A stretch of 64,000 nt of DNA, taken from contig OZ024740.1 in the NCBI GenBank assembly GCA_964016885.1, positions 184,016,001-184,080,000 on the forward strand, written 5' to 3'. Shown piece by piece: positions 1 to 64,000 of this stretch. Source of the stretch: Eledone cirrhosa (taxonomy: Eukaryota). Position numbers and translations under genes: made by a program. Below the pieces are notes generated by a model. That model worked only from the letters and a program-made list of their open reading frames with translations. It made no database searches and was not told where the DNA came from. Every line of letters begins with the position of its first letter. The stretch's first letter is position 1.

Positions 1-330
1 AGCCTGCTTTGCTCCATTTGCCATTGAAAACGGATCTGAAAGAATACGACCAAAAATATACTTATGGGCGGGTGGCTTTAATCAAATTCACAAACTTTTC
101 AGGCCAGCCAAAATCGTTCAACACCAATTAAAATGCAGTCCTATAAACAGTATCGAAAGCTTTGCTAAGATCTAAAAAGCAATGACAGCTGGCGGATAGT
201 AAAAATCATGTCAAATGTCCCGCAGAGGGGCGAAAACGACACTGTGATTCTGACACAACTCTTAGAACGATGAATGTGTGAAAAAGCTTTGAAAGAATAC
301 ACGAGAGTCCTTTCTAACAATAGATAACAA
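1..330 (-). mobile_element. Degenerate RTE-clade LINE reverse-transcriptase fragment, runs off window start
   Basis: Minus strand reads FSPLCGTFDMIFTIRQL, then after a frameshift FLDLSKAFDTV...FGWPEKFVNLIKA...SDPFSMANGAKQ. These are RT motifs typical of RTE/BovB-like elements, with stops. Confidence 0.7.
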
Positions 331-411
331 ATATATGCTACGAAAGATACCACATAAAGCCTTAGGAGCAGGCATATAAAGTGTATATATATATAAAGTG
401 TATATATATAT

Positions 412-3400
412 AGAGAGAGGTGAGTGATTTCTTTTCCTCTTCTGATAACTTTTCAGCACCAACATGGCTAATATAAGAATTGGATCTGTGAATGTACGCG
501 GCCTGGGGATGCCCTGGAAACAGGGCAAACTCTTAAACGACCTCAGGTCGCACAGCATGGATGTAGTTGCCATTTGCAAGTCCAGGATCCACAGCGAGCG
601 ACAACGGGACCACATCTTCGACGACTTTGAGATCTAACCATCTCTCTGTCAGCCGGGAGGTGGAGGTGGGGTTGCCGTTTTGCTGCGGAAACACCTGGAC
701 CTCGTAACACAGACGGTACATCTGGACTCGGAGGGTCGACTGGTAGTCCTAGACGTTGACGGTAATGAAGGTGGAGCATTCAGGCTGGTGGCCGCATATG
801 CCCCATCCGGGACACCGCGGCCAGACTTCTTCAAACGTCTAGAGACTTTTCTGTGAATGTCCCGCTCCCTGCTGTTAGTGGGGGACTGGAATGGAATCCT
901 AGATGCACGTTAGGACTATGCCGATAGAGGAGGGTGTAACAGCCTCAAACAGTTAATCGGCCGATTTGACCTGGCCGATAGATATCGACTAGATTTTCCA
1001 ACTGTGTCACTGTGGACGTGGACTAATCTCACGGAACATCTAGATCGTAACTAGATAGGGTTCTAGTTAGAAAGAAGGATAGGGACCTGTTTAGCTGTCC
1101 ACAAATGTTCATGGTTGCCTATTCAGATAACAAATTAGTGACCTGCTTAGTCAACCTTGACAAAACCCATAGACAGGGACCCAGCTACTGGAAGCTGAAC
1201 TTGTCGTTACTGACATGCAAAGCCTTCAGTAGACGGATTAGCACTTTAGTTAAGCACCACTTGACGGGGGCTATTGACAACAACATATGGTGGTACTCTC
1301 TCAAGAGGGCAGTTAGATTAGACTCGATAGGTTTTAGTAAAGAATTAGTGTGTTAGATAGAAATAAGACCGAAAAGGAACTGGTAGATAAAGTAGAAGAG
1401 GCACTTGGGAGTGGCAACATAGCCAGAGTGCTAGCGACGAGAACGGCCTTGGATCAGTTCTTCGACGCAAAGCATGAAGGTTACGTTGTCAGAAGAAGAA
1501 TACGTGCTCTGGGAAACGAGGGAGCCAAAGTTGTTAGCTGGGCCCGAGTGACGGAGGCGAAAAGTGGCAACAAGTCCACGATTCGGTCTTTGAAGGACCA
1601 AGACGGACGCGTGACACGTGATCCGAAGCAAATGTGCGCGGCCTTTCAGCGGCACTTTGCTCAACTGTTCGGTCAGGGCGGCGCGCCGGGAGGGGATATG
1701 GATTTCGATTCATACCTCGACGGCCTACCGCGACTCTCGGACAGCGAGGCGAAGTTCTGCGAAAGGTCGATTTCGGCCGCTGAGATAGGCGACGCGCTGA
1801 GCCAATGCGGCAAACGCAAATCTCCAGGTATCGACGGTCTACCCTACGAAGTTTACGTAGCAATCCCGGACTTGTTCTCCCGTCTCCTGGAAGCGGTCTG
1901 CTGCAACTGGCAGCAGAACGGGAGTATTCCCAGTTCTGTGACCAAGGGCGTAATTAGGTTAGTCAGGATGGACGATAAGAAGGGGGATGACATAGGCAAC
2001 TTCCGGCCCATAACTCTGCTCAGCACATACTTACAGATTTTGGCCAAGGTGTTGGCAAAGAGGCCGGCGCTTGTCGTCGAAAACCTGATGGGAGAAGCGC
2101 AGACATGCGAAATTCCGAACAAGTCCATACACGACAACCTCCACCTCTTGCGATACATCATAGAGAGGGTAGGGTGTGAACCCGGCTTCGGTGTCCCCCT
2201 GATCAACTTGGATAAGTCTAAGGCTTTCGATAGGGTTGACCATCGTTACCTGGATGTGGTGCTCGAGGCGGCAAGCTTCGGTCCCGTGTTCAGGGGCTGG
2301 ATTGCTGCAATGCACAACAGCAACAACTGCTCAAAAGTCAAGGTGAACGGCAACCTCTCGGAGCTGTTCCATATCACGCGATCCATCCGACAGGGATGCC
2401 CTCTCTCCTCCCTTCTGTACGTACTGTCTCTCGATCCACTACAGCGGAAGCTGGAGCTATTGCAGGGAATCCATTTGGAACCGGGACTGCGAAAAGGGGC
2501 GTCGGCCTACGCCGACGACTTGGCAGTAATGGTGTCGAGCACCTGGCAGATCGGGGAGATTGGCACCTTACTGGAAGAATACGAAAGTTTCAAAGGAGCG
2601 TAGCTGAACCGGGACAAATCCGTCGGTTTGCAACTCGGAACGTGGAGAGGCAAACCGATGCCTTCCGATGACGTCGTCGGACGCTGGACGGAAGGACCGG
2701 TAAAGCTGCTCGGGGTCTGGTTTGGTCCTGACCTCCAGGTGGAGAGGAACTGGAACGAGGTGACGGCCAAGGTGTTTGCGCTCACCCAGAAGTGGGCCGA
2801 GTGCAAACTATCTTTGAAAGGTCGAGCGGAGGTGGCGAACACTTTTATAGCGTCCGTCATCTACTACCGCTTGACCGTTGCGCCTTGTCCAGCCAAAACA
2901 CTCACCAAAATGGAGCGCGCGCTCTTCCAATTCAATTCCTTAGGAAGAAAAGGGTTCCTTTGGTGAGAAGATCCATCTGCTGCCAACACCATTCAAACGG
3001 AGGGCTGGGGATACCGCGGCCGACACGCGCTCAGGCTGCGGCACCTCCAGGTATTTCTCACCAGACAACCAGTGTGTGCCCCGTTCGTGAGGCGAGCCTT
3101 CCCACGACTCGTCTCGGTAACCGAGCTGCAGACCTGGGTCAAGCAAAGACCGAGGAAAATGGGCGACTGGCATATCGAATGTGCTCAGGGGCTCACTGTC
3201 CTCTGACAAACGGACCCGGCGATCAGTGGAGATTCCACTTCGACTTTCTATAGTGGGTTGGTCCGCAGCAAGAAAGACGACACGCTCGGAGAAACTCTAG
3301 GCGTAGAGGAGGACGAACTGGCCAGTCTGTTCGGTAGAACTTTCCGCCTGGGACCAATGGATATCTTCCAAAAGTCCCTGGCCTGGCAGTGCTACAGAGG

Positions 3401-4117
3401 AGCTCTACCAGTTCCAGACATGCTCTACAGAAACGGGCGCCCGGGTAGGGACCCTTCGAAAAAAGATCTGTCCGAGATGCGTGCGCGACGAGGAAGCCGT
3501 CCACACTCATTTGTACACTGCGCGGGCGTTACCGACCTGTGGGGCTATGTAAAACGACTATTGTCGCGGGTGGGACCAATCCAGTTGACCACAGAGTCCA
3601 TTGTCATCATCAAACCGCCACCTTCCATCAAAAACAAGGGAGAGGCGGTTTTCCTATGTGTTATGGCTATGGTGATAGAGCTTATATGGTGGACGAGCTT
3701 AAAAGGGCTGGGGACAGACACCTTTCTCTCCGGCGAGTAACTGATTCGTTTTTTCAAATATCATTTTGGAAGAAGAATCAGGATGGAGAGAGAGGTGCTG
3801 TACTCCAGCAAATTTTATAAAAGGTGGGTGAATGTGGCAAAGATGGCCCGAGTGGTTGGGCCTTCTCTCTATATAAGCCTGTAGGTTGAGGAAAATGAGG
3901 AAGAACCGGAAGGCAGTACTCACTCTTGGTGCTCCTGGAGATGAGGGTTGTACATTTTTTCGGGGTGTGTACAAACCCTGCGTAACACCTCACCCCATTG
4001 GGGATTTCAATTGTTATTTGTTATTGTATTAATAGTTTTATTTTAATATACCTGTATGTAAACTCCCCATTTGTATTTGCCCCCTTCTTTTGTGCCCTTG
4101 TGGCTAATAAAGAAATT
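412..4117 (+). mobile_element. Tx1/L1-like non-LTR retrotransposon copy A, 5'-truncated at the end of ORF1
   Basis: APE-RT-C-terminal ORF2, then a 3' UTR with AATAAA at 4106-4111 ending in (TA)n. Collinear with copies at 47.3-52.4 kb and 52.4-57.6 kb. Confidence 0.92.
464..3884 (+). pseudogene. Disrupted ORF2 (AP endonuclease + reverse transcriptase) of Tx1-like copy A
   Basis: Starts MANIRIGSVNVRGLG. Motifs GDWN, YSD, YWKLN, KSPGIDGLPYE, FRPITLL, LDKSKAFDRVDH, RQGCPLS, AYADD, KLLGVWF, LSLKGRA. Several stops and frameshifts. Confidence 0.92.
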
Positions 4118-4168
4118 TATATATATATAAGAGGGTGTTAAAGTTTGCTTGAAGCACTGTGAAATGTG

Positions 4169-4546
4169 TAAAATACGTAGTTAAGAAAGCCACAACAATG
4201 CGGAGGGACATCTCGAGGTAGGAAGTGAATGATAGATAGGAGAAACAGGTGAAAGTGAAAATTGAGAGAGACAAAGATGAAAACAAAACAAAGGTAGAAG
4301 GGTTACCGTAGTGGAGATTTATTCCCAATATTTCGGGCTCACGCCCATCAACGGATGGAACTTTCCCCCGTTGATGGGCGTGAGCCCGAAATATTGGGAT
4401 TAAATCTCCACTACGGTAACCCTTCTACCTTTGTTTTGTTTTCATCTTTGTCTCTCTCAATTTTCACTTTCACCTGTTTCTCCTATGTATCATTCACTTC
4501 CTACCTCGAGATTTCCCTCTGCATTGTTGTGGCTTTCTTAACTACG

Positions 4547-4553
<7 letters not shown>
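4169..4553. repeat. Near-perfect palindrome (arms 4169-4354 and 4368-4553, 13-nt spacer), PLE-terminus-like foldback
   Basis: Arms are reverse complements; ORF-track peptides 4104-4328(-) and 4355-(+) mirror each other. Flanked by (TA)n. Confidence 0.93.
4364..4399 (+). ncRNA. Minimal type I hammerhead-like motif with variant core (mirror copy on minus strand ~4323-4360)
   Basis: TCCC-CCGTTGA-T-GGGC(GTGA)GCCC-GAAA-TA-TT-GGGA: stem I, stem II hairpin, GAAA and a palindromic minimal stem III. Core differs from CTGATGA at two positions. Confidence 0.5.
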
Positions 4554-4634
<81 letters not shown>

Positions 4635-4708
4635 CAGAAATGGTCGCATTCTTTAAGGGTATGTCAATATGTATTTATAGAACTGATCTATATTATATTT
4701 TATCGTAT

Positions 4709-4764
4709 GTACCAGTAATGTACTGGGTAATTTTCTGGCCTTGTGCCAATAGTAGAAACAATTA
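4709..4764 (+). mobile_element. 5'-truncated 3' end of the tRNA-derived SINE with target-site duplication
   Basis: gtaccagtaatgtactgggtaatt...ccttgtgccaatagtagaaacaatta; ATTATATTTTATCGTATGTA is repeated on both sides. Confidence 0.8.
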
Positions 4765-4944
4765 TATTTTATCGTATGTATATGTATATATATGTATATG
4801 TGTATATGTATATATGTATATATATATATATATATATGCATATATATGTATATATATATGTATGTATATATATATATTATTTTTTATATATGTGTGTGTA
4901 TGTGTGTGTGTTTGTGTGTGTGTGTATGTGTGGGTGTTTGTATA

Positions 4945-5093
4945 AATGTAGTATAGTATATTTTATAATATACTGTATGTTTATTTAAAAACATCTCGAA
5001 GACCATTCGCTACGGACTTTTAAATAAACATACAGTATATTATCAAATATACTATACGTACATTCATATAAACAACGCTATTTCAGAGCACCA
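4945..5093. repeat. Foldback fragment of the 26-kb repeat family
   Basis: tatagtatattttataatatactgtatgtttatttaaaa is followed by its reverse complement; ends in cgctatttcagagcacca, the reverse complement of the unit start ggtgctctgaaatagcg. Confidence 0.8.
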
Positions 5094-5313
5094 ATAATAA
5101 TAATAATAATAATAATGATATATATATATATATATATTTGAGAAAAGAGTCGGAGTCCCGACGGCTAGAACCAAACAGTTTGTTTCTAGCTGTCGAAACG
5201 GCCGGAGCTCAGCCGTCGGTGTCCTGACTATTTTCCTATTATCCTGTCTACTACCCTAAGTATCGAGTGCTCTGGTGCGTTATAGTCCACCTGGTTCCTT
5301 ACCACACTTTTTT

Positions 5314-6188
<875 letters not shown>

Positions 6189-6211
6189 TATATACATATA
6201 TATAAATATAT

Positions 6212-6326
6212 ACACACTTCTCCGTATAAGACAAGAGCTGAAAAATATCTTTTAACATGTTAAAATATCCCCCACACACGTACAGACACATTCCTACTGA
6301 CCAACCCTCTACCACGAATTACTCTG

Positions 6327-6372
<46 letters not shown>

Positions 6373-6877
6373 TTATCTTAATAGGCATTTGAACCGTCAA
6401 CAGGCTGCGGTTCGCACACACATCCCTGCTGACCATTATCACAACAACGAACTTCTTTACTACTACTACACGCACACACACACACACACATATTTGTCTT
6501 GAAAGACTTATTTTTCAGTGACTTCTCAATCAGCCGAGACAAGCCTACATTTGGCGCAAAATCAATTTTTAACATTCACATGACCTCTACCGACCAATCA
6601 AAATTCTTTAGACCACAATAATTTTTTCATACATCTGGAGCCACTTTTTTTTACATAAAACAGCTAGAATTTTCAAATCTAATCAGATTAGAGCAAACAT
6701 CACGGACGCTCTATCTCAAAATTATTTTTGAAAAGCATTAGAAATGCGCAACCGGTAAAACTTAAAACCAAAACTGAATACTAACCAATACTATTACTAA
6801 TTTTTACTTATTCCTAATTAAACTATTTTTCACTGGGAACAATTTGGCAGCATTTTCTTTTCCTTTTACCAATATAT
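6212..6877 (+). repeat. 5' pseudo-LTR of the Penelope-like element
   Basis: Direct repeat of 11066-11750 (cttctccgtataagacaagag ... ccttttaccaatatat). Confidence 0.92.
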
Positions 6878-6939
6878 CATAACTCGTGTGTTACACCTCT
6901 ATTCTTTTAAATATCATATCCTCACACGAGATACAGAAA

Positions 6940-9900
6940 ATGCCAACAAAATCAGATACAACTCTTATCAACACAAATGAAGAGATTCTACAGGAACTCA
7001 AGAAAATCAACACCAACCTATCTGTGCTGGTCGACAAACTTGACTCCACAAATGAGGAAACCGTCACCGGATACAAACCCTCCGAAATCGACGATAACAT
7101 ACAAAACCTTTGCGATACTTTCCAAATAATGTTCACTACTACCAACCCAGGAAAAACCAACGAAGTACAATATGAGATTGATTCATACGAAATGAAAATT
7201 CGAACAATTCCAAAATGGAACAAATCCCTCAGAGACAGAAAGTTCTCATTCTGGAAGATGATACAAAATCACAACAAAGCGGAGATATATGAAAAATGGC
7301 TTAACTCAACCCCTCTAACTCTCCCCCGTAAAATACAAATAAAGTCCATTCCAAATGAACCTGAACCTCAAAGACACCTTAGGGAAAGAATGGCATTGGA
7401 AAAAATGAAGACAGAAATTGAACATCTTAAATTGAGGGCCCAGACAAATGAGGATTAAATCAAAACCATCGATGAAGAGATCCTCCTGGAAATCAACAAC
7501 AAAACTGAAGGCCCCAAGGTAGAGAAGATCTCTAAATTATGGAAAGGGGACTGCAACAGAGAAGAACTGAAATCCTTCAACGCTGGGAAAAAAGGGCCGC
7601 TTAGTTCCTACACTATGAATCGACTTTTCAAACGGATTACACCTCCAAAAACCCGTACATAAAAATAGGAAAACACATAACTGAACCGCACAACAACTTC
7701 GCAAACCCCCCAGCCACTAATAAAAGAAGAAGGAAGCACCACACCGAAGATGAACTTCCCAACCTCGCTACCATAAGAAGGAACAAAAACACTAGAAATC
7801 ATCTCCCCCAGAATGACATTTACAACTTTCCCCCTTCAAGGAGACACCATACCAAATCACTAAACTACTACGCGGATGCCTCATCGTCAAACATAGGGAA
7901 AAGATACCACCACCATGATAGATGTAACAACTACCCCGCTTCAAGGGGACAGCAAGGTAATTTAGATTTTCTCAACTCTCACTTCCACAATACACAACAA
8001 ACCCACACCACACGATACAACCAACAACGTAGGCTACCTATAACACCACAATCCAACATGGCACATAGAAACACACATCCATACTCGCAGTACAGGAACA
8101 CCCCATTCAATCTACAACCACGAACCCGAACCACATTTTACAACAACAAGGAATATGACAAACACAGGAGACCACTTAACATCAGCAGACAACCCCTCTA
8201 CACCAACCATTTTTTAGACACAGCACACAGATACAGGCAAACAAAATACCACAAGACGGAGGAGAAACCGAGAGTAATAAAAATTATCAATCTAACTAGT
8301 GCAGATCCAACACCCAACCTTATCAACTTACTCTCCAAAGGTCTTAAATTCACACCGACCCCACTACGTCCTAACTACTAGGAAATGAAGGAAGACATCA
8401 CAGACCTCTGTAGAAAGTTACGACTCAGTGAAGAACTATTCGACCAGTACAATGAAGATGAATCATTAGCCAGAAATAGAAGCAATTACACCCCATCAAA
8501 AGGTAGAATTAAAATCCTGGACCAATTCTGTGAATACATCACAATCTTCCCTTACCAACACTTGCACAAACAGAAACACAAGCCAAACCTCAACAAGAAA
8601 TAATGGGAAGAATTAAATAGATTAAAAACCGACAGAACCATTACAATTAAAGAGGCTGATAAAGGGAGTACAGTAGACCTAATGGAGACAGAATTCTCTA
8701 TCAACTTAGCGCTCTCCACTTTGGAAAACGAAACATACTACGAAAAGGCTGAACACTACAATCAACAGATAATTATGAGAAATCTAAAAACTCTGATCAA
8801 CCAATACAAAGAAAGACTCACTAACAAGGAATTCAGCTTCATCACAGACTTCACAAGTAAATCCAGCCTTTTCTACGGTATCCCTAAAGTAGATGAAAGC
8901 GAATTAATAAGTATGGCATGCAATGGAGCCACCGACATAGTCATCAATGTCCCCTCACCCAATGATCTCAAATTAAGACCTATAATAGCAGGCCCCACTT
9001 GCGAAACCCACCGCCTTAGCAACTTCATTGTTACCCTTCTCAAGCGTTTTCTCAAACACATCAAAAGCTATATAAGGGACGACCTAGATATTCTCAATCA
9101 CATCCCTAATATGCCCCTTTCTGAACAAACCCTACTAGTGACGTTCGATGTAGTCAACCTATACTCCAACATCCCCCACAATCTAGGAATAGAAGCTATC
9201 CAATTCTGGCTGGATAATTACCACAATTAACTCCCACAACGCATCAAAAAATAATTCGTGATAGAGAGACTCAAATTTATCTTGGAGAACAATTACTTCG
9301 TTTTCAATAACAAACCCTACAGGCAGAAATCTGGGACCGCTATGGGAACGAAAACAGCCTCCACTTATGCTAACCTAGTCATGGGATACCTGGAAATCAC
9401 CCTCTACACTAAAGTACTAAACAAATTTGGAAACACTCTCCACTTACACATAGAAAGGAACTGGAAGCGATATCTAGATGACTGCTTCATCCTTTGGAAC
9501 GAAAACATCGAGAAACTTAAAGAATTTCACACCCTTACAAATGGGCTCAACACGAATATTAACTTCACGATGGAATACAGCCATCAACAACCCCCCTTCC
9601 TCGACATCCTCATTAAGATCCATAACAAAAAAATCGAAACAGACATATACTACAAGCCCACAGTCTCCAAGCAATATCTTCCTTTCAACTCTTGCCACCC
9701 TAGATACGTTAAAATTAATATTCCCTACAACTTGGCCAAGAGAATCTGTACTATAGTCCTCAATAAAAACACCTGCTACTTACGGCTGCAGGAACTAAAG
9801 GACACACTCATAGGCAGGGACTACCCTGCATCACTAATTGACAATGGAATCCAACGTGCCCTAAAACTCAGTACCCAGGACCTTTGACACCCTAAAGTAA

Positions 9901-10525
9901 ATCAACCGAAACTAAAAGCTCTTCCATACATCTCCACACACAACCCCTCGACAATGAGGCCTTTGACACCATCCTCAAGAACATCCCTGTATTGAAAAAG
10001 GACCATAGAATGAACCAAATCCTACGAACACACGATATCATAAAGGGCAAAAGACAATCGAAGTCAATGAAAAACATCCTAACATATGCCAAAGTACTGC
10101 CAACCACAACAACGAAAACCACAGTAAAACAATGCGATAGACCCAATTGTGGCATATGCATCAACCTAATAGAGGGTTCGGAATTCTATTTCAAAGAAGG
10201 ACAACGTTTTATAGTAAAACACAATTTCACATGCGCATCAGAAAATCTAATATACGTATTAACTTGCTCAGGTTGTCGAGAACAACACATAGGCCAGACC
10301 AAAAACAGCCTCCGCAAACGCATGACTGTCCATAGATCCCAAATTAAAATACGGGAATACAGGAAAATACCACTGAGCGAACACATGTGCCGCCCAAAAT
10401 CCTCCCAATTTCAGAATCTTTCCCCTCTACAAATTTAAAGATAATGCCACCCACACCCAGCGCATCAGCAAGGAATCTCACTTTATTTACAAATACGGAC
10501 CCCGTCTAAACACTTCTCCCTAAGA
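6940..10525 (+). pseudogene. Disrupted PLE coding region: long N-terminal helical/low-complexity segment, RT, Zn-finger linker, GIY-YIG endonuclease
   Basis: ORF fragments 6886-7458, 8058-8381, 8385-8603, 8682-9230, 9258-9887 and 9992-10438 are broken by stops and frameshifts. Confidence 0.88.
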
Positions 10526-11065
10526 CGAACCCACAACATACACACGTCAACATACATACCTACATCAGCATACATCTCTATCCACATATAAACACACATG
10601 TTCGATGGTGCAACACAAATATACACAAATTTGCATACCTTTTGATGTCTATAGATATAAACGTGCCCACACACACACACATACATATACGCACACATGC
10701 ATTGCACACTGATGGGCACATAGATATTTGTACACAAGTATTCCAATACGGCAATGCCTAATGGATTTCCCTTGCAGTACGTACAATATGGACACTCACA
10801 CACACCTTGGTATTATGCCAATACTATATATCATTTCACACCTTTTATTATTAAGGTTTTTGATGTTCTATTGAGAGAATCGTTTTTACTGAAAATATCG
10901 AATAATGTACACCATTGTTACCAGTATCACAAACATATTGCCCCACCCCCCACACAGACATTCTCACACACACACACACATATATACACACACACACATA
11001 TATCTATACACACACTTACACACGCGTACAATAACTTACAAAGAGACATATACACACACACACAC

Positions 11066-11175
11066 ACACACTTCTCCGTATAAGACAAGAGCTGAAAAAT
11101 ATCTTTTAACATGTTAAAATATCCGCCACACACGTACAGACACATTCCTACTAACCACGAATTACTCTGCTACAC

Positions 11176-11253
<78 letters not shown>

Positions 11254-11741
11254 ACTTGTCTTAATAGGCATTTGAACTTTCAACAGGCTGCGGTTCGCAC
11301 AACATCCCTGCTGACCATTATCACAACAACGAACCTCTTTACTACTACTACACACACACACATCTATTTGTCCTGAAAGACTTATTTTTCAGTGACTTCT
11401 CAATCAGCCGAGACAAACCTACATTTGGCGCAAAATCAATTTTTAACATTCACATGACCTCTACCGACCAATCATAATTGTTTTGACCACAAGAATTTTT
11501 TCATACATCTGGAGCCACTTTTTTTACATAAAACAGGTAGAATTTCCAAAACTAATCAGATTAGAGCAAACATCACGGACGCTCTATCTCAAAATTATTT
11601 TTGAAAAGCATTAGAAATGCGCAACCGGTAAAACTTAAAACCAAAACTGAATACTAACCAATACTATTACTAATTTTTACTTATTCCTAATTAAACTATT
11701 TTTCACTGGGAACAATTTGGCAGCATTTTCTTTTCCTTTTA

Positions 11742-11750
<9 letters not shown>
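11066..11750 (+). repeat. 3' pseudo-LTR of the Penelope-like element
   Basis: Direct repeat of 6212-6877, ending in (TA)n. Confidence 0.92.
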
Positions 11751-11787
<37 letters not shown>

Positions 11788-11958
11788 CACGTGTAGCCGT
11801 CGCCTGCATTTTTCTCGAATGATAGGGGTAACATATTTCTCAATGATAAGGTTATTACCATGCAATACTAACTCATACTAAAAGGCAGGTTTTACATTTT
11901 AATGTCTTTCAATTTTTGGAATGGAATTATCATCTATATTATTTGTAATAATTATATC

Positions 11959-12146
11959 GGTGGATTGGCAGTATCGGTAGAGAGTCGGATGCCATGCTTT
12001 TCCAACATAGCTACGTCCCTTAACGATCTGAGTTCAAATCCGGCTGAGGTTGACTTTGCCTTTCATCCTTACGGGGGTCGATGAAATAAAGTACCAGTAA
12101 TGCACTGGATAATTGCTGGCCTTGTGCAAAAAAGTAGAAACAATTA
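11959..12146 (+). mobile_element. tRNA-derived SINE (~190 bp), full length
   Basis: A-box-like tggcagtatcgg, B box gagttcaaatcc, central gcctttcatccttacgggggtcgat (resembles Meta/MESC SINE domain), tail ccttgtgc..gtagaaacaatta. AATTATATC on both sides. Confidence 0.88.
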
Positions 12147-13388
12147 TATCTCTAATTAATTTGATTTCCTTGTCTTGAAAAGAAGAATATCCTATATCTT
12201 TTAAAGATAATATCAAGAAGTACACGGTGGCATAGGAAATAACTCATATTCAAAGAATTTATGTAAAATATTATGAAGAACGTACTTTAGTATAGACTCA
12301 GAATCATTCCTCACTGAAAAATTTAACCGGTTTGAAAATATACTCAAAGGGTTTTAATTTGATATAAAACTCAATGGTAATAAATAATTGTTTCCACTTT
12401 AGGCACAAGGCCAGCAATTAAAAAATAAAAAGCCTTTTGCTCACTTAATGTTGCAATGTATTTAGCAGATATTAGTTTTCGATTTGTTAAACATATAATA
12501 GTCGCAGGATTATTTCGTTTCTGTAATAATAGATCACTTAAATTCACTAGCACAGGATAGAGGAAAATCATTCTCTTGAAACTGCTGTAAACGATTGGAC
12601 AATTCATTCCTGATTTGCTGGAAAATATTTATTTGAGATGATTGCTATAGTAAAAACATAATCTACCAAAAGGTATAAATCCCTCACAAATTGGATGAAT
12701 TGTTACACTGAAATTGTAGTTGACCCAAAATATTCATTGGTTTCACTTGTAACTTTCTAAGGTGAAGTTTCTGTAATAGCTTTCATTTGTTAGAGAAATT
12801 GTTAGAGAAATCCAAAAGCAGTGTGGCGCATGAACAATACTTTCGTAAATCCGACATTTGCACGTAACTTTATTCTACGTCAGTTTTCGATTTTAGAATG
12901 GATTTAATACGATTTAGAAAGTTACATTATATTCCCCTTGATGGAACCGAATAAAACAATATTGCTCAACAATGTATAACGTGAATGCAATTTTCACATA
13001 TGTTGCTTATGATGACTTCATACATACAGTTAGCCGCATCAAACATTCAAATACCTAACCTATTAAATTATTACAATCTAATCACGTTTCTTTAAACAAT
13101 TGTATGCCGTGGAATCTTTGTCTAATATCAAGACAAAAAATACATTTCCACCACATAGTCGCACCAATATTTCATTAGTTATGAACAAAATATATTGTTG
13201 GAGAAAGATTTGGAAGGCAGAAATCGTTTTATGACTAAATAATTTTAGTTGTAAAAATGCTAATTTATTTGTAACATTAAATCCATCCTTTACACTATGT
13301 AAATCAAGGCAGCTTGTATTTAAAGTATAAAGTACTCAGGACGGCACCCGCATGACTTATTCAGGAGTCAAGAGTCGATGGATAAATA

Positions 13389-13560
13389 TAATTGTTTCTA
13401 CTTTAGGCACAAGGCCAGCAATTACCCAGTGCATTACTGGTACTTTATTTTATCGAACCCGTAAGGATGAAAGGCAAAGTCAACCTCGGCGGGATTTGAA
13501 CTCAGATCGTAAAGGGACGTAACTATGCTGGAAAGCATGGCGTCCGACCCTCTATCGATA
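13389..13560 (-). mobile_element. SINE, same family
   Basis: Reverse complement of the 11959-12146 consensus. Confidence 0.88.
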
Positions 13561-15481
13561 ATGATGGGAAACAAGACAGCAAATATAAAATGTGTGCAAG
13601 TCCTATAAGATTGGTACGGAGAATTGTTGGAAGAAACTACAACCAGCAATTTGATACAGAAGGTAACAGCGCAAGAAATTATCAAATACTCGTTAAGCAT
13701 GATGAGAGCTTGTTTCCCATGACCACAGATTAAATCCACCACCCACACAACATTATTCTCATATCATCATTATTAACTTTACAGATATAATGAAGATGAC
13801 GCACTTCCAGGAATGTACTATTGTCTGATATAACCTCATCGCCTGTATTATGATAAATGGCAATGAGTGGTTTTGAAGATTTGCTGCAGTTCTAGTGTGT
13901 TTTCATATATTATATATAACTTTCCGTGCTGTCTGTTCGTTAATGCTGTAACGGAAGCAGATGAAATTGCAGCTGCCGCTTATGTTGACATAACCAAAGG
14001 GTTTACATCTATTCAATAAAATATTCCCTGCTGGATATTAAATATCTCCTGCTGTGTGATTAATAACATTTGAACAGAAATATTTCTTTCGAATATTCAC
14101 AGGAAATTCCTGTTTCAAAATCCATACCTGTTTTATTATCGTTTGTGTATTCTGTATACTTTTCCTTGGGTTCTTCCTCCTTCGGGCATTTCCTGATTTG
14201 AATACTAATTATTTGCCAGGTTTTGCCGCCATATTCAAGTCTGTACATAATTTGGTATTTTTCCAAGTTTTGGGAACTTTAACACTTAACTCGTTATAGC
14301 AAATATGTTTCAACAATCTGACCAATTAGCCTATTGATATAAAACATCGTATTTTATTTAATTAAGTATAAAACTAGTCAACAGATTCACATTTATATTG
14401 AATATAACTTCGGAATATGTAATGTTCACGATTTCGTTTTTCTCCTGGGCATTAAAGTTATATGGATGCGCACGACTGCTACTTCATATTTTTTCTCATT
14501 ATTTTCTGTGTTAACAGTTATAGGCAAAGTTTCACGTTTTGTGCAGGACATGTCTAAAAATACCTCTTTCCCCTGCTTATGACCTTCAATTCCGTTACGA
14601 AAACATATTATTTAAAAGACAATTGCAACTTTGGTGTAATTATTGCGATATTTATAAAGAATTTCAAACGTTTCAATTGCATTACCACAGTCAATTTGCT
14701 TTCCTTTTCTTTAATTATTGTGTCCTTGAGCAAGACACTTTATTTCAAGTTCTTCCAGTCAGTGGGCCTTAGAATGCTTGACAGAGTCCATCTCCTCTCC
14801 AAGGTTTAAGTCCATCACTAAGTTTTGCCGTCCAATAGAAGTAGTTTCAAGAGGTGTGGCTGAAAATGCTTTCGGAACGAATAGTGAGTCAGGCGATAAC
14901 CATTGTACCCGTCCATCCCTAAGAATGCCTCTGCCGGACTTCAGATTATTCTCTTTACCTGAACACTCCGTCTAGAGTGGCCCTTCAAAGACTAGCTCAA
15001 CCAAATGCGGGAACGTCATTAATTGATTGAGAATAGAATAAAAATGATCCATTTTCCGATTGGTAATTATTTTATCGATCCTGAAAGGTTGAAATGTAAA
15101 GTTGCTCTCGGCGGATTTCGAAGTCATAAAATAAATATATTTAACTAAATATCACAAAGCCTTTTGACTATTGATCTACTAATATTAATAATTAACAGCC
15201 GCCATTTTGTGTGACACTCTTACACTTCTGTCGATCTACAACTACTATTATGTTTGTCCCTCTCCACATTCTGCTATTCACAGTCTTCATTTTGATTGAC
15301 TATTCCAATACCGCATATTCTCAACAATCATGTTGTCTAATACTCTATAAATTATGCCAATCAACTGTCTTTGATGCGAAAGAATATTGAAGAAATGTGT
15401 ATTAACTATTTTCTTAACTCGCAACATTATAGAAAACAGAGAGCAAAAAGAGGAAACAACGCCATATTGTTAGTTAATTTA

Positions 15482-15667
15482 TAACTGTTTCTAGGTTTGG
15501 CACAAGGCCAGTAATTATCCCAGTGCATAACTGGTACTTTATTTTATCGACCGCGTAAGGATTTAAGGCAAAGTTAACCTCGGCGGGATTTGAACTCAGA
15601 TCATAAAGGACCGTAACTCTATGCTGCAAAGCATGGCGTCCGACCATCAACCGATACTGCCAATCGG
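15482..15667 (-). mobile_element. SINE, same family
   Basis: Reverse complement of the family consensus. Confidence 0.88.
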
Positions 15668-16254
15668 ACCATATTTAAAAGTTGATGAATCAATACATAT
15701 CAATATAGTTAATTTATAATGATATGTATTGATTCATCAAATATTAAATGTGGTCCAACTTTGATTTTTAGATGAATTAATTTCCAAATATGGTAACTGA
15801 TATGGATGAGAGAAGGTTAGAAGTAAAATGATTACAGTTATTTGTGGAGAAAAGATTGAGGGTAAGAGTACTGATGTATTCATTTTAACTGAATGCAATT
15901 GAACGTGAATATGGTTTGTAAATGAATGCTCCGAGGTCCTCAACACATTATCCAATGAATGATATATCTATAGTTCCTTCGTATCAAAATATAAATTAAA
16001 CTGATGACAGGCTATTGCTATTCAGTTGCTTTGACGTGGTGAGTCTAATGTGATAACACTTTCACTTACTCAATGTAAGGCAATTTCTGTAAATTGGATG
16101 TATTTCTCTTCTATTGTATTATTCCCTAGTACAACAGCATGTACGGCATTAGTTCCACTCAGAGAATTTAAACATAATCAATTTTCAAAATTCACCAAGA
16201 ATACATAATTAAGGAATCTAATTAAAATGTTCAACAATTTAGAACGATACAAAC

Positions 16255-16450
16255 TAATACATCTTCGTCCATTTATTTCTGAGAGGGTCATGAGGGCTGA
16301 GTCCACGAACACTCCTTTCCAGTGGTGGTTCATGTCAGAAGTAACCGTCTCCAATTCATCCGACTGGATACCCAAGTGAGACCATTGGATCTCATGGGCG
16401 ATATCCAACCATCTTGCTCGGGGTCTATCACTGAGTCTCCCGGGAGGTCT
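16255..16450 (-). mobile_element. 3' end of RTE (Expander-like) LINE
   Basis: Peptide W.DIAHEIQWSHLGIQSDELETV is homologous to 19380-19500(+) and 41760-41850(+). Confidence 0.65.
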
Positions 16451-17025
16451 CCAATTTAGGTGGTCTTATTTGTGTCAGTCATCAATCTGTTACTTTCTCA
16501 GGCTCGGGAAGACTAGAGATGGCCTTTATTCACCTCATCATAGCGACATCACTGGGTTGTGAGAGTCTTCTTGGGAGCTATAGGTGTGACCCGTTTCTCA
16601 TTTCCCCAAAATATTTACCGCTGTTTGTACACGGTTGCTTATTCGTCCGGTAGGTTCCTGCTTGTATCACAACAGACCATCATATCTGGTGACTGTATCA
16701 CTATCTGCCTCCTGTGACCCGTTCTTTAGCAAAACAGATCTGCCGAAATATAAACTAATACATGTAGAACTACATTCAATGCACACACCTATACATACAT
16801 ACACCTACATTCACACTCACGTCCACACACAAATGCCCATGCACGTACGCCCCCCTCCCCCCACTCATATATATATGGATATGAAGAAAAATAGTAGTAC
16901 AAGACAGCTATATACATCCCTAGAGACAGAGAAAGATGCCCTCTACGCCTATGAGATTATATGTCTAATTTGTCGTGTGCCAGACGTCTGAGTTACCAAT
17001 ACACAAATACATGTATATATATATG

Positions 17026-17211
17026 TAATTGTTTCTACTTTAGGCACAAGGCCAGCAATTACCCAGTGCATTACTGGTGCTTTATTTTATCGACCCCGTA
17101 AGGATGAAAGGCAAAGTCAACCTGGGCGGGATTTGAACTCAGATCGTAAAGGGACGTAAGTATGCTGGAAAGCATGGCGTCCGACCCTCTACCGATACTG
17201 CCAATCCACCG
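17026..17211 (-). mobile_element. SINE, same family
   Basis: Reverse complement of the family consensus. Confidence 0.9.
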
Positions 17212-17731
17212 CTGTATATATACATGTATATATATATGTAATGATTGAACAATTAATATTTATAAAGACTTGAACAAATTTAAATTGTGAAAACTTATTG
17301 TTAGCTGATCCAATCTAGGATTTTGATTATGAAAACTAACCGACCCCATTTGAAGAATGTCTTCAAGGATGAAATCAAATTTGACACGAAGTGGGTGAGA
17401 GTCAGTTTCCAGAGCACAAGTTTCGATGGTGTGATCTGGTAGGATGTCCCAAGTTCCATGAATGACAATAGATGGAGTTCTTAGTTGTTCTTGCTAATTT
17501 GCGCGTTCGACCCGTTAGAATGCTTTGCTGGTGTCAGTTGTAAAATAACTTTACTAATTCATATTTCGCGGAGTTAAAAGCTCAACGGTGGGCCACGTAA
17601 AGGAGTGTGGAATTAGAGTAAGTTTGAGTTTTTACATAGTGATCAAGTTGGTCTCTTTTTTTGAAAGCTATACTGGTGATCAATATGAAGTGAATGGGTA
17701 GGAGAGTTATAAAATGCGGTTATTAATTATT

Positions 17732-17912
17732 ATTGGCAGTATCTGTAGAGGGTCGGACGCCATGCTTTGACGCATAGAGTTACTGCCCTTGCCATTTTGA
17801 GTTCAAATCCCGCCGAGGTTAACTTTGCCTTTCATCCTTACGGGGTCGATAAATAAAGTACCAGTAATGTACTGGGTATTTGCAGGCCTTGTGCCAATAG
17901 TAGAAACAATTA
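17732..17912 (+). mobile_element. SINE, same family (subtype with tttgacgcatagagttac)
   Basis: Matches the family consensus. Confidence 0.88.
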
Positions 17913-19077
17913 ATTATTATATCATACATTTTTGAGCTGTTGCAATTGAGACCAACTGACTAATATTGTAGTAACCTTCTATAGTGTGTTCCACTTTACA
18001 GAATGGCTTACGCTATAGAGTATTTACAAATATTTAAATAAATCTCATTAGAGAGGGCAAAGATTGGCTCAGATATATATTGTTTGAGTGCAATGGACGA
18101 GACATTTTCAGGACGAATAGTTTTGTTGGTTTGAAGCAATTGGAAGTACTTTCCTATTATAGCAGGACAGCCTTAAGAAATGAATATATTTTATTTAGAA
18201 AAATAAAAATTGAGTTGCGTAAAACGTATGTTTTATCGGTGTTGATATTATAATTAAATTTAACTCTGCTTATAATTTATTTCTATAATGTTGAGAACAA
18301 TCACGAAATAATGAATTGAAAAAAGTGGGAAAACAAAACAAACAAAATGGATTAAAGAAGAAAAGATACCGATGATACTAAACAGTTAAGTGACAACAAG
18401 ACAATATCTAAGAAATAATGAATTTCTTTGTATGTTCTTCTATCATTTGAAGTCATTATTTTAAGTCTGTATAATTGCACTTCAATAACAAATATGTCGA
18501 TGTCATACTTGTTAGTTGCACTCAGTTAGCTTTATCTTTTGTTGAGAAAATGCACTGAATTTCCGTTAGAACTTCCATTATATCTCCGCAGACAGACACA
18601 AATACACATTGGAAATACATTGTTTCAACATTGAATGACAGAACTATACATATTTAATGAGAAGAGTGACTAATTAAAAGTGGGAAAGAAACTAACTAAG
18701 ACTTTTAATTCCTATTCGAAACAAATTTCAAGCAGCATTTGTAAAGATATTTTTTGATGATTTTCCTTTCATCTAATATAGTAACTAATTAAATGTCTCT
18801 ATTGGTTCTGTGTACTTTAAGGTAGCGTTATCCATCCCAGACCAACCGACTGATTTACTGTTACTTCTTATAAAAGTGATACGCAATTTCAAATATTATC
18901 TTTCACATTTTCCACGATCAACACAAGTGTAATGAGACTCTAACGAGTTTATTTCTCTTTCGACTATATTAAGATATAGATACTTTACATCTCAAGACAA
19001 AATACTCACATCATACTCTATCTACTGAGCAATAATACATAATTTTAATCATTACACTCTCTAAAAATGTTTTGTAT

Positions 19078-19272
19078 TCAGTATCAGAAGCGCGTCAGAC
19101 ACCATGCTTTGCAACGTGGAGTTATAGCCCTTTACGTTATGATTTCAAATCCCACCCACGGTAACTTTGCCTTTCATCCTTACGTGGTCGATAACATAAA
19201 GCACTAGTAATGCGCTGGGGTCGATTTATTCGGCTTTCCACTCACCTTCAAAGTATTCGCCTTGTGCCTATT
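19078..19272 (+). mobile_element. Older, diverged SINE copy
   Basis: actttgcctttcatccttacgtggtcgata ... ccttgtgccta. Confidence 0.75.
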
Positions 19273-19289
19273 ATTATATTTCAGAACCA

Positions 19290-19563
19290 GTGGTTAGAAT
19301 GTCTCAGGAAATAAGCGCTGGACAGATTTTACCAGCCAAAATCAGGAGACCGGGGGGTGGGTAGATCGTAAGCAAATGGTTGGATAACATCCACGAGCTC
19401 GGCTGGTCTCACTCAGGGATGTTGCCGGATCAGTTAGAGACGGTTGTTTCTGGCACGTCCCGCTGGAAAGCATGCTTGAGAACTCTGCTCTACGAGCCCC
19501 CCAGTGGGCGAAGAAGAAGAAGAAGAAGAAGAAGAAGAAGAAGAAGAAGAAGAAGAAGAAGAA
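19290..19563 (+). mobile_element. 3' end of RTE (Expander-like) LINE with (AAG)n tail
   Basis: Homologous to 41670-41868, which is attached to an RT fragment; ends in a long AAG repeat. Confidence 0.7.
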
Positions 19564-19696
19564 ATCCCAGAACTTCACATGGAAACAGGAAAGATGTTAA
19601 GCATTTCCGATTCTATGACTTGATATGGCAAGGATTAATTTGGTGTTTAATTTAACATACTGAAATGTTAACCAAATGAGTCAGAGATATGGTATA

Positions 19697-19761
<65 letters not shown>

Positions 19762-19765
19762 ATAT

Positions 19766-19803
<38 letters not shown>
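19697..19803. repeat. (AGT)n microsatellite
   Basis: Seen directly. Confidence 0.95.
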
Positions 19804-21972
19804 ACGTATGTCATCATTCGTGCCAATACCACGTGTATTTCAACTATGCTCGCATAGCCAGACAGTTAGTCTTTGTAGGGGAAAAAACAGCCTGCCATAT
19901 GATTCTGCCAAGTCTAACATTAGTAAATTCCCTTCGAAGGAGACTGGGTGACATGATCATCTCTAAGGAAAATTTGGAAATAAATTAAGATATGATTATG
20001 AATATTTATCTGAAAATACGCAATTAGAAATTTGAAATATTGATCATTAGAAAATAAAATGAAGCGGTTTGCAAATAATAGTTGTCTTGAAATATTTAAT
20101 CTTTTCGGGGCAAAGCAAATTTTGTGAAAAGATAAATACAACAAAAGTCGTTTTAATACAAATAAGTGACTCTTTCTTTAACAGGAAAACCAAAAAATCT
20201 ATTCCATCTAAATCATTCCGATTGGGGCTTTAAGTTAATTGTTTTTCAGTTTTATACTAGTTGTCGATTGAAAAGCGATCAAACGATTCTTGGTATGTCT
20301 AACGTACATTGAATTATTAAATGTCCATAGTTGAACTAAAAGAAAGCTAACCAAACTATTTTGAAAATGACATCACTTATATAAATTTTAACCCTTTCCT
20401 TGCCATATCTCTTGTGGAAAATAGTGCCTATGATTTTGAAATAATTTTTTAAAGGGAACATGAATTTGAAGGGAATCAATGATATAACTAAGTTTCTTAT
20501 TATTAAGATGGCGCTTGGAACATAACAAGGCTTCTTACATAAAATTATGATAAGTTTTTAGATAAATATAAACATTTTATAATAAACAGTCCTACAGTGT
20601 CATTTCAGGCAATTCGATACCTAAACTCTTAAATAGACGACTGACCTTTGAAAACGTTTGATGACGGTGGCGACCTGGGTGGTTTTGAAATAACGTGTGG
20701 CAAACAGCCATAACAGATAAAACCGTTGAAAGGACATTTTAGTTTCTATTTACTCTACACAATTACTGTGAAAGTTTCCAATTGTAGTTTCGTCTTCTAA
20801 CAGCTACGATCACTACCGGTTTAAAATCATATCCTCTGGTTTGATTATGCAATAAGACAACAATACCATTGTTTTTAATTTCTACCACTAGGTTGTGTAG
20901 AGCCTATTGTCTAACGCAGACTCTAAGTTACACAATTTATGATTTTCTATAGTAAATATATATCAGGTCAAACTTCTGTCTGCTACCATGTAATCAAGTA
21001 CAACTTGCATCATGGTTGAGCAGTCAGCGGCCAGATTGGCTCCCCCAGCAGATTCTAGTCTTTATGTGGAACACCAGGAGTACACAAACACATAAGTTGT
21101 TAAAATAGCGAATGAACTCCTTAGAGCCAATGGCCACATACTCCAACCCTGGGTTAAATAGCCTCATGAACCTGCAATCGGCCACACGTTGATTTCGATT
21201 ACATCCCTGAAGACATGCTTCAAGCAGGGGAGGTCAACCAGGGAGGGCTCCTGCCAATTGGAGTGAGAAACCCTGGTATTTAATGTATAAAGCCAGAGAG
21301 TGGTGGATCGTTAATAGACAGTTAAAATACTCTGTTGTATTTAATTACTGTCATTTACCTTCTGACTTAAAATTCCACCGTGGCCAATTTGACTTTCATC
21401 TTTCTTCGGTCGATAAAATAATGTTCCAGTAAAGTACTGGGTCGATTTAATGGAGTTTCCCCTCCCCATACATTGCTGGCGTTGCGCTTATATTAAAAAA
21501 CTGTTAAATGTATCAAGAATGTTGACCAAAATCTATTCATTCATTCACTGACTTTTAATAATTTATCACTTTACTATCGTATTTGGCCTTCGTAACGTCA
21601 TAGAATGTAGCATTGGCGATAAACATTCTTCGCTGAAAAAGAAAAAGAAATTGACTACTGCAGAATAAAATATTTTTAACCAACAAAACTAATCTTTTTA
21701 AATATTTTTTTTTTAACATTTTCATTTCATACTTTTAAAAAAGGTGATTCTTATTTTTAAAAGTTATTTAGATTGCCGTTCATTATTTCTATTTTTACTT
21801 CTGTTGTTTTTTTATTAGCAGCTTAAAACTAAAGTCACAACTTTTAAATTCTCTCTAACTATATGGAACTTTTATTTATACTTTTAGTTTATAGCTACTT
21901 CAATTCTCTTGACAGACATTAGAAATCTACAAAACATTTATCATTCTGATGCAATTTATTTGCTTGTCTCTT

Positions 21973-22146
21973 ATGTATGTATGTATGTGTATGTATGCAT
22001 GTATGTATGTATGTATATATGCATGTATGTATGCATGCATGCATGTATTTATGTATATTTATATGAGGGTGTATGTATATATAATGTGATTTGTGTGTGT
22101 GGGGGTGTGGGTGTGTGGGTGTGGGTGGATGTGTGGGTGTGGGTGG

Positions 22147-22224
<78 letters not shown>

Positions 22225-22230
22225 GCGCGC

Positions 22231-22274
<44 letters not shown>

Positions 22275-22280
22275 ATGTGT
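21973..22280. repeat. Compound (ATGT)n/(GT)n microsatellite
   Basis: Seen directly; explains the spurious CV/HT-repeat ORFs. Confidence 0.95.
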
Positions 22281-23549
22281 GCTGTTGTTTAAATGCGTAA
22301 GCATTAAAGTGATCAATATACGCTCGCGCCATGATGTGAAGAATCCATCTTGTGAGTATGTATGAGTAAGTAACTACATATTTAAATCTATGTACTTAAC
22401 TTTGCCTCAAACGAAGTGACAATCGCTGATACATACACGGATATTTGTATTCAAATCCATACACACTATCTCTCTTTCTCTCTTGGCCTCTCTTTTTAAC
22501 CCCCTCTCTCTTTCTCTCTGTTGGTTACATTAGAAATTGTTTTACTTTTGTTTTCATGCAATGTAGATACTAATGATGCGATATCAATATCGGATATGTG
22601 CGAACTGTAAGTATTGTAAATATATAACAATATTTCAGAAGAGATATCTTTGTCATAAGATTGATTATTGGTTGAACCAGCAAACTTCCTGTACTTTGTG
22701 TACCTGCAATTTACAGATTTAGGTAATTATCTGGAAGAAAATGAGCTCCACTAACTTGTTTTTCCCTCTCAATATGTTAGCTGAATAACTTTCCTTTAAT
22801 AGTGTCTTATAGACCCGTCAGCGTTTAATGCTATCGTGAATAAACATTGTTGGTGATTTGTAATAATCTTATAAAACATGAAATAAAATAAGTTCTGTGA
22901 AAACATAATGCAGAAAGTGAGTTATGTGAGATAGGAATTAATTTAATTAGGACAGACAATGAAAAATATGAAATGTACAGATGGCACGTTCTTCGTAACC
23001 CCGCGAGGTGAGGTGGCTCTCGCAGCGGGTTGTCGCTAGTCATTGTCAGCAGGAATGCTTTTGCAGTCCTGTCCATGGGACCCAGCCCCATTACCGCAAC
23101 GCCCTAGGGCAAGATCCCAATCACCCTCCAACTCCCCCTCATTATTCTGTGACACTAGAGCCCTTGCCTTTCCATTTTTCTTTTCCGTTTGTTAAAAAAT
23201 ATTTTCTTATTTTACATTCCATTTTTTCTACTCAATCCTTTTGTTTTCTTTTTCTATTAAATTGTATTTACATGATATATTAAATAAATCAGAACCGTTT
23301 AAAAAGAATGTTGGAAAAAAGTTAAAGGAGAAGGTGTAAATGTTGCAAAATAAAACTAAAATTATGTCAACGTTACATTTTAAAGAAATTTAAAATTGGA
23401 GCTAACAAAATGGATGTAGTAGTTTATTTTCTTGGATCAAATGTTGTAAGAAGTTGGAGATGCTCAAATGAAATAAATGTTGTCATGATGAGACTACAAG
23501 AAATTATAAAATATGATGTAGATGCTTACATATATGTATATATATATAT

Positions 23550-23587
<38 letters not shown>

Positions 23588-23590
<3 letters not shown>

Positions 23591-25860
23591 TAATCACCTC
23601 AATTGAGAATGAATGGAGAATCATAAAAACTATTATTGAAAAGGCTGCTACTGAAACTCTGGGCTCAGAACCAGAAAACACCAAGACAGGAACTGTGAAA
23701 AATTATGTTATGATCACTGATGCCATTGAAACCCAGTGACGAGCTCAGATAGAGTGTGACGCGCAGAAATGCTCAAAAGCTGAAAAATAGACATGTTTCC
23801 AAGAAGCCAAGGCAAAAGCAAATGCTAAAACCTTTTACAAGAAGAAAAAAAACATGTGGTATTAAGAATGATCACAAAGAATCCACACATATGCAGACAA
23901 CAAAGGTCAGAAGGTCTTCTATATAGCCAGCAAGCAACTCTATGGACAGACAACTTCATCAACATGCGTACACCTAACAACTAACAAGACGACAGTACTA
24001 ACGGACGCCCTGGACATTCTAGAGAGTTGGAGGGAGCACTTTGCAAGTTTCCTGAATAAGACCACGAACATCACTGTTGACTATCTGAAAAAGGCTCCAC
24101 AACGTCCGGAACTGTACTGGATATCCTTACCACCAATCCAGAATGAACTTCAGGTATTTGCTAGGCAGATAGCATCAAACTAATCTCCCGTACCTGACAG
24201 CATCCCCCTGGAATTGTTGAAGTACGCTGGAAAACATTTTTCAAAGAAGATTAATTATGCTTATTTTGGATATTGGGAACAGAAACAACTGTTCAGTGAT
24301 TGGAAGGTTGTACACATAATCACCATCTACAAAAAATAGATAAAAGTTTATGCGGCAACTACATATGAATCCCGCCCCCCCTCTCCCACCTGGCAGAAAC
24401 TGCTTTAACAAGAATAATGTTAATATATTTACAGATGCATACAGAGCTCATACTACCAGTGTCCCAACGTAGATTCCACTCCAACAAAGCGTCTATATAC
24501 ATGATCTTCGGTGCAACACAGATACAGGAAAACAGCAGAAAACATCAAAACCCATTTACGTATATCAATGTTTGTGATCTTGAAAAAGCATTTGATAATA
24601 CAGCTAGACGCAATGTAGAAGGTATTGGAACGGTTTGGATGTCTACCAACAATGCTCTCCATTATCAGATCATTCAACGATGATATGGTGGGCAGGGTGG
24701 GGCACAAAACCTACACCGAAACATTCCCGATCATATGTAGCTTAAAACAGGGCTCTGTCTTGGCACTTCCCCTTTACTCTGCCTATTGGTATTTAGCAAC
24801 TATGATGTGTGAAGTCCCAACTGACAGCCCTGGAGTAGATCTGCTCTACCGACATTGTGGGGCCTCTTCAATACTACCCGCTTTCGATCTAGGAGAAACA
24901 CCACGGCCTTCAAAGTTACCTACTTTCAGTTTGCCGATGATATGGCGCAGTCAGCAGTGCGGAAGATATTGAAAGCTCTGTAAGGAATTACACAAACGCA
25001 TACCAGTAATTTGGCCTCACAGTAAATGTGGATAATACTAAAAACCTGACCTACCTGAACCAACACCACAGGATGAAATGGACCTGACTCCAACATCAAA
25101 ATCCGAGGGGTGGAGGATGCAACATCAATCAAGGACATCGAATGTAAGATACAGGTAGGAAGTGCTGCATTTGCGTGACATAACAAGAGAGTCTTCCAGA
25201 ACAGAGATTTGAATAGGGAAAGAAAGCTCATGGTGTATAAAGTTTTGTATGGAAGGGATATGTGGACGTTGTACGGGAAAGATATAAAGAAACAGGAGGT
25301 TTCATGAACATCAAGTGGCAGGATAAAGCGAATAACCCTCGATGCAGTTTTCAGTAGAAGAGAAGCATCAGAATCACCACAATAGTATAACATTTGTTAT
25401 GGACGGGACATGTCAGACACATGAATAAATGCCGGCTACCCAAGAAAGTTTTCTACCATGACCTGATTGAACGAAAATGCCAGCTTTGTGCAGCAAAATG
25501 ACACTACAAAGACAAACTCAAGCGAACACACAAAGGCTTCAACTTGAATCACAACAACTGGGAATCTGATTCGCTGGACAGGGAGCTTTGGATGAAGAAG
25601 GGGAAAACGGGCACAACGTACGTTGAGTTGGCGAGGAAAGATGCCCTTGAGACGAAATAATCCGATTGAACAAAGCCCTGCAGCCCTATTCACTGCCACA
25701 TATTCAATGCCGAAACTGCTCCCGACTCTGTCGTGCACAGATTGGAATAAGTCACCTATGTCTCCATAATTGAGAGAAATTGATCCTCTATACTCGGACA
25801 TGGATGCAGAGCGAAATACCAACCCAAGGGCAGGATTGATGGAGTCATTCTACTCACATA
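23588..25860 (+). mobile_element. Highly degenerate RTE/BovB-like LINE
   Basis: Fragments WREHFASFLN, SPVPDSIPLE, DLEKAFD, KQGSVLALPL, FADD, WTGHV..M...RLP; many stops and frameshifts. Confidence 0.8.
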
Positions 25861-26127
25861 GCTTAAGAGGGTGTTTGTATGATTGCAAATGAATCGAATG
25901 TTATTATTAATATTCGAAAAACTCAGATCTACGATATATATATATACTATTGACTCTTCATAATATATATATATATAAAATTAGAAATGGTGCTCTGAAA
26001 TAGCGATATATATATGAAGTGTATTTTGCAATACTCTGTATTTGTAATTAAAAGCATTTCGAAGACCTTACGCTATTGTTTTACAGTAGTGACAGTCTCA
26101 CATATTTTAAATTTTCAGCAAACAAGG

Positions 26128-26189
26128 GGAGATAAAGCTGACAGAGCTCTGTTTCGTACTTTCTGTTACTTATCAAAGCTAAGTACTCC
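26128..26189 (-). ncRNA. Type I hammerhead ribozyme, U3-A8 core variant (copy 1)
   Basis: GGAG tactt AGCT-TTGATAA-GTA(acagaaag)TAC-GAAA-CAGAGCTCTG-TC-AGCT ttat CTCC. Confidence 0.72.
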
Positions 26190-26449
26190 ACCTGTCTGCT
26201 GAAAACCATGAATGTTTGATTGTTATAGAATTCTAGTTGATAATTATGAACTGATTATACAGAGCGGTTGCCGGTCAAGCAGAAATTGAAAATTAGAATT
26301 GGTGCTCTGAAATAGCGATATATATATATATGAATGTATATATAGTGTATTTTGCAATACACTGTATGCTTAATAAAGAGCATTTCGAAGACTTACGCTA
26401 TTGTTTTAGAGTAGTGACAGTCTCACTAACTTTACATTTTCAAACAAGG

Positions 26450-26511
26450 GGAGATAAAGCTAACAGAGCTCTGTTTCGTACCTGTTGGTACTTATCAAAG
26501 CTAAGTACTCC
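26450..26511 (-). ncRNA. Type I hammerhead ribozyme, U3-A8 core variant (copy 2)
   Basis: GGAG tactt AGCT-TTGATAA-GTACC(aaca)GGTAC-GAAA-CAGAGCTCTG-TT-AGCT ttat CTCC. Confidence 0.75.
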
Positions 26512-26879
26512 ACCTGTCTGCTGAACATCATGAATGTTTGATTCTTATAGAATTCTAGTAATAATCATGAACTGATTATACAGAGCGGTTGCCGGTCAAG
26601 CAAAAATTGAAAATTAGAATTGGTGCTCTGAAATAGCGATATATATATATGAATGTATATATAGTATATTTTGCAATACACTGTATGCTTAATTAAAAGC
26701 ATTTCGAAAACCTCACGCTATTGTTTTAGAGTAGAGACAGTCTCACTTACTTTACTTTTTCAGAGCACCAATTCTAATTTTCAATTTCTGCTTGACCGGC
26801 AACCGCTCTGTATAATCAGTTCCTGATTATTACTAGAATTCTATAAGAATCAAACATTCATGATTTTCAGCAGACAGGT

Positions 26880-26941
26880 GGAGTACTTAGCTTTGATAAG
26901 TAACAGAAAGTACGAAACAGAGATCTTTCAGCTTTATCTCC
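26880..26941 (+). ncRNA. Type I hammerhead ribozyme, U3-A8 core variant (inverted copy, stem III damaged)
   Basis: GGAG tactt AGCT-TTGATAA-GTA(acagaaag)TAC-GAAA-CAGAGATCTT-TC-AGCT ttat CTCC. Confidence 0.62.
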
Positions 26942-28606
26942 CCTTGTTTGCTGAAAATTTAAAGTAAGTGAGACTGTCACTACTCTAAAACAATGGCATA
27001 AGGTCTTCGAAATGCTCTTAATTAAGCATACAGTGTTTTGCAAAATACACTATATATACATTCATATATATATATATATATATTTCTTTGTTATTTTGTA
27101 CATATTTTTAAAACAAACTAAAATTGTTAAACTAATATCTTATGAAAAATATATAAATTTTTGTTGTAGTGCTTAGATTATCTTGCTATCAGGCATTTGA
27201 AACTAGGTGAGCTAGAGCCTAACAACGGCAATACCAATCATAATGATGATGATACAATAACATTAATAATTATTGTTTGTCTGTAATGCAAGTATTTGAT
27301 AAAACAAACGTTTTCATTTTATTTTAATTTTTCCACTTTTTGAAGTTAATGTCAGCTTAGTAATTTCAGCATTGTGCAACGTTTACTAGTATTATTTGAA
27401 AAGGCAGATTTGAACATTATATGCCCCCTATCAATCGAAGGTTTTATATATTCTGATCATATTCTCAGACCTGCCAACCTCCAAAAACCAAAACGGCGAG
27501 TATCATGACAAAACGTGCCCCAAAACGAGGAGAAATGACGAAGAATAGGCGGAGTTTACATAATGAAAGCTATGCCCAGTTTCACAAGAGAAGACGCATC
27601 TCAGCCAGTCCAAAGTGTGTGGGAGATCTCCCTATCGGACGAGGACATTTGACAGGTCTGTATTCTTACTCGTTCCATTACCATTTGCCGGTTTCATGTG
27701 TTTCAGATGTCGAGGTACTCATTTATACTGTTATGTCAAACACTGCTACACAACAACTAGAAACCAATGAATCCAGTGATAGCTTAAGCAATTTCCTCCT
27801 GTCAAGAGGCAAGCTTTTGAATTGATTTGATTTGTTTAAGTAATTCAAAAACCATCTTATAACAGATTTCTGCTGTTAATTTTCTTTCAGTCTTCTTTGC
27901 ATCAAAATATTTAATAGCAAAAAATTGAACACAATTCTAAAATCAGAAAAGAGAGAACATTATTCTTAATTAAAGAAACGTTAAAAGTTAAAGAAGGAAA
28001 ATAAAATAAAAACTAACAAGCAAAAACCCAACAACATCTAAAGAAATAAAGAAATTAATGAATGAATTAAATGAAAAATAAATATAGAAAAACATTAAAA
28101 ATAAAAAAATTCAGTTTGTAAAATGTAAAGTGAAGTTCTGTTTGGCTCTGATGCTATCTGACATTTCCCGACAAAACAAATTAAACTTACAAATTAGACA
28201 AATTAAACAAAAATGACCACAGCATCAGGCATTAACAATTTGCTCTGGAGTAATGCTATTAAAATCAAATCTAAATTTTCTGTCTCTCTTCTCGATATCA
28301 TCAGGGTAGTGTTAAATTACAATTTCTTTCTGGAATTGCAAATTTCAAATCCAACATCTTACAAAAAAGGCAAAAGAAAAATAAATAAAAGGAAGGAATG
28401 AAAATAAGGAAAAAGAAGTTTAAAGAATTGAAGAGGTTTCATATTGGTTTCTAAATGCAAAACGCGTAATATGCTTTTTTCTACTTAAACTTTTCAAGGA
28501 TAATTTAATTTTCTTTAAGAAATTCCATATTAATTACACGCTAACACTAAGCTAAAGAAACAAAATAACTATCATTTTCTGTGTTTGTGGTTTATATAAA
28601 TTAATA

Positions 28607-28791
28607 TAATTGTTTCTACTTTTGGCACAAGGCCACCAATTATCCCAGTGTATTACTGGTACTTTATTTTATCGATCCCGTAAGGATGAAAGGCAACGTT
28701 AACCTCGGCGGGATTTGAACTCAGACCATAAAGGGCCGTAACTCTTCGCTGCAAAGCATGGCGTACGACCCTCTATCAATACTGCCGATCC
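28607..28791 (-). mobile_element. SINE, same family
   Basis: Reverse complement of the family consensus. Confidence 0.88.
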
Positions 28792-30465
28792 ATGTGTGTT
28801 GTGTTTTACTAAGAATTCTTCCCCTCAAAAATGTATGCAATATATCTAACTATTACTAAATTCACGAGTCAAAAAGTATACATCTACTTGATCTCTTGAT
28901 TTGCTAAACATAACAACTAGACATCTCTAAACAGACACCACCCTACCTTCCCGCATATAGATACAGTGCATACAGGAGACCAGAGATAATTACGGTCATC
29001 ACTCGCATACCAGGATGACTTGGTAGCTTTTACGCTGCTTTCCCTTGTGGCTTTCGGTGCACATGTGATTGCAACAGCAACAGACTCTCTCTCTCTCACA
29101 ACATGTTCATCCTTGATTCAGCAGAACGTCCATGAAGTGTAACATACTGAAGGAAAGAGTTCTGAACTGGTATTAGGCTGGGATTTAATTTATCGACTTC
29201 AAAATGTTGAAATGCAAATTAGATATTGGCTATATGTTAAGGCAGAGTCGAAATAAATCCCGTAACACAGTGTATCTAGCACTCTAATAACTGCCAATTG
29301 CACAGCATAGCAATGAAAAGGAAAAAGAAAATTTCACATTGGGTTTAAACAACAGCAAACATCAATATATCTTCATACGAACATTAGTGGCACTCGCTCT
29401 ATTTTCACCATAGTGCAAATCGTTTCCCTCAGCATCTCGGCACAAATTGAGCCTGTCGGCCACAAGAGATCATAACACACTGGGCTAAAAGACAGATAAA
29501 CACTGGGACTTGAGTTACCATCATTTTTGTGCCGGTCGCCATTGATATCTCAGGTAAGCTTAGTGACAGAATTGCCGTGTTCCTCCACAAAATGGGTAGT
29601 AGTACATCTCGCCTGAGGAAATAGCCTCGTGAGATAGAATGGCTGATGTAGCTGGTGTTTTCCGTAGCAATGCCATCACAATTTTATACATGGGGTGCAA
29701 CTCAGATATGCCGCCTAGACTGGGGTGTAGGGTATGCAGCTCCCGCCCCATTCCTTTATTTCGCCATTTAAGTTTGTTTCTTTTCTGTTTCTTTTTTTTT
29801 TCGATTTTAATTGTATTATTTGATGCATTTTCATTTCCAGGAATAAGATTTTATGTTAGAATAATCACTAAGCCACGAGGTAAGAGTTATATCATAAAAA
29901 CGGCTTAAAGTGGATGGTTTTATAACAACTGGCGGAGTCGTAGGGCATTTTAAAACCTAGCGCAGCCCCTCTCCTCTCCAGGTTAATTCCAGAGAATGAT
30001 AGAGCGTGAGGGAATAAAAGTGAGAATGATATATCGAGGAAAATCAACCCAATACTGGACTGGTACACTTTTATTGACCTCGGCGGGATTTGAACTTAGA
30101 TAAGCAGAGAAATGAAAACTGCACAGCATTCTATCCGATGTTCCACCAAATCTGCCAATTAGCCGCTTGTATTAAATAATTAAATATCACACGCTATGAT
30201 AGATTATTATGATAATACCAGAGAGCTTATAACCCAACATTTAATTTGAGGATTTAGTCTTATTGTTTAGCTGTAAGATGACTCAGATTGAGTAGATATA
30301 TGATGAAAGACGATCAAAGACGTTCCAGTCAAGAAAATATCTTCTTTTAATCACACAATATATACTGAACTACATAATCCAATGTGTTTTTTACAATGAT
30401 GATTGGGTATAACGTGAGCGAGATTCGGCTATTATTTCTAGCAGGTAGACTATCAGTGTAGACTA

Positions 30466-30554
30466 TAAGGAAGTTATAGAATAGTCTCCCTACCTTTCGA
30501 AATACTAAGGAAGTTATAGAGTAGTCTCCCTACCTTTGGAAACACCAAGGAAGT
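30466..30554. repeat. 40-bp tandem duplication (~2.2 units)
   Basis: taaggaagttataga(a/g)tagtctccctaccttt(c/g)gaaa(t/c)ac repeated. Confidence 0.85.
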
Positions 30555-31002
30555 GTATTTGCCTGGTCTTTTGAATACACTTGCTCAGTAAATGATTTAT
30601 TTCCAGCCCTGATTTACACATTTCATTGATATGTTAATTTCCATATCAAAACCTCTTTTTCATACATAGAACATTTTAGAAATGTTCAGTCACGTGACAG
30701 CATATTGAGCGGTGAAACGTGTAGCTCCTGGAAGCATCTGTCAGTCGGACTCGTATGTTACACTGGTTAATGAAACTAAGAACTTTTCTTATTATGCTTT
30801 GTCTCTACGACACAATATCTGCCTGTTCTTTAGATACAAGGGAATTGTGTGCATTCATAAGATACTTATTATTTAAGCTAGCATACTAATACTGAAAAGA
30901 ACTTATATACACACATCGCATTCATTTTATTTATTGTAATTAATATTTGAGCTATTGTGTACTTGTAGTAATGTTAAGATACCATTATGTAGTGAATATA
31001 TA

Positions 31003-31186
31003 CGGTGGATTGGCAGAGTTGGTAGAGGGTTGGGCATGCTTTCCAGCATAGTTTCGTCCCTTTACGATCTGAGTTCAAATCCCGCCAAGGTTAACTTTGC
31101 CTTTCATCCTTACGAGGTCGATGAAATAAAGTACCAGTAATGTTCTGGGTAATTGCCGGCCTTGTGCCGAAAATAGAAACAATTAT
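31003..31186 (+). mobile_element. SINE, first of a tandem pair
   Basis: Matches consensus, subtype ttccagcatag..cgtccctttacgatctg. Confidence 0.9.
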
Positions 31187-31199
31187 GTAGTGAATATAT

Positions 31200-31379
31200 G
31201 GTGGATTGTCATTATCGGTAGAGGGCCGGACGTCATGCTTTGACGCATAGAGTTACGGCCCTTTCCATTCTGAGTTCAAATCCCGCCGAGGTAAACTTTG
31301 CCTTACGGGGTCGATAAAATAAAGTACCAGTAATGTACTGGTGTAATTGCTGGCCTTGTGCCAAAAGTAGAAACAATTA
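31200..31379 (+). mobile_element. SINE, second of a tandem pair
   Basis: Matches consensus, subtype tttgacgcatagagttacggccc. Confidence 0.9.
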
Positions 31380-32648
31380 TGTAGTGAATATACAAGAGAT
31401 TGTAATTTTGTATAGAGTACCCCGATCGTTTATTTGATAATGTCTTTTAGCCTTCTGATTTTCTCACATTTAAGTTTTCCCTTGTACAGTTTCACCACAA
31501 AATAAATATTAGCTGTACAACTATCAGAATAGTTATTTATTTGCAGAAATGTTATTTATTTGTTGCAGATTTCATGGAACAAGGAAGAAGAAAACATTTT
31601 ACTAAGTTGTAAAGATTTTGCCAGAGAAATCGCGTGTAATTCAGTATATTGTTATTGTACTTGTAGTTTTGTTTCTCAACTCTAGATCAACTGTAAGTGA
31701 GCCATTCTATGGTCAAAAGAAATCCAACTGGAGAAAGTATATGATTATATTATTTAAGATAACAGAGTTCGATTTGGTTAGAATTTCTAGCAGTTTATGC
31801 AACCATATTGATTCTTCATCATTGACTGAATATTGTAGTGTGAGGAATAGTTATATATTTATTCTGTCATTGAATGATAGTTTATATCACACAGACAATG
31901 TATAATAAATCGTTATGTAAAATTACTGCTTTTGTAAAAGAACAGTTCATTTGCACAGCGATTCACTAAAGTGACTGATATCTTTGATTTTGAAAGTTTG
32001 AACGATTCTATCTACATGTCTCTCTCTCTCTCTCCTCCCTCTTTCACAACCTCCTATTCCCTCTCTCGTTGAGGGCGTCTTCTGAATTATGTATTTCTGA
32101 AGCAACTCTATTTTCCTAAGCCAACTAACGAAGAAACTGGTACATTTACTTAGTGATTATTTATTGCTTCTTCGTTGAATAGGACGAAAGCTATACTTTG
32201 CTGATGAGGTTAAGTAAATAATATAGAATCATGTTCGGGGTTGTTTCCCGTATATAAATGTTTTTTAAAATATAGATTGAATGAGCTGGTTAATGATCAT
32301 TGCATTAAACAACTCAAAGAGCCCCGTGAGGTGGATTGGCTGCTTCAACACATCTCCCTCACCGTCCTCCAGAGCAATGTGTTCTACATCCTCTCGTCCA
32401 GAACCCGTAAGTTAGTTAGAGGTGGCAGATACTCATTCGGACGTCATGAATTTCCTCCTTTTTCCAGAAATTATTTCCATCTATCTATCTTTCTATCTAA
32501 CTATTTTAAAATTTAACTATTGATTTTTGGAATTTTTTTCCTTTTTTGGGGGTTAGGGGGGGGGGCTTTTATTTGCATTAAACACATTCATATACTTTAA
32601 AAAAGTATAAGACAAATTCTTATTTAACATTTTGTAATATTATATGAA

Positions 32649-32905
32649 GGCAGGTGGCACACTGGTTAAGTTGCTAAACATACAATTGTAATGTCGCGGG
32701 TTCGAATCTTGAATTGGTTTGGAGGTCGACTTCATGGGCTAAACATTTCAGTTTACGTTTTACTACGTACTTCATTCGACGAAACTGATGACCAGTGACA
32801 GCTGTGAGTTAAACCTACAATGGACTGGTGTCCTGTGTTGAGGGAGTTGTTCAGTCACTTAACTCCAAGGAAACTGGGATAAGCATTGGCTTCATGAAAC
32901 TCTGC
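32649..32905 (+). mobile_element. Old tRNA-derived SINE of a different family (V-SINE-like)
   Basis: A box gtggcacactggtt, B box gggttcgaatc, then aacctacaatggactggtgtcctgt and ggaaactgggataagc. Confidence 0.55.
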
Positions 32906-33184
32906 GATTTGGACATAAATATTAGATATATTACTCCTTATGTTGAAATATTCTAAGCTGAATTTATAGGGAATGTTATCTTGTCCAATTTTCAGTTAAA
33001 CCAAATGATGTTGGAAACCAGCTCAATCTGGGCAGGTAGTTGGTTGGTTGTCAAACTTGAAAGTTCTTTATGATGTTAGCTTTCTTCAGAGAGCTACGTA
33101 TCTTCCATTTGACCATGCTCATTGCATATCAAATTTATCTGATTGTTTATTTATTTATGTATTCATCATCATCACCATTATCTG

Positions 33185-33375
33185 GAGAACGTCGGATACT
33201 ATGCTTAGCGGCATGGAGTTACAGCCCTTTACGTTCTGAGTTTAAATTCCATTGAGGTTAGCTTTACCTTTCATCCTTACAGGATTGGTAAAATAAAGTA
33301 CTAGTAACGCAATGAGTCAATTTTATAGACTTTCCCCTCCATTTTCATATTGCTGTCCTTGTGCCTATAGTATAA
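33185..33375 (+). mobile_element. Diverged SINE copy
   Basis: ctttacctttcatccttacagg...aaataaagtac...ccttgtgcctatagta. Confidence 0.75.
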
Positions 33376-36179
33376 ATTATTATTAGTAGTAGTAGCAGTA
33401 TTGCTGTTAGATTCGTTTCCCCTAGGAACAAATGTATAGGAAAAACATACTGTAATGGTGATGCCATTCCAAGAACATTAACATCATATATGATATGAAA
33501 TGGCTTCTTTGAATAGGGGATTGAAACTACATCAAAGATTCAGCCTTTAGAGTTTTTGCCTCTTGCTCTGCAGTGGGAATGAAATATTGATCCCTTTTAT
33601 TTCGACAGTAAGATAATTTCCTGGTGTGTTAACGGCTCTTATTTAAAAGATCTTTGATGAAGTAAAGCTGAAATTGAACTCTACCGGATTTGAACTAGAA
33701 CTGTGTTGGCTCAAGTTATACACTAGAAGCTATTTTATTTCATGTAGTCTTGTGCTGTCTGAACTATATCACTCTAGAAGTTACAAATACACATTATACA
33801 TATTGCTATAAAAATCAACTACTAATGAACATTAAAATCTATGTAAGATACGCAATGCTTCTGTAACATCTAAATGAGATGATTGATCTATATGTGAAAG
33901 TATATGAGATATTTAATTTTATGAGAAATTCAGCTTCAGTCAACAAATATTTTGTGATCATGTAAAATACTTTGAAGTCATTCCAGTCTTATCTTATATA
34001 ATTTATACTAATAACAAAGGTGGATTGAACATGTGCTTTAACTACTATGTGGTGGTCAGAAGTGCTGTATTATCAGTGTAAATTTCTCATAAAACTATCA
34101 CTTCACAAACAAATGAACCTTTGTGCATGTGTGTGGATATGCTGGTCACAAACTGCTGGATGCCAACTATAAATCAAGATGCCAATAAAAGCTATGGCAG
34201 TTGCTACTTTAAGTCTGATAATGAAAGTTTAGTTCTGAAACGTCTTGCCACACCAATATATATGCATACTACCAGGCTGACATGTCAGATGCTAAGAGTA
34301 ATTAATATATGATTTAATGTCAAGCAGGAACAGGAAAGGGATTTCTAAGATAAACGATTTTCCTTCATCGCATACACATTTTCTTTCTTGTAAAACAAAC
34401 AAAAAGTCAATATTGAGTATAAATATTGTAGGGGATTTCCGTGTAATTTTATTTAGGTGTCAGCAAATTAAAAATGAACGCATTTCATTTAGAATAAATT
34501 TTATTCAAGATATTTAACATTGTATTTTATAATTTAAAATGTTTAACACACAAGTATAAACGTATTGAGTATAATCTTAATGAGTATTACATTTTAAACA
34601 AGATTAGTTATTGAAAACAATCCAAGATTAGCTATTGAAAACAATGACATAATCAAAATCTCTAACATAAGGAAGAAATGTTATGAAGATCTACAAATTT
34701 ATGCATCATAATAGAAATAAAAATGTTTATAACAAGTGGAATTTCAATGAATTTCACTATAAAACATTCATTCATAGAATATTCAAATCATCATCGTAGC
34801 ATCTCTGCAATATCACACTGCCACCATTGCAAATGACATAATCAACTGTGGGTACATAGTCAGGTGATTAGCGCTAGTCATTAGTGGGATTTGGATTCTT
34901 AGAGATAAATTTGAACTTGGGATGCAAAGTGCTGGAACAGATATTGCAAGGCATGTTGTCTGACATTCTACTACTTTCTTTATTAACCCCTAAAGTTGAG
35001 ATTTGAACTCACAATGCGAAGTACCAGAATAGGTACCACGTGATATCTCATCCAATGCTCCAGTAATTCTTCCCAGTCCAGTTCTCTAGACTGCTATTTT
35101 ACTTATCAACATGAAATGCATTGTTGACTTCCCCTGAATTTGAATACAAGGCACAGATTACTAGAATAAGTACCATAAAGAATTTTACACAATATGCAAA
35201 AGATTAGTGACTCTGCAAATCTGTGGAGTGTGTATGGAACTGTAGTGGATTGTTTTAATAGAAATGCTACAAGCTAACAGAACAAAAGGGATCCAAAGAC
35301 TATATGTATTATATTGCTGGGATTATTCTCTGTTGCGATCAACTAACTAGAAATATTTTAATCCTACCACAGTATATATATATCAAATATAATGGGCAAA
35401 TCTAATATAATATAATAAATGGAACTGACAGTGTTTGAAAAGTCGCTTTTGGCAAAGGAATGTTGGAATAAAATAAATTACACATACACACAAACAGAAT
35501 GATGGAATACGTAAGTAGGTGGGTTAGTTTGTTGGTAGATAAGTATGTGAGAACGTAGGTAAGTGAGTATGCAAGTAGATAGGTGTGGAGGGAAGCTATG
35601 AGGCATTTCAGATTCGTACTAGCAAGACTAATTATTTGATTAGAGAGAGTATGCTGAAACTGAAACCTTTATATAGGGACGTAGTTATTTTAACCATTTC
35701 AGAGCACAGCTTTTTATATATTTCCATGTTTTTACATATTGCCATGTTTTTGAAAAAGCCCATTACTCTATATTTACTATTGTATTTTGATGGTAAAGGA
35801 TTTACCTCACATAATTATCTTACATAATATCAAAAAAGGAGAGTTTGATATTATTTATTTTGAGAAGAGTACCTTAACATCAGTAGGGGCAGCTGGTTAT
35901 GGCCTGTTTGACCAGAAAGAAGTGAGACAATTATGGTCAGATACAGCTGATTTAAATTCTAAATGGTTAAAGGAGAATTTACACAGTTTTCAGCTGCATC
36001 CTTGACATCTATTTTGGGCAATGCCTGCATACGATCTCACCAAATATATGAGGTTACATACATAAGCACACACACACACACAGAGGCAAACACACACGTA
36101 CATCTCTCTCTCGCTATATATATAAATATATAAATATATATGTATATATATATATACATATATATATATGTGTAGGAGG

Positions 36180-38380
36180 TGAGTTTTATTGTAGTACAAT
36201 AAAGCAATGCAGATATCGGATAAGAAGCACTCTACAGTTTGTAGGACTACAGTTTGTTAGCATCTTTGATGCTAACGCCAATTACTATAATAACGCACTT
36301 TCTAAAGCCGGTTATCCAGATAAAATCAAATATAGTAAAGAAACAAATTCTAGAAAAACTTACAGTAGAATAATTAATCATGATCATTCCAATAACTTTA
36401 ATAAAAGACCTAGATACAAAAACATAATCTGGTATAATGTTCCTTTCTCCATCTCTATTAATAAAAATATTCCTAAATTATTTTTAGTGCCTTAAATAAA
36501 TGCTTCCCTCCCTCACATATCTATAGTAAAATATTTAACAAACACACCATCAAATGTTCTTATTCTACATCCTCCAATATTTCCAACATCATCTCTAAAC
36601 ACAACAATAACATACTAAATACTAAATCTCTTCCTTCCAACATTGAATTTCATAATAACAGTAATAGTACTCCCGACGTCATTGTAAACCCTAGGCTAAC
36701 TTCTGTAAACCCAAATACAACGTCAAACACAACTTCGCTAAATGTTCATAATCCAACTCTAAATCAAGAAACTATTATTCCTATTATTCCTATCGCAAAC
36801 AACTTCTCCAATCCAATTCCTTGTATAGATAACACTAGGTCACTCATTAATAATCTCTCTAATTGCAACTGCCGCATTAAAAATAAATGTCCTCTCAACA
36901 ACCATTAAATATACCATCTTTTGGAAGAAGGTTTCTTCTGCGTCCTCATACTTGAACAGCTCTCTATCTAAAATCTGTAATCTCTGCCTAAATGAAAAAT
37001 TTACCATTATCTCTAATCTAGATTCTATAATAAATAGACGTACAGATTTGTTTTCTATCTGCCTGCATAAATTCCATAGGACTTTTCACAAAGTATACAG
37101 CTAATATTCAATTCTTTATGAATTTAGAATATTTTCTCAAAGGCACATATACATACACCTCTTTAAAATATACCCATCTTCCTACCTTACTTCAAATGGC
37201 ATTATACACTCTATAATACTTGTTTACTCATTACACTCATTCTATCTTCACCTTGTAAAATCCTTCATAACATATACATTTGTTTTTTTGACGTTAGAAT
37301 ATTCATCCGCAATTATTATTATTTTTTTCTCTCTATCATAAAACTTTTTAATCTCAATTTCATCCTTAATTTATTATTTATTTCTCCCCATCAACGAACT
37401 CATTCTTAATACATATTAACTCTTTCTTCGCACATATTATCAATTCCTTCAATATACAAACCTTAACTTCCCATTATTTTTCTCAAATCATCTAATACAC
37501 AAACCTTAATAATTTTTTAATACATATTAACTCTTTCTTCGCACATATTATCAATTCCTTCAATATACAAACTTTAACTTCACATTATTTTTCTCAAATC
37601 CTTCTACACACAAACCTTAATCATTTTTTCTCTTCGTTAATTTTGAAATTGCCACAATACTTATAAACATACACCTTTTGACGTTAGAATATTCATCTGC
37701 AATTATTATTTTTTCTCTCTATCTTCATACATATCAACACCCTTTCTTTCCTCGTACATTTCCTCGTACATTTACTTCGTTAATTTTCAAATTCTTTTAA
37801 TTTATACATTATCTTCCAACGGTTCTCAACCTCTCTATGTAAAACAATATATCTTTTCTCAGTTATAAAACTATCTCTTTCTCTCTATCACCCATCTCTC
37901 CCTCTCCACCTTCACTCTCATCTCATCCCCTTTTTTCATCCCCCCCCCCCCCCCTCCTAAATAAAATATTTTTTCCTCGTACATATTTTTCCCTTCGTTA
38001 ATTTTCAAATTCTTTTAATTTATACATTATCTTCCAACGGTTTTCAACCTCTCTATGTAAAACAATATATCTTCTCTCAGTTATAAAACTATCTCTTTCT
38101 CTCTATCACCCATCTCTCCCTCTCCACCTTCACTCTCATCTCCTCCCCTTTTTCATCCCCCCCCTCTCTAAATAAAATATTTTTCCCAATATCACACATC
38201 AATCTAAAACCACTTTTCATATGTTGATTTAAAACTGCACTATCCACAAGTGTTTTTTAGCCTTCATATCATGTTCTCCTGTTTTATCTGATGAAAACAC
38301 AAATATTATTGCATGATGATGTTTGTTTTTGAAATGCGCATAATAAAATACATGGAACTCCTTTAACCATCTTTTGATCT

Positions 38381-38385
<5 letters not shown>
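36180..38385 (+). mobile_element. 5'-truncated, internally deleted Penelope-like element of a second clade (resembles Hydra-type PLEs)
   Basis: Fragments YYNNALSKAGY, KNIIWYNVPFS, FPPSHIYSKIFNKHTIKCSYS, CNCRIKNKCPL, SKICNLCLNEK, NRRTDLFSICLH. Long 3' UTR with internal duplications and a terminal hammerhead; (TA)n on both sides. Confidence 0.75.
38281..38349 (+). ncRNA. Type I hammerhead ribozyme, canonical core
   Basis: TTTTAT-CTGATGA-[16-bp stem II, one mismatch, loop GCAT]-GAAA-TGCGCA-TA-ATAAAA. Confidence 0.85.
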
Positions 38386-38435
<50 letters not shown>

Positions 38436-38520
38436 ATTTTTTAATGCATTGTATGGTTCTCAAAATTATATAAATTTATATTTCCTATTCAACAATGCTT
38501 CAAGCAAATGAAATTACAAC

Positions 38521-38608
<88 letters not shown>

Positions 38609-38849
38609 TTATAAATATATATGTATATATAAACATTTATATATATATATTAAAGTAAATTTTATTGTGTAAATCATCACATTAGAAATGATTTTTTGGT
38701 AAAGAAAAAAAAAAACAAATGTAAAATATAACTGATTCCCCAAATATTAAAATCTGTAAGTATAGGAATATATTCATTGAAATATATTAATATACTAAAT
38801 AAAAATAGATTAAATAACGCCATTGCAAATACAGACATAAATATATATG

Positions 38850-38892
<43 letters not shown>

Positions 38893-39063
38893 AAATAAAT
38901 ATATATATATATTATCAATTAGAAAACAAATATTCAGTGATCAAATATAAATGTATACATTGTGTTGTAACGTGATAAAATATTATTGATAGTAACTATA
39001 GAGTTTTCTCTAGCTAATAAAATGTCAGATTAACCAGGGTTTCACATTGAAAATACAACTAAT

Positions 39064-39106
<43 letters not shown>

Positions 39107-39544
39107 ATGAATTAGGCAGAGTAATGGCAGTGTATACAACATAATCAGTGTCTCTGGTTGAAAGGCCTGTCTAAAATTCTTGCAAAAGTGTGCACTATGT
39201 TAAAATTGAAAAAGGTCCAGCTTATCTTGTTAAAATATACAGCTACCTAAGCCTAGCACCTAGAAACAGGAACATTTTCTTGATCCAAAGCTATAATAGA
39301 GAATACATGATATGGCACCCCACTGTGGTCTATGTAGGTGGTAGATGTATTACATGACATGGTTTGCTATTACCACCTGTCCTTTCACTGCATTTAGTGG
39401 AACACACTCTTCTGCAAGCCTCATCCCCAACACCAGTTTCGAGGACATAGAACAGTATCATGGCAGCACCCTTCCTTACCTGACTAAACAGTAATGGAAA
39501 AATAGAACAAACATTTTCACTACTAGTAGCACTATTCATTTGAA

Positions 39545-39762
39545 TAATGGTTTCTGATTTAGGCAAAAGATCAAACATTTTGGGGAAGGAGAAAGTCAAT
39601 TAAATCGATCTAGAGCATTAATAGTACTTTATTTTACTGACCTAGTAAGGATGAAAGGCAAAGCTATCTTTGGTCGAATTTGAAATCCGAATATAATGAG
39701 TCATAGCCCTATGCCACGAAGCTTGTTGTCCAACTTCAACTGACACTGCCTATCACCCGCCC
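39545..39762 (-). mobile_element. Diverged SINE copy
   Basis: gtacttttatttt...gtaaggatgaaaggcaaag...gaatttgaa. Confidence 0.7.
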
Positions 39763-40630
39763 TTGTTCATTTGAATAATGTGAACTGCTTTCATACGTGG
39801 CATGTATATACATGTGACTGCAAGCCTGATGGAGTGTAAATAGCTTTGACTGAGATTTATCCAGTGTATGCAGTGAGCAGTCCAACGCAAGTCAATCAGC
39901 AAATGCAGAAGCTCCCTTTGCTGGAGAAATACTTACTGGACCAATATGTATGAGAAAGATTCCATAAAGTTGGTAAGATTCTATAAAGTTACTATTGATA
40001 CATAACTATCCAAAACCTCACAACTAAACATCATATATATAAATGCATGAACCCGTAACTCCTGATAGAGTCATTGGGGTGCCATAGTGGGAGACAGCAT
40101 TTCTAGTGCATTTGATGTCTGGGAGGATCTATACCTCACAAATTTCTGAACAGAGCAGATTTCTACCAGAGAAGGTTAGAATGTGAGAGAGAGAAGAAGT
40201 GAGAAAGAAATATAGAGGAATCAACCCAATCCTAGAGTGGTACTTTATCAACCTAGAAAAAATAAAAGTCAAAGTTGGCCTCATATATAAAAATGTACAC
40301 TGTCAAATCCAGTTGCATTTATCTCACTGTGAAATGTGACACGCAGGAACATTAGATAGTGATTTCCTATAAAATATTGCTACACATATATTTATCTGTA
40401 GCCCAATTATACTGGTAATCTCCTAACTAATGATTGACTGTTAACCATGTACCATTTTATAAATAAACTTCTATTTCTATCTTTGGCATTTTTGTGTGGG
40501 AGAGGTAAGTGAATTTTGAGAATTTATTAAATATAAGATGTTCAATTTAAAAATATTAGTTACATTTATTTACATAATTCATTTATCTTTATGACCATAT
40601 AACTGCCTATATACATATGCTTATAGTTAC

Positions 40631-40740
<110 letters not shown>

Positions 40741-41029
40741 ATATATATAAAAGAAATACATAAATAAAAGGTTGATGAACAAAGAAGAAACATATCAGTT
40801 CGAACTCCACACCATGAGACTGAAAAACACATTAAATGTCTAATTTTCTAGTGAGACATAATTCATATAGTTCTGAGTCTGTATATTTATTATTTCATAA
40901 TATATAGTGTTTTAAATTTATGTCTCATTAATATATATTTAATATGTTACCTAAAATTATTTCAGTCATTAAAACCATATTCACACGAAGAAACATTATT
41001 AAATATTTATAGAAATATTGCCAAGGATT

Positions 41030-41868
41030 TTATTTGTGCTTTGTCTCATAGACCTTGAAAGGTATCTGACTTTATTCCATGGGACCTGTTGTAGAAGGTT
41101 CAGCGGGAGTATCGGATCGATGGACAGCTTCTGGCCCTGATGTCTCTATACAGATGCCCTAGAGTTTCTGTCAGTTAAATGCAGCTGAACCATTCAATAT
41201 GAGTGATCGACTCCGACAAGGTTGCATTTTGTTATCTCTCATGTTCATAATCTTCATGGTCAAGATTGACATGTGCAGCCAGATTGGAACTGGTATCGAG
41301 ACTGGCAGTTCTAGGATTAGTTAACTGGATTTTGCGGACTGCATGATACAATCTATTTCATTAGAAGATGATCTCTGACATGAACTTTATAGGTGTGCTG
41401 CTGAGTGCTGCATGGCCAAAATAAAAATCAGTGCTACAAAAAGTGAGACACATAATCTCTCAAAGAAGCCTGCACAATGCCTACTACATGTGTATGGAGC
41501 TTCACCAAAGGAATATGGTCAAAAATACAAGCAGCCAAAATATGGTGCCTCCAAAATATCTTTGGAGTAACGTTAATCAATAGACTGCTTAGCTCACAGA
41601 TCAGAAAGTCACTCCAGTTAGAGTCACTACTTCTCTGAATTTAGAGATGAATCTCAGATATTAGGGAAATATTGCTAGAATGTCTCAAGAAAGAACTGCT
41701 GGACTCATTTTATGGACAATACCAACTGGCAGGAAGCCCAGTTGCAGACCTCTAGCAACATTGTTGGATAACATCCATGTGTTAGGTGCATCTGATACGA
41801 AAGGCATGCTTTAAGACTCTGCCAACATGACCCTCCCAGGTATTTGTGGGCAAAGAAGAAGAAGAAGA
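41030..41868 (+). mobile_element. Degenerate RTE (Expander-like) LINE, RT to 3' end with (AAG)n tail
   Basis: DLE.., IDGQLL, EPFNMSDRLRQGCIL, MFIIFM, LDFAD; 3' end shared with the 19.3-kb and 16.3-kb fragments. Confidence 0.75.
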
Positions 41869-44800
41869 CTACATGTGAAGTTGCTGTTATACATTTATCT
41901 AGAGAATAAATTATTTTGTTTGATTATATATTCCTTTCTTTGTATGTCTGTTATAAATTGGTGGAGAAAAAAGGCAGTCATGCATGTTAACCTTCTAACC
42001 TCAACATTTTTAACCTAAAATAATTATCATTACTTGTATTGGTGAGTCTTATTTCTGTGGTATCCCCATGCACATCAGTGAATTTAATTATGGGAAGATA
42101 TGTGTCTTGGCCAAGTATACCAACTTGCTCTACTTTTGAAGATATGTGTCTTGACCAATGCTATTAACACATGATATATACTACTAATCAATTTGGCTGG
42201 TTGTTCAGTACGTTACTAATTTGGTCATCACTGATTCTTATTGCACTAATGTGAAGAATAAATAAATACACCGTATGGTGTAATTCCACACACTATATTA
42301 TAATACACTATTTGGTTACAGTATGACATTATCTAAGCCATTACTATTTCTCATATATCTTCTAATAACTTGCTATCCAATAAAGTCTTTTGTTTATATT
42401 TTTCACAGAGAAGATACATTTTTGGTTCAATCGATTATTTTAGCAATTTTAAACAATTTTATTGGCAATAGTAAAATATATATAAAAGGTTACAAAAGTA
42501 GATGTAATTTTCTGAAATGCATTCAGTTGGATCAGAATTTAAAAACAACAATAAACAAAATAAAAATGTATGTCCTAAAAATAGCAAACATTACTTTACT
42601 TAAAACCCAAATAAATATATGAATTTATTCACTAGCAAGAAGTTCAAAAAAATTAAAAAATTGCTTCCAGTTTAATATTGTGGTTTTATAGTTCTGCATT
42701 TTATAATTTTCACAATGTTTGTTTATATGAATCTGGTTTTAGTGAAAGAAATAAATTTTAGATAATATATTGAATATATATTTAATACTAAAGAAGTTTG
42801 AAGATTGTTGTATGTTCTAATAAAGTAAAAGGTTTGTTTATTTTTGTTATTTTTCAGTAAGATTAGTGAATAGGAAATGGTAGTAAGTACAGAAAACCAT
42901 GAAATTATTTTGTATTAAAGTGCTTTGTATAAAACAGCTATTTTCAATCTACTGTGTGATGAAGGGGTTTTGTTGTTATTTAAATATATGTTAGCTCTGA
43001 TTGAGCAGATCTTTGATCAAAGGTATTCCAATCATAACCATATTGTCAGTTTGTACGTCAGAAACTACATTTTCCATTGTGACCTTTATTCAATTCATGG
43101 GAAATGTGGCTGCTATTTCTAGAAAGTGAATTGATCACATAGACGCTGTCATATGTTTTTGTCTTGATATATTCTGTTGCTGTATGTTGTTGTTTAACCA
43201 AGGTTAGTCCTGCTCATATTGGTCTCTGATCAAAGGGGTTGCAGCCATAAGCATCCTGTCTTTTCCTATGAACGAATAAATCAGATTATCAAATGTGTCT
43301 TTTTCTTAGATTGTGAGTTGATGGAAAGACAGCTGTTATATCCAGCAATTTGTGTTATCACATAGAGGCTCCCTTATTAACCTGTTTTGGTGTATGTAGG
43401 AGAGGGAGGCATACCTGTTTGCACATGTGATTTACATTAGAACATGGGGAAGAGATATAACACTTTCATTACACTCTATCTGAGTTAATAAAATATTTGA
43501 AGTGATTTACTACAATTATTAATTATATCATTATTATGAGAGCAATTTTAACATAATTTAAGGCACAGTACCTATATCAAATTATGTAGGACGATTTTGA
43601 TTTAAATAGGAACCCTTTAAAATGAATGACTGCTTCATAGAATCGGAGGTGGCTTTGGTGGGTGGGCTGTGAAGTGTACCAGAAGTTGACCAAATGATAT
43701 CGCTTATTGTTTGTGAATAGGGTTTATGAACAAAGTGAAGGATACCTGTTATTAAAGGTGATAGGCTGGACAAACCTATCTACATCATCCCAGCACAGAA
43801 GAACTGAACATGTGGTGATTAATAAAGTCTTTATAAAACTGAATTCATCATAGATGTAACATACAAAATGTATTTACTTTTATTTTAGAATTGTTGCATA
43901 ATACATTTAACTTGTAAATATAAATCCTATAGAAAAATATTAAGATAATAATTTATCTTGATCTCCAGAGTAAATATTTAAAGTAAATATTAGCTATAGT
44001 AAATAACAGGTAGAAGAGAAAGAGATGGTTCTTGCTACATTAGATACAGCAAACAGCATATATTATACATAAATACATGATGTGAAATAAAGATATATAA
44101 CAGAAGTATTCTGTCTTCCAAAAGTCATAACAGTTTATTAATTATATTGTTTTCTTCTATTGCAAGAATTTTCAGGTTTATTTCTTAGAACTGATTGATT
44201 AAAAGGAAGCAGCAATCTAACTTATTTATCATACAATATAATTGTTAGCTAAAGTACATTGCTAATGATTTTATTGCATCTTTGTATATCAGTAGCAATG
44301 CTAACACTTAGTCATCATCTCTGTGCTTTTCTTTCTAATTACATAGTCAATAATAATAGAAGAGCCAGTCACTGACAAAATAATCTGTACCTGAAAAACA
44401 TCTAATATGAAACTAGCTACAATATATTTTATTTAGCCTATTCTGCTTTGAAGCTATAGATAAAATATTATTTTATTGAATATATTCTAACACTGAAGAA
44501 CATCTTAAATAGAGTTTGATGCATGAGTAGAATATTGTTCCAAAATATGTCGTAATGCTTCATGGTTGACTTGAATCATTCTGATAATTAGATGATGTCA
44601 CTTCTATGTAAATCTATAGCTCTACAAATGCAGCTGATATTTCCTTGGGCAAAAGCCTGTCAATGTTCAGATTAAATGTTTCAAATCCGTATATATTCGA
44701 GCAATGAAAAATAATGTAAATTTGAATAAATACTAAGTGAAAAATGGGTGTGAGGAACTAGCCTTTGCAGCAAGTTCTCTCCCTTACAAAAGCTATGAAA

Positions 44801-46344
44801 GAGCTAATAGAAATGAGATTTAAAATACAATTATATTACAACTTTAAATCTAAATGAAAAATACACATTTTTCAATATCAACACTTTTCAATAGTATCTG
44901 ATATCACCAATCTTATACGTGGGGTTGTCATCTTTTCTCTAATCATTATTAGCAATGAATGCTATGAGTTAGGCTTCATTTCAGTCATACATCCAGCAAT
45001 TAAAATGTGTCAACTTTTTTCATGGCTTCATTCTAACTGAACTTATACAGTGTAGAGTAAAATAGAGTTTTCTTATTTTTCAGAATTGAAAACATGTCAA
45101 CATAAAAGCTAAATATTTCTTAAATCATAATTAGTCATAATTAAAATGGAAGTGGAGTTTGATAATGTGATCCTGATTAAAGTGAGATGGTCATAGTTGG
45201 AAGTTATATTACAGGCATGCGCAAAGACAATTGGCGTGTAGTTAACAACAAAAACAACAATGAAATCATAGCTTATACGTCTAGATTTACACGACAAAAA
45301 TGAATAAAACTGTATTTCCCCCTGCAAGAATTATTTAATTATTGAATAAACAGACGTTATATATTATTTGTAATTTGTTTACTGATTTCAGAAGGATTTC
45401 AATTTTACATAAAATTCAAATCTTATGATTTGTGGTTTATTGCTCTCTCTCACCCTCTCCCTTCTATCACTCTCTCACTTGTTGTCTCTCTTTCCTTCTT
45501 TTACTCTATGAACCCTATATAATGTCTCTTATTCTACCTTTTGCTTTCAAAGTATTCATAGAGTGGTTGGAATTAAACAAGCATTAGAGAAACTTGTTGA
45601 AGTTTAACGTAATGGAAACTCATTACATAAATATATCTAAACATAATGTGTTGATTAACTGCTGCATGGTAAATAGTGTCTGGATGTTGGCCCACATCAC
45701 AGGCATAAAATATGGGTGCAATTTATATTTGAGTATTTACAGTATATATTCCACAATTCACATCTACCGTTAGCTGAAATGGATGGTTACATACCATTCA
45801 AACTCTCTCGTTAATTTATGATAAAATTCAACATTATTTCATTCATTTTAATGTAGCTACTGATGCAAATATAAGCTTTGTTTTGAAATTTAAAATGTTT
45901 TCCCCTTCAACTATATAATCAAATAAAGATCAAAACCAATAAAATCATTGGCTGAAATTTTAACAATATTTTTATTACTGATCTGAATTTTGACCAACTG
46001 TAAATGATGTCCATAATGTTATGAAATAATGGAAATGTATAGAGAAATATTAATGGTTCATAAAAAAAAAATGAGAAGAAAAGAAATGCTTGAATCATCT
46101 AAAGAAATGCTAATAAGCCTGAAGTACAACAAAGACTTTCTTAAGGATAAACAATGGTTTAAGATACTAATCACAAAATTCAATCACTTCATTTTGAGAT
46201 TCCTGTCTGGAAAATCAATTACAGTTTTTGATCAGTGACAAAGCTGCTATGGCATTGTAGATGGTTCTAAATCTATTTTCTATGAGAAGTGAAACCTTGC
46301 TTATAATGAGAATATTAAAAATAGTAATTTATAGCAATAATAAT

Positions 46345-46531
46345 AATTGTTTCTACTTTGGCACAAGGCCAGCAATTATCCAGTGCATTACTGGTACTTT
46401 ATTTTATAGACCCCGTAAGGATGAAAGGCAAAGTTAACCTCGGCGGGATTTGAACTCGGAATGGCAAGGGCCGTAACTCTATGCGACAAAGCATGGCATC
46501 CGACCCTCTACTGATACTGCCAATCAACCGC
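46345..46531 (-). mobile_element. SINE with target-site duplication
   Basis: Family consensus; TATAGCAATA(A/T)TAATAAT on both sides. Confidence 0.9.
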
Positions 46532-46644
46532 CTATAGCAATATTAATAATGATTTCTAATGTTGGTGCAAGGCCAGTAGTTTTGGGAAAATTGATAGATG
46601 ATTAGATCAACTTCAAAAGGAGGAAAAGCAAATAATAATAACAT

Positions 46645-47063
46645 TAAAACAGAACACAATAGGCCTGACATGGTGGGGTTCGACAAGGAAAAAGTTCTTG
46701 CTCAGTTAAATATGTAGCTTGCCCCTTTGACACACGAGTGCAAGAAAAGGAGGAGAAATTTAACCGGTACCAGGGTCTAAAGTGGGAGGTGAAAGGAATT
46801 GTGATTGTTCTGAGTCAATGTCCTCATTATCATAAGAGCACTAGGTACCAACTCAAAGAGTTGCCAAAGCTGGCTAAAGGATAAGCCACCTTTTCTGGAA
46901 CTCTACAAAAAAGCATGCCTACTGGGAGCAACAAGTACCCACTGATATGTGCTCAATATCTGAGGCTGCAGGTAGTTGCTTGATATTTATTTTGACAAAA
47001 TTATCCAGTTAAATAACATCAATGACTGTGATATCAAATTCTCAAGAATAATAATAATAATAA
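46645..47063 (+). mobile_element. 3' fragment of an R4/Dong-like LINE (restriction-like endonuclease domain)
   Basis: RPDMVGFDKEK, PFD, EEKFNRYQGLKWEV, IIIRALGT, KACLLGAT, YVLNI*, then a short UTR ending in (AAT)n. Confidence 0.7.
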
Positions 47064-47281
47064 TCATTTCTGATTTAGGCACAAGGCCAGCAATTTTTGG
47101 TGAGAGGAAAGCTGATTAAATTGAGACCAGTGGATGACTGGTACTTTATTTTATCGAACCGGTTAATAACGAAAGGCAAAGTTAACATTGGAAGGAATTA
47201 AACTGAAGATGTGAAGGGCTGTTAATCTATGCTACTGAGCAGGGTCGTTGATGCTCTAACGATTCTGCTAATCCACCACCC
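47064..47281 (-). mobile_element. Diverged SINE copy
   Basis: ttaggcacaaggccagcaa...ctggtactttattttatcga...gaaaggcaaagttaac...ctgctaatccacc. Confidence 0.75.
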
Positions 47282-47554
47282 TGAATAGTAATAATAACAA
47301 GAATAATAATAACAATAATAATAATGCTTTCTTTATTAATACATTAAGGACAGTACAAGACAATACAGGACGGTACAAATGGGCATTTCTGTGTGTAAAA
47401 AAAACAAGAAACAGAGGATGTAATAATAGAACATGAAAAAATTCCCCAATAGAGGGGAGACTACCAAGCGACATTCGGTGAGAAAGCCCATTAAAAAGCC
47501 ACAGTGACCCAGACCACCAGGGCAAGTACCCTCTCCCAGTTTTCCACCTTTAAT

Positions 47555-50535
47555 TTACAGACACATACTCAGAGTAGGCCCATTCACTCGGGCTATTCTT
47601 GCCTCTCTCACCCATCTTTCAACAAAATGCTGGGAAGAGAGAACTTCCCTCTCTACCCTGATTTTCCTTTTCAAATGAAATTTGAAAAAGTTAATCAGAG
47701 CATCACCGAAGAGGTAAGTGCTCGTCTTCATCCCTTTCAAACGTGTCCACCATACTATCTCTTTCGCCATGGCCACCAGACAGATAAAAACTGCCTGCCC
47801 ATCCCGGCTAAAGGAGGAGGGCGGGGCAATCCTCACGATGGACTCAGATGATAGCTGGATCCGTCCTGCACGCGACAGCAGGTGTTCGACATAAACACAC
47901 AAGTCAGCAATGCTCAGACACTGGACGAGTGCGTGCAGGACGGTTTCGTCGCCCTGCGCGCATCGCGGACATGCCCGGCTGACGGCACTTCCATGCCTGT
48001 AGAGTTTATCCCGAACTGGCAAAGCTCCTCGGTAGCACCGCTAGGCCAGGGATTTCTGGAAGTTGTCCATAGGTCCCGGCACGAAAGTTCTTCCGAAGAG
48101 ATTGGCTAGTTGATTTTCGTCGGCGCCTGGAGTTTCCCCAAGTACGTCGTCGCTCTTCCCCTCCACTAATACTCTATAGAACGCCAAGGTGGAGTTTTCA
48201 CCGATCACATTGCCCGATTGGTTGAGGGCTGTGAGCGCCTGAAGACATTCCAGTCTCCAAGCGCTCCCTCTCGGTCTTCGCTTGACCCAGAACTGCAGCT
48301 CCGTCAAGGAGACAAGCTGGGGAAAGACGCGTCTAGCAAATGGCGACCACACCTGATCACCGTCGAGGAAGAGGTGGAGATGTCGTAGCATGAGCGCGTG
48401 TCTGCGCATCATCAGCCATGGCATTGCCAGCCCTCCACGTAGCGGGTGTTGACAGCAGACGGACCGCGTGACCATCGGAGCGCGTCCCTTCCACAAAAAG
48501 CGAAAGAGCAAACGCTCCAGCGCAGTCAAGTGGGGCTTAGGACAAAGTACGGGTAGTAGATGACGGACGTGATATACGCGTTAGCCACCTCCGCTCGACC
48601 TTTCAGGGATAGCTTCCTCTCCGCCCATTTCTGGGTGAGAGAAGCCACCCTGCTCGTCACCTCGTCCCAGTTTTTGTCCGTCTGGACGTCCGGACCAAAC
48701 CAGACCCCGAGCAATTTAACCGGTCCGTCCGTCCAGCGCCCGACGACGCTGTTGGACGGCATGGACCTGCCTCTCCAGGTGCCGATCTGCAGACCCACTG
48801 ACTTTTCCTGGTTGATCATTGCTCCTATCACCGCTTCGTATTCTCTTAGTGTAGTGCCGATCGCCTCGATGTGTTTGGCGTTCGACACCGCTACGGTGAC
48901 ATCGTCCGCATATGCTGACATGGATCTTCCGCATCCTAGTTCCGGCGGGACCCCCCTCATCGTTTCCAGTTTGTGGAGTAATGGTTGAGAGTCAATACAT
49001 ACAAGAGAGACGAGAGGGGACATCTTTTTCGGACCGAGGGCATGATGTTGAACGGTTCCAGAAGGTGACCGTTCACTCTCACCACAGAGCAGATGTCGCT
49101 GTGCATGGCAGCGATCCAGCCTCTGAAGACGGGCCCAAAATCAGCCGCCCTCAGGACCGCCGCTAGGTAACGATGGTCGACCCTATCGAAAGCTTTCGAC
49201 TGATCTAAATTGATCAAGGACCCACCCGTGCCAGGTTCCCTAGCTACCCCCTCTACGATGTATCGCATGAGGTGGAGGTTGTCGTGGATGGATCTGTCGG
49301 GAATGGCGCATGTCTGCGCCTCTCCCACCAGACCACCAACGACAAGCGCCAACATCTTCGCTAGCACCTTGGCCAAAATCTTGAACTCTGTGTTTAGCAG
49401 AGTCATGGGCCTAAAATTATCTATGTTATCCTCCTTGTTCGTATCCTTTCTAAGCAGCGCCACAGCTCCTCGGCTCACAGAGCTGGGAATTCTCCCGTTC
49501 TGTTGCCAGTTACTGTAGACGTCCGCCAAGAGGTTTCCGAACAAGTCTGGCATTTGTACGTAAAGTTCATAGGGCAGACCATCCAAACCAGGCGATTTAG
49601 CCCTTGTGCAGCCAGTCATTGCCTCCCTTACTTCAGCGGCTGTTATCAGATTTTCGCAACACTCCGCCTCAGTGGCCGAGAGCAGCGGCAGTCCTTCGAG
49701 GTGGACACTAAAGTCAATCCCTCGACCCGGCCCGCCGCTGCCCCCGAACAGCTGTGCGAAATATCACTGAAAAGTAATGACGCGTTTAGCTTCCAGTAGC
49801 CGGGTCCTCGTCTATGAAGCCTATTTAAGTCAAGCACACAGATCACAAATATGTGGTCCGTGTAGCTGACTATTTTGAATTGTGGACAGCCTATGCTAGA
49901 CCTGCTAGCCTATGCTAGACCAGCCTATCAGCCTATGCTGATCTGGATGACCCGATACGGTTTGTCCAAGCCCACATTGGCACATTCGGGAAATCCAATC
50001 GGTACCTGTCAGACAGTTCAAAACGCCTGAGCAGATTGGTGAGGCTCTTGCACCCTCCTCCCCTATCCGCCAATCCCACACAGTCCCAGCGTGCATCTAA
50101 GATCCCGTTCCAGTCGTCCACTAGCAATAAAGAGCGGGACGTTCCAAGAAAGGTCTCCAGAGGCCGGAATAAATCAGGCCGCCCTGCTCCTGTCGGAGCA
50201 TAGACGCCCATTAGCCTCAAAGATTATCCGTCTCCGCTGGTCACGTCTAGCACCACCAACTTACCTTCTGAGTCCAGGAAGATGGCCCGTATGGAGAGAT
50301 CCAAACCTCTCCGAAAAAGCACAGCAACTTCTTCCCCCGATCCCGGACCGCTGGGAGAATCGTACACATCGTAGCCGCCGAAGATCGCTGCGAAGGCTCG
50401 TGCTTCGGAGATCCTGGTCTCCCTGATGGCCACTACATCTATGTTTAGTGAACTAAGGTCGTTGAGCAGGTGGCCCTGCTTCCATGACGACCCCAGGCCA
50501 AGCGCATTTATGCTGCCTATTCTAAGTGAGGTCAT
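47555..50535 (-). pseudogene. Disrupted ORF2 (APE + RT) of copy B
   Basis: MTSLRIGSINALGLG, GVYAP, YWKLN, KSPGLDGLPYE, DQSKAFDRVDH, AYADD, CPRC...ETVLHALVQC. Confidence 0.92.
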
Positions 50536-50569
50536 GTTGAAATGGAGTGGAAACGATGCGAAAGACTAC

Positions 50570-52153
50570 TTACCTTACTTCTCGTAGAGGAAGGATGGTT
50601 TGTCCATCCTTTTCACTGCTTGTGGCCTCCTCCGGAAGGATGTCCTTATAAATCCTCCTGGAGTGTGTTTGTCGGAAGTCTCTGATGTCTTTGGGGAATC
50701 TTTGTTTTAGTGTCGTGTACGTTTTCTTAGTGATGCGAGTGATTTGTATGTGTGGAGTTGGTGTGAACTTTTGGGTTGTTGTGTAGTCTTTTTCTGTGAT
50801 GCTAGTGTTGTGTTGGATGTAGTGTAATAAATGGTTGTTGTTCAAATTTAATGCTGTGTAGTGTGTATCGTTTTGGTTGTTTTGTTTTGTTTGCCATTGT
50901 TGTGGGTTTGTTTCTGTTACGCTTTTTGGTGACTTTTGTGGTGTGTGTGATGGTGGTGTTGGGGTTAATGATGGTGATGGTGTTGGTATTTGTGGTGATG
51001 GGGTTGGTGATGCTGGTGTGGATGGTGGCATATCTGTTCTAACTTTTTTGTTTGATAGTTTATTTGTTTCCCTCTGTATTTTGTTTTTGGAGGCGGAAGA
51101 AAGAGAGTTTTTTTCTTTTTTGGTTTATTTTTTGCTTTTTTTCTGATACCGTTTCCCACTCCTCGTCGTCACAATCTGTCTCCAGTTGCGATAAGCCGGG
51201 GAGTGGAAAATCCTCCACAGGTGCTGGTGCTAGTTCTGGCGCGTTGTGTGGTGGTGGTGTTGGTTTTACTACTGTTGCTGCGGTTGTTGCTATTACAGTT
51301 GCTTCTCTTGTTGCTGCTACAGATGTTGCTGCCATCACTGCTGCTGGTGGTGTTGATGGTTGAGTCACTGGGGTGGGTAAGTGAGGTGGCCTCAACCTTT
51401 AGCCTGAGGGCAGAAAGCCCATAGGTGGGTTCCTTCACCACAAACGACACACCTAGGCCTTCTACACTCGACGATTACGGTGAGGTGGCTGCTGTCAGTG
51501 AGGTCTAATACCTGTGGGATCTCCTCAATACTTTTATGGTCCGCTTGGATCAGGAGCTCCATCCCAGACCTGGACCAGTTCTGCTTTTCTTTCGCTATTT
51601 CGATTATCTTGGTGTTGGCCTCGATGCCGGCAAGGACGGCAACCATTAACCAGGGAATTTCGATGGCCGGCGGAACGTGGGACTGACCCTGTATCCATCT
51701 TTCTTTACCATTCTTTTGGCTTCTAATTCCTCCTGAGTTACCTGGATCGCTTCGCACGTTTTTGCTACTCTCGTAAAATACAGGGTAGTTTTCTCAATTT
51801 CATTGTTGCTGTTGTTATCGTTATTTTTGTTATTGTTAATTTTAGTTTCAGTTGTGGTGGTGGTGGCGTCAGTGGTGTTCGGTGTGGAAGAGTTCATTTT
51901 GGTTGAATTCATTTCGATATCACGAGTTAATTTCTTTTTTCTTTTCTTTCTGTTGTCGCTGTGGTGGTGGTGAGGGTGGTGGGTTTAACACCTGCAGTCA
52001 TTGTAATGGCGGGAAATGAATGTCTTCCTGAGACAAATTAAAAATATTGCTACCGCTTATATTTTTAGTGTTGGCAAACGTAATAATATGTACAATGGTG
52101 GTGTCGGTGTGAGGTGTTAGTTTGTGAGGAAGGTGTGAATCTGAGTCGGCCAT
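50570..52153 (-). pseudogene. Disrupted gag-like ORF1 of copy B
   Basis: Zinc knuckle CVVCGEGTHLWAFC (CX2CX4HX4C), P/T-rich linker and basic patch; frameshifted; start position uncertain. Confidence 0.75.
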
Positions 52154-52399
52154 GACTTCACAGAGAAATATTTTTTTGTTTGATAATTATAAAAAGTTAA
52201 AATTTTGGGCTCAAGGCACCAATCTTCTTGAGTGTCCTTTTCAGAAATCAATGTATGTGCACTTATATACAGTTAACAATAAAAAATTTCCATAAATGGC
52301 AATTTTAAACAACTGAAAATAAAAAACTTTGCGGAGCTCACGATGATACGATTTACTACATAGGTCATCAATAACAATAATAATAATAATAATAATAAT

Positions 52400-55300
52400 G
52401 GTTTCATTTATTGTCCTCAAGGGCAGACATATAGGGGACAATACAATAGACAGGGACAGTGGGGGTTTTACAAAAAAATTGAGTAAACAATAGGAAAACA
52501 AAAACAATAAACAGGAAAAATACAGCAATAAAAATTCCCCAATTCAGGGGATAACAACCTAGGGTTGGTTCAGGTACCCCACCAACCTGAAACACCCGAT
52601 GCTTCGAGAGCACCCTTGAAGGGCACCCCTCTCCTCCGCAAATTCGCTAGCCTACAGGCACATGATCAGAATAGGCCCACTCACACAGGCCATTCTCATC
52701 ACATTCACCCACCTTTCAACAAATGTACTGGGAGCAGCAATTCTCTCTCCATCCTCACCTTCCTTTCCAAATGAAATTGAAAAAGTTGATGATGGATTGC
52801 CCGAAGAGAAAAGGGTCTGTTTTCAGTCATTTCAAACTGGTCCACCATACAACCTCTTTCGCTACTGTCACCTGACAGAGGAAAATTCCCTGCCCTTCCT
52901 GGCCAAAAGAAGGTGGCAGTTAGATGTTCACTATCGACTCGAGTGATAACCCTTCTACACATGACAACAACTGTTCGACATGACTCCACACGTCAGCAAT
53001 GCATGAATACGGGACGAGTGCATGCTGAATGGTTTCGTTATTCTGGGTGCATGTTGGGCAGGTCCGTCTGACAGCACTTCCATGCCGGTAGAGTTTATCT
53101 CGAACCGGCAATGATCCCTCAGTAGCACTGCCAACCAAGGGATTTTTCGAAGTTATCCATGGCCTCCTGTTCGAAAGTCCTCCAAAACAGACTGTTTAGT
53201 TCGACTTTGTTGATGCCCATTGCCTTGCGGACAACGAATGCTCTATAGAACTCAAGTGTGGAAGTTCCACTGAACACATTGCCCTACCTGGTAGAGGGCA
53301 GTGAGTGTCTGGCAACATTCCAGATGCCAGTCACCCAGTCTCGGTCTCTTCTTGACCCAGGACTGCAGCTCAGTCAAAGAGACGAGGTGCGGAAAGGCCT
53401 GTCTGACAAACGGAAACCACACCTGTTCACCGTTTAGGCAGAATATCTGGAGATGCTGAAGCCTCAGCGCATGTCTGTGCATCAATAGCCACTTCATGCC
53501 CAGCCGTCCATGTGGAGGGTGCTGGCACCAGATGGACCGCCCCACTAACACAACCTGTCCCCTCCACAAGAATTTGAAGAGGTGCCGTTCCAAGTTGATG
53601 AGGCGTGGACGGGTCAACTGACGACAGTCAGGCGAAAGTAGATGACGGACGCGATGTACGTGTTCGTCACCCCCACTCAACCTTTCAGTGATAGCTTCCT
53701 CCCAGCCCATTTCTTGATATAACTGGCTACCCTGCACATCACCTCGACTTAATTATTATCCAGCTGGAGGTCTGGCCCGAACAAAACCCCGAGCAAATTT
53801 ACCGATCCATCCGTCCAGCACCCAACTACGCAGTTAGACGGCATTGAGTTGCATCTCAAGGTGGCGAGTTTCAAGCCCAGTGACTTTTCCGGGTTAAGTT
53901 TACCTCCCGTCAACCTTTCATATTCCTCCAAAAAGGTGCCGAACACCTCGATTTACGAGGTGTCCGACACCATCATGGTGACGTCGTCCGCATAAGCTGA
54001 CACACCCTTTCCACGTCCTGGTTCGATCGGGATGCCCTGCAACAGCTTCAGTTTCCGCAGTAAAGTGTCGAGAGCGAATACGCACAGAAGGCAAGAGAGA
54101 GGGCACTCGGGACGGATCGATCGGGAGATCTGAAACGGTTCTGAGAGGTGGCCATTAACTTTGACCACCGAGTAGATGTCGTTATGCATTGCAGCGATCC
54201 AGCTTCTGAGAACGGAGCCGAATCCAGCCGCCTTCAGGACAGCCTCTACGAATGTTTGGATTGATCTAAATTGATCAGAGCCCCACCGAAGCCGGGTTTA
54301 TACCCTACTCCCTCTATGATGTATCGCATGAGGTGGAGGTTTTCGTGTGTGGACCTGGTCGGGATTGCGCAAGTTTGCGCCTCTCCAAACAAATCTTTGA
54401 CGTTCAAGTGCCAACCTCTTCACTAACACCTCGGCCAAAATCTTAAACTCTGTGTTGAGCAAAGTTATGGGCCTGAAGTTGTCTTACGTGTTCCTCTTCT
54501 TCTCATCTTTCCTTATCAGGACACTACGCCCCGCTCACAGAACTCGCAAAAGCCCATTCTGCCGCCAGTTGCAGTAGAGCGCTTCGAGGAGATCGGAGAA
54601 AATGTCTGGCATATTTACATAAAGCTCGTAGGGCAGACCATTCAAACCATGTGACTCTCACCTCATGCATCCGACAAAGGGCATCCTGAATTTCGGCCGA
54701 AGTAATCAGCCTTTCGCAGCATTCAGCGTCGACCGTTGAGATGCGCAGCAAGCTATTGAGGTAGGGGCTGAAGTCCGCTATTGTCCCTGATACGCCATTC
54801 TCCTCCAACAACCGAGCAAACTGTTGCCAAAAGGCCTCACATCCGCTTGGAATCGCTCAGTTCGTGTCCGTTTTGGTGGGCCATCAAGGATCGAATTTTG
54901 GTTTTATTACCACGCTATGCCTTACCCACGCCGTCCCATCGAACAGCTAGCTTTGGTTCCCTCGTTTTTCAGAGCACGTGCCTTAGCTCTGACAATGCAA
55001 ACATCGTGTTTCGTATTGAAGCAATGGTCTAATGCCATTCTCACCGCTAGAATGTTAGTTGCAATGCCACTACAAATAGCCTCATCTAACTTAGCTAACA
55101 GCTCCCCCTCCTTTATATTTTTCTCTAACGCTACTTCTCTACTAGACCCTATCGAAATTACTCTAATCTCTCTTTCGAGAGCCCCCGCTAACTGTTGTTG
55201 ACGACACCCTGTCAACTTTTGTTTAACTATATTGTTGACCCGGTCCCTGTAAGATTTACGTGCCGGAAACGCTATGTTCCGCCTCCAGTAACCAGGTCCT

Positions 55301-57570
55301 AACCCACGCGTCTTATCTAGCAGTCCATACAGATCAGAAACTTCTGATCTGAATAGGCGACTGTTTTAAAACGTGTACAGCTTACACTATTTCTATCTAT
55401 TTTTCTAATGAATATCCTGACTATATACGATCTAGATGACCTTATGCAGTTGGTCCAGATCAACACCGGCGCATTAGAGAAATCTAGTCGGTACCTGTCA
55501 GACTGTTGGAACTGGCTGATTTGGCACATGAGGCTTTTTCCCGCCCATCTCCTATCAGCTACTCCCACACAATCCCTATGATGCCGTTCCAGTCACCCGC
55601 TAACAGTAAAGGGCGAGACGTACACAAAAAGGCTTCCAGGTGCGTAAAGAAGTCCGGCCGTCTGCCCCCGGTAGGGGCATAAACTGCCACTAGATTAAAG
55701 ACACCACCTTCACTATTGTTCACCTCTAGGACCACTCAATTACCATCCGGCTTCCGGAAGATCGACCTTTGCTCGAGATTCAGTCGTTTCCTAAACAGTA
55801 CTTCCTACCCACCTCACATTCCCTGCCGACTAACAGATGCGGAGATCTGACAGTCGTCAACAATGGGGGCTAGTGCGCACGTGTTGGAAATTCTGGTTTC
55901 GCTGACGACAATTACATCCATATCTCGAGCCCTGAGGTCGTTCAGCAGGGGATCCTGCTTCCAGGGCGACCCCAGTCCACGAACATTTAAACATCCTACT
56001 CTTAATATGGCCACGTTGGCAGGCGCTAAACGAAATAGGAAATGTTTACTTAACTCCCGGGGTCTTGTGGAAGTCGGGTGGTTTGCCCTCTATGGTTGGT
56101 GGGGTTTCCATTGGGAACCACTTGAGAATCCTACTCGTTTTAAACATTTTCATTACGGGTCTCTCGTCGTCGGGAAAGCTCTCCCTAATATTTTTATATG
56201 TTTGTATTGGCCTCCACACCAATCGCAGTGTTTGGGGCACGTTGAGGATGCAGGTACCAAAAACCTCTCCCTCTTTCTCAATGTTTTAACTTCATGTTAC
56301 AAGGGCCATGAGTTGTGTGTCGGCCCTCCTTAGTAACATGAAGTTTGGTGTGTCTGTCTTTGTTGGTGTCTGGGTGTGTTTTCTTTTGTGTGTTTTGTGT
56401 GCTTGTTGGTGTGTGTGTGGAGTTGGATTTTCTTTTTCTTTTTGTGCTTTCTTTTTTTCATTTTAGCTTTTTGCTTTTTGGGGTTCACCCTCATCTTCAT
56501 TCGGAGCAGTGGAGCAACTGGTGTCTAGGGACATTGTGTCAGAGGGGAGTGGGAGTGTGTTTACGGGTGTGTGTGTTTTGCTCTGTGTGTATGTGTTTGA
56601 AAGAGGGGAAGAGGGCGAGTTTGTTTGGGTAACAACTAGGGTGGATTAATTTTCCTTGTCGTTAATGTTGCCATTTCATTTTCTGTAGCTTCTGGTGTTT
56701 CCCTTGTCCCGACACCGGTAGTGGCAGCAACGGGCGCTTGCGGCACCCTGCAGTTTTCAATTGGGGGTAAAAGGCTTCCAGGTGTGTGGCTTCACCACAC
56801 AGGACACAATGCGGCCGTTTGCCCTCCGTGACTACTTGGCTTCCGTACCCCTCCGGTAGTTTGGCGTGATCCGGTATATGTTTCTGTCTCCAGGTCTGAT
56901 TCGAAGAAGAATCTCCAAACCGGTCCCGGACCAACTATCTCTATTTGTGAATTTAACGTCGAGGTTGGTGTTAGGGCCTTGTACCACCACGCATCCCAGG
57001 GGGGGGGGGGGGGGGGGCACCATAAATCCAGTCCTTGCAGAACCCTGGGAACACGGACCCTTATTGTTCCTCTCCCCATGTAGAACTGGTACAACATGAT
57101 TTGACACGTTTTGCAGGGGACCATAGAATGCTTTATAGCAAGGGCTGCCGTTTTGAAAAGCACCAAAATGCTCCCAATCTATCAGGCCCTTGTTATATGA
57201 TATATGTCATCCTTATCGATGCATTTCAGTGCTGACGCTACCTGTCCTTCGGAGGCATTCTCGGCTTTTCGAGATTTGTCCGAAATGCATCAATATCTTA
57301 AAAGTTCTCTTCTCTTTTGTTGCTATTACCTCTGCGGGGACGTTTAAATTGGCCCAGCTTTTCTCTCTTGTAATAATTTTTTCCGCTCGTGTCAAACGTT
57401 CCTTTTTCTCTGTAAGATCAAAATCGTACAGTGTTTGGCCTGTTGCTGCTGTGGCCGCGAAAGCACTCCTTTTGTTGATGCTGTGTCACTGCTTTGCTGT
57501 TTTTCGTTGACTATGTTGTTGGTGTTGTCTTTCTTGTTGTTGGTGATGTTGTCACTATTGCAATTGATGT
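52400..57570 (-). mobile_element. Tx1/L1-like LINE copy C, older and 5'-truncated within ORF1
   Basis: ORF2 remnants 56014-52652 (ILRVGCLNVRGLG, AYADD); ORF1 knuckle CVLCGEATHLEAFY; 3' end in (AAT)n. Confidence 0.88.
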
Positions 57571-57660
57571 TGGGATTTGAACTCAGAACGTAAAGGACCA
57601 TATGTCCTATGATTCAAAGAATAGTGTCTGGCTCTCTACCGATACTGCAAAACCACAACC
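57571..57660 (-). mobile_element. SINE 5' head only (A/B boxes), abutting copy C
   Basis: gggatttgaactcagaacgtaaagg ... ctctaccgatactgc on the plus strand. Confidence 0.7.
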
Positions 57661-59003
57661 AATAATGATGATGATGATGATGAGAATAATAATAGTCAAA
57701 GACCACAAAAACCTCTGTGGAAATGATAAAAAGAAACAGATAGATACATAACCAAATTTTTAGGACTTGAAAATATATACTGCATTGGAAAATAGCACTT
57801 CTTGTTACTGCATACATATTATAAAGTGTACTCTTAACAATTCAACACAAACCCAAGCTCTGCTCAGTGATGACATAATAAAAATAAGTTTAATATTGAT
57901 AATAGTAATAATATAAAACTTTTTCTAATTTTGGCACATGGTCAGCAATATTTGGGGGTGAAAAAAGTCGATTGTATTGACCTCATTATTTGAGTGTTAC
58001 TTTATTTTGTCGGACCCAGAAGGACGAAAGACAATGTTCACTGCAATAGGATTTTAACTCAGAACAAATACGTTCAACGATGCTGCTATGCATGTTTGTA
58101 CAAATATGCAGACTTTTGGGGACATGAATGTTAGGGAGAAGATTATATCAACAATAGTACATTACTAGCATTTACTTTATTGGCAATGGAGTGTTGGAAA
58201 CATATATTTGATTTTGGTATGATTTTGATACAGAAGGAAAAGGGGCTAGACTAATAATCATTTCTTTATTGATTATTGTATTTATTTGTTTATTAATTCT
58301 CCATTTATTTCTTTGTTAGTCATTATTTATTTAGTTAATTACCTACTTATTTTAAATCAGTTATTTAACCCAGTACTTCGAAGTCTTAATGGTCACTATG
58401 ATTAGCACCAAGCCACAGGTTTGGAAATATATATATAGACAGAGAGAGAAAGAAAGGCAGAAAATAGAGAGGCGAAGAGAAGGAAGAGAAGAGAGAAAGG
58501 GGAAATAATAAATAGCGGGGAAAAGAGAAGACTGATATGAATGGAGAGCGGGTTATAATCGATGTCAGTATTCATATATCTAAGAATCGATATTACATAT
58601 TTGAGCAACCCGGAAGAATGAAAGGCAAAATCAATCTCACCAACATTGGGACAGAATCTGTAAAAGGAAGGAACATAATATTGAGTTCTTACGTATGTAC
58701 AAGGCCAGAAATTTGGACAAAGCTTCATTCATATGTATTGACTCCAGTACTTGACTGGTAATTAGTTGATCAATTCCGTAGGGTTTGGAAGGTAGTACTT
58801 TATATTTATATATATATATGTATTGTTATACTTGGGGAGGGTCATATTGTTATAATATTGCCAGAAATAATAACAGAACAGACTGTTTGGTTTGGGTTGC
58901 TTTTCGCTTCTGTATCTTTCATATCTTCATAGGTAATTTATCAGGCAATCAATGTTTATCATTGATTGACCAAAGGTTAAAAATACAAATATAAATATAT
59001 ACA

Positions 59004-59091
<88 letters not shown>

Positions 59092-59280
59092 ATAGCTTTC
59101 ACCGTACATGTACGTCAATGTACGTCAATGTACGTACATGTACGTCAATACTCATCTTTTTCCATTTATCTGAGGGTTCTAAACCCCGTTATCAAGCTAA
59201 AATTCCTTTAGTTAAAACTACGGTGAAAGCTATATATTTTCTAATTTCAAACTCGCTCACTGTTTCAAAGCATACTTACT

Positions 59281-59326
<46 letters not shown>

Positions 59327-59327
<1 letters not shown>

Positions 59328-59370
59328 ATCAAAGTTCTTTCGTCACACATCTGCGACATCATCAGTGGTA
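59327..59370 (-). ncRNA. Degenerate minimal type I hammerhead
   Basis: TACCA-CTGATGA-T-GTCGCA(gatg)TGTGAC-GAAA-GAAC-TT-TGATA. Confidence 0.6.
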
Positions 59371-59399
59371 TTATTATTTTAGTACCACTTGTAAAACAA

Positions 59400-59432
<33 letters not shown>

Positions 59433-59519
59433 ATTGGAAATCAGTAAAATCGAATCTGTGGAGGTTTGCAAGTAAATTCGGCCTACTTATATGGAAAATT
59501 ATATATATATAAGAAAATG

Positions 59520-59554
<35 letters not shown>

Positions 59555-59628
59555 CGTTATTCCCGGTTCAATCGGAGGTAACCACAGTAAGTAAGGTACT
59601 CAATACATAGCAGAGTATAACAGTTTTA

Positions 59629-59711
59629 ATATAGATGAGATTCTACAGGACTAGAACTGTTTCAACAACTGTTTCTAACGAATGAAACAGTTCTAGTCCT
59701 GTAGAATCTCA

Positions 59712-59718
<7 letters not shown>
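59629..59718. repeat. ~36-bp perfect hairpin
   Basis: atatagatgagattctacaggactagaactgtttca / tgaaacagttctagtcctgtagaatctcatctatat. Confidence 0.9.
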
Positions 59719-59796
<78 letters not shown>

Positions 59797-59799
<3 letters not shown>

Positions 59800-60050
59800 T
59801 TGGTGCTCTTGCATAGCGATATACATGTAAATGTACGTATTGTATGTAGAATGATATACGGAATGTTTCTGAAAAACATTTGAAGGCCTTTCGCTATGAA
59901 TTTTAGGAGGGTGACCAGCGTCACATACCTAGCCTCAGCATAAATAGGAGGAAGTAATCGGTTTTCACTTGTCAGAGTTTCTCAAGCTTATATATCTCCC
60001 TACCTTTGTTGAAGCTAAATTATGCTAGATTCTTATAGAATTCTTTGTAG
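59797..60050. repeat. Divergent copy of the 26-kb repeat unit, with U3-A8 hammerhead-like motif at 59947-59999 (-)
   Basis: Collinear blocks ggtgctct..atagcgatata, cattt.gaag.cctt.cgctat, gtgac..tcac, gattcttatagaattct. Confidence 0.72.
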
Positions 60051-60127
60051 AAACACCAATACAAACTTAATTTAAGCAGAACCAGCTACTGCTCCGTATG
60101 TAAATGAGTTTCATCAGCTCATAAGCA

Positions 60128-60166
<39 letters not shown>

Positions 60167-60289
60167 GGTAAACATTGATGCAATTCAATTCAAGCACTCA
60201 AAGTACTTTTTCCACATAGGAGTGACGGAGTAAATATCGGATAAGGAAAAGCGAAGTAGTTTCAGATGTTCAAGTCCTTTAATAATAAT

Positions 60290-60363
60290 GCTGTGATATA
60301 TATTTCAATGACGACACTGGCCACACTGTTCTGTGTGCGAGTGTCGTGACATCATCAGACAGC
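60290..60363 (-). ncRNA. Type I hammerhead ribozyme (left arm)
   Basis: GCTGT-CTGATGA-tgtc-ACGACACT...AGTGTCGT-catt-GAAA-TATATA-TC-ACAGC. Confidence 0.75.
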
Positions 60364-61555
60364 TTGTTACATAATAAGGTTGTTTCCGAGGCAATCCAAA
60401 TTGAATCGACATGGGAACGGATGAAGTTCGTGCTTTTGGGCTTTTCATCCGTTCCCTTGTGAGTACCAATTCACCCCCACCGGTCTGCGCAAGCGCATGT
60501 CCGAAGGAAGTTGACCATTAGCACCGCAGATTTCAACGAAATTCGCTGTCACTGGCCCACCTATGCCTTGCCAAAGTTTACTGCTACCCATCGCTACTGT
60601 GGCAGTCAGCAGAAAGCCAGAGGGGATGGGAGGGTGTTAGTTTTTATAGGTCATAATACTACCTTTCACTAAGCGTTGACAGTAAGACTGACCATCAACT
60701 CATAAGGGAAAATAAACTTAATTCTAGGTACTATGGTTTTACATTGTAAGTTAAGAGTGAGAGTTGGAAATAAGAATTAAAATTAAAAGTTAAAATTCTA
60801 AATCAAATATCAGAGATTATAAATTAAACAATAAAGAATTCAAAAATTCTGAATTCAAAAATTTTGTTCAAGTGATAATTCGGATTGAGTAAAAATATAG
60901 ATTGAAGTGAGTAAATAATATGGAGAGAGATGTTTAAGTAATATGTTCTGGGAGGGATTCTAGTGTTACAGTTACTCTATCCAGATATTGAACGACAGTG
61001 CCGTACATTATAACGGAGGGCAAACCACCTGGTTCAAGGCATTAGTCAATCTGTTACACGGTCATACTGTCCATCACATGGAACAGAATCAAAGAAAAAC
61101 AGACATAGAGTACACAAAAGAAAAGAAAAGAACAGAGACAATAGTGAATAAATGCAAAAACACAGAGTACATATATGTAAAACCATAGTACCTAGAATTA
61201 AGTTTATTTTCCCTTATGAGTTGATGGTCAGTCTTACTGTCAACGCTTATTGAAAGGTAGTATTATGACCTATAAAAACTAACACCCTCCCATCCCCTCT
61301 GGCTTTCGGCTGACTGCCACAGTAGCGATGGGTAGCAGTAAACTTTGGCAAGGCATAGGTGGGCCACTGACAGCGAATTTCGTTGAAATCTGCGGTGCTA
61401 ATGGTCAACTTCCTTCGGACATGCGCTTGCGCAGACCGGTGGGGGTGAATTGGTACTCACAAGGGAACGGATGAAAAACCCAAAAGCATGAACTTCATCC
61501 GTTCCCATGTCGATTCAATTTGGATTGCCTCGGAAACAACCATATTATGTAACAA

Positions 61556-61629
61556 GCTGTCTGATGATGTCACGACACTCGCACACAGAACAGTGTGGCC
61601 AGTGTCTTCATTGAAATATATATCACAGC
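61556..61629 (+). ncRNA. Type I hammerhead ribozyme (right arm)
   Basis: GCTGT-CTGATGA-...GACACT...AGTGTC...-GAAA-TATATA-TC-ACAGC. Confidence 0.75.
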
Positions 61630-61681
61630 ATTATTATTAAAGGACTTGAACATCTGAAAATACTTCGCTTTTCTTTATCCT

Positions 61682-61748
<67 letters not shown>

Positions 61749-62109
61749 CTTGTATTTAAACAGATTTTATATTAACATTTATCAGAAGCAAAAGTAGTAA
61801 AGTTACCATACACTCAAACACACACCATAACAATGGGTGCAGGAGTTTCTTCTCTCATAATCTTTTAGCCAAGCCAACACACTCGCAGCGTTGTCATGAG
61901 AGATACAAAGGTTAAGGTGTTGTAATAACCAAGCTCTCACGTGGAAATCACCTGGAATGTCAGTAATGTGAGTCACCAAAACAGCAAGTACCTCGATATC
62001 AGCAGCTCAACTGCCGTATGTGAAGTAAATACTGCATGGCTTTCGTTCTACTACACTAATATTTCTACCAGTCTATTACCGTGAGAAGAAGATCAATCAT
62101 ATATATTCT

Positions 62110-62305
62110 TAATTCAGGCATAAGGCCAACAATTTAAACGGTGGTGTAATCAATGAAATAGGCTCCATCGCTTGATTGGTACTGTATTTTGTCGACCCCA
62201 TGAGGATGAATGGAATAGGTGACATCTGTGGGATTTGAAGTCAAAGTTGTAACTAAATAAGTTAAGGTATATTTCTAAGACACTAATAATTCTACCAATC
62301 CACTG
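62110..62305 (-). mobile_element. Very diverged SINE copy
   Basis: aggcataaggccaacaa...ggtactgtattttgtcgaccccatgaggatgaa...gggatttgaa...ccaatccac. Confidence 0.6.
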
Positions 62306-64000
62306 TCCATGGAACAATAATAATGATTTCTAAGATACCAAGACAAATATATTAAAGACTGGTGAATGTTTTTAGTCAACCAAACCAGCCCAGTAATCAT
62401 CTGATACTTTATTCTGACTATTTTGATGGGATTTGATCATAACCTGTAATTAAACCCCACAATATATTTTCCTTAACTCTACCGATTATTCCAGCCATTG
62501 ATCTAACAATCATAACAATATGTTTTAATTTAGGCGAGAAATGTTTGAATTGTGGAAATGTCGATCAAATCGATGCCAGTACTTAGCACTTACTTCATTT
62601 TATGAAAGAAACCTTGATCTCAGTTTAATTTGAAATTAGGAATTAAAGAGCTGGTAGAAATATCATGAAGCACTTTGTCCAAAGCTCTAATCCACGATTC
62701 TGCTAATCCACTGCTCTTCTAAGAATCATATGGATTACAGTAATAATTATGCACCTACCACAAGCAGATCGAAGAATAAACTTGTCTAAAAGTAACTAAT
62801 TTAAGTATAGAAAATATTTGGAAGTGCAGCACTCTCTAAGTTAGATAATATCTAATTTTGAGGATATCTAAGAGGAATAAAATTAGTGTTACAATGAGTG
62901 GGATACAGTACTTCGAAACATGTCTAGATTGACAAGGAGAGCAAATGTTACAATGAATAGAATACAGTACTTTGGAATATTTCTGTGCAGAGTGACAAGA
63001 AATGAAAGGCAACCACTCAGATGTGATCACTCATCCAACTATCCTCCGGGGAAATACCTTCTCTACTCTGTCCGTCGGAGCCGTGGAGCGGCCAGGGCGT
63101 GGGCCTCCATTTGCTTATAATAGCGAGAGAGACGGAGGCAGTAACAATGGGATGATTCAATTATGTCCATACCTAATATATATGCATACACACCACATAT
63201 ACAATACGTACAGTTGATTAGGTTCTACTGCATCGGAGGTATTTTTTTGTAACATAATGTACAAAAAAAGAATCCATATATTCTGTCAACCTTTCATTCG
63301 ATTCTGACCACGATATCACACAAATGTAATTAAAATACAAGAATGTTAAAAATGAATTAAACATGATGTGAAAGTATAAGGGTAAGATAAAAACTAATAT
63401 AAAAATAATATATACACCATACTGAGACTGAAACCTTTCCATTCAACGAGTAAGCCTGAGTTGTTTGAAATTGCCGCTAAATTGACTTACACAATAATGC
63501 CTTCCATTATATTCAAAATTAAACTCAGAACACATACTTAGTGTAACATATGTTCTTGAGTAAGCTTTTAATCATTAGTGCAACTATCACAGTACACACT
63601 GTACACATGTTTTATCCATTCATTTCAGTAATAAGTTAGTACAACTTACATAGTTCATGCACTGCGCAACCAGCTTCTGTAGGAGATCTTAGGAGTCTCT
63701 ATTTGGCTGTTATCACCGCTAAAAAGAACAACAGGTTGCATCTACCATCTTCTAAACATGAAGGACACCTTCGAATGTGTCTTGATTTAAACACATGTAT
63801 TAAGAATTAATTTCTCGTGAGCAAACAAGAAAGTTTCTTTGTGGTCGCTTGAACTGCTACAAATATTAGTCAATGCTGAAATCAAGCCACAAAGTATTTA
63901 AGAAGAGAATAATATAAAATAAAGTAGTCATAGTCAGCGGGATAACTAGGGAAAAAGCGCCAATGGCAAGCAGTGAAATTGCGCCTCTGCCCAACAAAGT

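What the first reader, a model, noticed from the sequence alone, without database searches (positions are those of the whole stretch)
25977..27070. Retrozyme-like ~320-bp repeat carrying a hammerhead with a compensatory U3-A8 core (UUGAUAA)
Seen: every complete unit contains AGCT-TTGATAA-[stem II]-GAAA-CAGAGCTCTG-TH-AGCT, plus a distal GGAG/CTCC helix after an internal loop. This is a type I hammerhead fold with a palindromic stem III. Known: the hammerhead core has a C3-G8 Watson-Crick pair that tolerates a U3-A8 swap. Animal non-LTR retrozymes are 150-400-nt tandem repeats with one type I HHR per unit; they yield circular RNAs and are thought to be PLE-mobilised. Inference: this is a non-coding, self-cleaving retrozyme family that CUGANGA-based searches would not detect; the palindromic stem III suggests cleavage as a dimer between adjacent units. 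I cannot confirm that it is undescribed.
Basis: partly seen in the sequence, partly recalled or inferred. Interest (0 to 1): 0.9.

Follow-up and report, generated by a model that had tools for sequence, protein, structure and literature searches.

The report
Hammerhead repeat riding Penelope retrotransposons
A 320-base non-coding repeat with thousands of copies carries a hammerhead ribozyme motif whose core base pair swaps between two versions, and its insertions show the footprint of Penelope retrotransposons, so it is likely a self-cleaving RNA parasite that would be copied by their enzyme: a known kind of element with an unusually clear record of how it likely moves.

Summary
The hammerhead is real. 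The locus is one insertion of a dispersed ~320-bp non-coding family (3,477 exact hits of a 25-mer). It is not a plain tandem: two units plus a truncated one, joined head-to-head to an inverted unit, with both ends in (TA)n. The 3-8 core pair covaries inside the family: of the first 100 unbiased hits, 50 are U3-A8, 46 C3-G8, 4 mixed; a tree needs at least 3 switches; all stems covary. Insertions end at two fixed sites 26 nt apart (90 of 99 arms), one at each end in 29 of 34 inverted insertions. This is the Penelope-like (PLE) 'tail' signature, and two young autonomous Neptune-type PLEs here show the same pattern. Ends do not fall at the cleavage site, so templates were circles or uncleaved multimers. 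Those Neptune PLEs carry over 25,000 minimal U3-A8 hammerhead motifs. Verdict: a non-LTR retrozyme (non-autonomous PLE-type element). U3-A8 cores are published (Perreault 2011; Schistosoma PLEs, Cervera 2014), and about half the family is canonical, so the core alone is not new. Cleavage, expression, circles and the helper are untested. Interest 0.5.

The parts
25977..26005 (-). PLE-type 'tail': sequence between reverse-transcription start sites E1 and E2; outer end E2 (about 25980) runs into (TA)n
   Evidence: E2 end seen in 45 of 99 arms
26006..26315 (-). unit A, complete; its 3' end holds the internal TA tract (start site E1) and two or three small hairpins with compensatory changes
26112..26205 (-). 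hammerhead A: stem I 26180-26177/26139-26136, U3 26176, A8 26171, stem II, GAAA, palindromic stem III, predicted cut 26140|26139 (GUC), long outer helix
26316..26636 (-). unit B, complete (91% identical to unit A over aligned columns)
26441..26523 (-). hammerhead B: U3 26498, A8 26493, predicted cut 26462|26461 (GUU; the family norm is GUC); aligns end to end to Rfam Hammerhead_HH9 at 17 bits, far below its 52-bit gathering score
26637..26762 (-). unit C, 5'-truncated just downstream of the hammerhead; no ribozyme
26755..26763 (.). head-to-head inversion junction with a shared ~7-nt microhomology
   Evidence: read; overlap of the arms
26755..27070 (+). unit D, inverted, nearly full length; ends at E1 in (TA)n with no tail
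26864..26959 (+). hammerhead D: U3 26893, A8 26898; stem III damaged by two changes, active fold +7.4 kcal/mol, probably dead

Best explanation
This locus is one insertion of a dispersed, non-coding 320-bp repeat family that carries a covarying type I hammerhead motif and the two-ended insertion pattern of Penelope-like elements; it is likely a non-LTR retrozyme whose RNA is predicted to cleave itself, would be ligated into a circle, and is likely reverse-transcribed into (TA)n DNA by a Neptune-type Penelope enzyme supplied in trans. Steps: (1) tandem units are transcribed (inferred, no RNA data). (2) Hammerheads cut after GUC, probably helped by pairing of two palindromic stems III in adjacent units (fold predicted; selection on the fold shown by covariation). 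(3) Monomers are ligated to ~320-nt circles (from known retrozymes; inferred here). (4) A PLE protein nicks both strands of a (TA)n target and starts cDNA at two internal sites 26 nt apart, 144 and 170 nt downstream of the cut site, one for each DNA end (ends shown; enzyme inferred). (5) Copying runs through the ribozyme and past one unit length, stops at scattered points, and the two cDNAs join head to head (products shown). (6) Inserted copies decay neutrally; a few grow into local satellite arrays (shown). The 3-8 pair works as C-G or U-A and has flipped at least three times in the family. I put the element's identity at about 0.9 and the circular template at about 0.6.
For: Copy number: 3,477 exact hits of a 3' 25-mer, control 0; 3,300 hits of a hammerhead pattern, control 4. 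Covariation at 3-8: first 100 listed of those 3,300, by my count 50 U-A, 46 C-G, 2 C-A, 2 U-G, where about 50 mixed are expected if independent; 252 aligned units: 202 U-A, 33 C-G, 1 C-A, 1 U-G, 15 other or gapped. All 30 canonical-core loci fetched align to the unit at 66-88%. Across four subfamily groups 9 of 9 invariant core columns are fixed and 3/8 switch together, while 16 of 57 other ribozyme-region columns are fixed. On 13 hand-picked units, 14 of 44 pairs change on both sides against 8.2 shuffled, 94.7% of cells pair. Tree without the ribozyme columns: starred branches force at least 3 changes. Insertions (66 loci, 61 insertions, 99 arms): 45 end at E1, 45 at E2, 9 elsewhere; 77 of those 90 run into TA; 34 are head to head and 29 of the 34 pair E1 with E2; 64 of 90 arms cross the cut site; 6 of 90 5' ends lie within 5 nt of it (about 3 expected). 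Units in one insertion share subfamily alleles (differ at 18 of 345 tandem and 23 of 403 inverted sites, equal to background decay, against 35% between loci). Two autonomous RT + GIY-YIG families with a CX4CxxC linker, intact 784- and 775-aa frames, (TA)n targets and the same two-ended pattern exist here. Literature: two adjacent internal start sites make the PLE tail (PMC11167929); tandem, inverted and tail layout (PMC8557442); retrozyme circles (PMC7229834).
Against: No cleavage, RNA or circle was observed. For single units the lowest-energy fold is an inactive one (active fold +3.6 kcal/mol for A and B; medians +2 to +9 by subfamily). The dimer advantage appeared in 1 of 2 dimers that could be scored. 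No nucleotide homology links the unit to either candidate helper: the one high score was a TA-tract artefact; only a short terminal motif is shared with N2. Homogeneous linear multimers explain the ends as well as circles do. Long arrays are not star-like, so they are no evidence for rolling-circle copying. In the one PLE tested in vitro, hammerhead cleavage was not needed for insertion and needed protein (PMC11167929); 8 of 9 Xenopus retrozyme dimers did not cleave. Rfam gives no gathering-level hit.
Confidence: 0.6

Rival explanations
1. Same non-autonomous PLE-type element, but the template is a linear, uncleaved multimer transcribed from a tandem source locus. The hammerhead serves another step (release from host transcripts, RNA turnover, protein binding), and circles are by-products or absent.
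For: PLE protein uses unprocessed RNA in vitro and ribozyme mutants still insert (PMC11167929). The window's two direct units are only 91% identical. Arms of at most about 2.3 units in the sampled insertions fit dimer or trimer transcripts. Monomer folds are predicted to be inactive.
Against: Tandem units of one insertion are no more different than inverted arms or unrelated copies at non-diagnostic sites (6.1, 5.6, 6.4%), as expected if identical at birth. The core has been kept across 30% divergence, which calls for a role in propagation. Related retrozymes accumulate mainly as circles (PMC7229834).
Confidence: 0.27
2. The unit is the orphan pseudo-LTR of an autonomous PLE that I did not find, and most copies are 5'-truncated ends of that element.
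For: PLE insertions are mostly 5'-truncated and carry hammerheads in their pLTRs. Xenopus retrozymes match pLTRs. Only two PLE families of this genome were examined.
Against: Upstream of a unit's start lies another unit, an inverted unit or flank, in all 61 sampled insertions. Arrays of 12-17 units hold no ORF over 101 codons (L091). tblastn with the N1 protein hit 4 of 130 unit loci (3 places); the one next to a unit lies downstream of its end and has its own different pLTR. The ribozyme is the canonical type with HH9-like loops, not the minimal pLTR type.
Confidence: 0.09
3. A DNA-level satellite or MITE-like repeat in which the hammerhead is a dead relic or a look-alike.
For: Some loci are satellite-like arrays with shared private variants. 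Genomic copies decay in the core as fast as elsewhere (94% match in both). No Rfam hit at threshold.
Against: Fixed 3' ends with scattered 5' ends are a reverse-transcription signature. Double-sided changes in all three stems and in the 3-8 pair need selection on RNA structure.
Confidence: 0.04

Closest known systems
Non-LTR retrozymes of animals (Cervera and de la Pena 2020, PMC7229834; Li, Clavereau and Pollet 2026, bioRxiv 10.64898/2026.07.22.740005)
   Same: 150-450 bp non-coding repeat, under 50% GC, one type I hammerhead per unit, monomers to multimers, thousands of copies, coexisting with PLEs; palindromic stem III that allows dimers.
   Different: About half of the copies have U3-A8. 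Mostly dispersed 1-2.5-unit insertions with the PLE inverted and tail layout, which the parts of these papers that I read do not describe for retrozymes. No sequence match to a pLTR was found. Expression and circles not shown.
U3-A8 minimal hammerheads of Schistosoma mansoni Cercyon PLEs (Cervera and de la Pena 2014, PMC4209133)
   Same: Same core covariation, about 1,300 hits reported, PLE context, missed by the standard descriptor.
   Different: Those are minimal ribozymes in pLTRs, mostly single. Here the ribozyme is the full canonical type in a non-autonomous unit, with C3-G8 sisters in the same family. The minimal U3-A8 type also occurs here, in the autonomous Neptune PLEs.
Natural U3-A8 hammerheads (Perreault et al. 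2011, PMC3088659)
   Same: Covariation of positions 3 and 8 seen in nature; stated there to be active in vitro.
   Different: Several scattered examples there; here thousands of copies and repeated flips inside one family.
Poseidon PLE of Anolis carolinensis (Frangieh et al. 2024, PMC11167929) and PLE insertion anatomy (Craig et al. 2021, PMC8557442; Arkhipova et al. 2013, PMC3846280)
   Same: Two internal start sites that define a tail at one end, AT-rich target, partial tandems, inverted 5'-truncated copy with junction microhomology.
   Different: The element here codes for nothing and its tail is 26 nt; the candidate helpers are Neptune-type.
Non-autonomous Chlamys PLEs such as MRC1 (PMC8557442)
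   Same: Non-autonomous, head-to-tail multicopy PLE-type insertions.
   Different: Those lack canonical hammerheads and share 3' sequence with their autonomous partners.

Membership tests
Type I hammerhead ribozyme | Core U4 G5 A6, A9, G12 A13 A14, A15.1-U16.1, H17 | tested here: met
   (9 of 9 columns fixed across four subfamily groups)
Type I hammerhead ribozyme | Watson-Crick pair between positions 3 and 8 | tested here: met
   96 of first 100 hits paired; 235 of 252 aligned units
Type I hammerhead ribozyme | Three stems, stem I open, with compensatory changes | tested here: met
   pair 10.1-11.1 is a mismatch in some subfamilies (4 of 13 rows unpaired)
Type I hammerhead ribozyme | Match to an Rfam hammerhead model at gathering score | tested here: not met
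   HH9 17 bits against 52; 0 hits in 7 loci including canonical-core ones
Type I hammerhead ribozyme | Mg2+-dependent site-specific self-cleavage | not testable with these tools
   needs in vitro assay
Non-LTR retrozyme | 150-450 bp non-coding unit with one type I hammerhead, in tandem copies, low GC | tested here: met
Non-LTR retrozyme | [quoted passage not shown] | tested here: met
   window units A and B; 25 tandem pairs
Non-LTR retrozyme | Expressed as monomeric linear and circular RNA | not testable with these tools
   needs RNA from the organism
Non-LTR retrozyme | Coexists with autonomous PLEs | tested here: met
Non-LTR retrozyme | Sequence relation to a pLTR (found for 24 of 57 Xenopus families against Repbase TEs) | tested here: inconclusive
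   none to N1 or N2; other PLE families of the genome were not examined
PLE-mobilised element | Fixed 3' ends, scattered 5' truncation, partial tandems | tested here: met
PLE-mobilised element | Inverted 5'-truncated copy head to head, tail at one end only | tested here: met
   34 of 61 insertions; 29 of 34 with one E1 and one E2 end
PLE-mobilised element | Copied by a named PLE protein | not testable with these tools
   helper inferred from the shared target and end pattern only
Autonomous PLE | ORF with RT and GIY-YIG endonuclease between pLTRs | tested here: not met
   no such ORF upstream of units
tRNA-derived SINE | tRNA-like head | tested here: inconclusive
   ARAGORN finds no tRNA gene in 25000-28000; a decayed head or A/B boxes were not searched for

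The most novel reading that the evidence does not exclude
A circular-RNA parasite with no sequence kinship to its helper has acquired the Penelope two-start-site signal by structure alone. One Neptune enzyme dimer primes both ends of a (TA)n break from the same 320-nt circle, one subunit at each start site. Host-wide, U3-A8 rather than C3-G8 is the dominant hammerhead core (over 25,000 motifs in the helpers, including an unreported A13C form), and the parasite has flipped its core repeatedly between the two.
Probability: 0.3. Interest if true: 0.72.

Novelty: new variant of a known kind. Interest (0 to 1): 0.5.

Why it matters
That animal retrozymes are moved by Penelope enzymes from circular RNA has been proposed since 2014-2020 on co-occurrence and pLTR similarity. 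This family leaves base-level predictions: two start sites, a (TA)n target, one site per DNA end, two intact candidate helpers. That makes the proposal directly testable with the published in vitro PLE assay. It is also a natural replicate experiment on the hammerhead 3-8 pair, and it shows that CUGANGA descriptors can miss most hammerheads in a genome. The core variant and the element class are not new.

Tried and rejected
RNA evidence: no RNA holder listed. The three runs laid are contigs of unknown kind from one sample; they show only that the family is present and that GUC is the usual triplet. Rfam: no gathering-level hammerhead hit. Parent pLTR: blastn of the unit against N1 loci found only one nearby separate insertion; the high subfamily-B versus N2 score was a TA-tract artefact (23 of 128 background flanks scored as high) and was rejected. 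Shared flanks among unit loci: 112 matches, which I took as other repeats nested in the same (TA)n tracts without classifying each. Pile-up of 5' ends at the cut site as a sign of cleavage in vivo: 6 of 90 against about 3 expected, not accepted; an apparent pile-up near position 178 was partly an artefact of a deletion in the query copy. Long arrays as rolling-circle products: rejected, shared variants exceed a rough expectation 2- to 7-fold. My first hammerhead scan of the Neptune pLTRs required GAAA and missed the N1 motif. One dimer (L038) could not be scored because one core no longer matched. The protein search confirmed RT + GIY-YIG relatives but gave no clade names. Earlier findings of the scan: three look-ups, nothing. 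Lunse et al. 2017 on PLE hammerhead variants was seen only as a reference entry; it and the supplements of PMC7229834, PMC4209133 and the 2026 preprint were not seen and may already list cephalopod or U3-A8 retrozymes.

Full report
Observation. The window lies in a 3.0-Gb animal assembly; from recall of its SINEs it looks cephalopod-like, which no call establishes. At 25977-27070 there are three hammerhead-bearing units and one truncated unit of a ~320-bp repeat. Unit D is inverted, on the plus strand, with two changes in stem III. A strict type I descriptor finds A, B and one unrelated motif in the window, against 1 hit in 30 dinucleotide shuffles. The domains fold with z of -3.3 to -5.3. Rfam gives only Hammerhead_HH9 at 17 bits, but the alignment is end to end and shows the same loop 2 and stem I internal-loop letters as that canonical model.

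The family. A DNA search gave 2,631 candidate places, 40 scored. Exact patterns gave 3,477 hits near the 3' end, 477 over the core (95 of the first 100 listed are TTGATAA) and 998 over stem III. A short relative at window 4941-5101 led to subfamilies about 70% identical, also U3-A8 but with different stems. A canonical-core pattern gave 1,897 hits, and all 30 loci fetched align to the same unit at 66-88%. So the repeat has both cores. With positions 3 and 8 left free, 3,300 hits were found; of the first 100 listed I count 50 U-A, 46 C-G and 4 mixed (the pattern leaves out subfamilies with G or A at position 7). In 252 aligned units, after dropping 3 junction chimeras, 202 are U-A, 33 C-G, 2 mixed and 15 decayed or gapped; this set is enriched by my own searches. 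A tree of 81 units (32 of 179 long subfamily-A units and all 49 others), built without the ribozyme columns, needs at least 3 changes at starred branches; recombination between subfamilies could add to this count. Across four subfamily groups the nine invariant core columns are fixed, 3 and 8 switch together, and only 16 of 57 other columns in the ribozyme region are fixed. On 13 hand-picked units and a structure drawn from them, 14 of 44 pairs change on both sides, including two hairpins near the 3' end. Single genomic copies decay in the core as fast as elsewhere, so selection acted on the transposing RNA, not on the inserts.

Insertion anatomy. In 66 loci chosen by the 3' 25-mer (first places on contig C1; four long arrays left out; one duplicated locus counted twice), there are 61 insertions and 99 arms. 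Ninety arms end at one of two sites, E1 (end of an internal TA tract, 45) or E2 (26 nt further, 45), and 77 of these run into (TA)n. The 5' ends are scattered. Thirty-four insertions are head to head, and 29 of these have E1 at one end and E2 at the other; the window's locus has this layout. Craig et al. describe this tandem, inverted and tail layout for PLEs (PMC8557442, passages; also PMC3846280, passages). Frangieh et al. show that the tail is the stretch between two internal reverse-transcription start sites, and that both DNA strands are cut and extended (PMC11167929, parts 1-2 of 4). Neither end is the ribozyme cut site: 64 of 90 arms cross it and 6 of 90 5' ends lie within 5 nt of it. 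Cleaved linear monomers therefore were not the main template. Units within one insertion share subfamily alleles and differ only at the background rate, which fits a circle or a homogeneous multimer. Long arrays of 12-17 units show shared private variants and probably grew locally as DNA.

Candidate helpers. The window itself holds a broken copy of an RT + GIY-YIG element at about 6200-11750. Its family N1 has 31,122 candidate places, many with a 784-aa open frame. A second family N2, 56% identical in protein, has 12,900 candidates and 775-aa frames. Both have a CX4CxxC linker, the Neptune mark named, insert in (TA)n, and show two 3' ends with one at each side of inverted insertions. Their terminal repeats carry minimal hammerhead motifs with U3-A8: 25,659 exact hits, all of the first 100 listed U3-A8, about 40 of them the N1 form with C in place of A13. 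Ribozyme and 3' ends have the same polarity as in the unit. The unit has no detectable homology to either terminal repeat; it shares only the last 7 letters of its E2 end with N2. Copy-to-copy identity is similar in all three (92-96%). The helper is therefore inferred, not identified.

Monomer or dimer. Stem III can close as 4 bp with a tetraloop, so a monomer is possible, but a competing pairing of the stem I strand with stem III is 3.6 kcal/mol more stable in units A and B. In the window's B-A tandem the free minimum-energy fold already has the double-hammerhead topology, and the fully active dimer costs 2.8 against about 8 kcal/mol for either monomer; in a second, more mutated dimer there was no such gain. 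These energies ignore tertiary contacts.

Comparison. The element meets the sequence criteria of non-LTR retrozymes (PMC7229834, parts 2-4 of 6; bioRxiv 10.64898/2026.07.22.740005, parts 1-3 of 5). U3-A8 covariation is reported in nature (PMC3088659, passages) and in about 1,300 Schistosoma PLE motifs (PMC4209133, parts 1-3 of 4). Eight literature searches listed no paper whose title or abstract is about this family; in the texts I read there is no U3-A8 retrozyme and no tail signature on a retrozyme. The giant squid genome paper only counts 235 Rfam hammerheads (PMC6962438, passages). PMC6765202 and PMC7151607 were seen as passages. Lunse et al. 2017, Repbase and Dfam, and all supplements were not seen, so absence from print is not established.

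Verdict. A real, selected hammerhead in a non-autonomous PLE-type retrozyme: a new variant of a known kind. The headline feature, the U3-A8 core, is known. What adds value is the repeated flip of the pair within one family, the clean two-site insertion record, and intact candidate helpers in the same genome. Interest 0.5.

Noticed in passing
window 6200-11750 (+); ribozyme motifs at about 6725-6760 and 11598-11633: Broken copy of a young, very abundant Neptune-type Penelope element (N1; RT, GIY-YIG, upstream ORF, terminal repeats). Its repeats hold a minimal U3-A8 hammerhead motif with C in place of the normally invariant A13; whether it cleaves is unknown.
   Followed up: partly
L229, L234-L263, L270-L274: Second Neptune-type family N2 with a clean minimal U3-A8 hammerhead (GAAA kept) and a 62-nt tail. 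N1 and N2 together give 25,659 exact motif hits, so U3-A8 may be the commonest hammerhead core in this genome.
   Followed up: partly
window 4941-5101: Short inverted insertion of the sister subfamily B of the same repeat (3' end only, no ribozyme), ending in an (AAT)n then (TA)n tract.
   Followed up: yes
window 38280-38350 (+): Canonical C3-G8 minimal hammerhead motif with palindromic stem III, about 40 nt before a (TA)n tract and downstream of decayed frames at 36052-36908 that resemble a PLE endonuclease region (recalled; Pfam found nothing). Its fold is no better than shuffles.
   Followed up: partly
L175, L184, L196 and other subfamily B loci: Subfamily B hammerheads have a C-A mismatch at 10.1-11.1 and, in some, a longer non-palindromic stem III that would favour monomer folding.
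   Followed up: partly
L091, L093, L094: Satellite-like arrays of 12 or more units; L093 has a higher-order period with an internal deletion repeated several times.
   Followed up: partly
window 4164-4558 and 60239-61680: Two near-perfect inverted repeats (191 nt, 97%; 506 nt, 98%). They may be head-to-head insertions of other PLE-type families; not examined.
   Followed up: no
window 1341-3740, 47555-49763, 53252-55365: Decayed non-LTR retrotransposon frames (RT-like by recall), several related copies.
   Followed up: no
window 13382-13563, 17019-17200, 28601-28782, 31035-31318, 46336-46517 and others: An abundant short interspersed repeat on both strands (families D8, D9, D12, D14).
   Followed up: no

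Follow-up and report, generated by a model that had tools for sequence, protein, structure and literature searches.

A decayed insertion of a protein-free, likely retrozyme-type repeat with a hammerhead remnant in Eledone cirrhosa

The window analyzed here is a stretch of 64,000 nucleotides of the Eledone cirrhosa genome (contig OZ024740.1, positions 184,016,001 to 184,080,000). Close to its end lies one copy of a noncoding repeat of about 320 nt, present as two pieces: a main arm that carries the remnant of a type I hammerhead motif and the upstream part of the unit, inverted in place (Table 1). This window copy sits between two TA microsatellites, (TA)40 and (TA)16, and terminates with the tail; its AT-rich site and tail correspond to the two positions at which insertions of a young subfamily of the same repeat have their fixed 3' ends. 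In the sister copy L002, the same two pieces (upstream ~75 nt and main arm) are collinear with 4 nt between them, and the inversion in the window looks like an internal-priming inversion. No open reading frame of ≥120 amino acids overlaps this locus or the related locus at 26 kb. Adjoining the (TA)40 flank is a small fold-back element in which a perfect inverted repeat of 36 bp encloses an 18-nt spacer (59629 to 59718).

Table 1. Copies of the repeat family in the window and parts of the window copy
Feature	Position	Strand	Remark
Main arm, one copy of the ~320-nt noncoding repeat (retrozyme type)	59797..60044	-	Old subfamily B; 84% identity to subfamily majority
Upstream ~75 nt of the unit	60054..60128	+	Inverted in place relative to main arm
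AT-rich end site and ~20-nt tail	59797..59835	-	Site 59835-59819; tail 59818-59797
(TA)40 flank	59714..59793		Insertion target
(TA)16 flank	60132..60163		Opposite side
Type I hammerhead remnant (U3-A8 core)	59947..60000	-	Predicted inactive
Stem I, 5' strand	59986..59991	-	4/6 pairs remain; second pair from core broken
Core nucleotides 3-9 (U3...A8 A9)	59979..59985	-	Private U7-to-G
Stem II, family register	59965..59978	-	A10.1/A11.1 unpaired like many sister copies; one further pair broken
GAAA and C17	59960..59964	-	Leftover around lesion
Stem I, 3' strand	59954..59959	-	Overlapped by the "stem III" of the first-pass annotation
Long outer helix, 5' arm	59999..60019	-	Hammerhead at helix tip
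Long outer helix, 3' arm	59928..59948	-	
Young subfamily A insertion	25989..27074		2.4 tandem units on minus strand and inverted arm
Subfamily A hammerhead motif	26441-26517	-	
Subfamily A hammerhead motif	26118-26195	-	
Subfamily A hammerhead motif	26874-26951	+	
Third family locus	4933..5097		Two short, opposite-oriented pieces of the unit's 3' part; without ribozyme

The first-pass annotation had described the locus as a diverged, collinear copy of a unit 33 kb away, and the homology was borne out. Positions 59797 to 60050 are collinear with the 26-kb unit (26301 to 26620), with a local alignment score of 109 compared with 24.6 ± 3.6 (maximum, 44.5) for 1,000 dinucleotide shuffles and an nhmmer E value of 6.7e-10. 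A search of the 3.0-Gb assembly from the window copy, in which the best 40 of 1,233 candidates were scored, gave at least 63 matches; among the matches listed, the best full-length relatives were 74 to 82% identical. The 26-kb unit belongs to subfamily A, which is young, and the window copy to subfamily B, which is considered old because its copies show a median identity of 87% and a maximum of 93% to the subfamily majority. Other repeats in the window include fragments of non-LTR retrotransposon reverse transcriptases (Pfam RVT_1 and zf-RVT) at 1341 to 2600 (plus strand) and 47558 to 49763 (minus strand) and two tandem 194-bp units at 30977 to 31392, which may resemble the tRNA-derived SINEs of octopus genomes.

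The family register of the motif was taken from an alignment of 50 subfamily B copies, 30 found with the window copy and 20 more with a sister. Their majority sequence combines stems I and II of 6 and 4 bp, respectively, with the core UUGAUAA, GAAA, a near-palindromic stem III of 13 nt, and a GUC site. Compared with its 49 sisters, the window copy has lost G12 and 11 to 12 nt, including the palindromic stem III and U16.1, and the loss of G12, stem III, and U16.1 is shared by none of them. In addition, stem I contains two mismatches, two of five stem II positions are unpaired, and in the family register G12 A13 A14 A15.1 does not directly follow stem II. A covariance model of 34 other copies, from which the window copy was excluded, gave the latter 34.5 bits with stem III aligned as a deletion, compared with 56.7 to 70.9 bits for the three motifs at 26 kb. 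Its 58-nt hammerhead region folds no better than shuffled sequences (z = -0.15), and a descriptor needing one stem I pair beside the core found no match in it. The outer helix still pairs (z = -2.27). The window copy is a decayed insertion from which the cleavage site has been deleted, and its hammerhead is predicted to be inactive. Stem III seemed to be a deletion hotspot (11 of the 50 B copies), but this reading was dropped, as 10 of these copies were recovered by the search seeded with the deleted window copy; furthermore, about five of the 11 look like a short-stem-III sub-lineage rather than deletions. L012, L015, L019, L022, and L200 are a probable sub-lineage of this kind within B, with a short 6-nt stem III resembling that of subfamily H.

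The letters that had been read as a variant ribozyme are present on the minus strand (60000 to 59947), and in a shifted register, with a 3-bp stem II, a 2-bp stem III, and a bulged C, they formally spell core positions 3 to 9, a 3-bp hairpin, GAAA, and UH. Nevertheless, it is highly improbable that the window copy is itself a selected, working hammerhead in that register. The core was said to be kept with only N7 changed; U3, U4, G5, A6, A8, and A9 are indeed present, but G12, stem III, and U16.1 are gone, and G7 is private to the window copy among the 50. Stems II and III, described as rewritten but still pairing, form a fold that costs +4.9 kcal/mol, with pair probabilities at the junction of ≤0.012. 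The proposed stem III consists of the leftover C17 and the 3' strand of stem I, the nucleotide taken for G12 (59966) belongs to stem II as position 11.2, and the extra unpaired C noted as a caveat is a symptom of the wrong register. The outer GGAG/CTCC helix is retained as claimed (pair probability, 0.63 to 0.68) and is the only helix of the proposed fold that forms. N2.1/N1.1 is C·C, so that stem I is unpaired beside the core, and matches mispaired beside the core were discarded by Perreault et al. (accessible text of PMC3088659). The lesion is unique among 50 copies, and an identity of 84% to the majority is like that of other decayed copies.

Eight subfamilies (A to H) of the repeat were found by searches from copies met by chance, each search scoring the best 40 candidates. 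Aligned copies number 43 for A, 50 for B, 25 each for C, D, E, and F, and 20 for G; H is represented by two loci. Five loci in sixty 10-kb stretches correspond to about 25,000 loci (95% range, 8,000 to 58,000), and a rescan of 55 dispersed stretches gave the same five. The units have periods of 310 to 322 nt, low GC content, and one hammerhead each, with tandems at 26011 to 26762 of the window and at L310. The family therefore has the size, composition, and tandem arrangement of a retrozyme (a 150- to 450-nt low-GC unit with one type I hammerhead), and its unit is too short to encode a reverse transcriptase. One H locus is a pure array of four cores with three identical 310-nt periods. The young H arrays, L310 (1 to 1320, plus strand) and L026 (880 to 1480, plus strand), share their stem I with subfamily B and have a canonical core with C3-G8. 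The motif is fully intact in 27 of the 43 A copies and, apart from 10.1/11.1, in one of the 50 B copies. RNA contigs from three runs of one sample contained relatives only, with no piece spanning the locus, and are not evidence on expression.

Covariation, which the first-pass annotation had proposed to look for across subfamilies, was scored on 34 copies of A to D (10, 8, 8, and 8 from sets of 50, 43, 25, and 25), picked from the tops of the lists; two B rows with gaps were passed over, and the D set contributed its two C-G copies. Pair counts were limited to A to D because the MAFFT alignment put E and F three columns out of register. In these copies 88.3% of cells pair, and 10 of 13 pairs show two-sided change, related copies being counted many times. 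The covariation score was 0.468, compared with at most 0.091 for slid partners. The two-sided pair count alone was not above that of letter shuffles (101 of 500 were as high), and RNAalifold recovered only stem III and an alternative hairpin. Stems I to III differ among all eight subfamilies, and stem III is palindromic or near-palindromic throughout. The locus had also been offered as independent support for the hammerhead at 26 kb, and at the level of the family this holds: the B majority and the remaining seven subfamilies retain a type I hammerhead whose stems differ yet still pair, U3-A8 included.

Structure-level selection, previously suggested for the window copy, does not apply to this decayed copy but does apply to the family, in which it acted on source elements. 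Within subfamilies, core and non-CpG flank identities are 0.922 versus 0.912 in B and 0.949 versus 0.976 in D. As the core is no better kept than the flanks, selection acted on the source elements while their copies decay neutrally, and compensatory change is therefore seen only between subfamilies. Rfam Hammerhead_HH9 (RF02275), which has the same stem sizes and a CAAAA-like loop 2, matched an A copy (24.5 bits; E = 0.049) and all four H units (23 bits; E = 0.0064) at the motif, far under its gathering score of 52. It did not match the window copy, and a scan of the window gave no hammerhead match at an E value of ≤5 and only microsatellite-driven microRNA matches. No Rfam hammerhead match was obtained for those loci of B, C, D, E, and F that were scanned. 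Copies of E and F scored weakly with the covariance model (26.9 bits at most), which missed the hammerheads of Penelope-like elements (PLEs). The lowest-energy fold of A, B, and D monomers is not the hammerhead; folded as a circle, the unit gave z values of -3.4 and -6.2. On this comparative evidence, the source elements of the family likely carried a self-cleaving type I hammerhead.

Among 33 distinct rows of the A to D alignment, the 3-8 pair is U-A in 23, C-G in 9, and unpaired in 1; by subfamily, it is U-A in A, B, D, and G and C-G in C, E, F, and H. On a tree built from the flanks alone, with 46 rows (at most six per subfamily, together with the window copy, two copies of the D set having C-G, and two of H), the pair switched at least four times, all forced by well-supported branches, although exchange of ribozyme modules between subfamilies could mimic this pattern. 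The neighboring 10.1-11.1 position is paired in A, C, E, F, and H, whereas in B, D, and G, three of the U3-A8 subfamilies, A11.1 stands opposite A, C, or U. It is paired in only 6 of 50 B copies and is A·A in 23 of 25 D copies and C·A or U·A in 12 and 7, respectively, of 20 G copies. Subfamily A is the exception, combining U3-A8 with G-C at 10.1-11.1. D differs from its C-G sister copies at 3, 8, 11.1, and one stem III base. L095 (1551 to 1628) and L101 (1623 to 1700) are intermediates between C and D, with C3-G8 and A10.1-U11.1 in an otherwise nearly D sequence.

The 10.1-11.1 pair changed state along with 3-8 in three of the four flips, and its absence in B, D, and G may lower activity. A tentative idea, which we regard as doubtful, is that the family forms a natural mutagenesis series of the hammerhead active site in which a coupled U3-A8/A11.1 variant, active or deliberately slow, would tune the balance between RNA that is cut and RNA that is reverse transcribed whole. 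The coupling is suggestive at most, as the PLE hammerheads of this genome combine U3-A8 with G-C, U3-A8 with U·U, and C3-G8 with U·U. No direct description of an A11.1 mismatch or of a cephalopod hammerhead family was found in the literature covered, subscription literature being mostly outside its scope.

The ends of insertions were analyzed at 27 subfamily A loci, chosen by their 3' half alone. Head-to-head inverted arms are present at 17 of the 27 loci, and 15 of these 17 pair an end at the AT site with an end in the ~30-nt tail. The 45 arms terminate at the AT site (21), at the tail (23), or internally (1). The cleavage site is crossed by 40 arms, and 19 are longer than one unit. Two arms start within 5 nt of the cleavage site, compared with 1.5 expected, so that these loci show no enrichment of 5' ends there. 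A linear cut monomer cannot serve as the usual template, whereas a circle or an uncut multimer can. The insertions show a PLE-like footprint, i.e., an inverted 5'-truncated arm, a one-ended tail, and a microsatellite target; PLEs are described as leaving an inverted 5'-truncated copy, a 30- to 40-bp tail at one end, and a microsatellite bias (Craig et al. 2021, bioRxiv 10.1101/2021.04.23.441226, in the text available).

Neptune-type PLEs with long frames for reverse transcriptase and endonuclease are present in the genome, with open frames of 844 to 1,096 codons in L311 to L313, and two of those inspected end in TTCA-(TA)n like the family. Three Neptune-type families carry in their terminal repeats a hammerhead with a short palindromic stem III, having U3-A8 with G-C (L311, L312, L319, and L330), U3-A8 with U·U at 10.1/11.1 (L251, L275, and L328), or C3-G8 with U·U at 10.1/11.1 (L280, L314, L315, L317, and L322). 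A terminal repeat homologous to the family was found at none of 50 GIY-YIG loci (50 of 150 listed matches, from 10,597 first-look candidates), where apparent matches were separate insertions or AT-repeat noise, and no reading frame for reverse transcriptase and GIY-YIG was linked to the repeat at the loci sampled. The window itself contains a decayed Neptune-type PLE (about 6370 to 11400, plus strand) with a reverse transcriptase, CxxxxCxxC linker, GIY-YIG domain, and direct terminal repeats among (CA)n. The descriptor found no hammerhead in it, and it was ruled out as partner, its terminal repeat having no match to the family. An unrelated repeat (L229, 3231 to 3294, plus strand; L325; and L318) has a type I hammerhead with a canonical core and a CUAG palindrome in stem III.

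The shared insertion footprint would also be expected if the repeat were a pLTR, the terminal repeat of an autonomous Penelope-like family, left solo in heavily 5'-truncated insertions. U3-A8 hammerheads do occur in the pLTRs of PLEs in this genome, and frog retrozymes are related to pLTRs (bioRxiv 10.64898/2026.07.22.740005, accessible part). However, arms longer than one unit run into another unit and not into coding sequence, and the H array consists purely of units. The first 110 loci gave no reverse transcriptase match, and a wider query set matched 20 family loci, most through non-PLE frames. A solo pLTR seems very unlikely. It is somewhat easier to suppose, but still unlikely, that the hammerhead fold was kept, at least in B, D, and G, for a structural role (recognition by reverse transcriptase, dimerization, or protection) with little or no cutting. 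These three subfamilies amplified despite the unpaired 10.1/11.1, copies are not truncated at the cleavage site, and PLE hammerheads are described as poor at cleavage in vitro (PMC4209133, in the portion available). Yet all eight subfamilies keep the catalytic nucleotides and a U-H site in which H is never G, and positions 3 and 8 always switch as a pair, a pattern that fits active-site geometry.

We therefore favor, with a probability of about 0.85, the reading that 59797 to 60128 is a single insertion, now decayed, from an old subfamily of a repeat of about 320 nt that encodes no protein and is likely a non-LTR retrozyme. Its own motif, without G12, stem III, and cleavage site, is predicted to be inactive; the source elements were likely self-cleaving, and their copying into (TA)n was likely the work of a Penelope-like (Neptune-type) reverse transcriptase/GIY-YIG protein. 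In the proposed cycle, a tandem source would be transcribed and its hammerhead would cut once per unit, probably aided by pairing of the stem III palindrome between two units, a fold indicated by covariation. The monomer would be ligated to a circle, or an uncut multimer would be used. A borrowed PLE protein would then nick (TA)n and copy from the AT-rich site through the cleavage site, often beyond one unit. This would yield two arms lying head to head, one stopping at the AT site and the other carrying a ~30-nt tail, the ends observed in subfamily A; inserted copies then decay neutrally.

U3-A8 hammerheads and animal retrozymes are already published, and the hammerhead of the present family has good comparative support. 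In the accessible parts of the following sources, natural hammerheads with U3-A8 covariation are described as active in vitro (Perreault et al. 2011, PMC3088659), about 1,300 PLE-related U3-A8 motifs are reported from Schistosoma mansoni (Cervera and De la Pena 2014, PMC4209133), and animal non-LTR retrozymes are given as 170 to 400 nt (Cervera and de la Pena 2020, PMC7229834). A PLE origin of retrozymes is argued by Li, Clavereau and Pollet (2026, bioRxiv 10.64898/2026.07.22.740005), in whose accessible text eight of nine frog retrozyme dimers lacked cleavage in vitro, and cleavage of PLE hammerhead dimers is summarized in the available part of PMC6765202.

Like metazoan non-LTR retrozymes as described in the accessible texts (PMC7229834; bioRxiv 10.64898/2026.07.22.740005), the family has a ~300-nt low-GC unit with one type I hammerhead and no reading frame, occurs as monomers to short tandems, and has a proposed mobilization by PLEs. 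Unlike them, it is mostly dispersed as one- or two-armed insertions in (TA)n, has U3-A8 in half of its subfamilies, and has a stem III palindrome of 6 to 16 nt. Expression as linear and circular monomer RNA is a feature of retrozymes; for the family, a circle is proposed as one of two candidate templates, and the window copy is broken. The compensated 3-8 swap and a palindromic stem III suited to dimers are shared with the U3-A8 PLE hammerheads of S. mansoni; the latter are minimal motifs that have one additional base between positions 9 and 10.1 and conserve the 10.1-11.1 pair (PMC4209133, same portion), whereas the family has stems I and II of canonical size, a long outer helix, both core versions, and N10.1 opposite A11.1 in three subfamilies. 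Neptune-clade PLEs share the inverted 5'-truncated arm, partial tandems, tail, and microsatellite targets and carry a hammerhead in the terminal repeat (bioRxiv 10.1101/2021.04.23.441226, as far as accessible). Unlike these elements, the family has no reverse transcriptase or GIY-YIG coding sequence and no homology to the terminal repeats of the 50 GIY-YIG loci.

As the window copy warns, a repeat that has decayed can still be read as a hammerhead when the register is wrong. The fixed insertion ends of the family help to test the copying of retrozyme circles by Penelope-type enzymes, which is proposed but not demonstrated in the accessible text of the literature cited. In addition, sister subfamilies a few core bases apart are natural pairs for determining the cost of U3-A8 and the tolerance, or coupling, of an unpaired 10.1/11.1.
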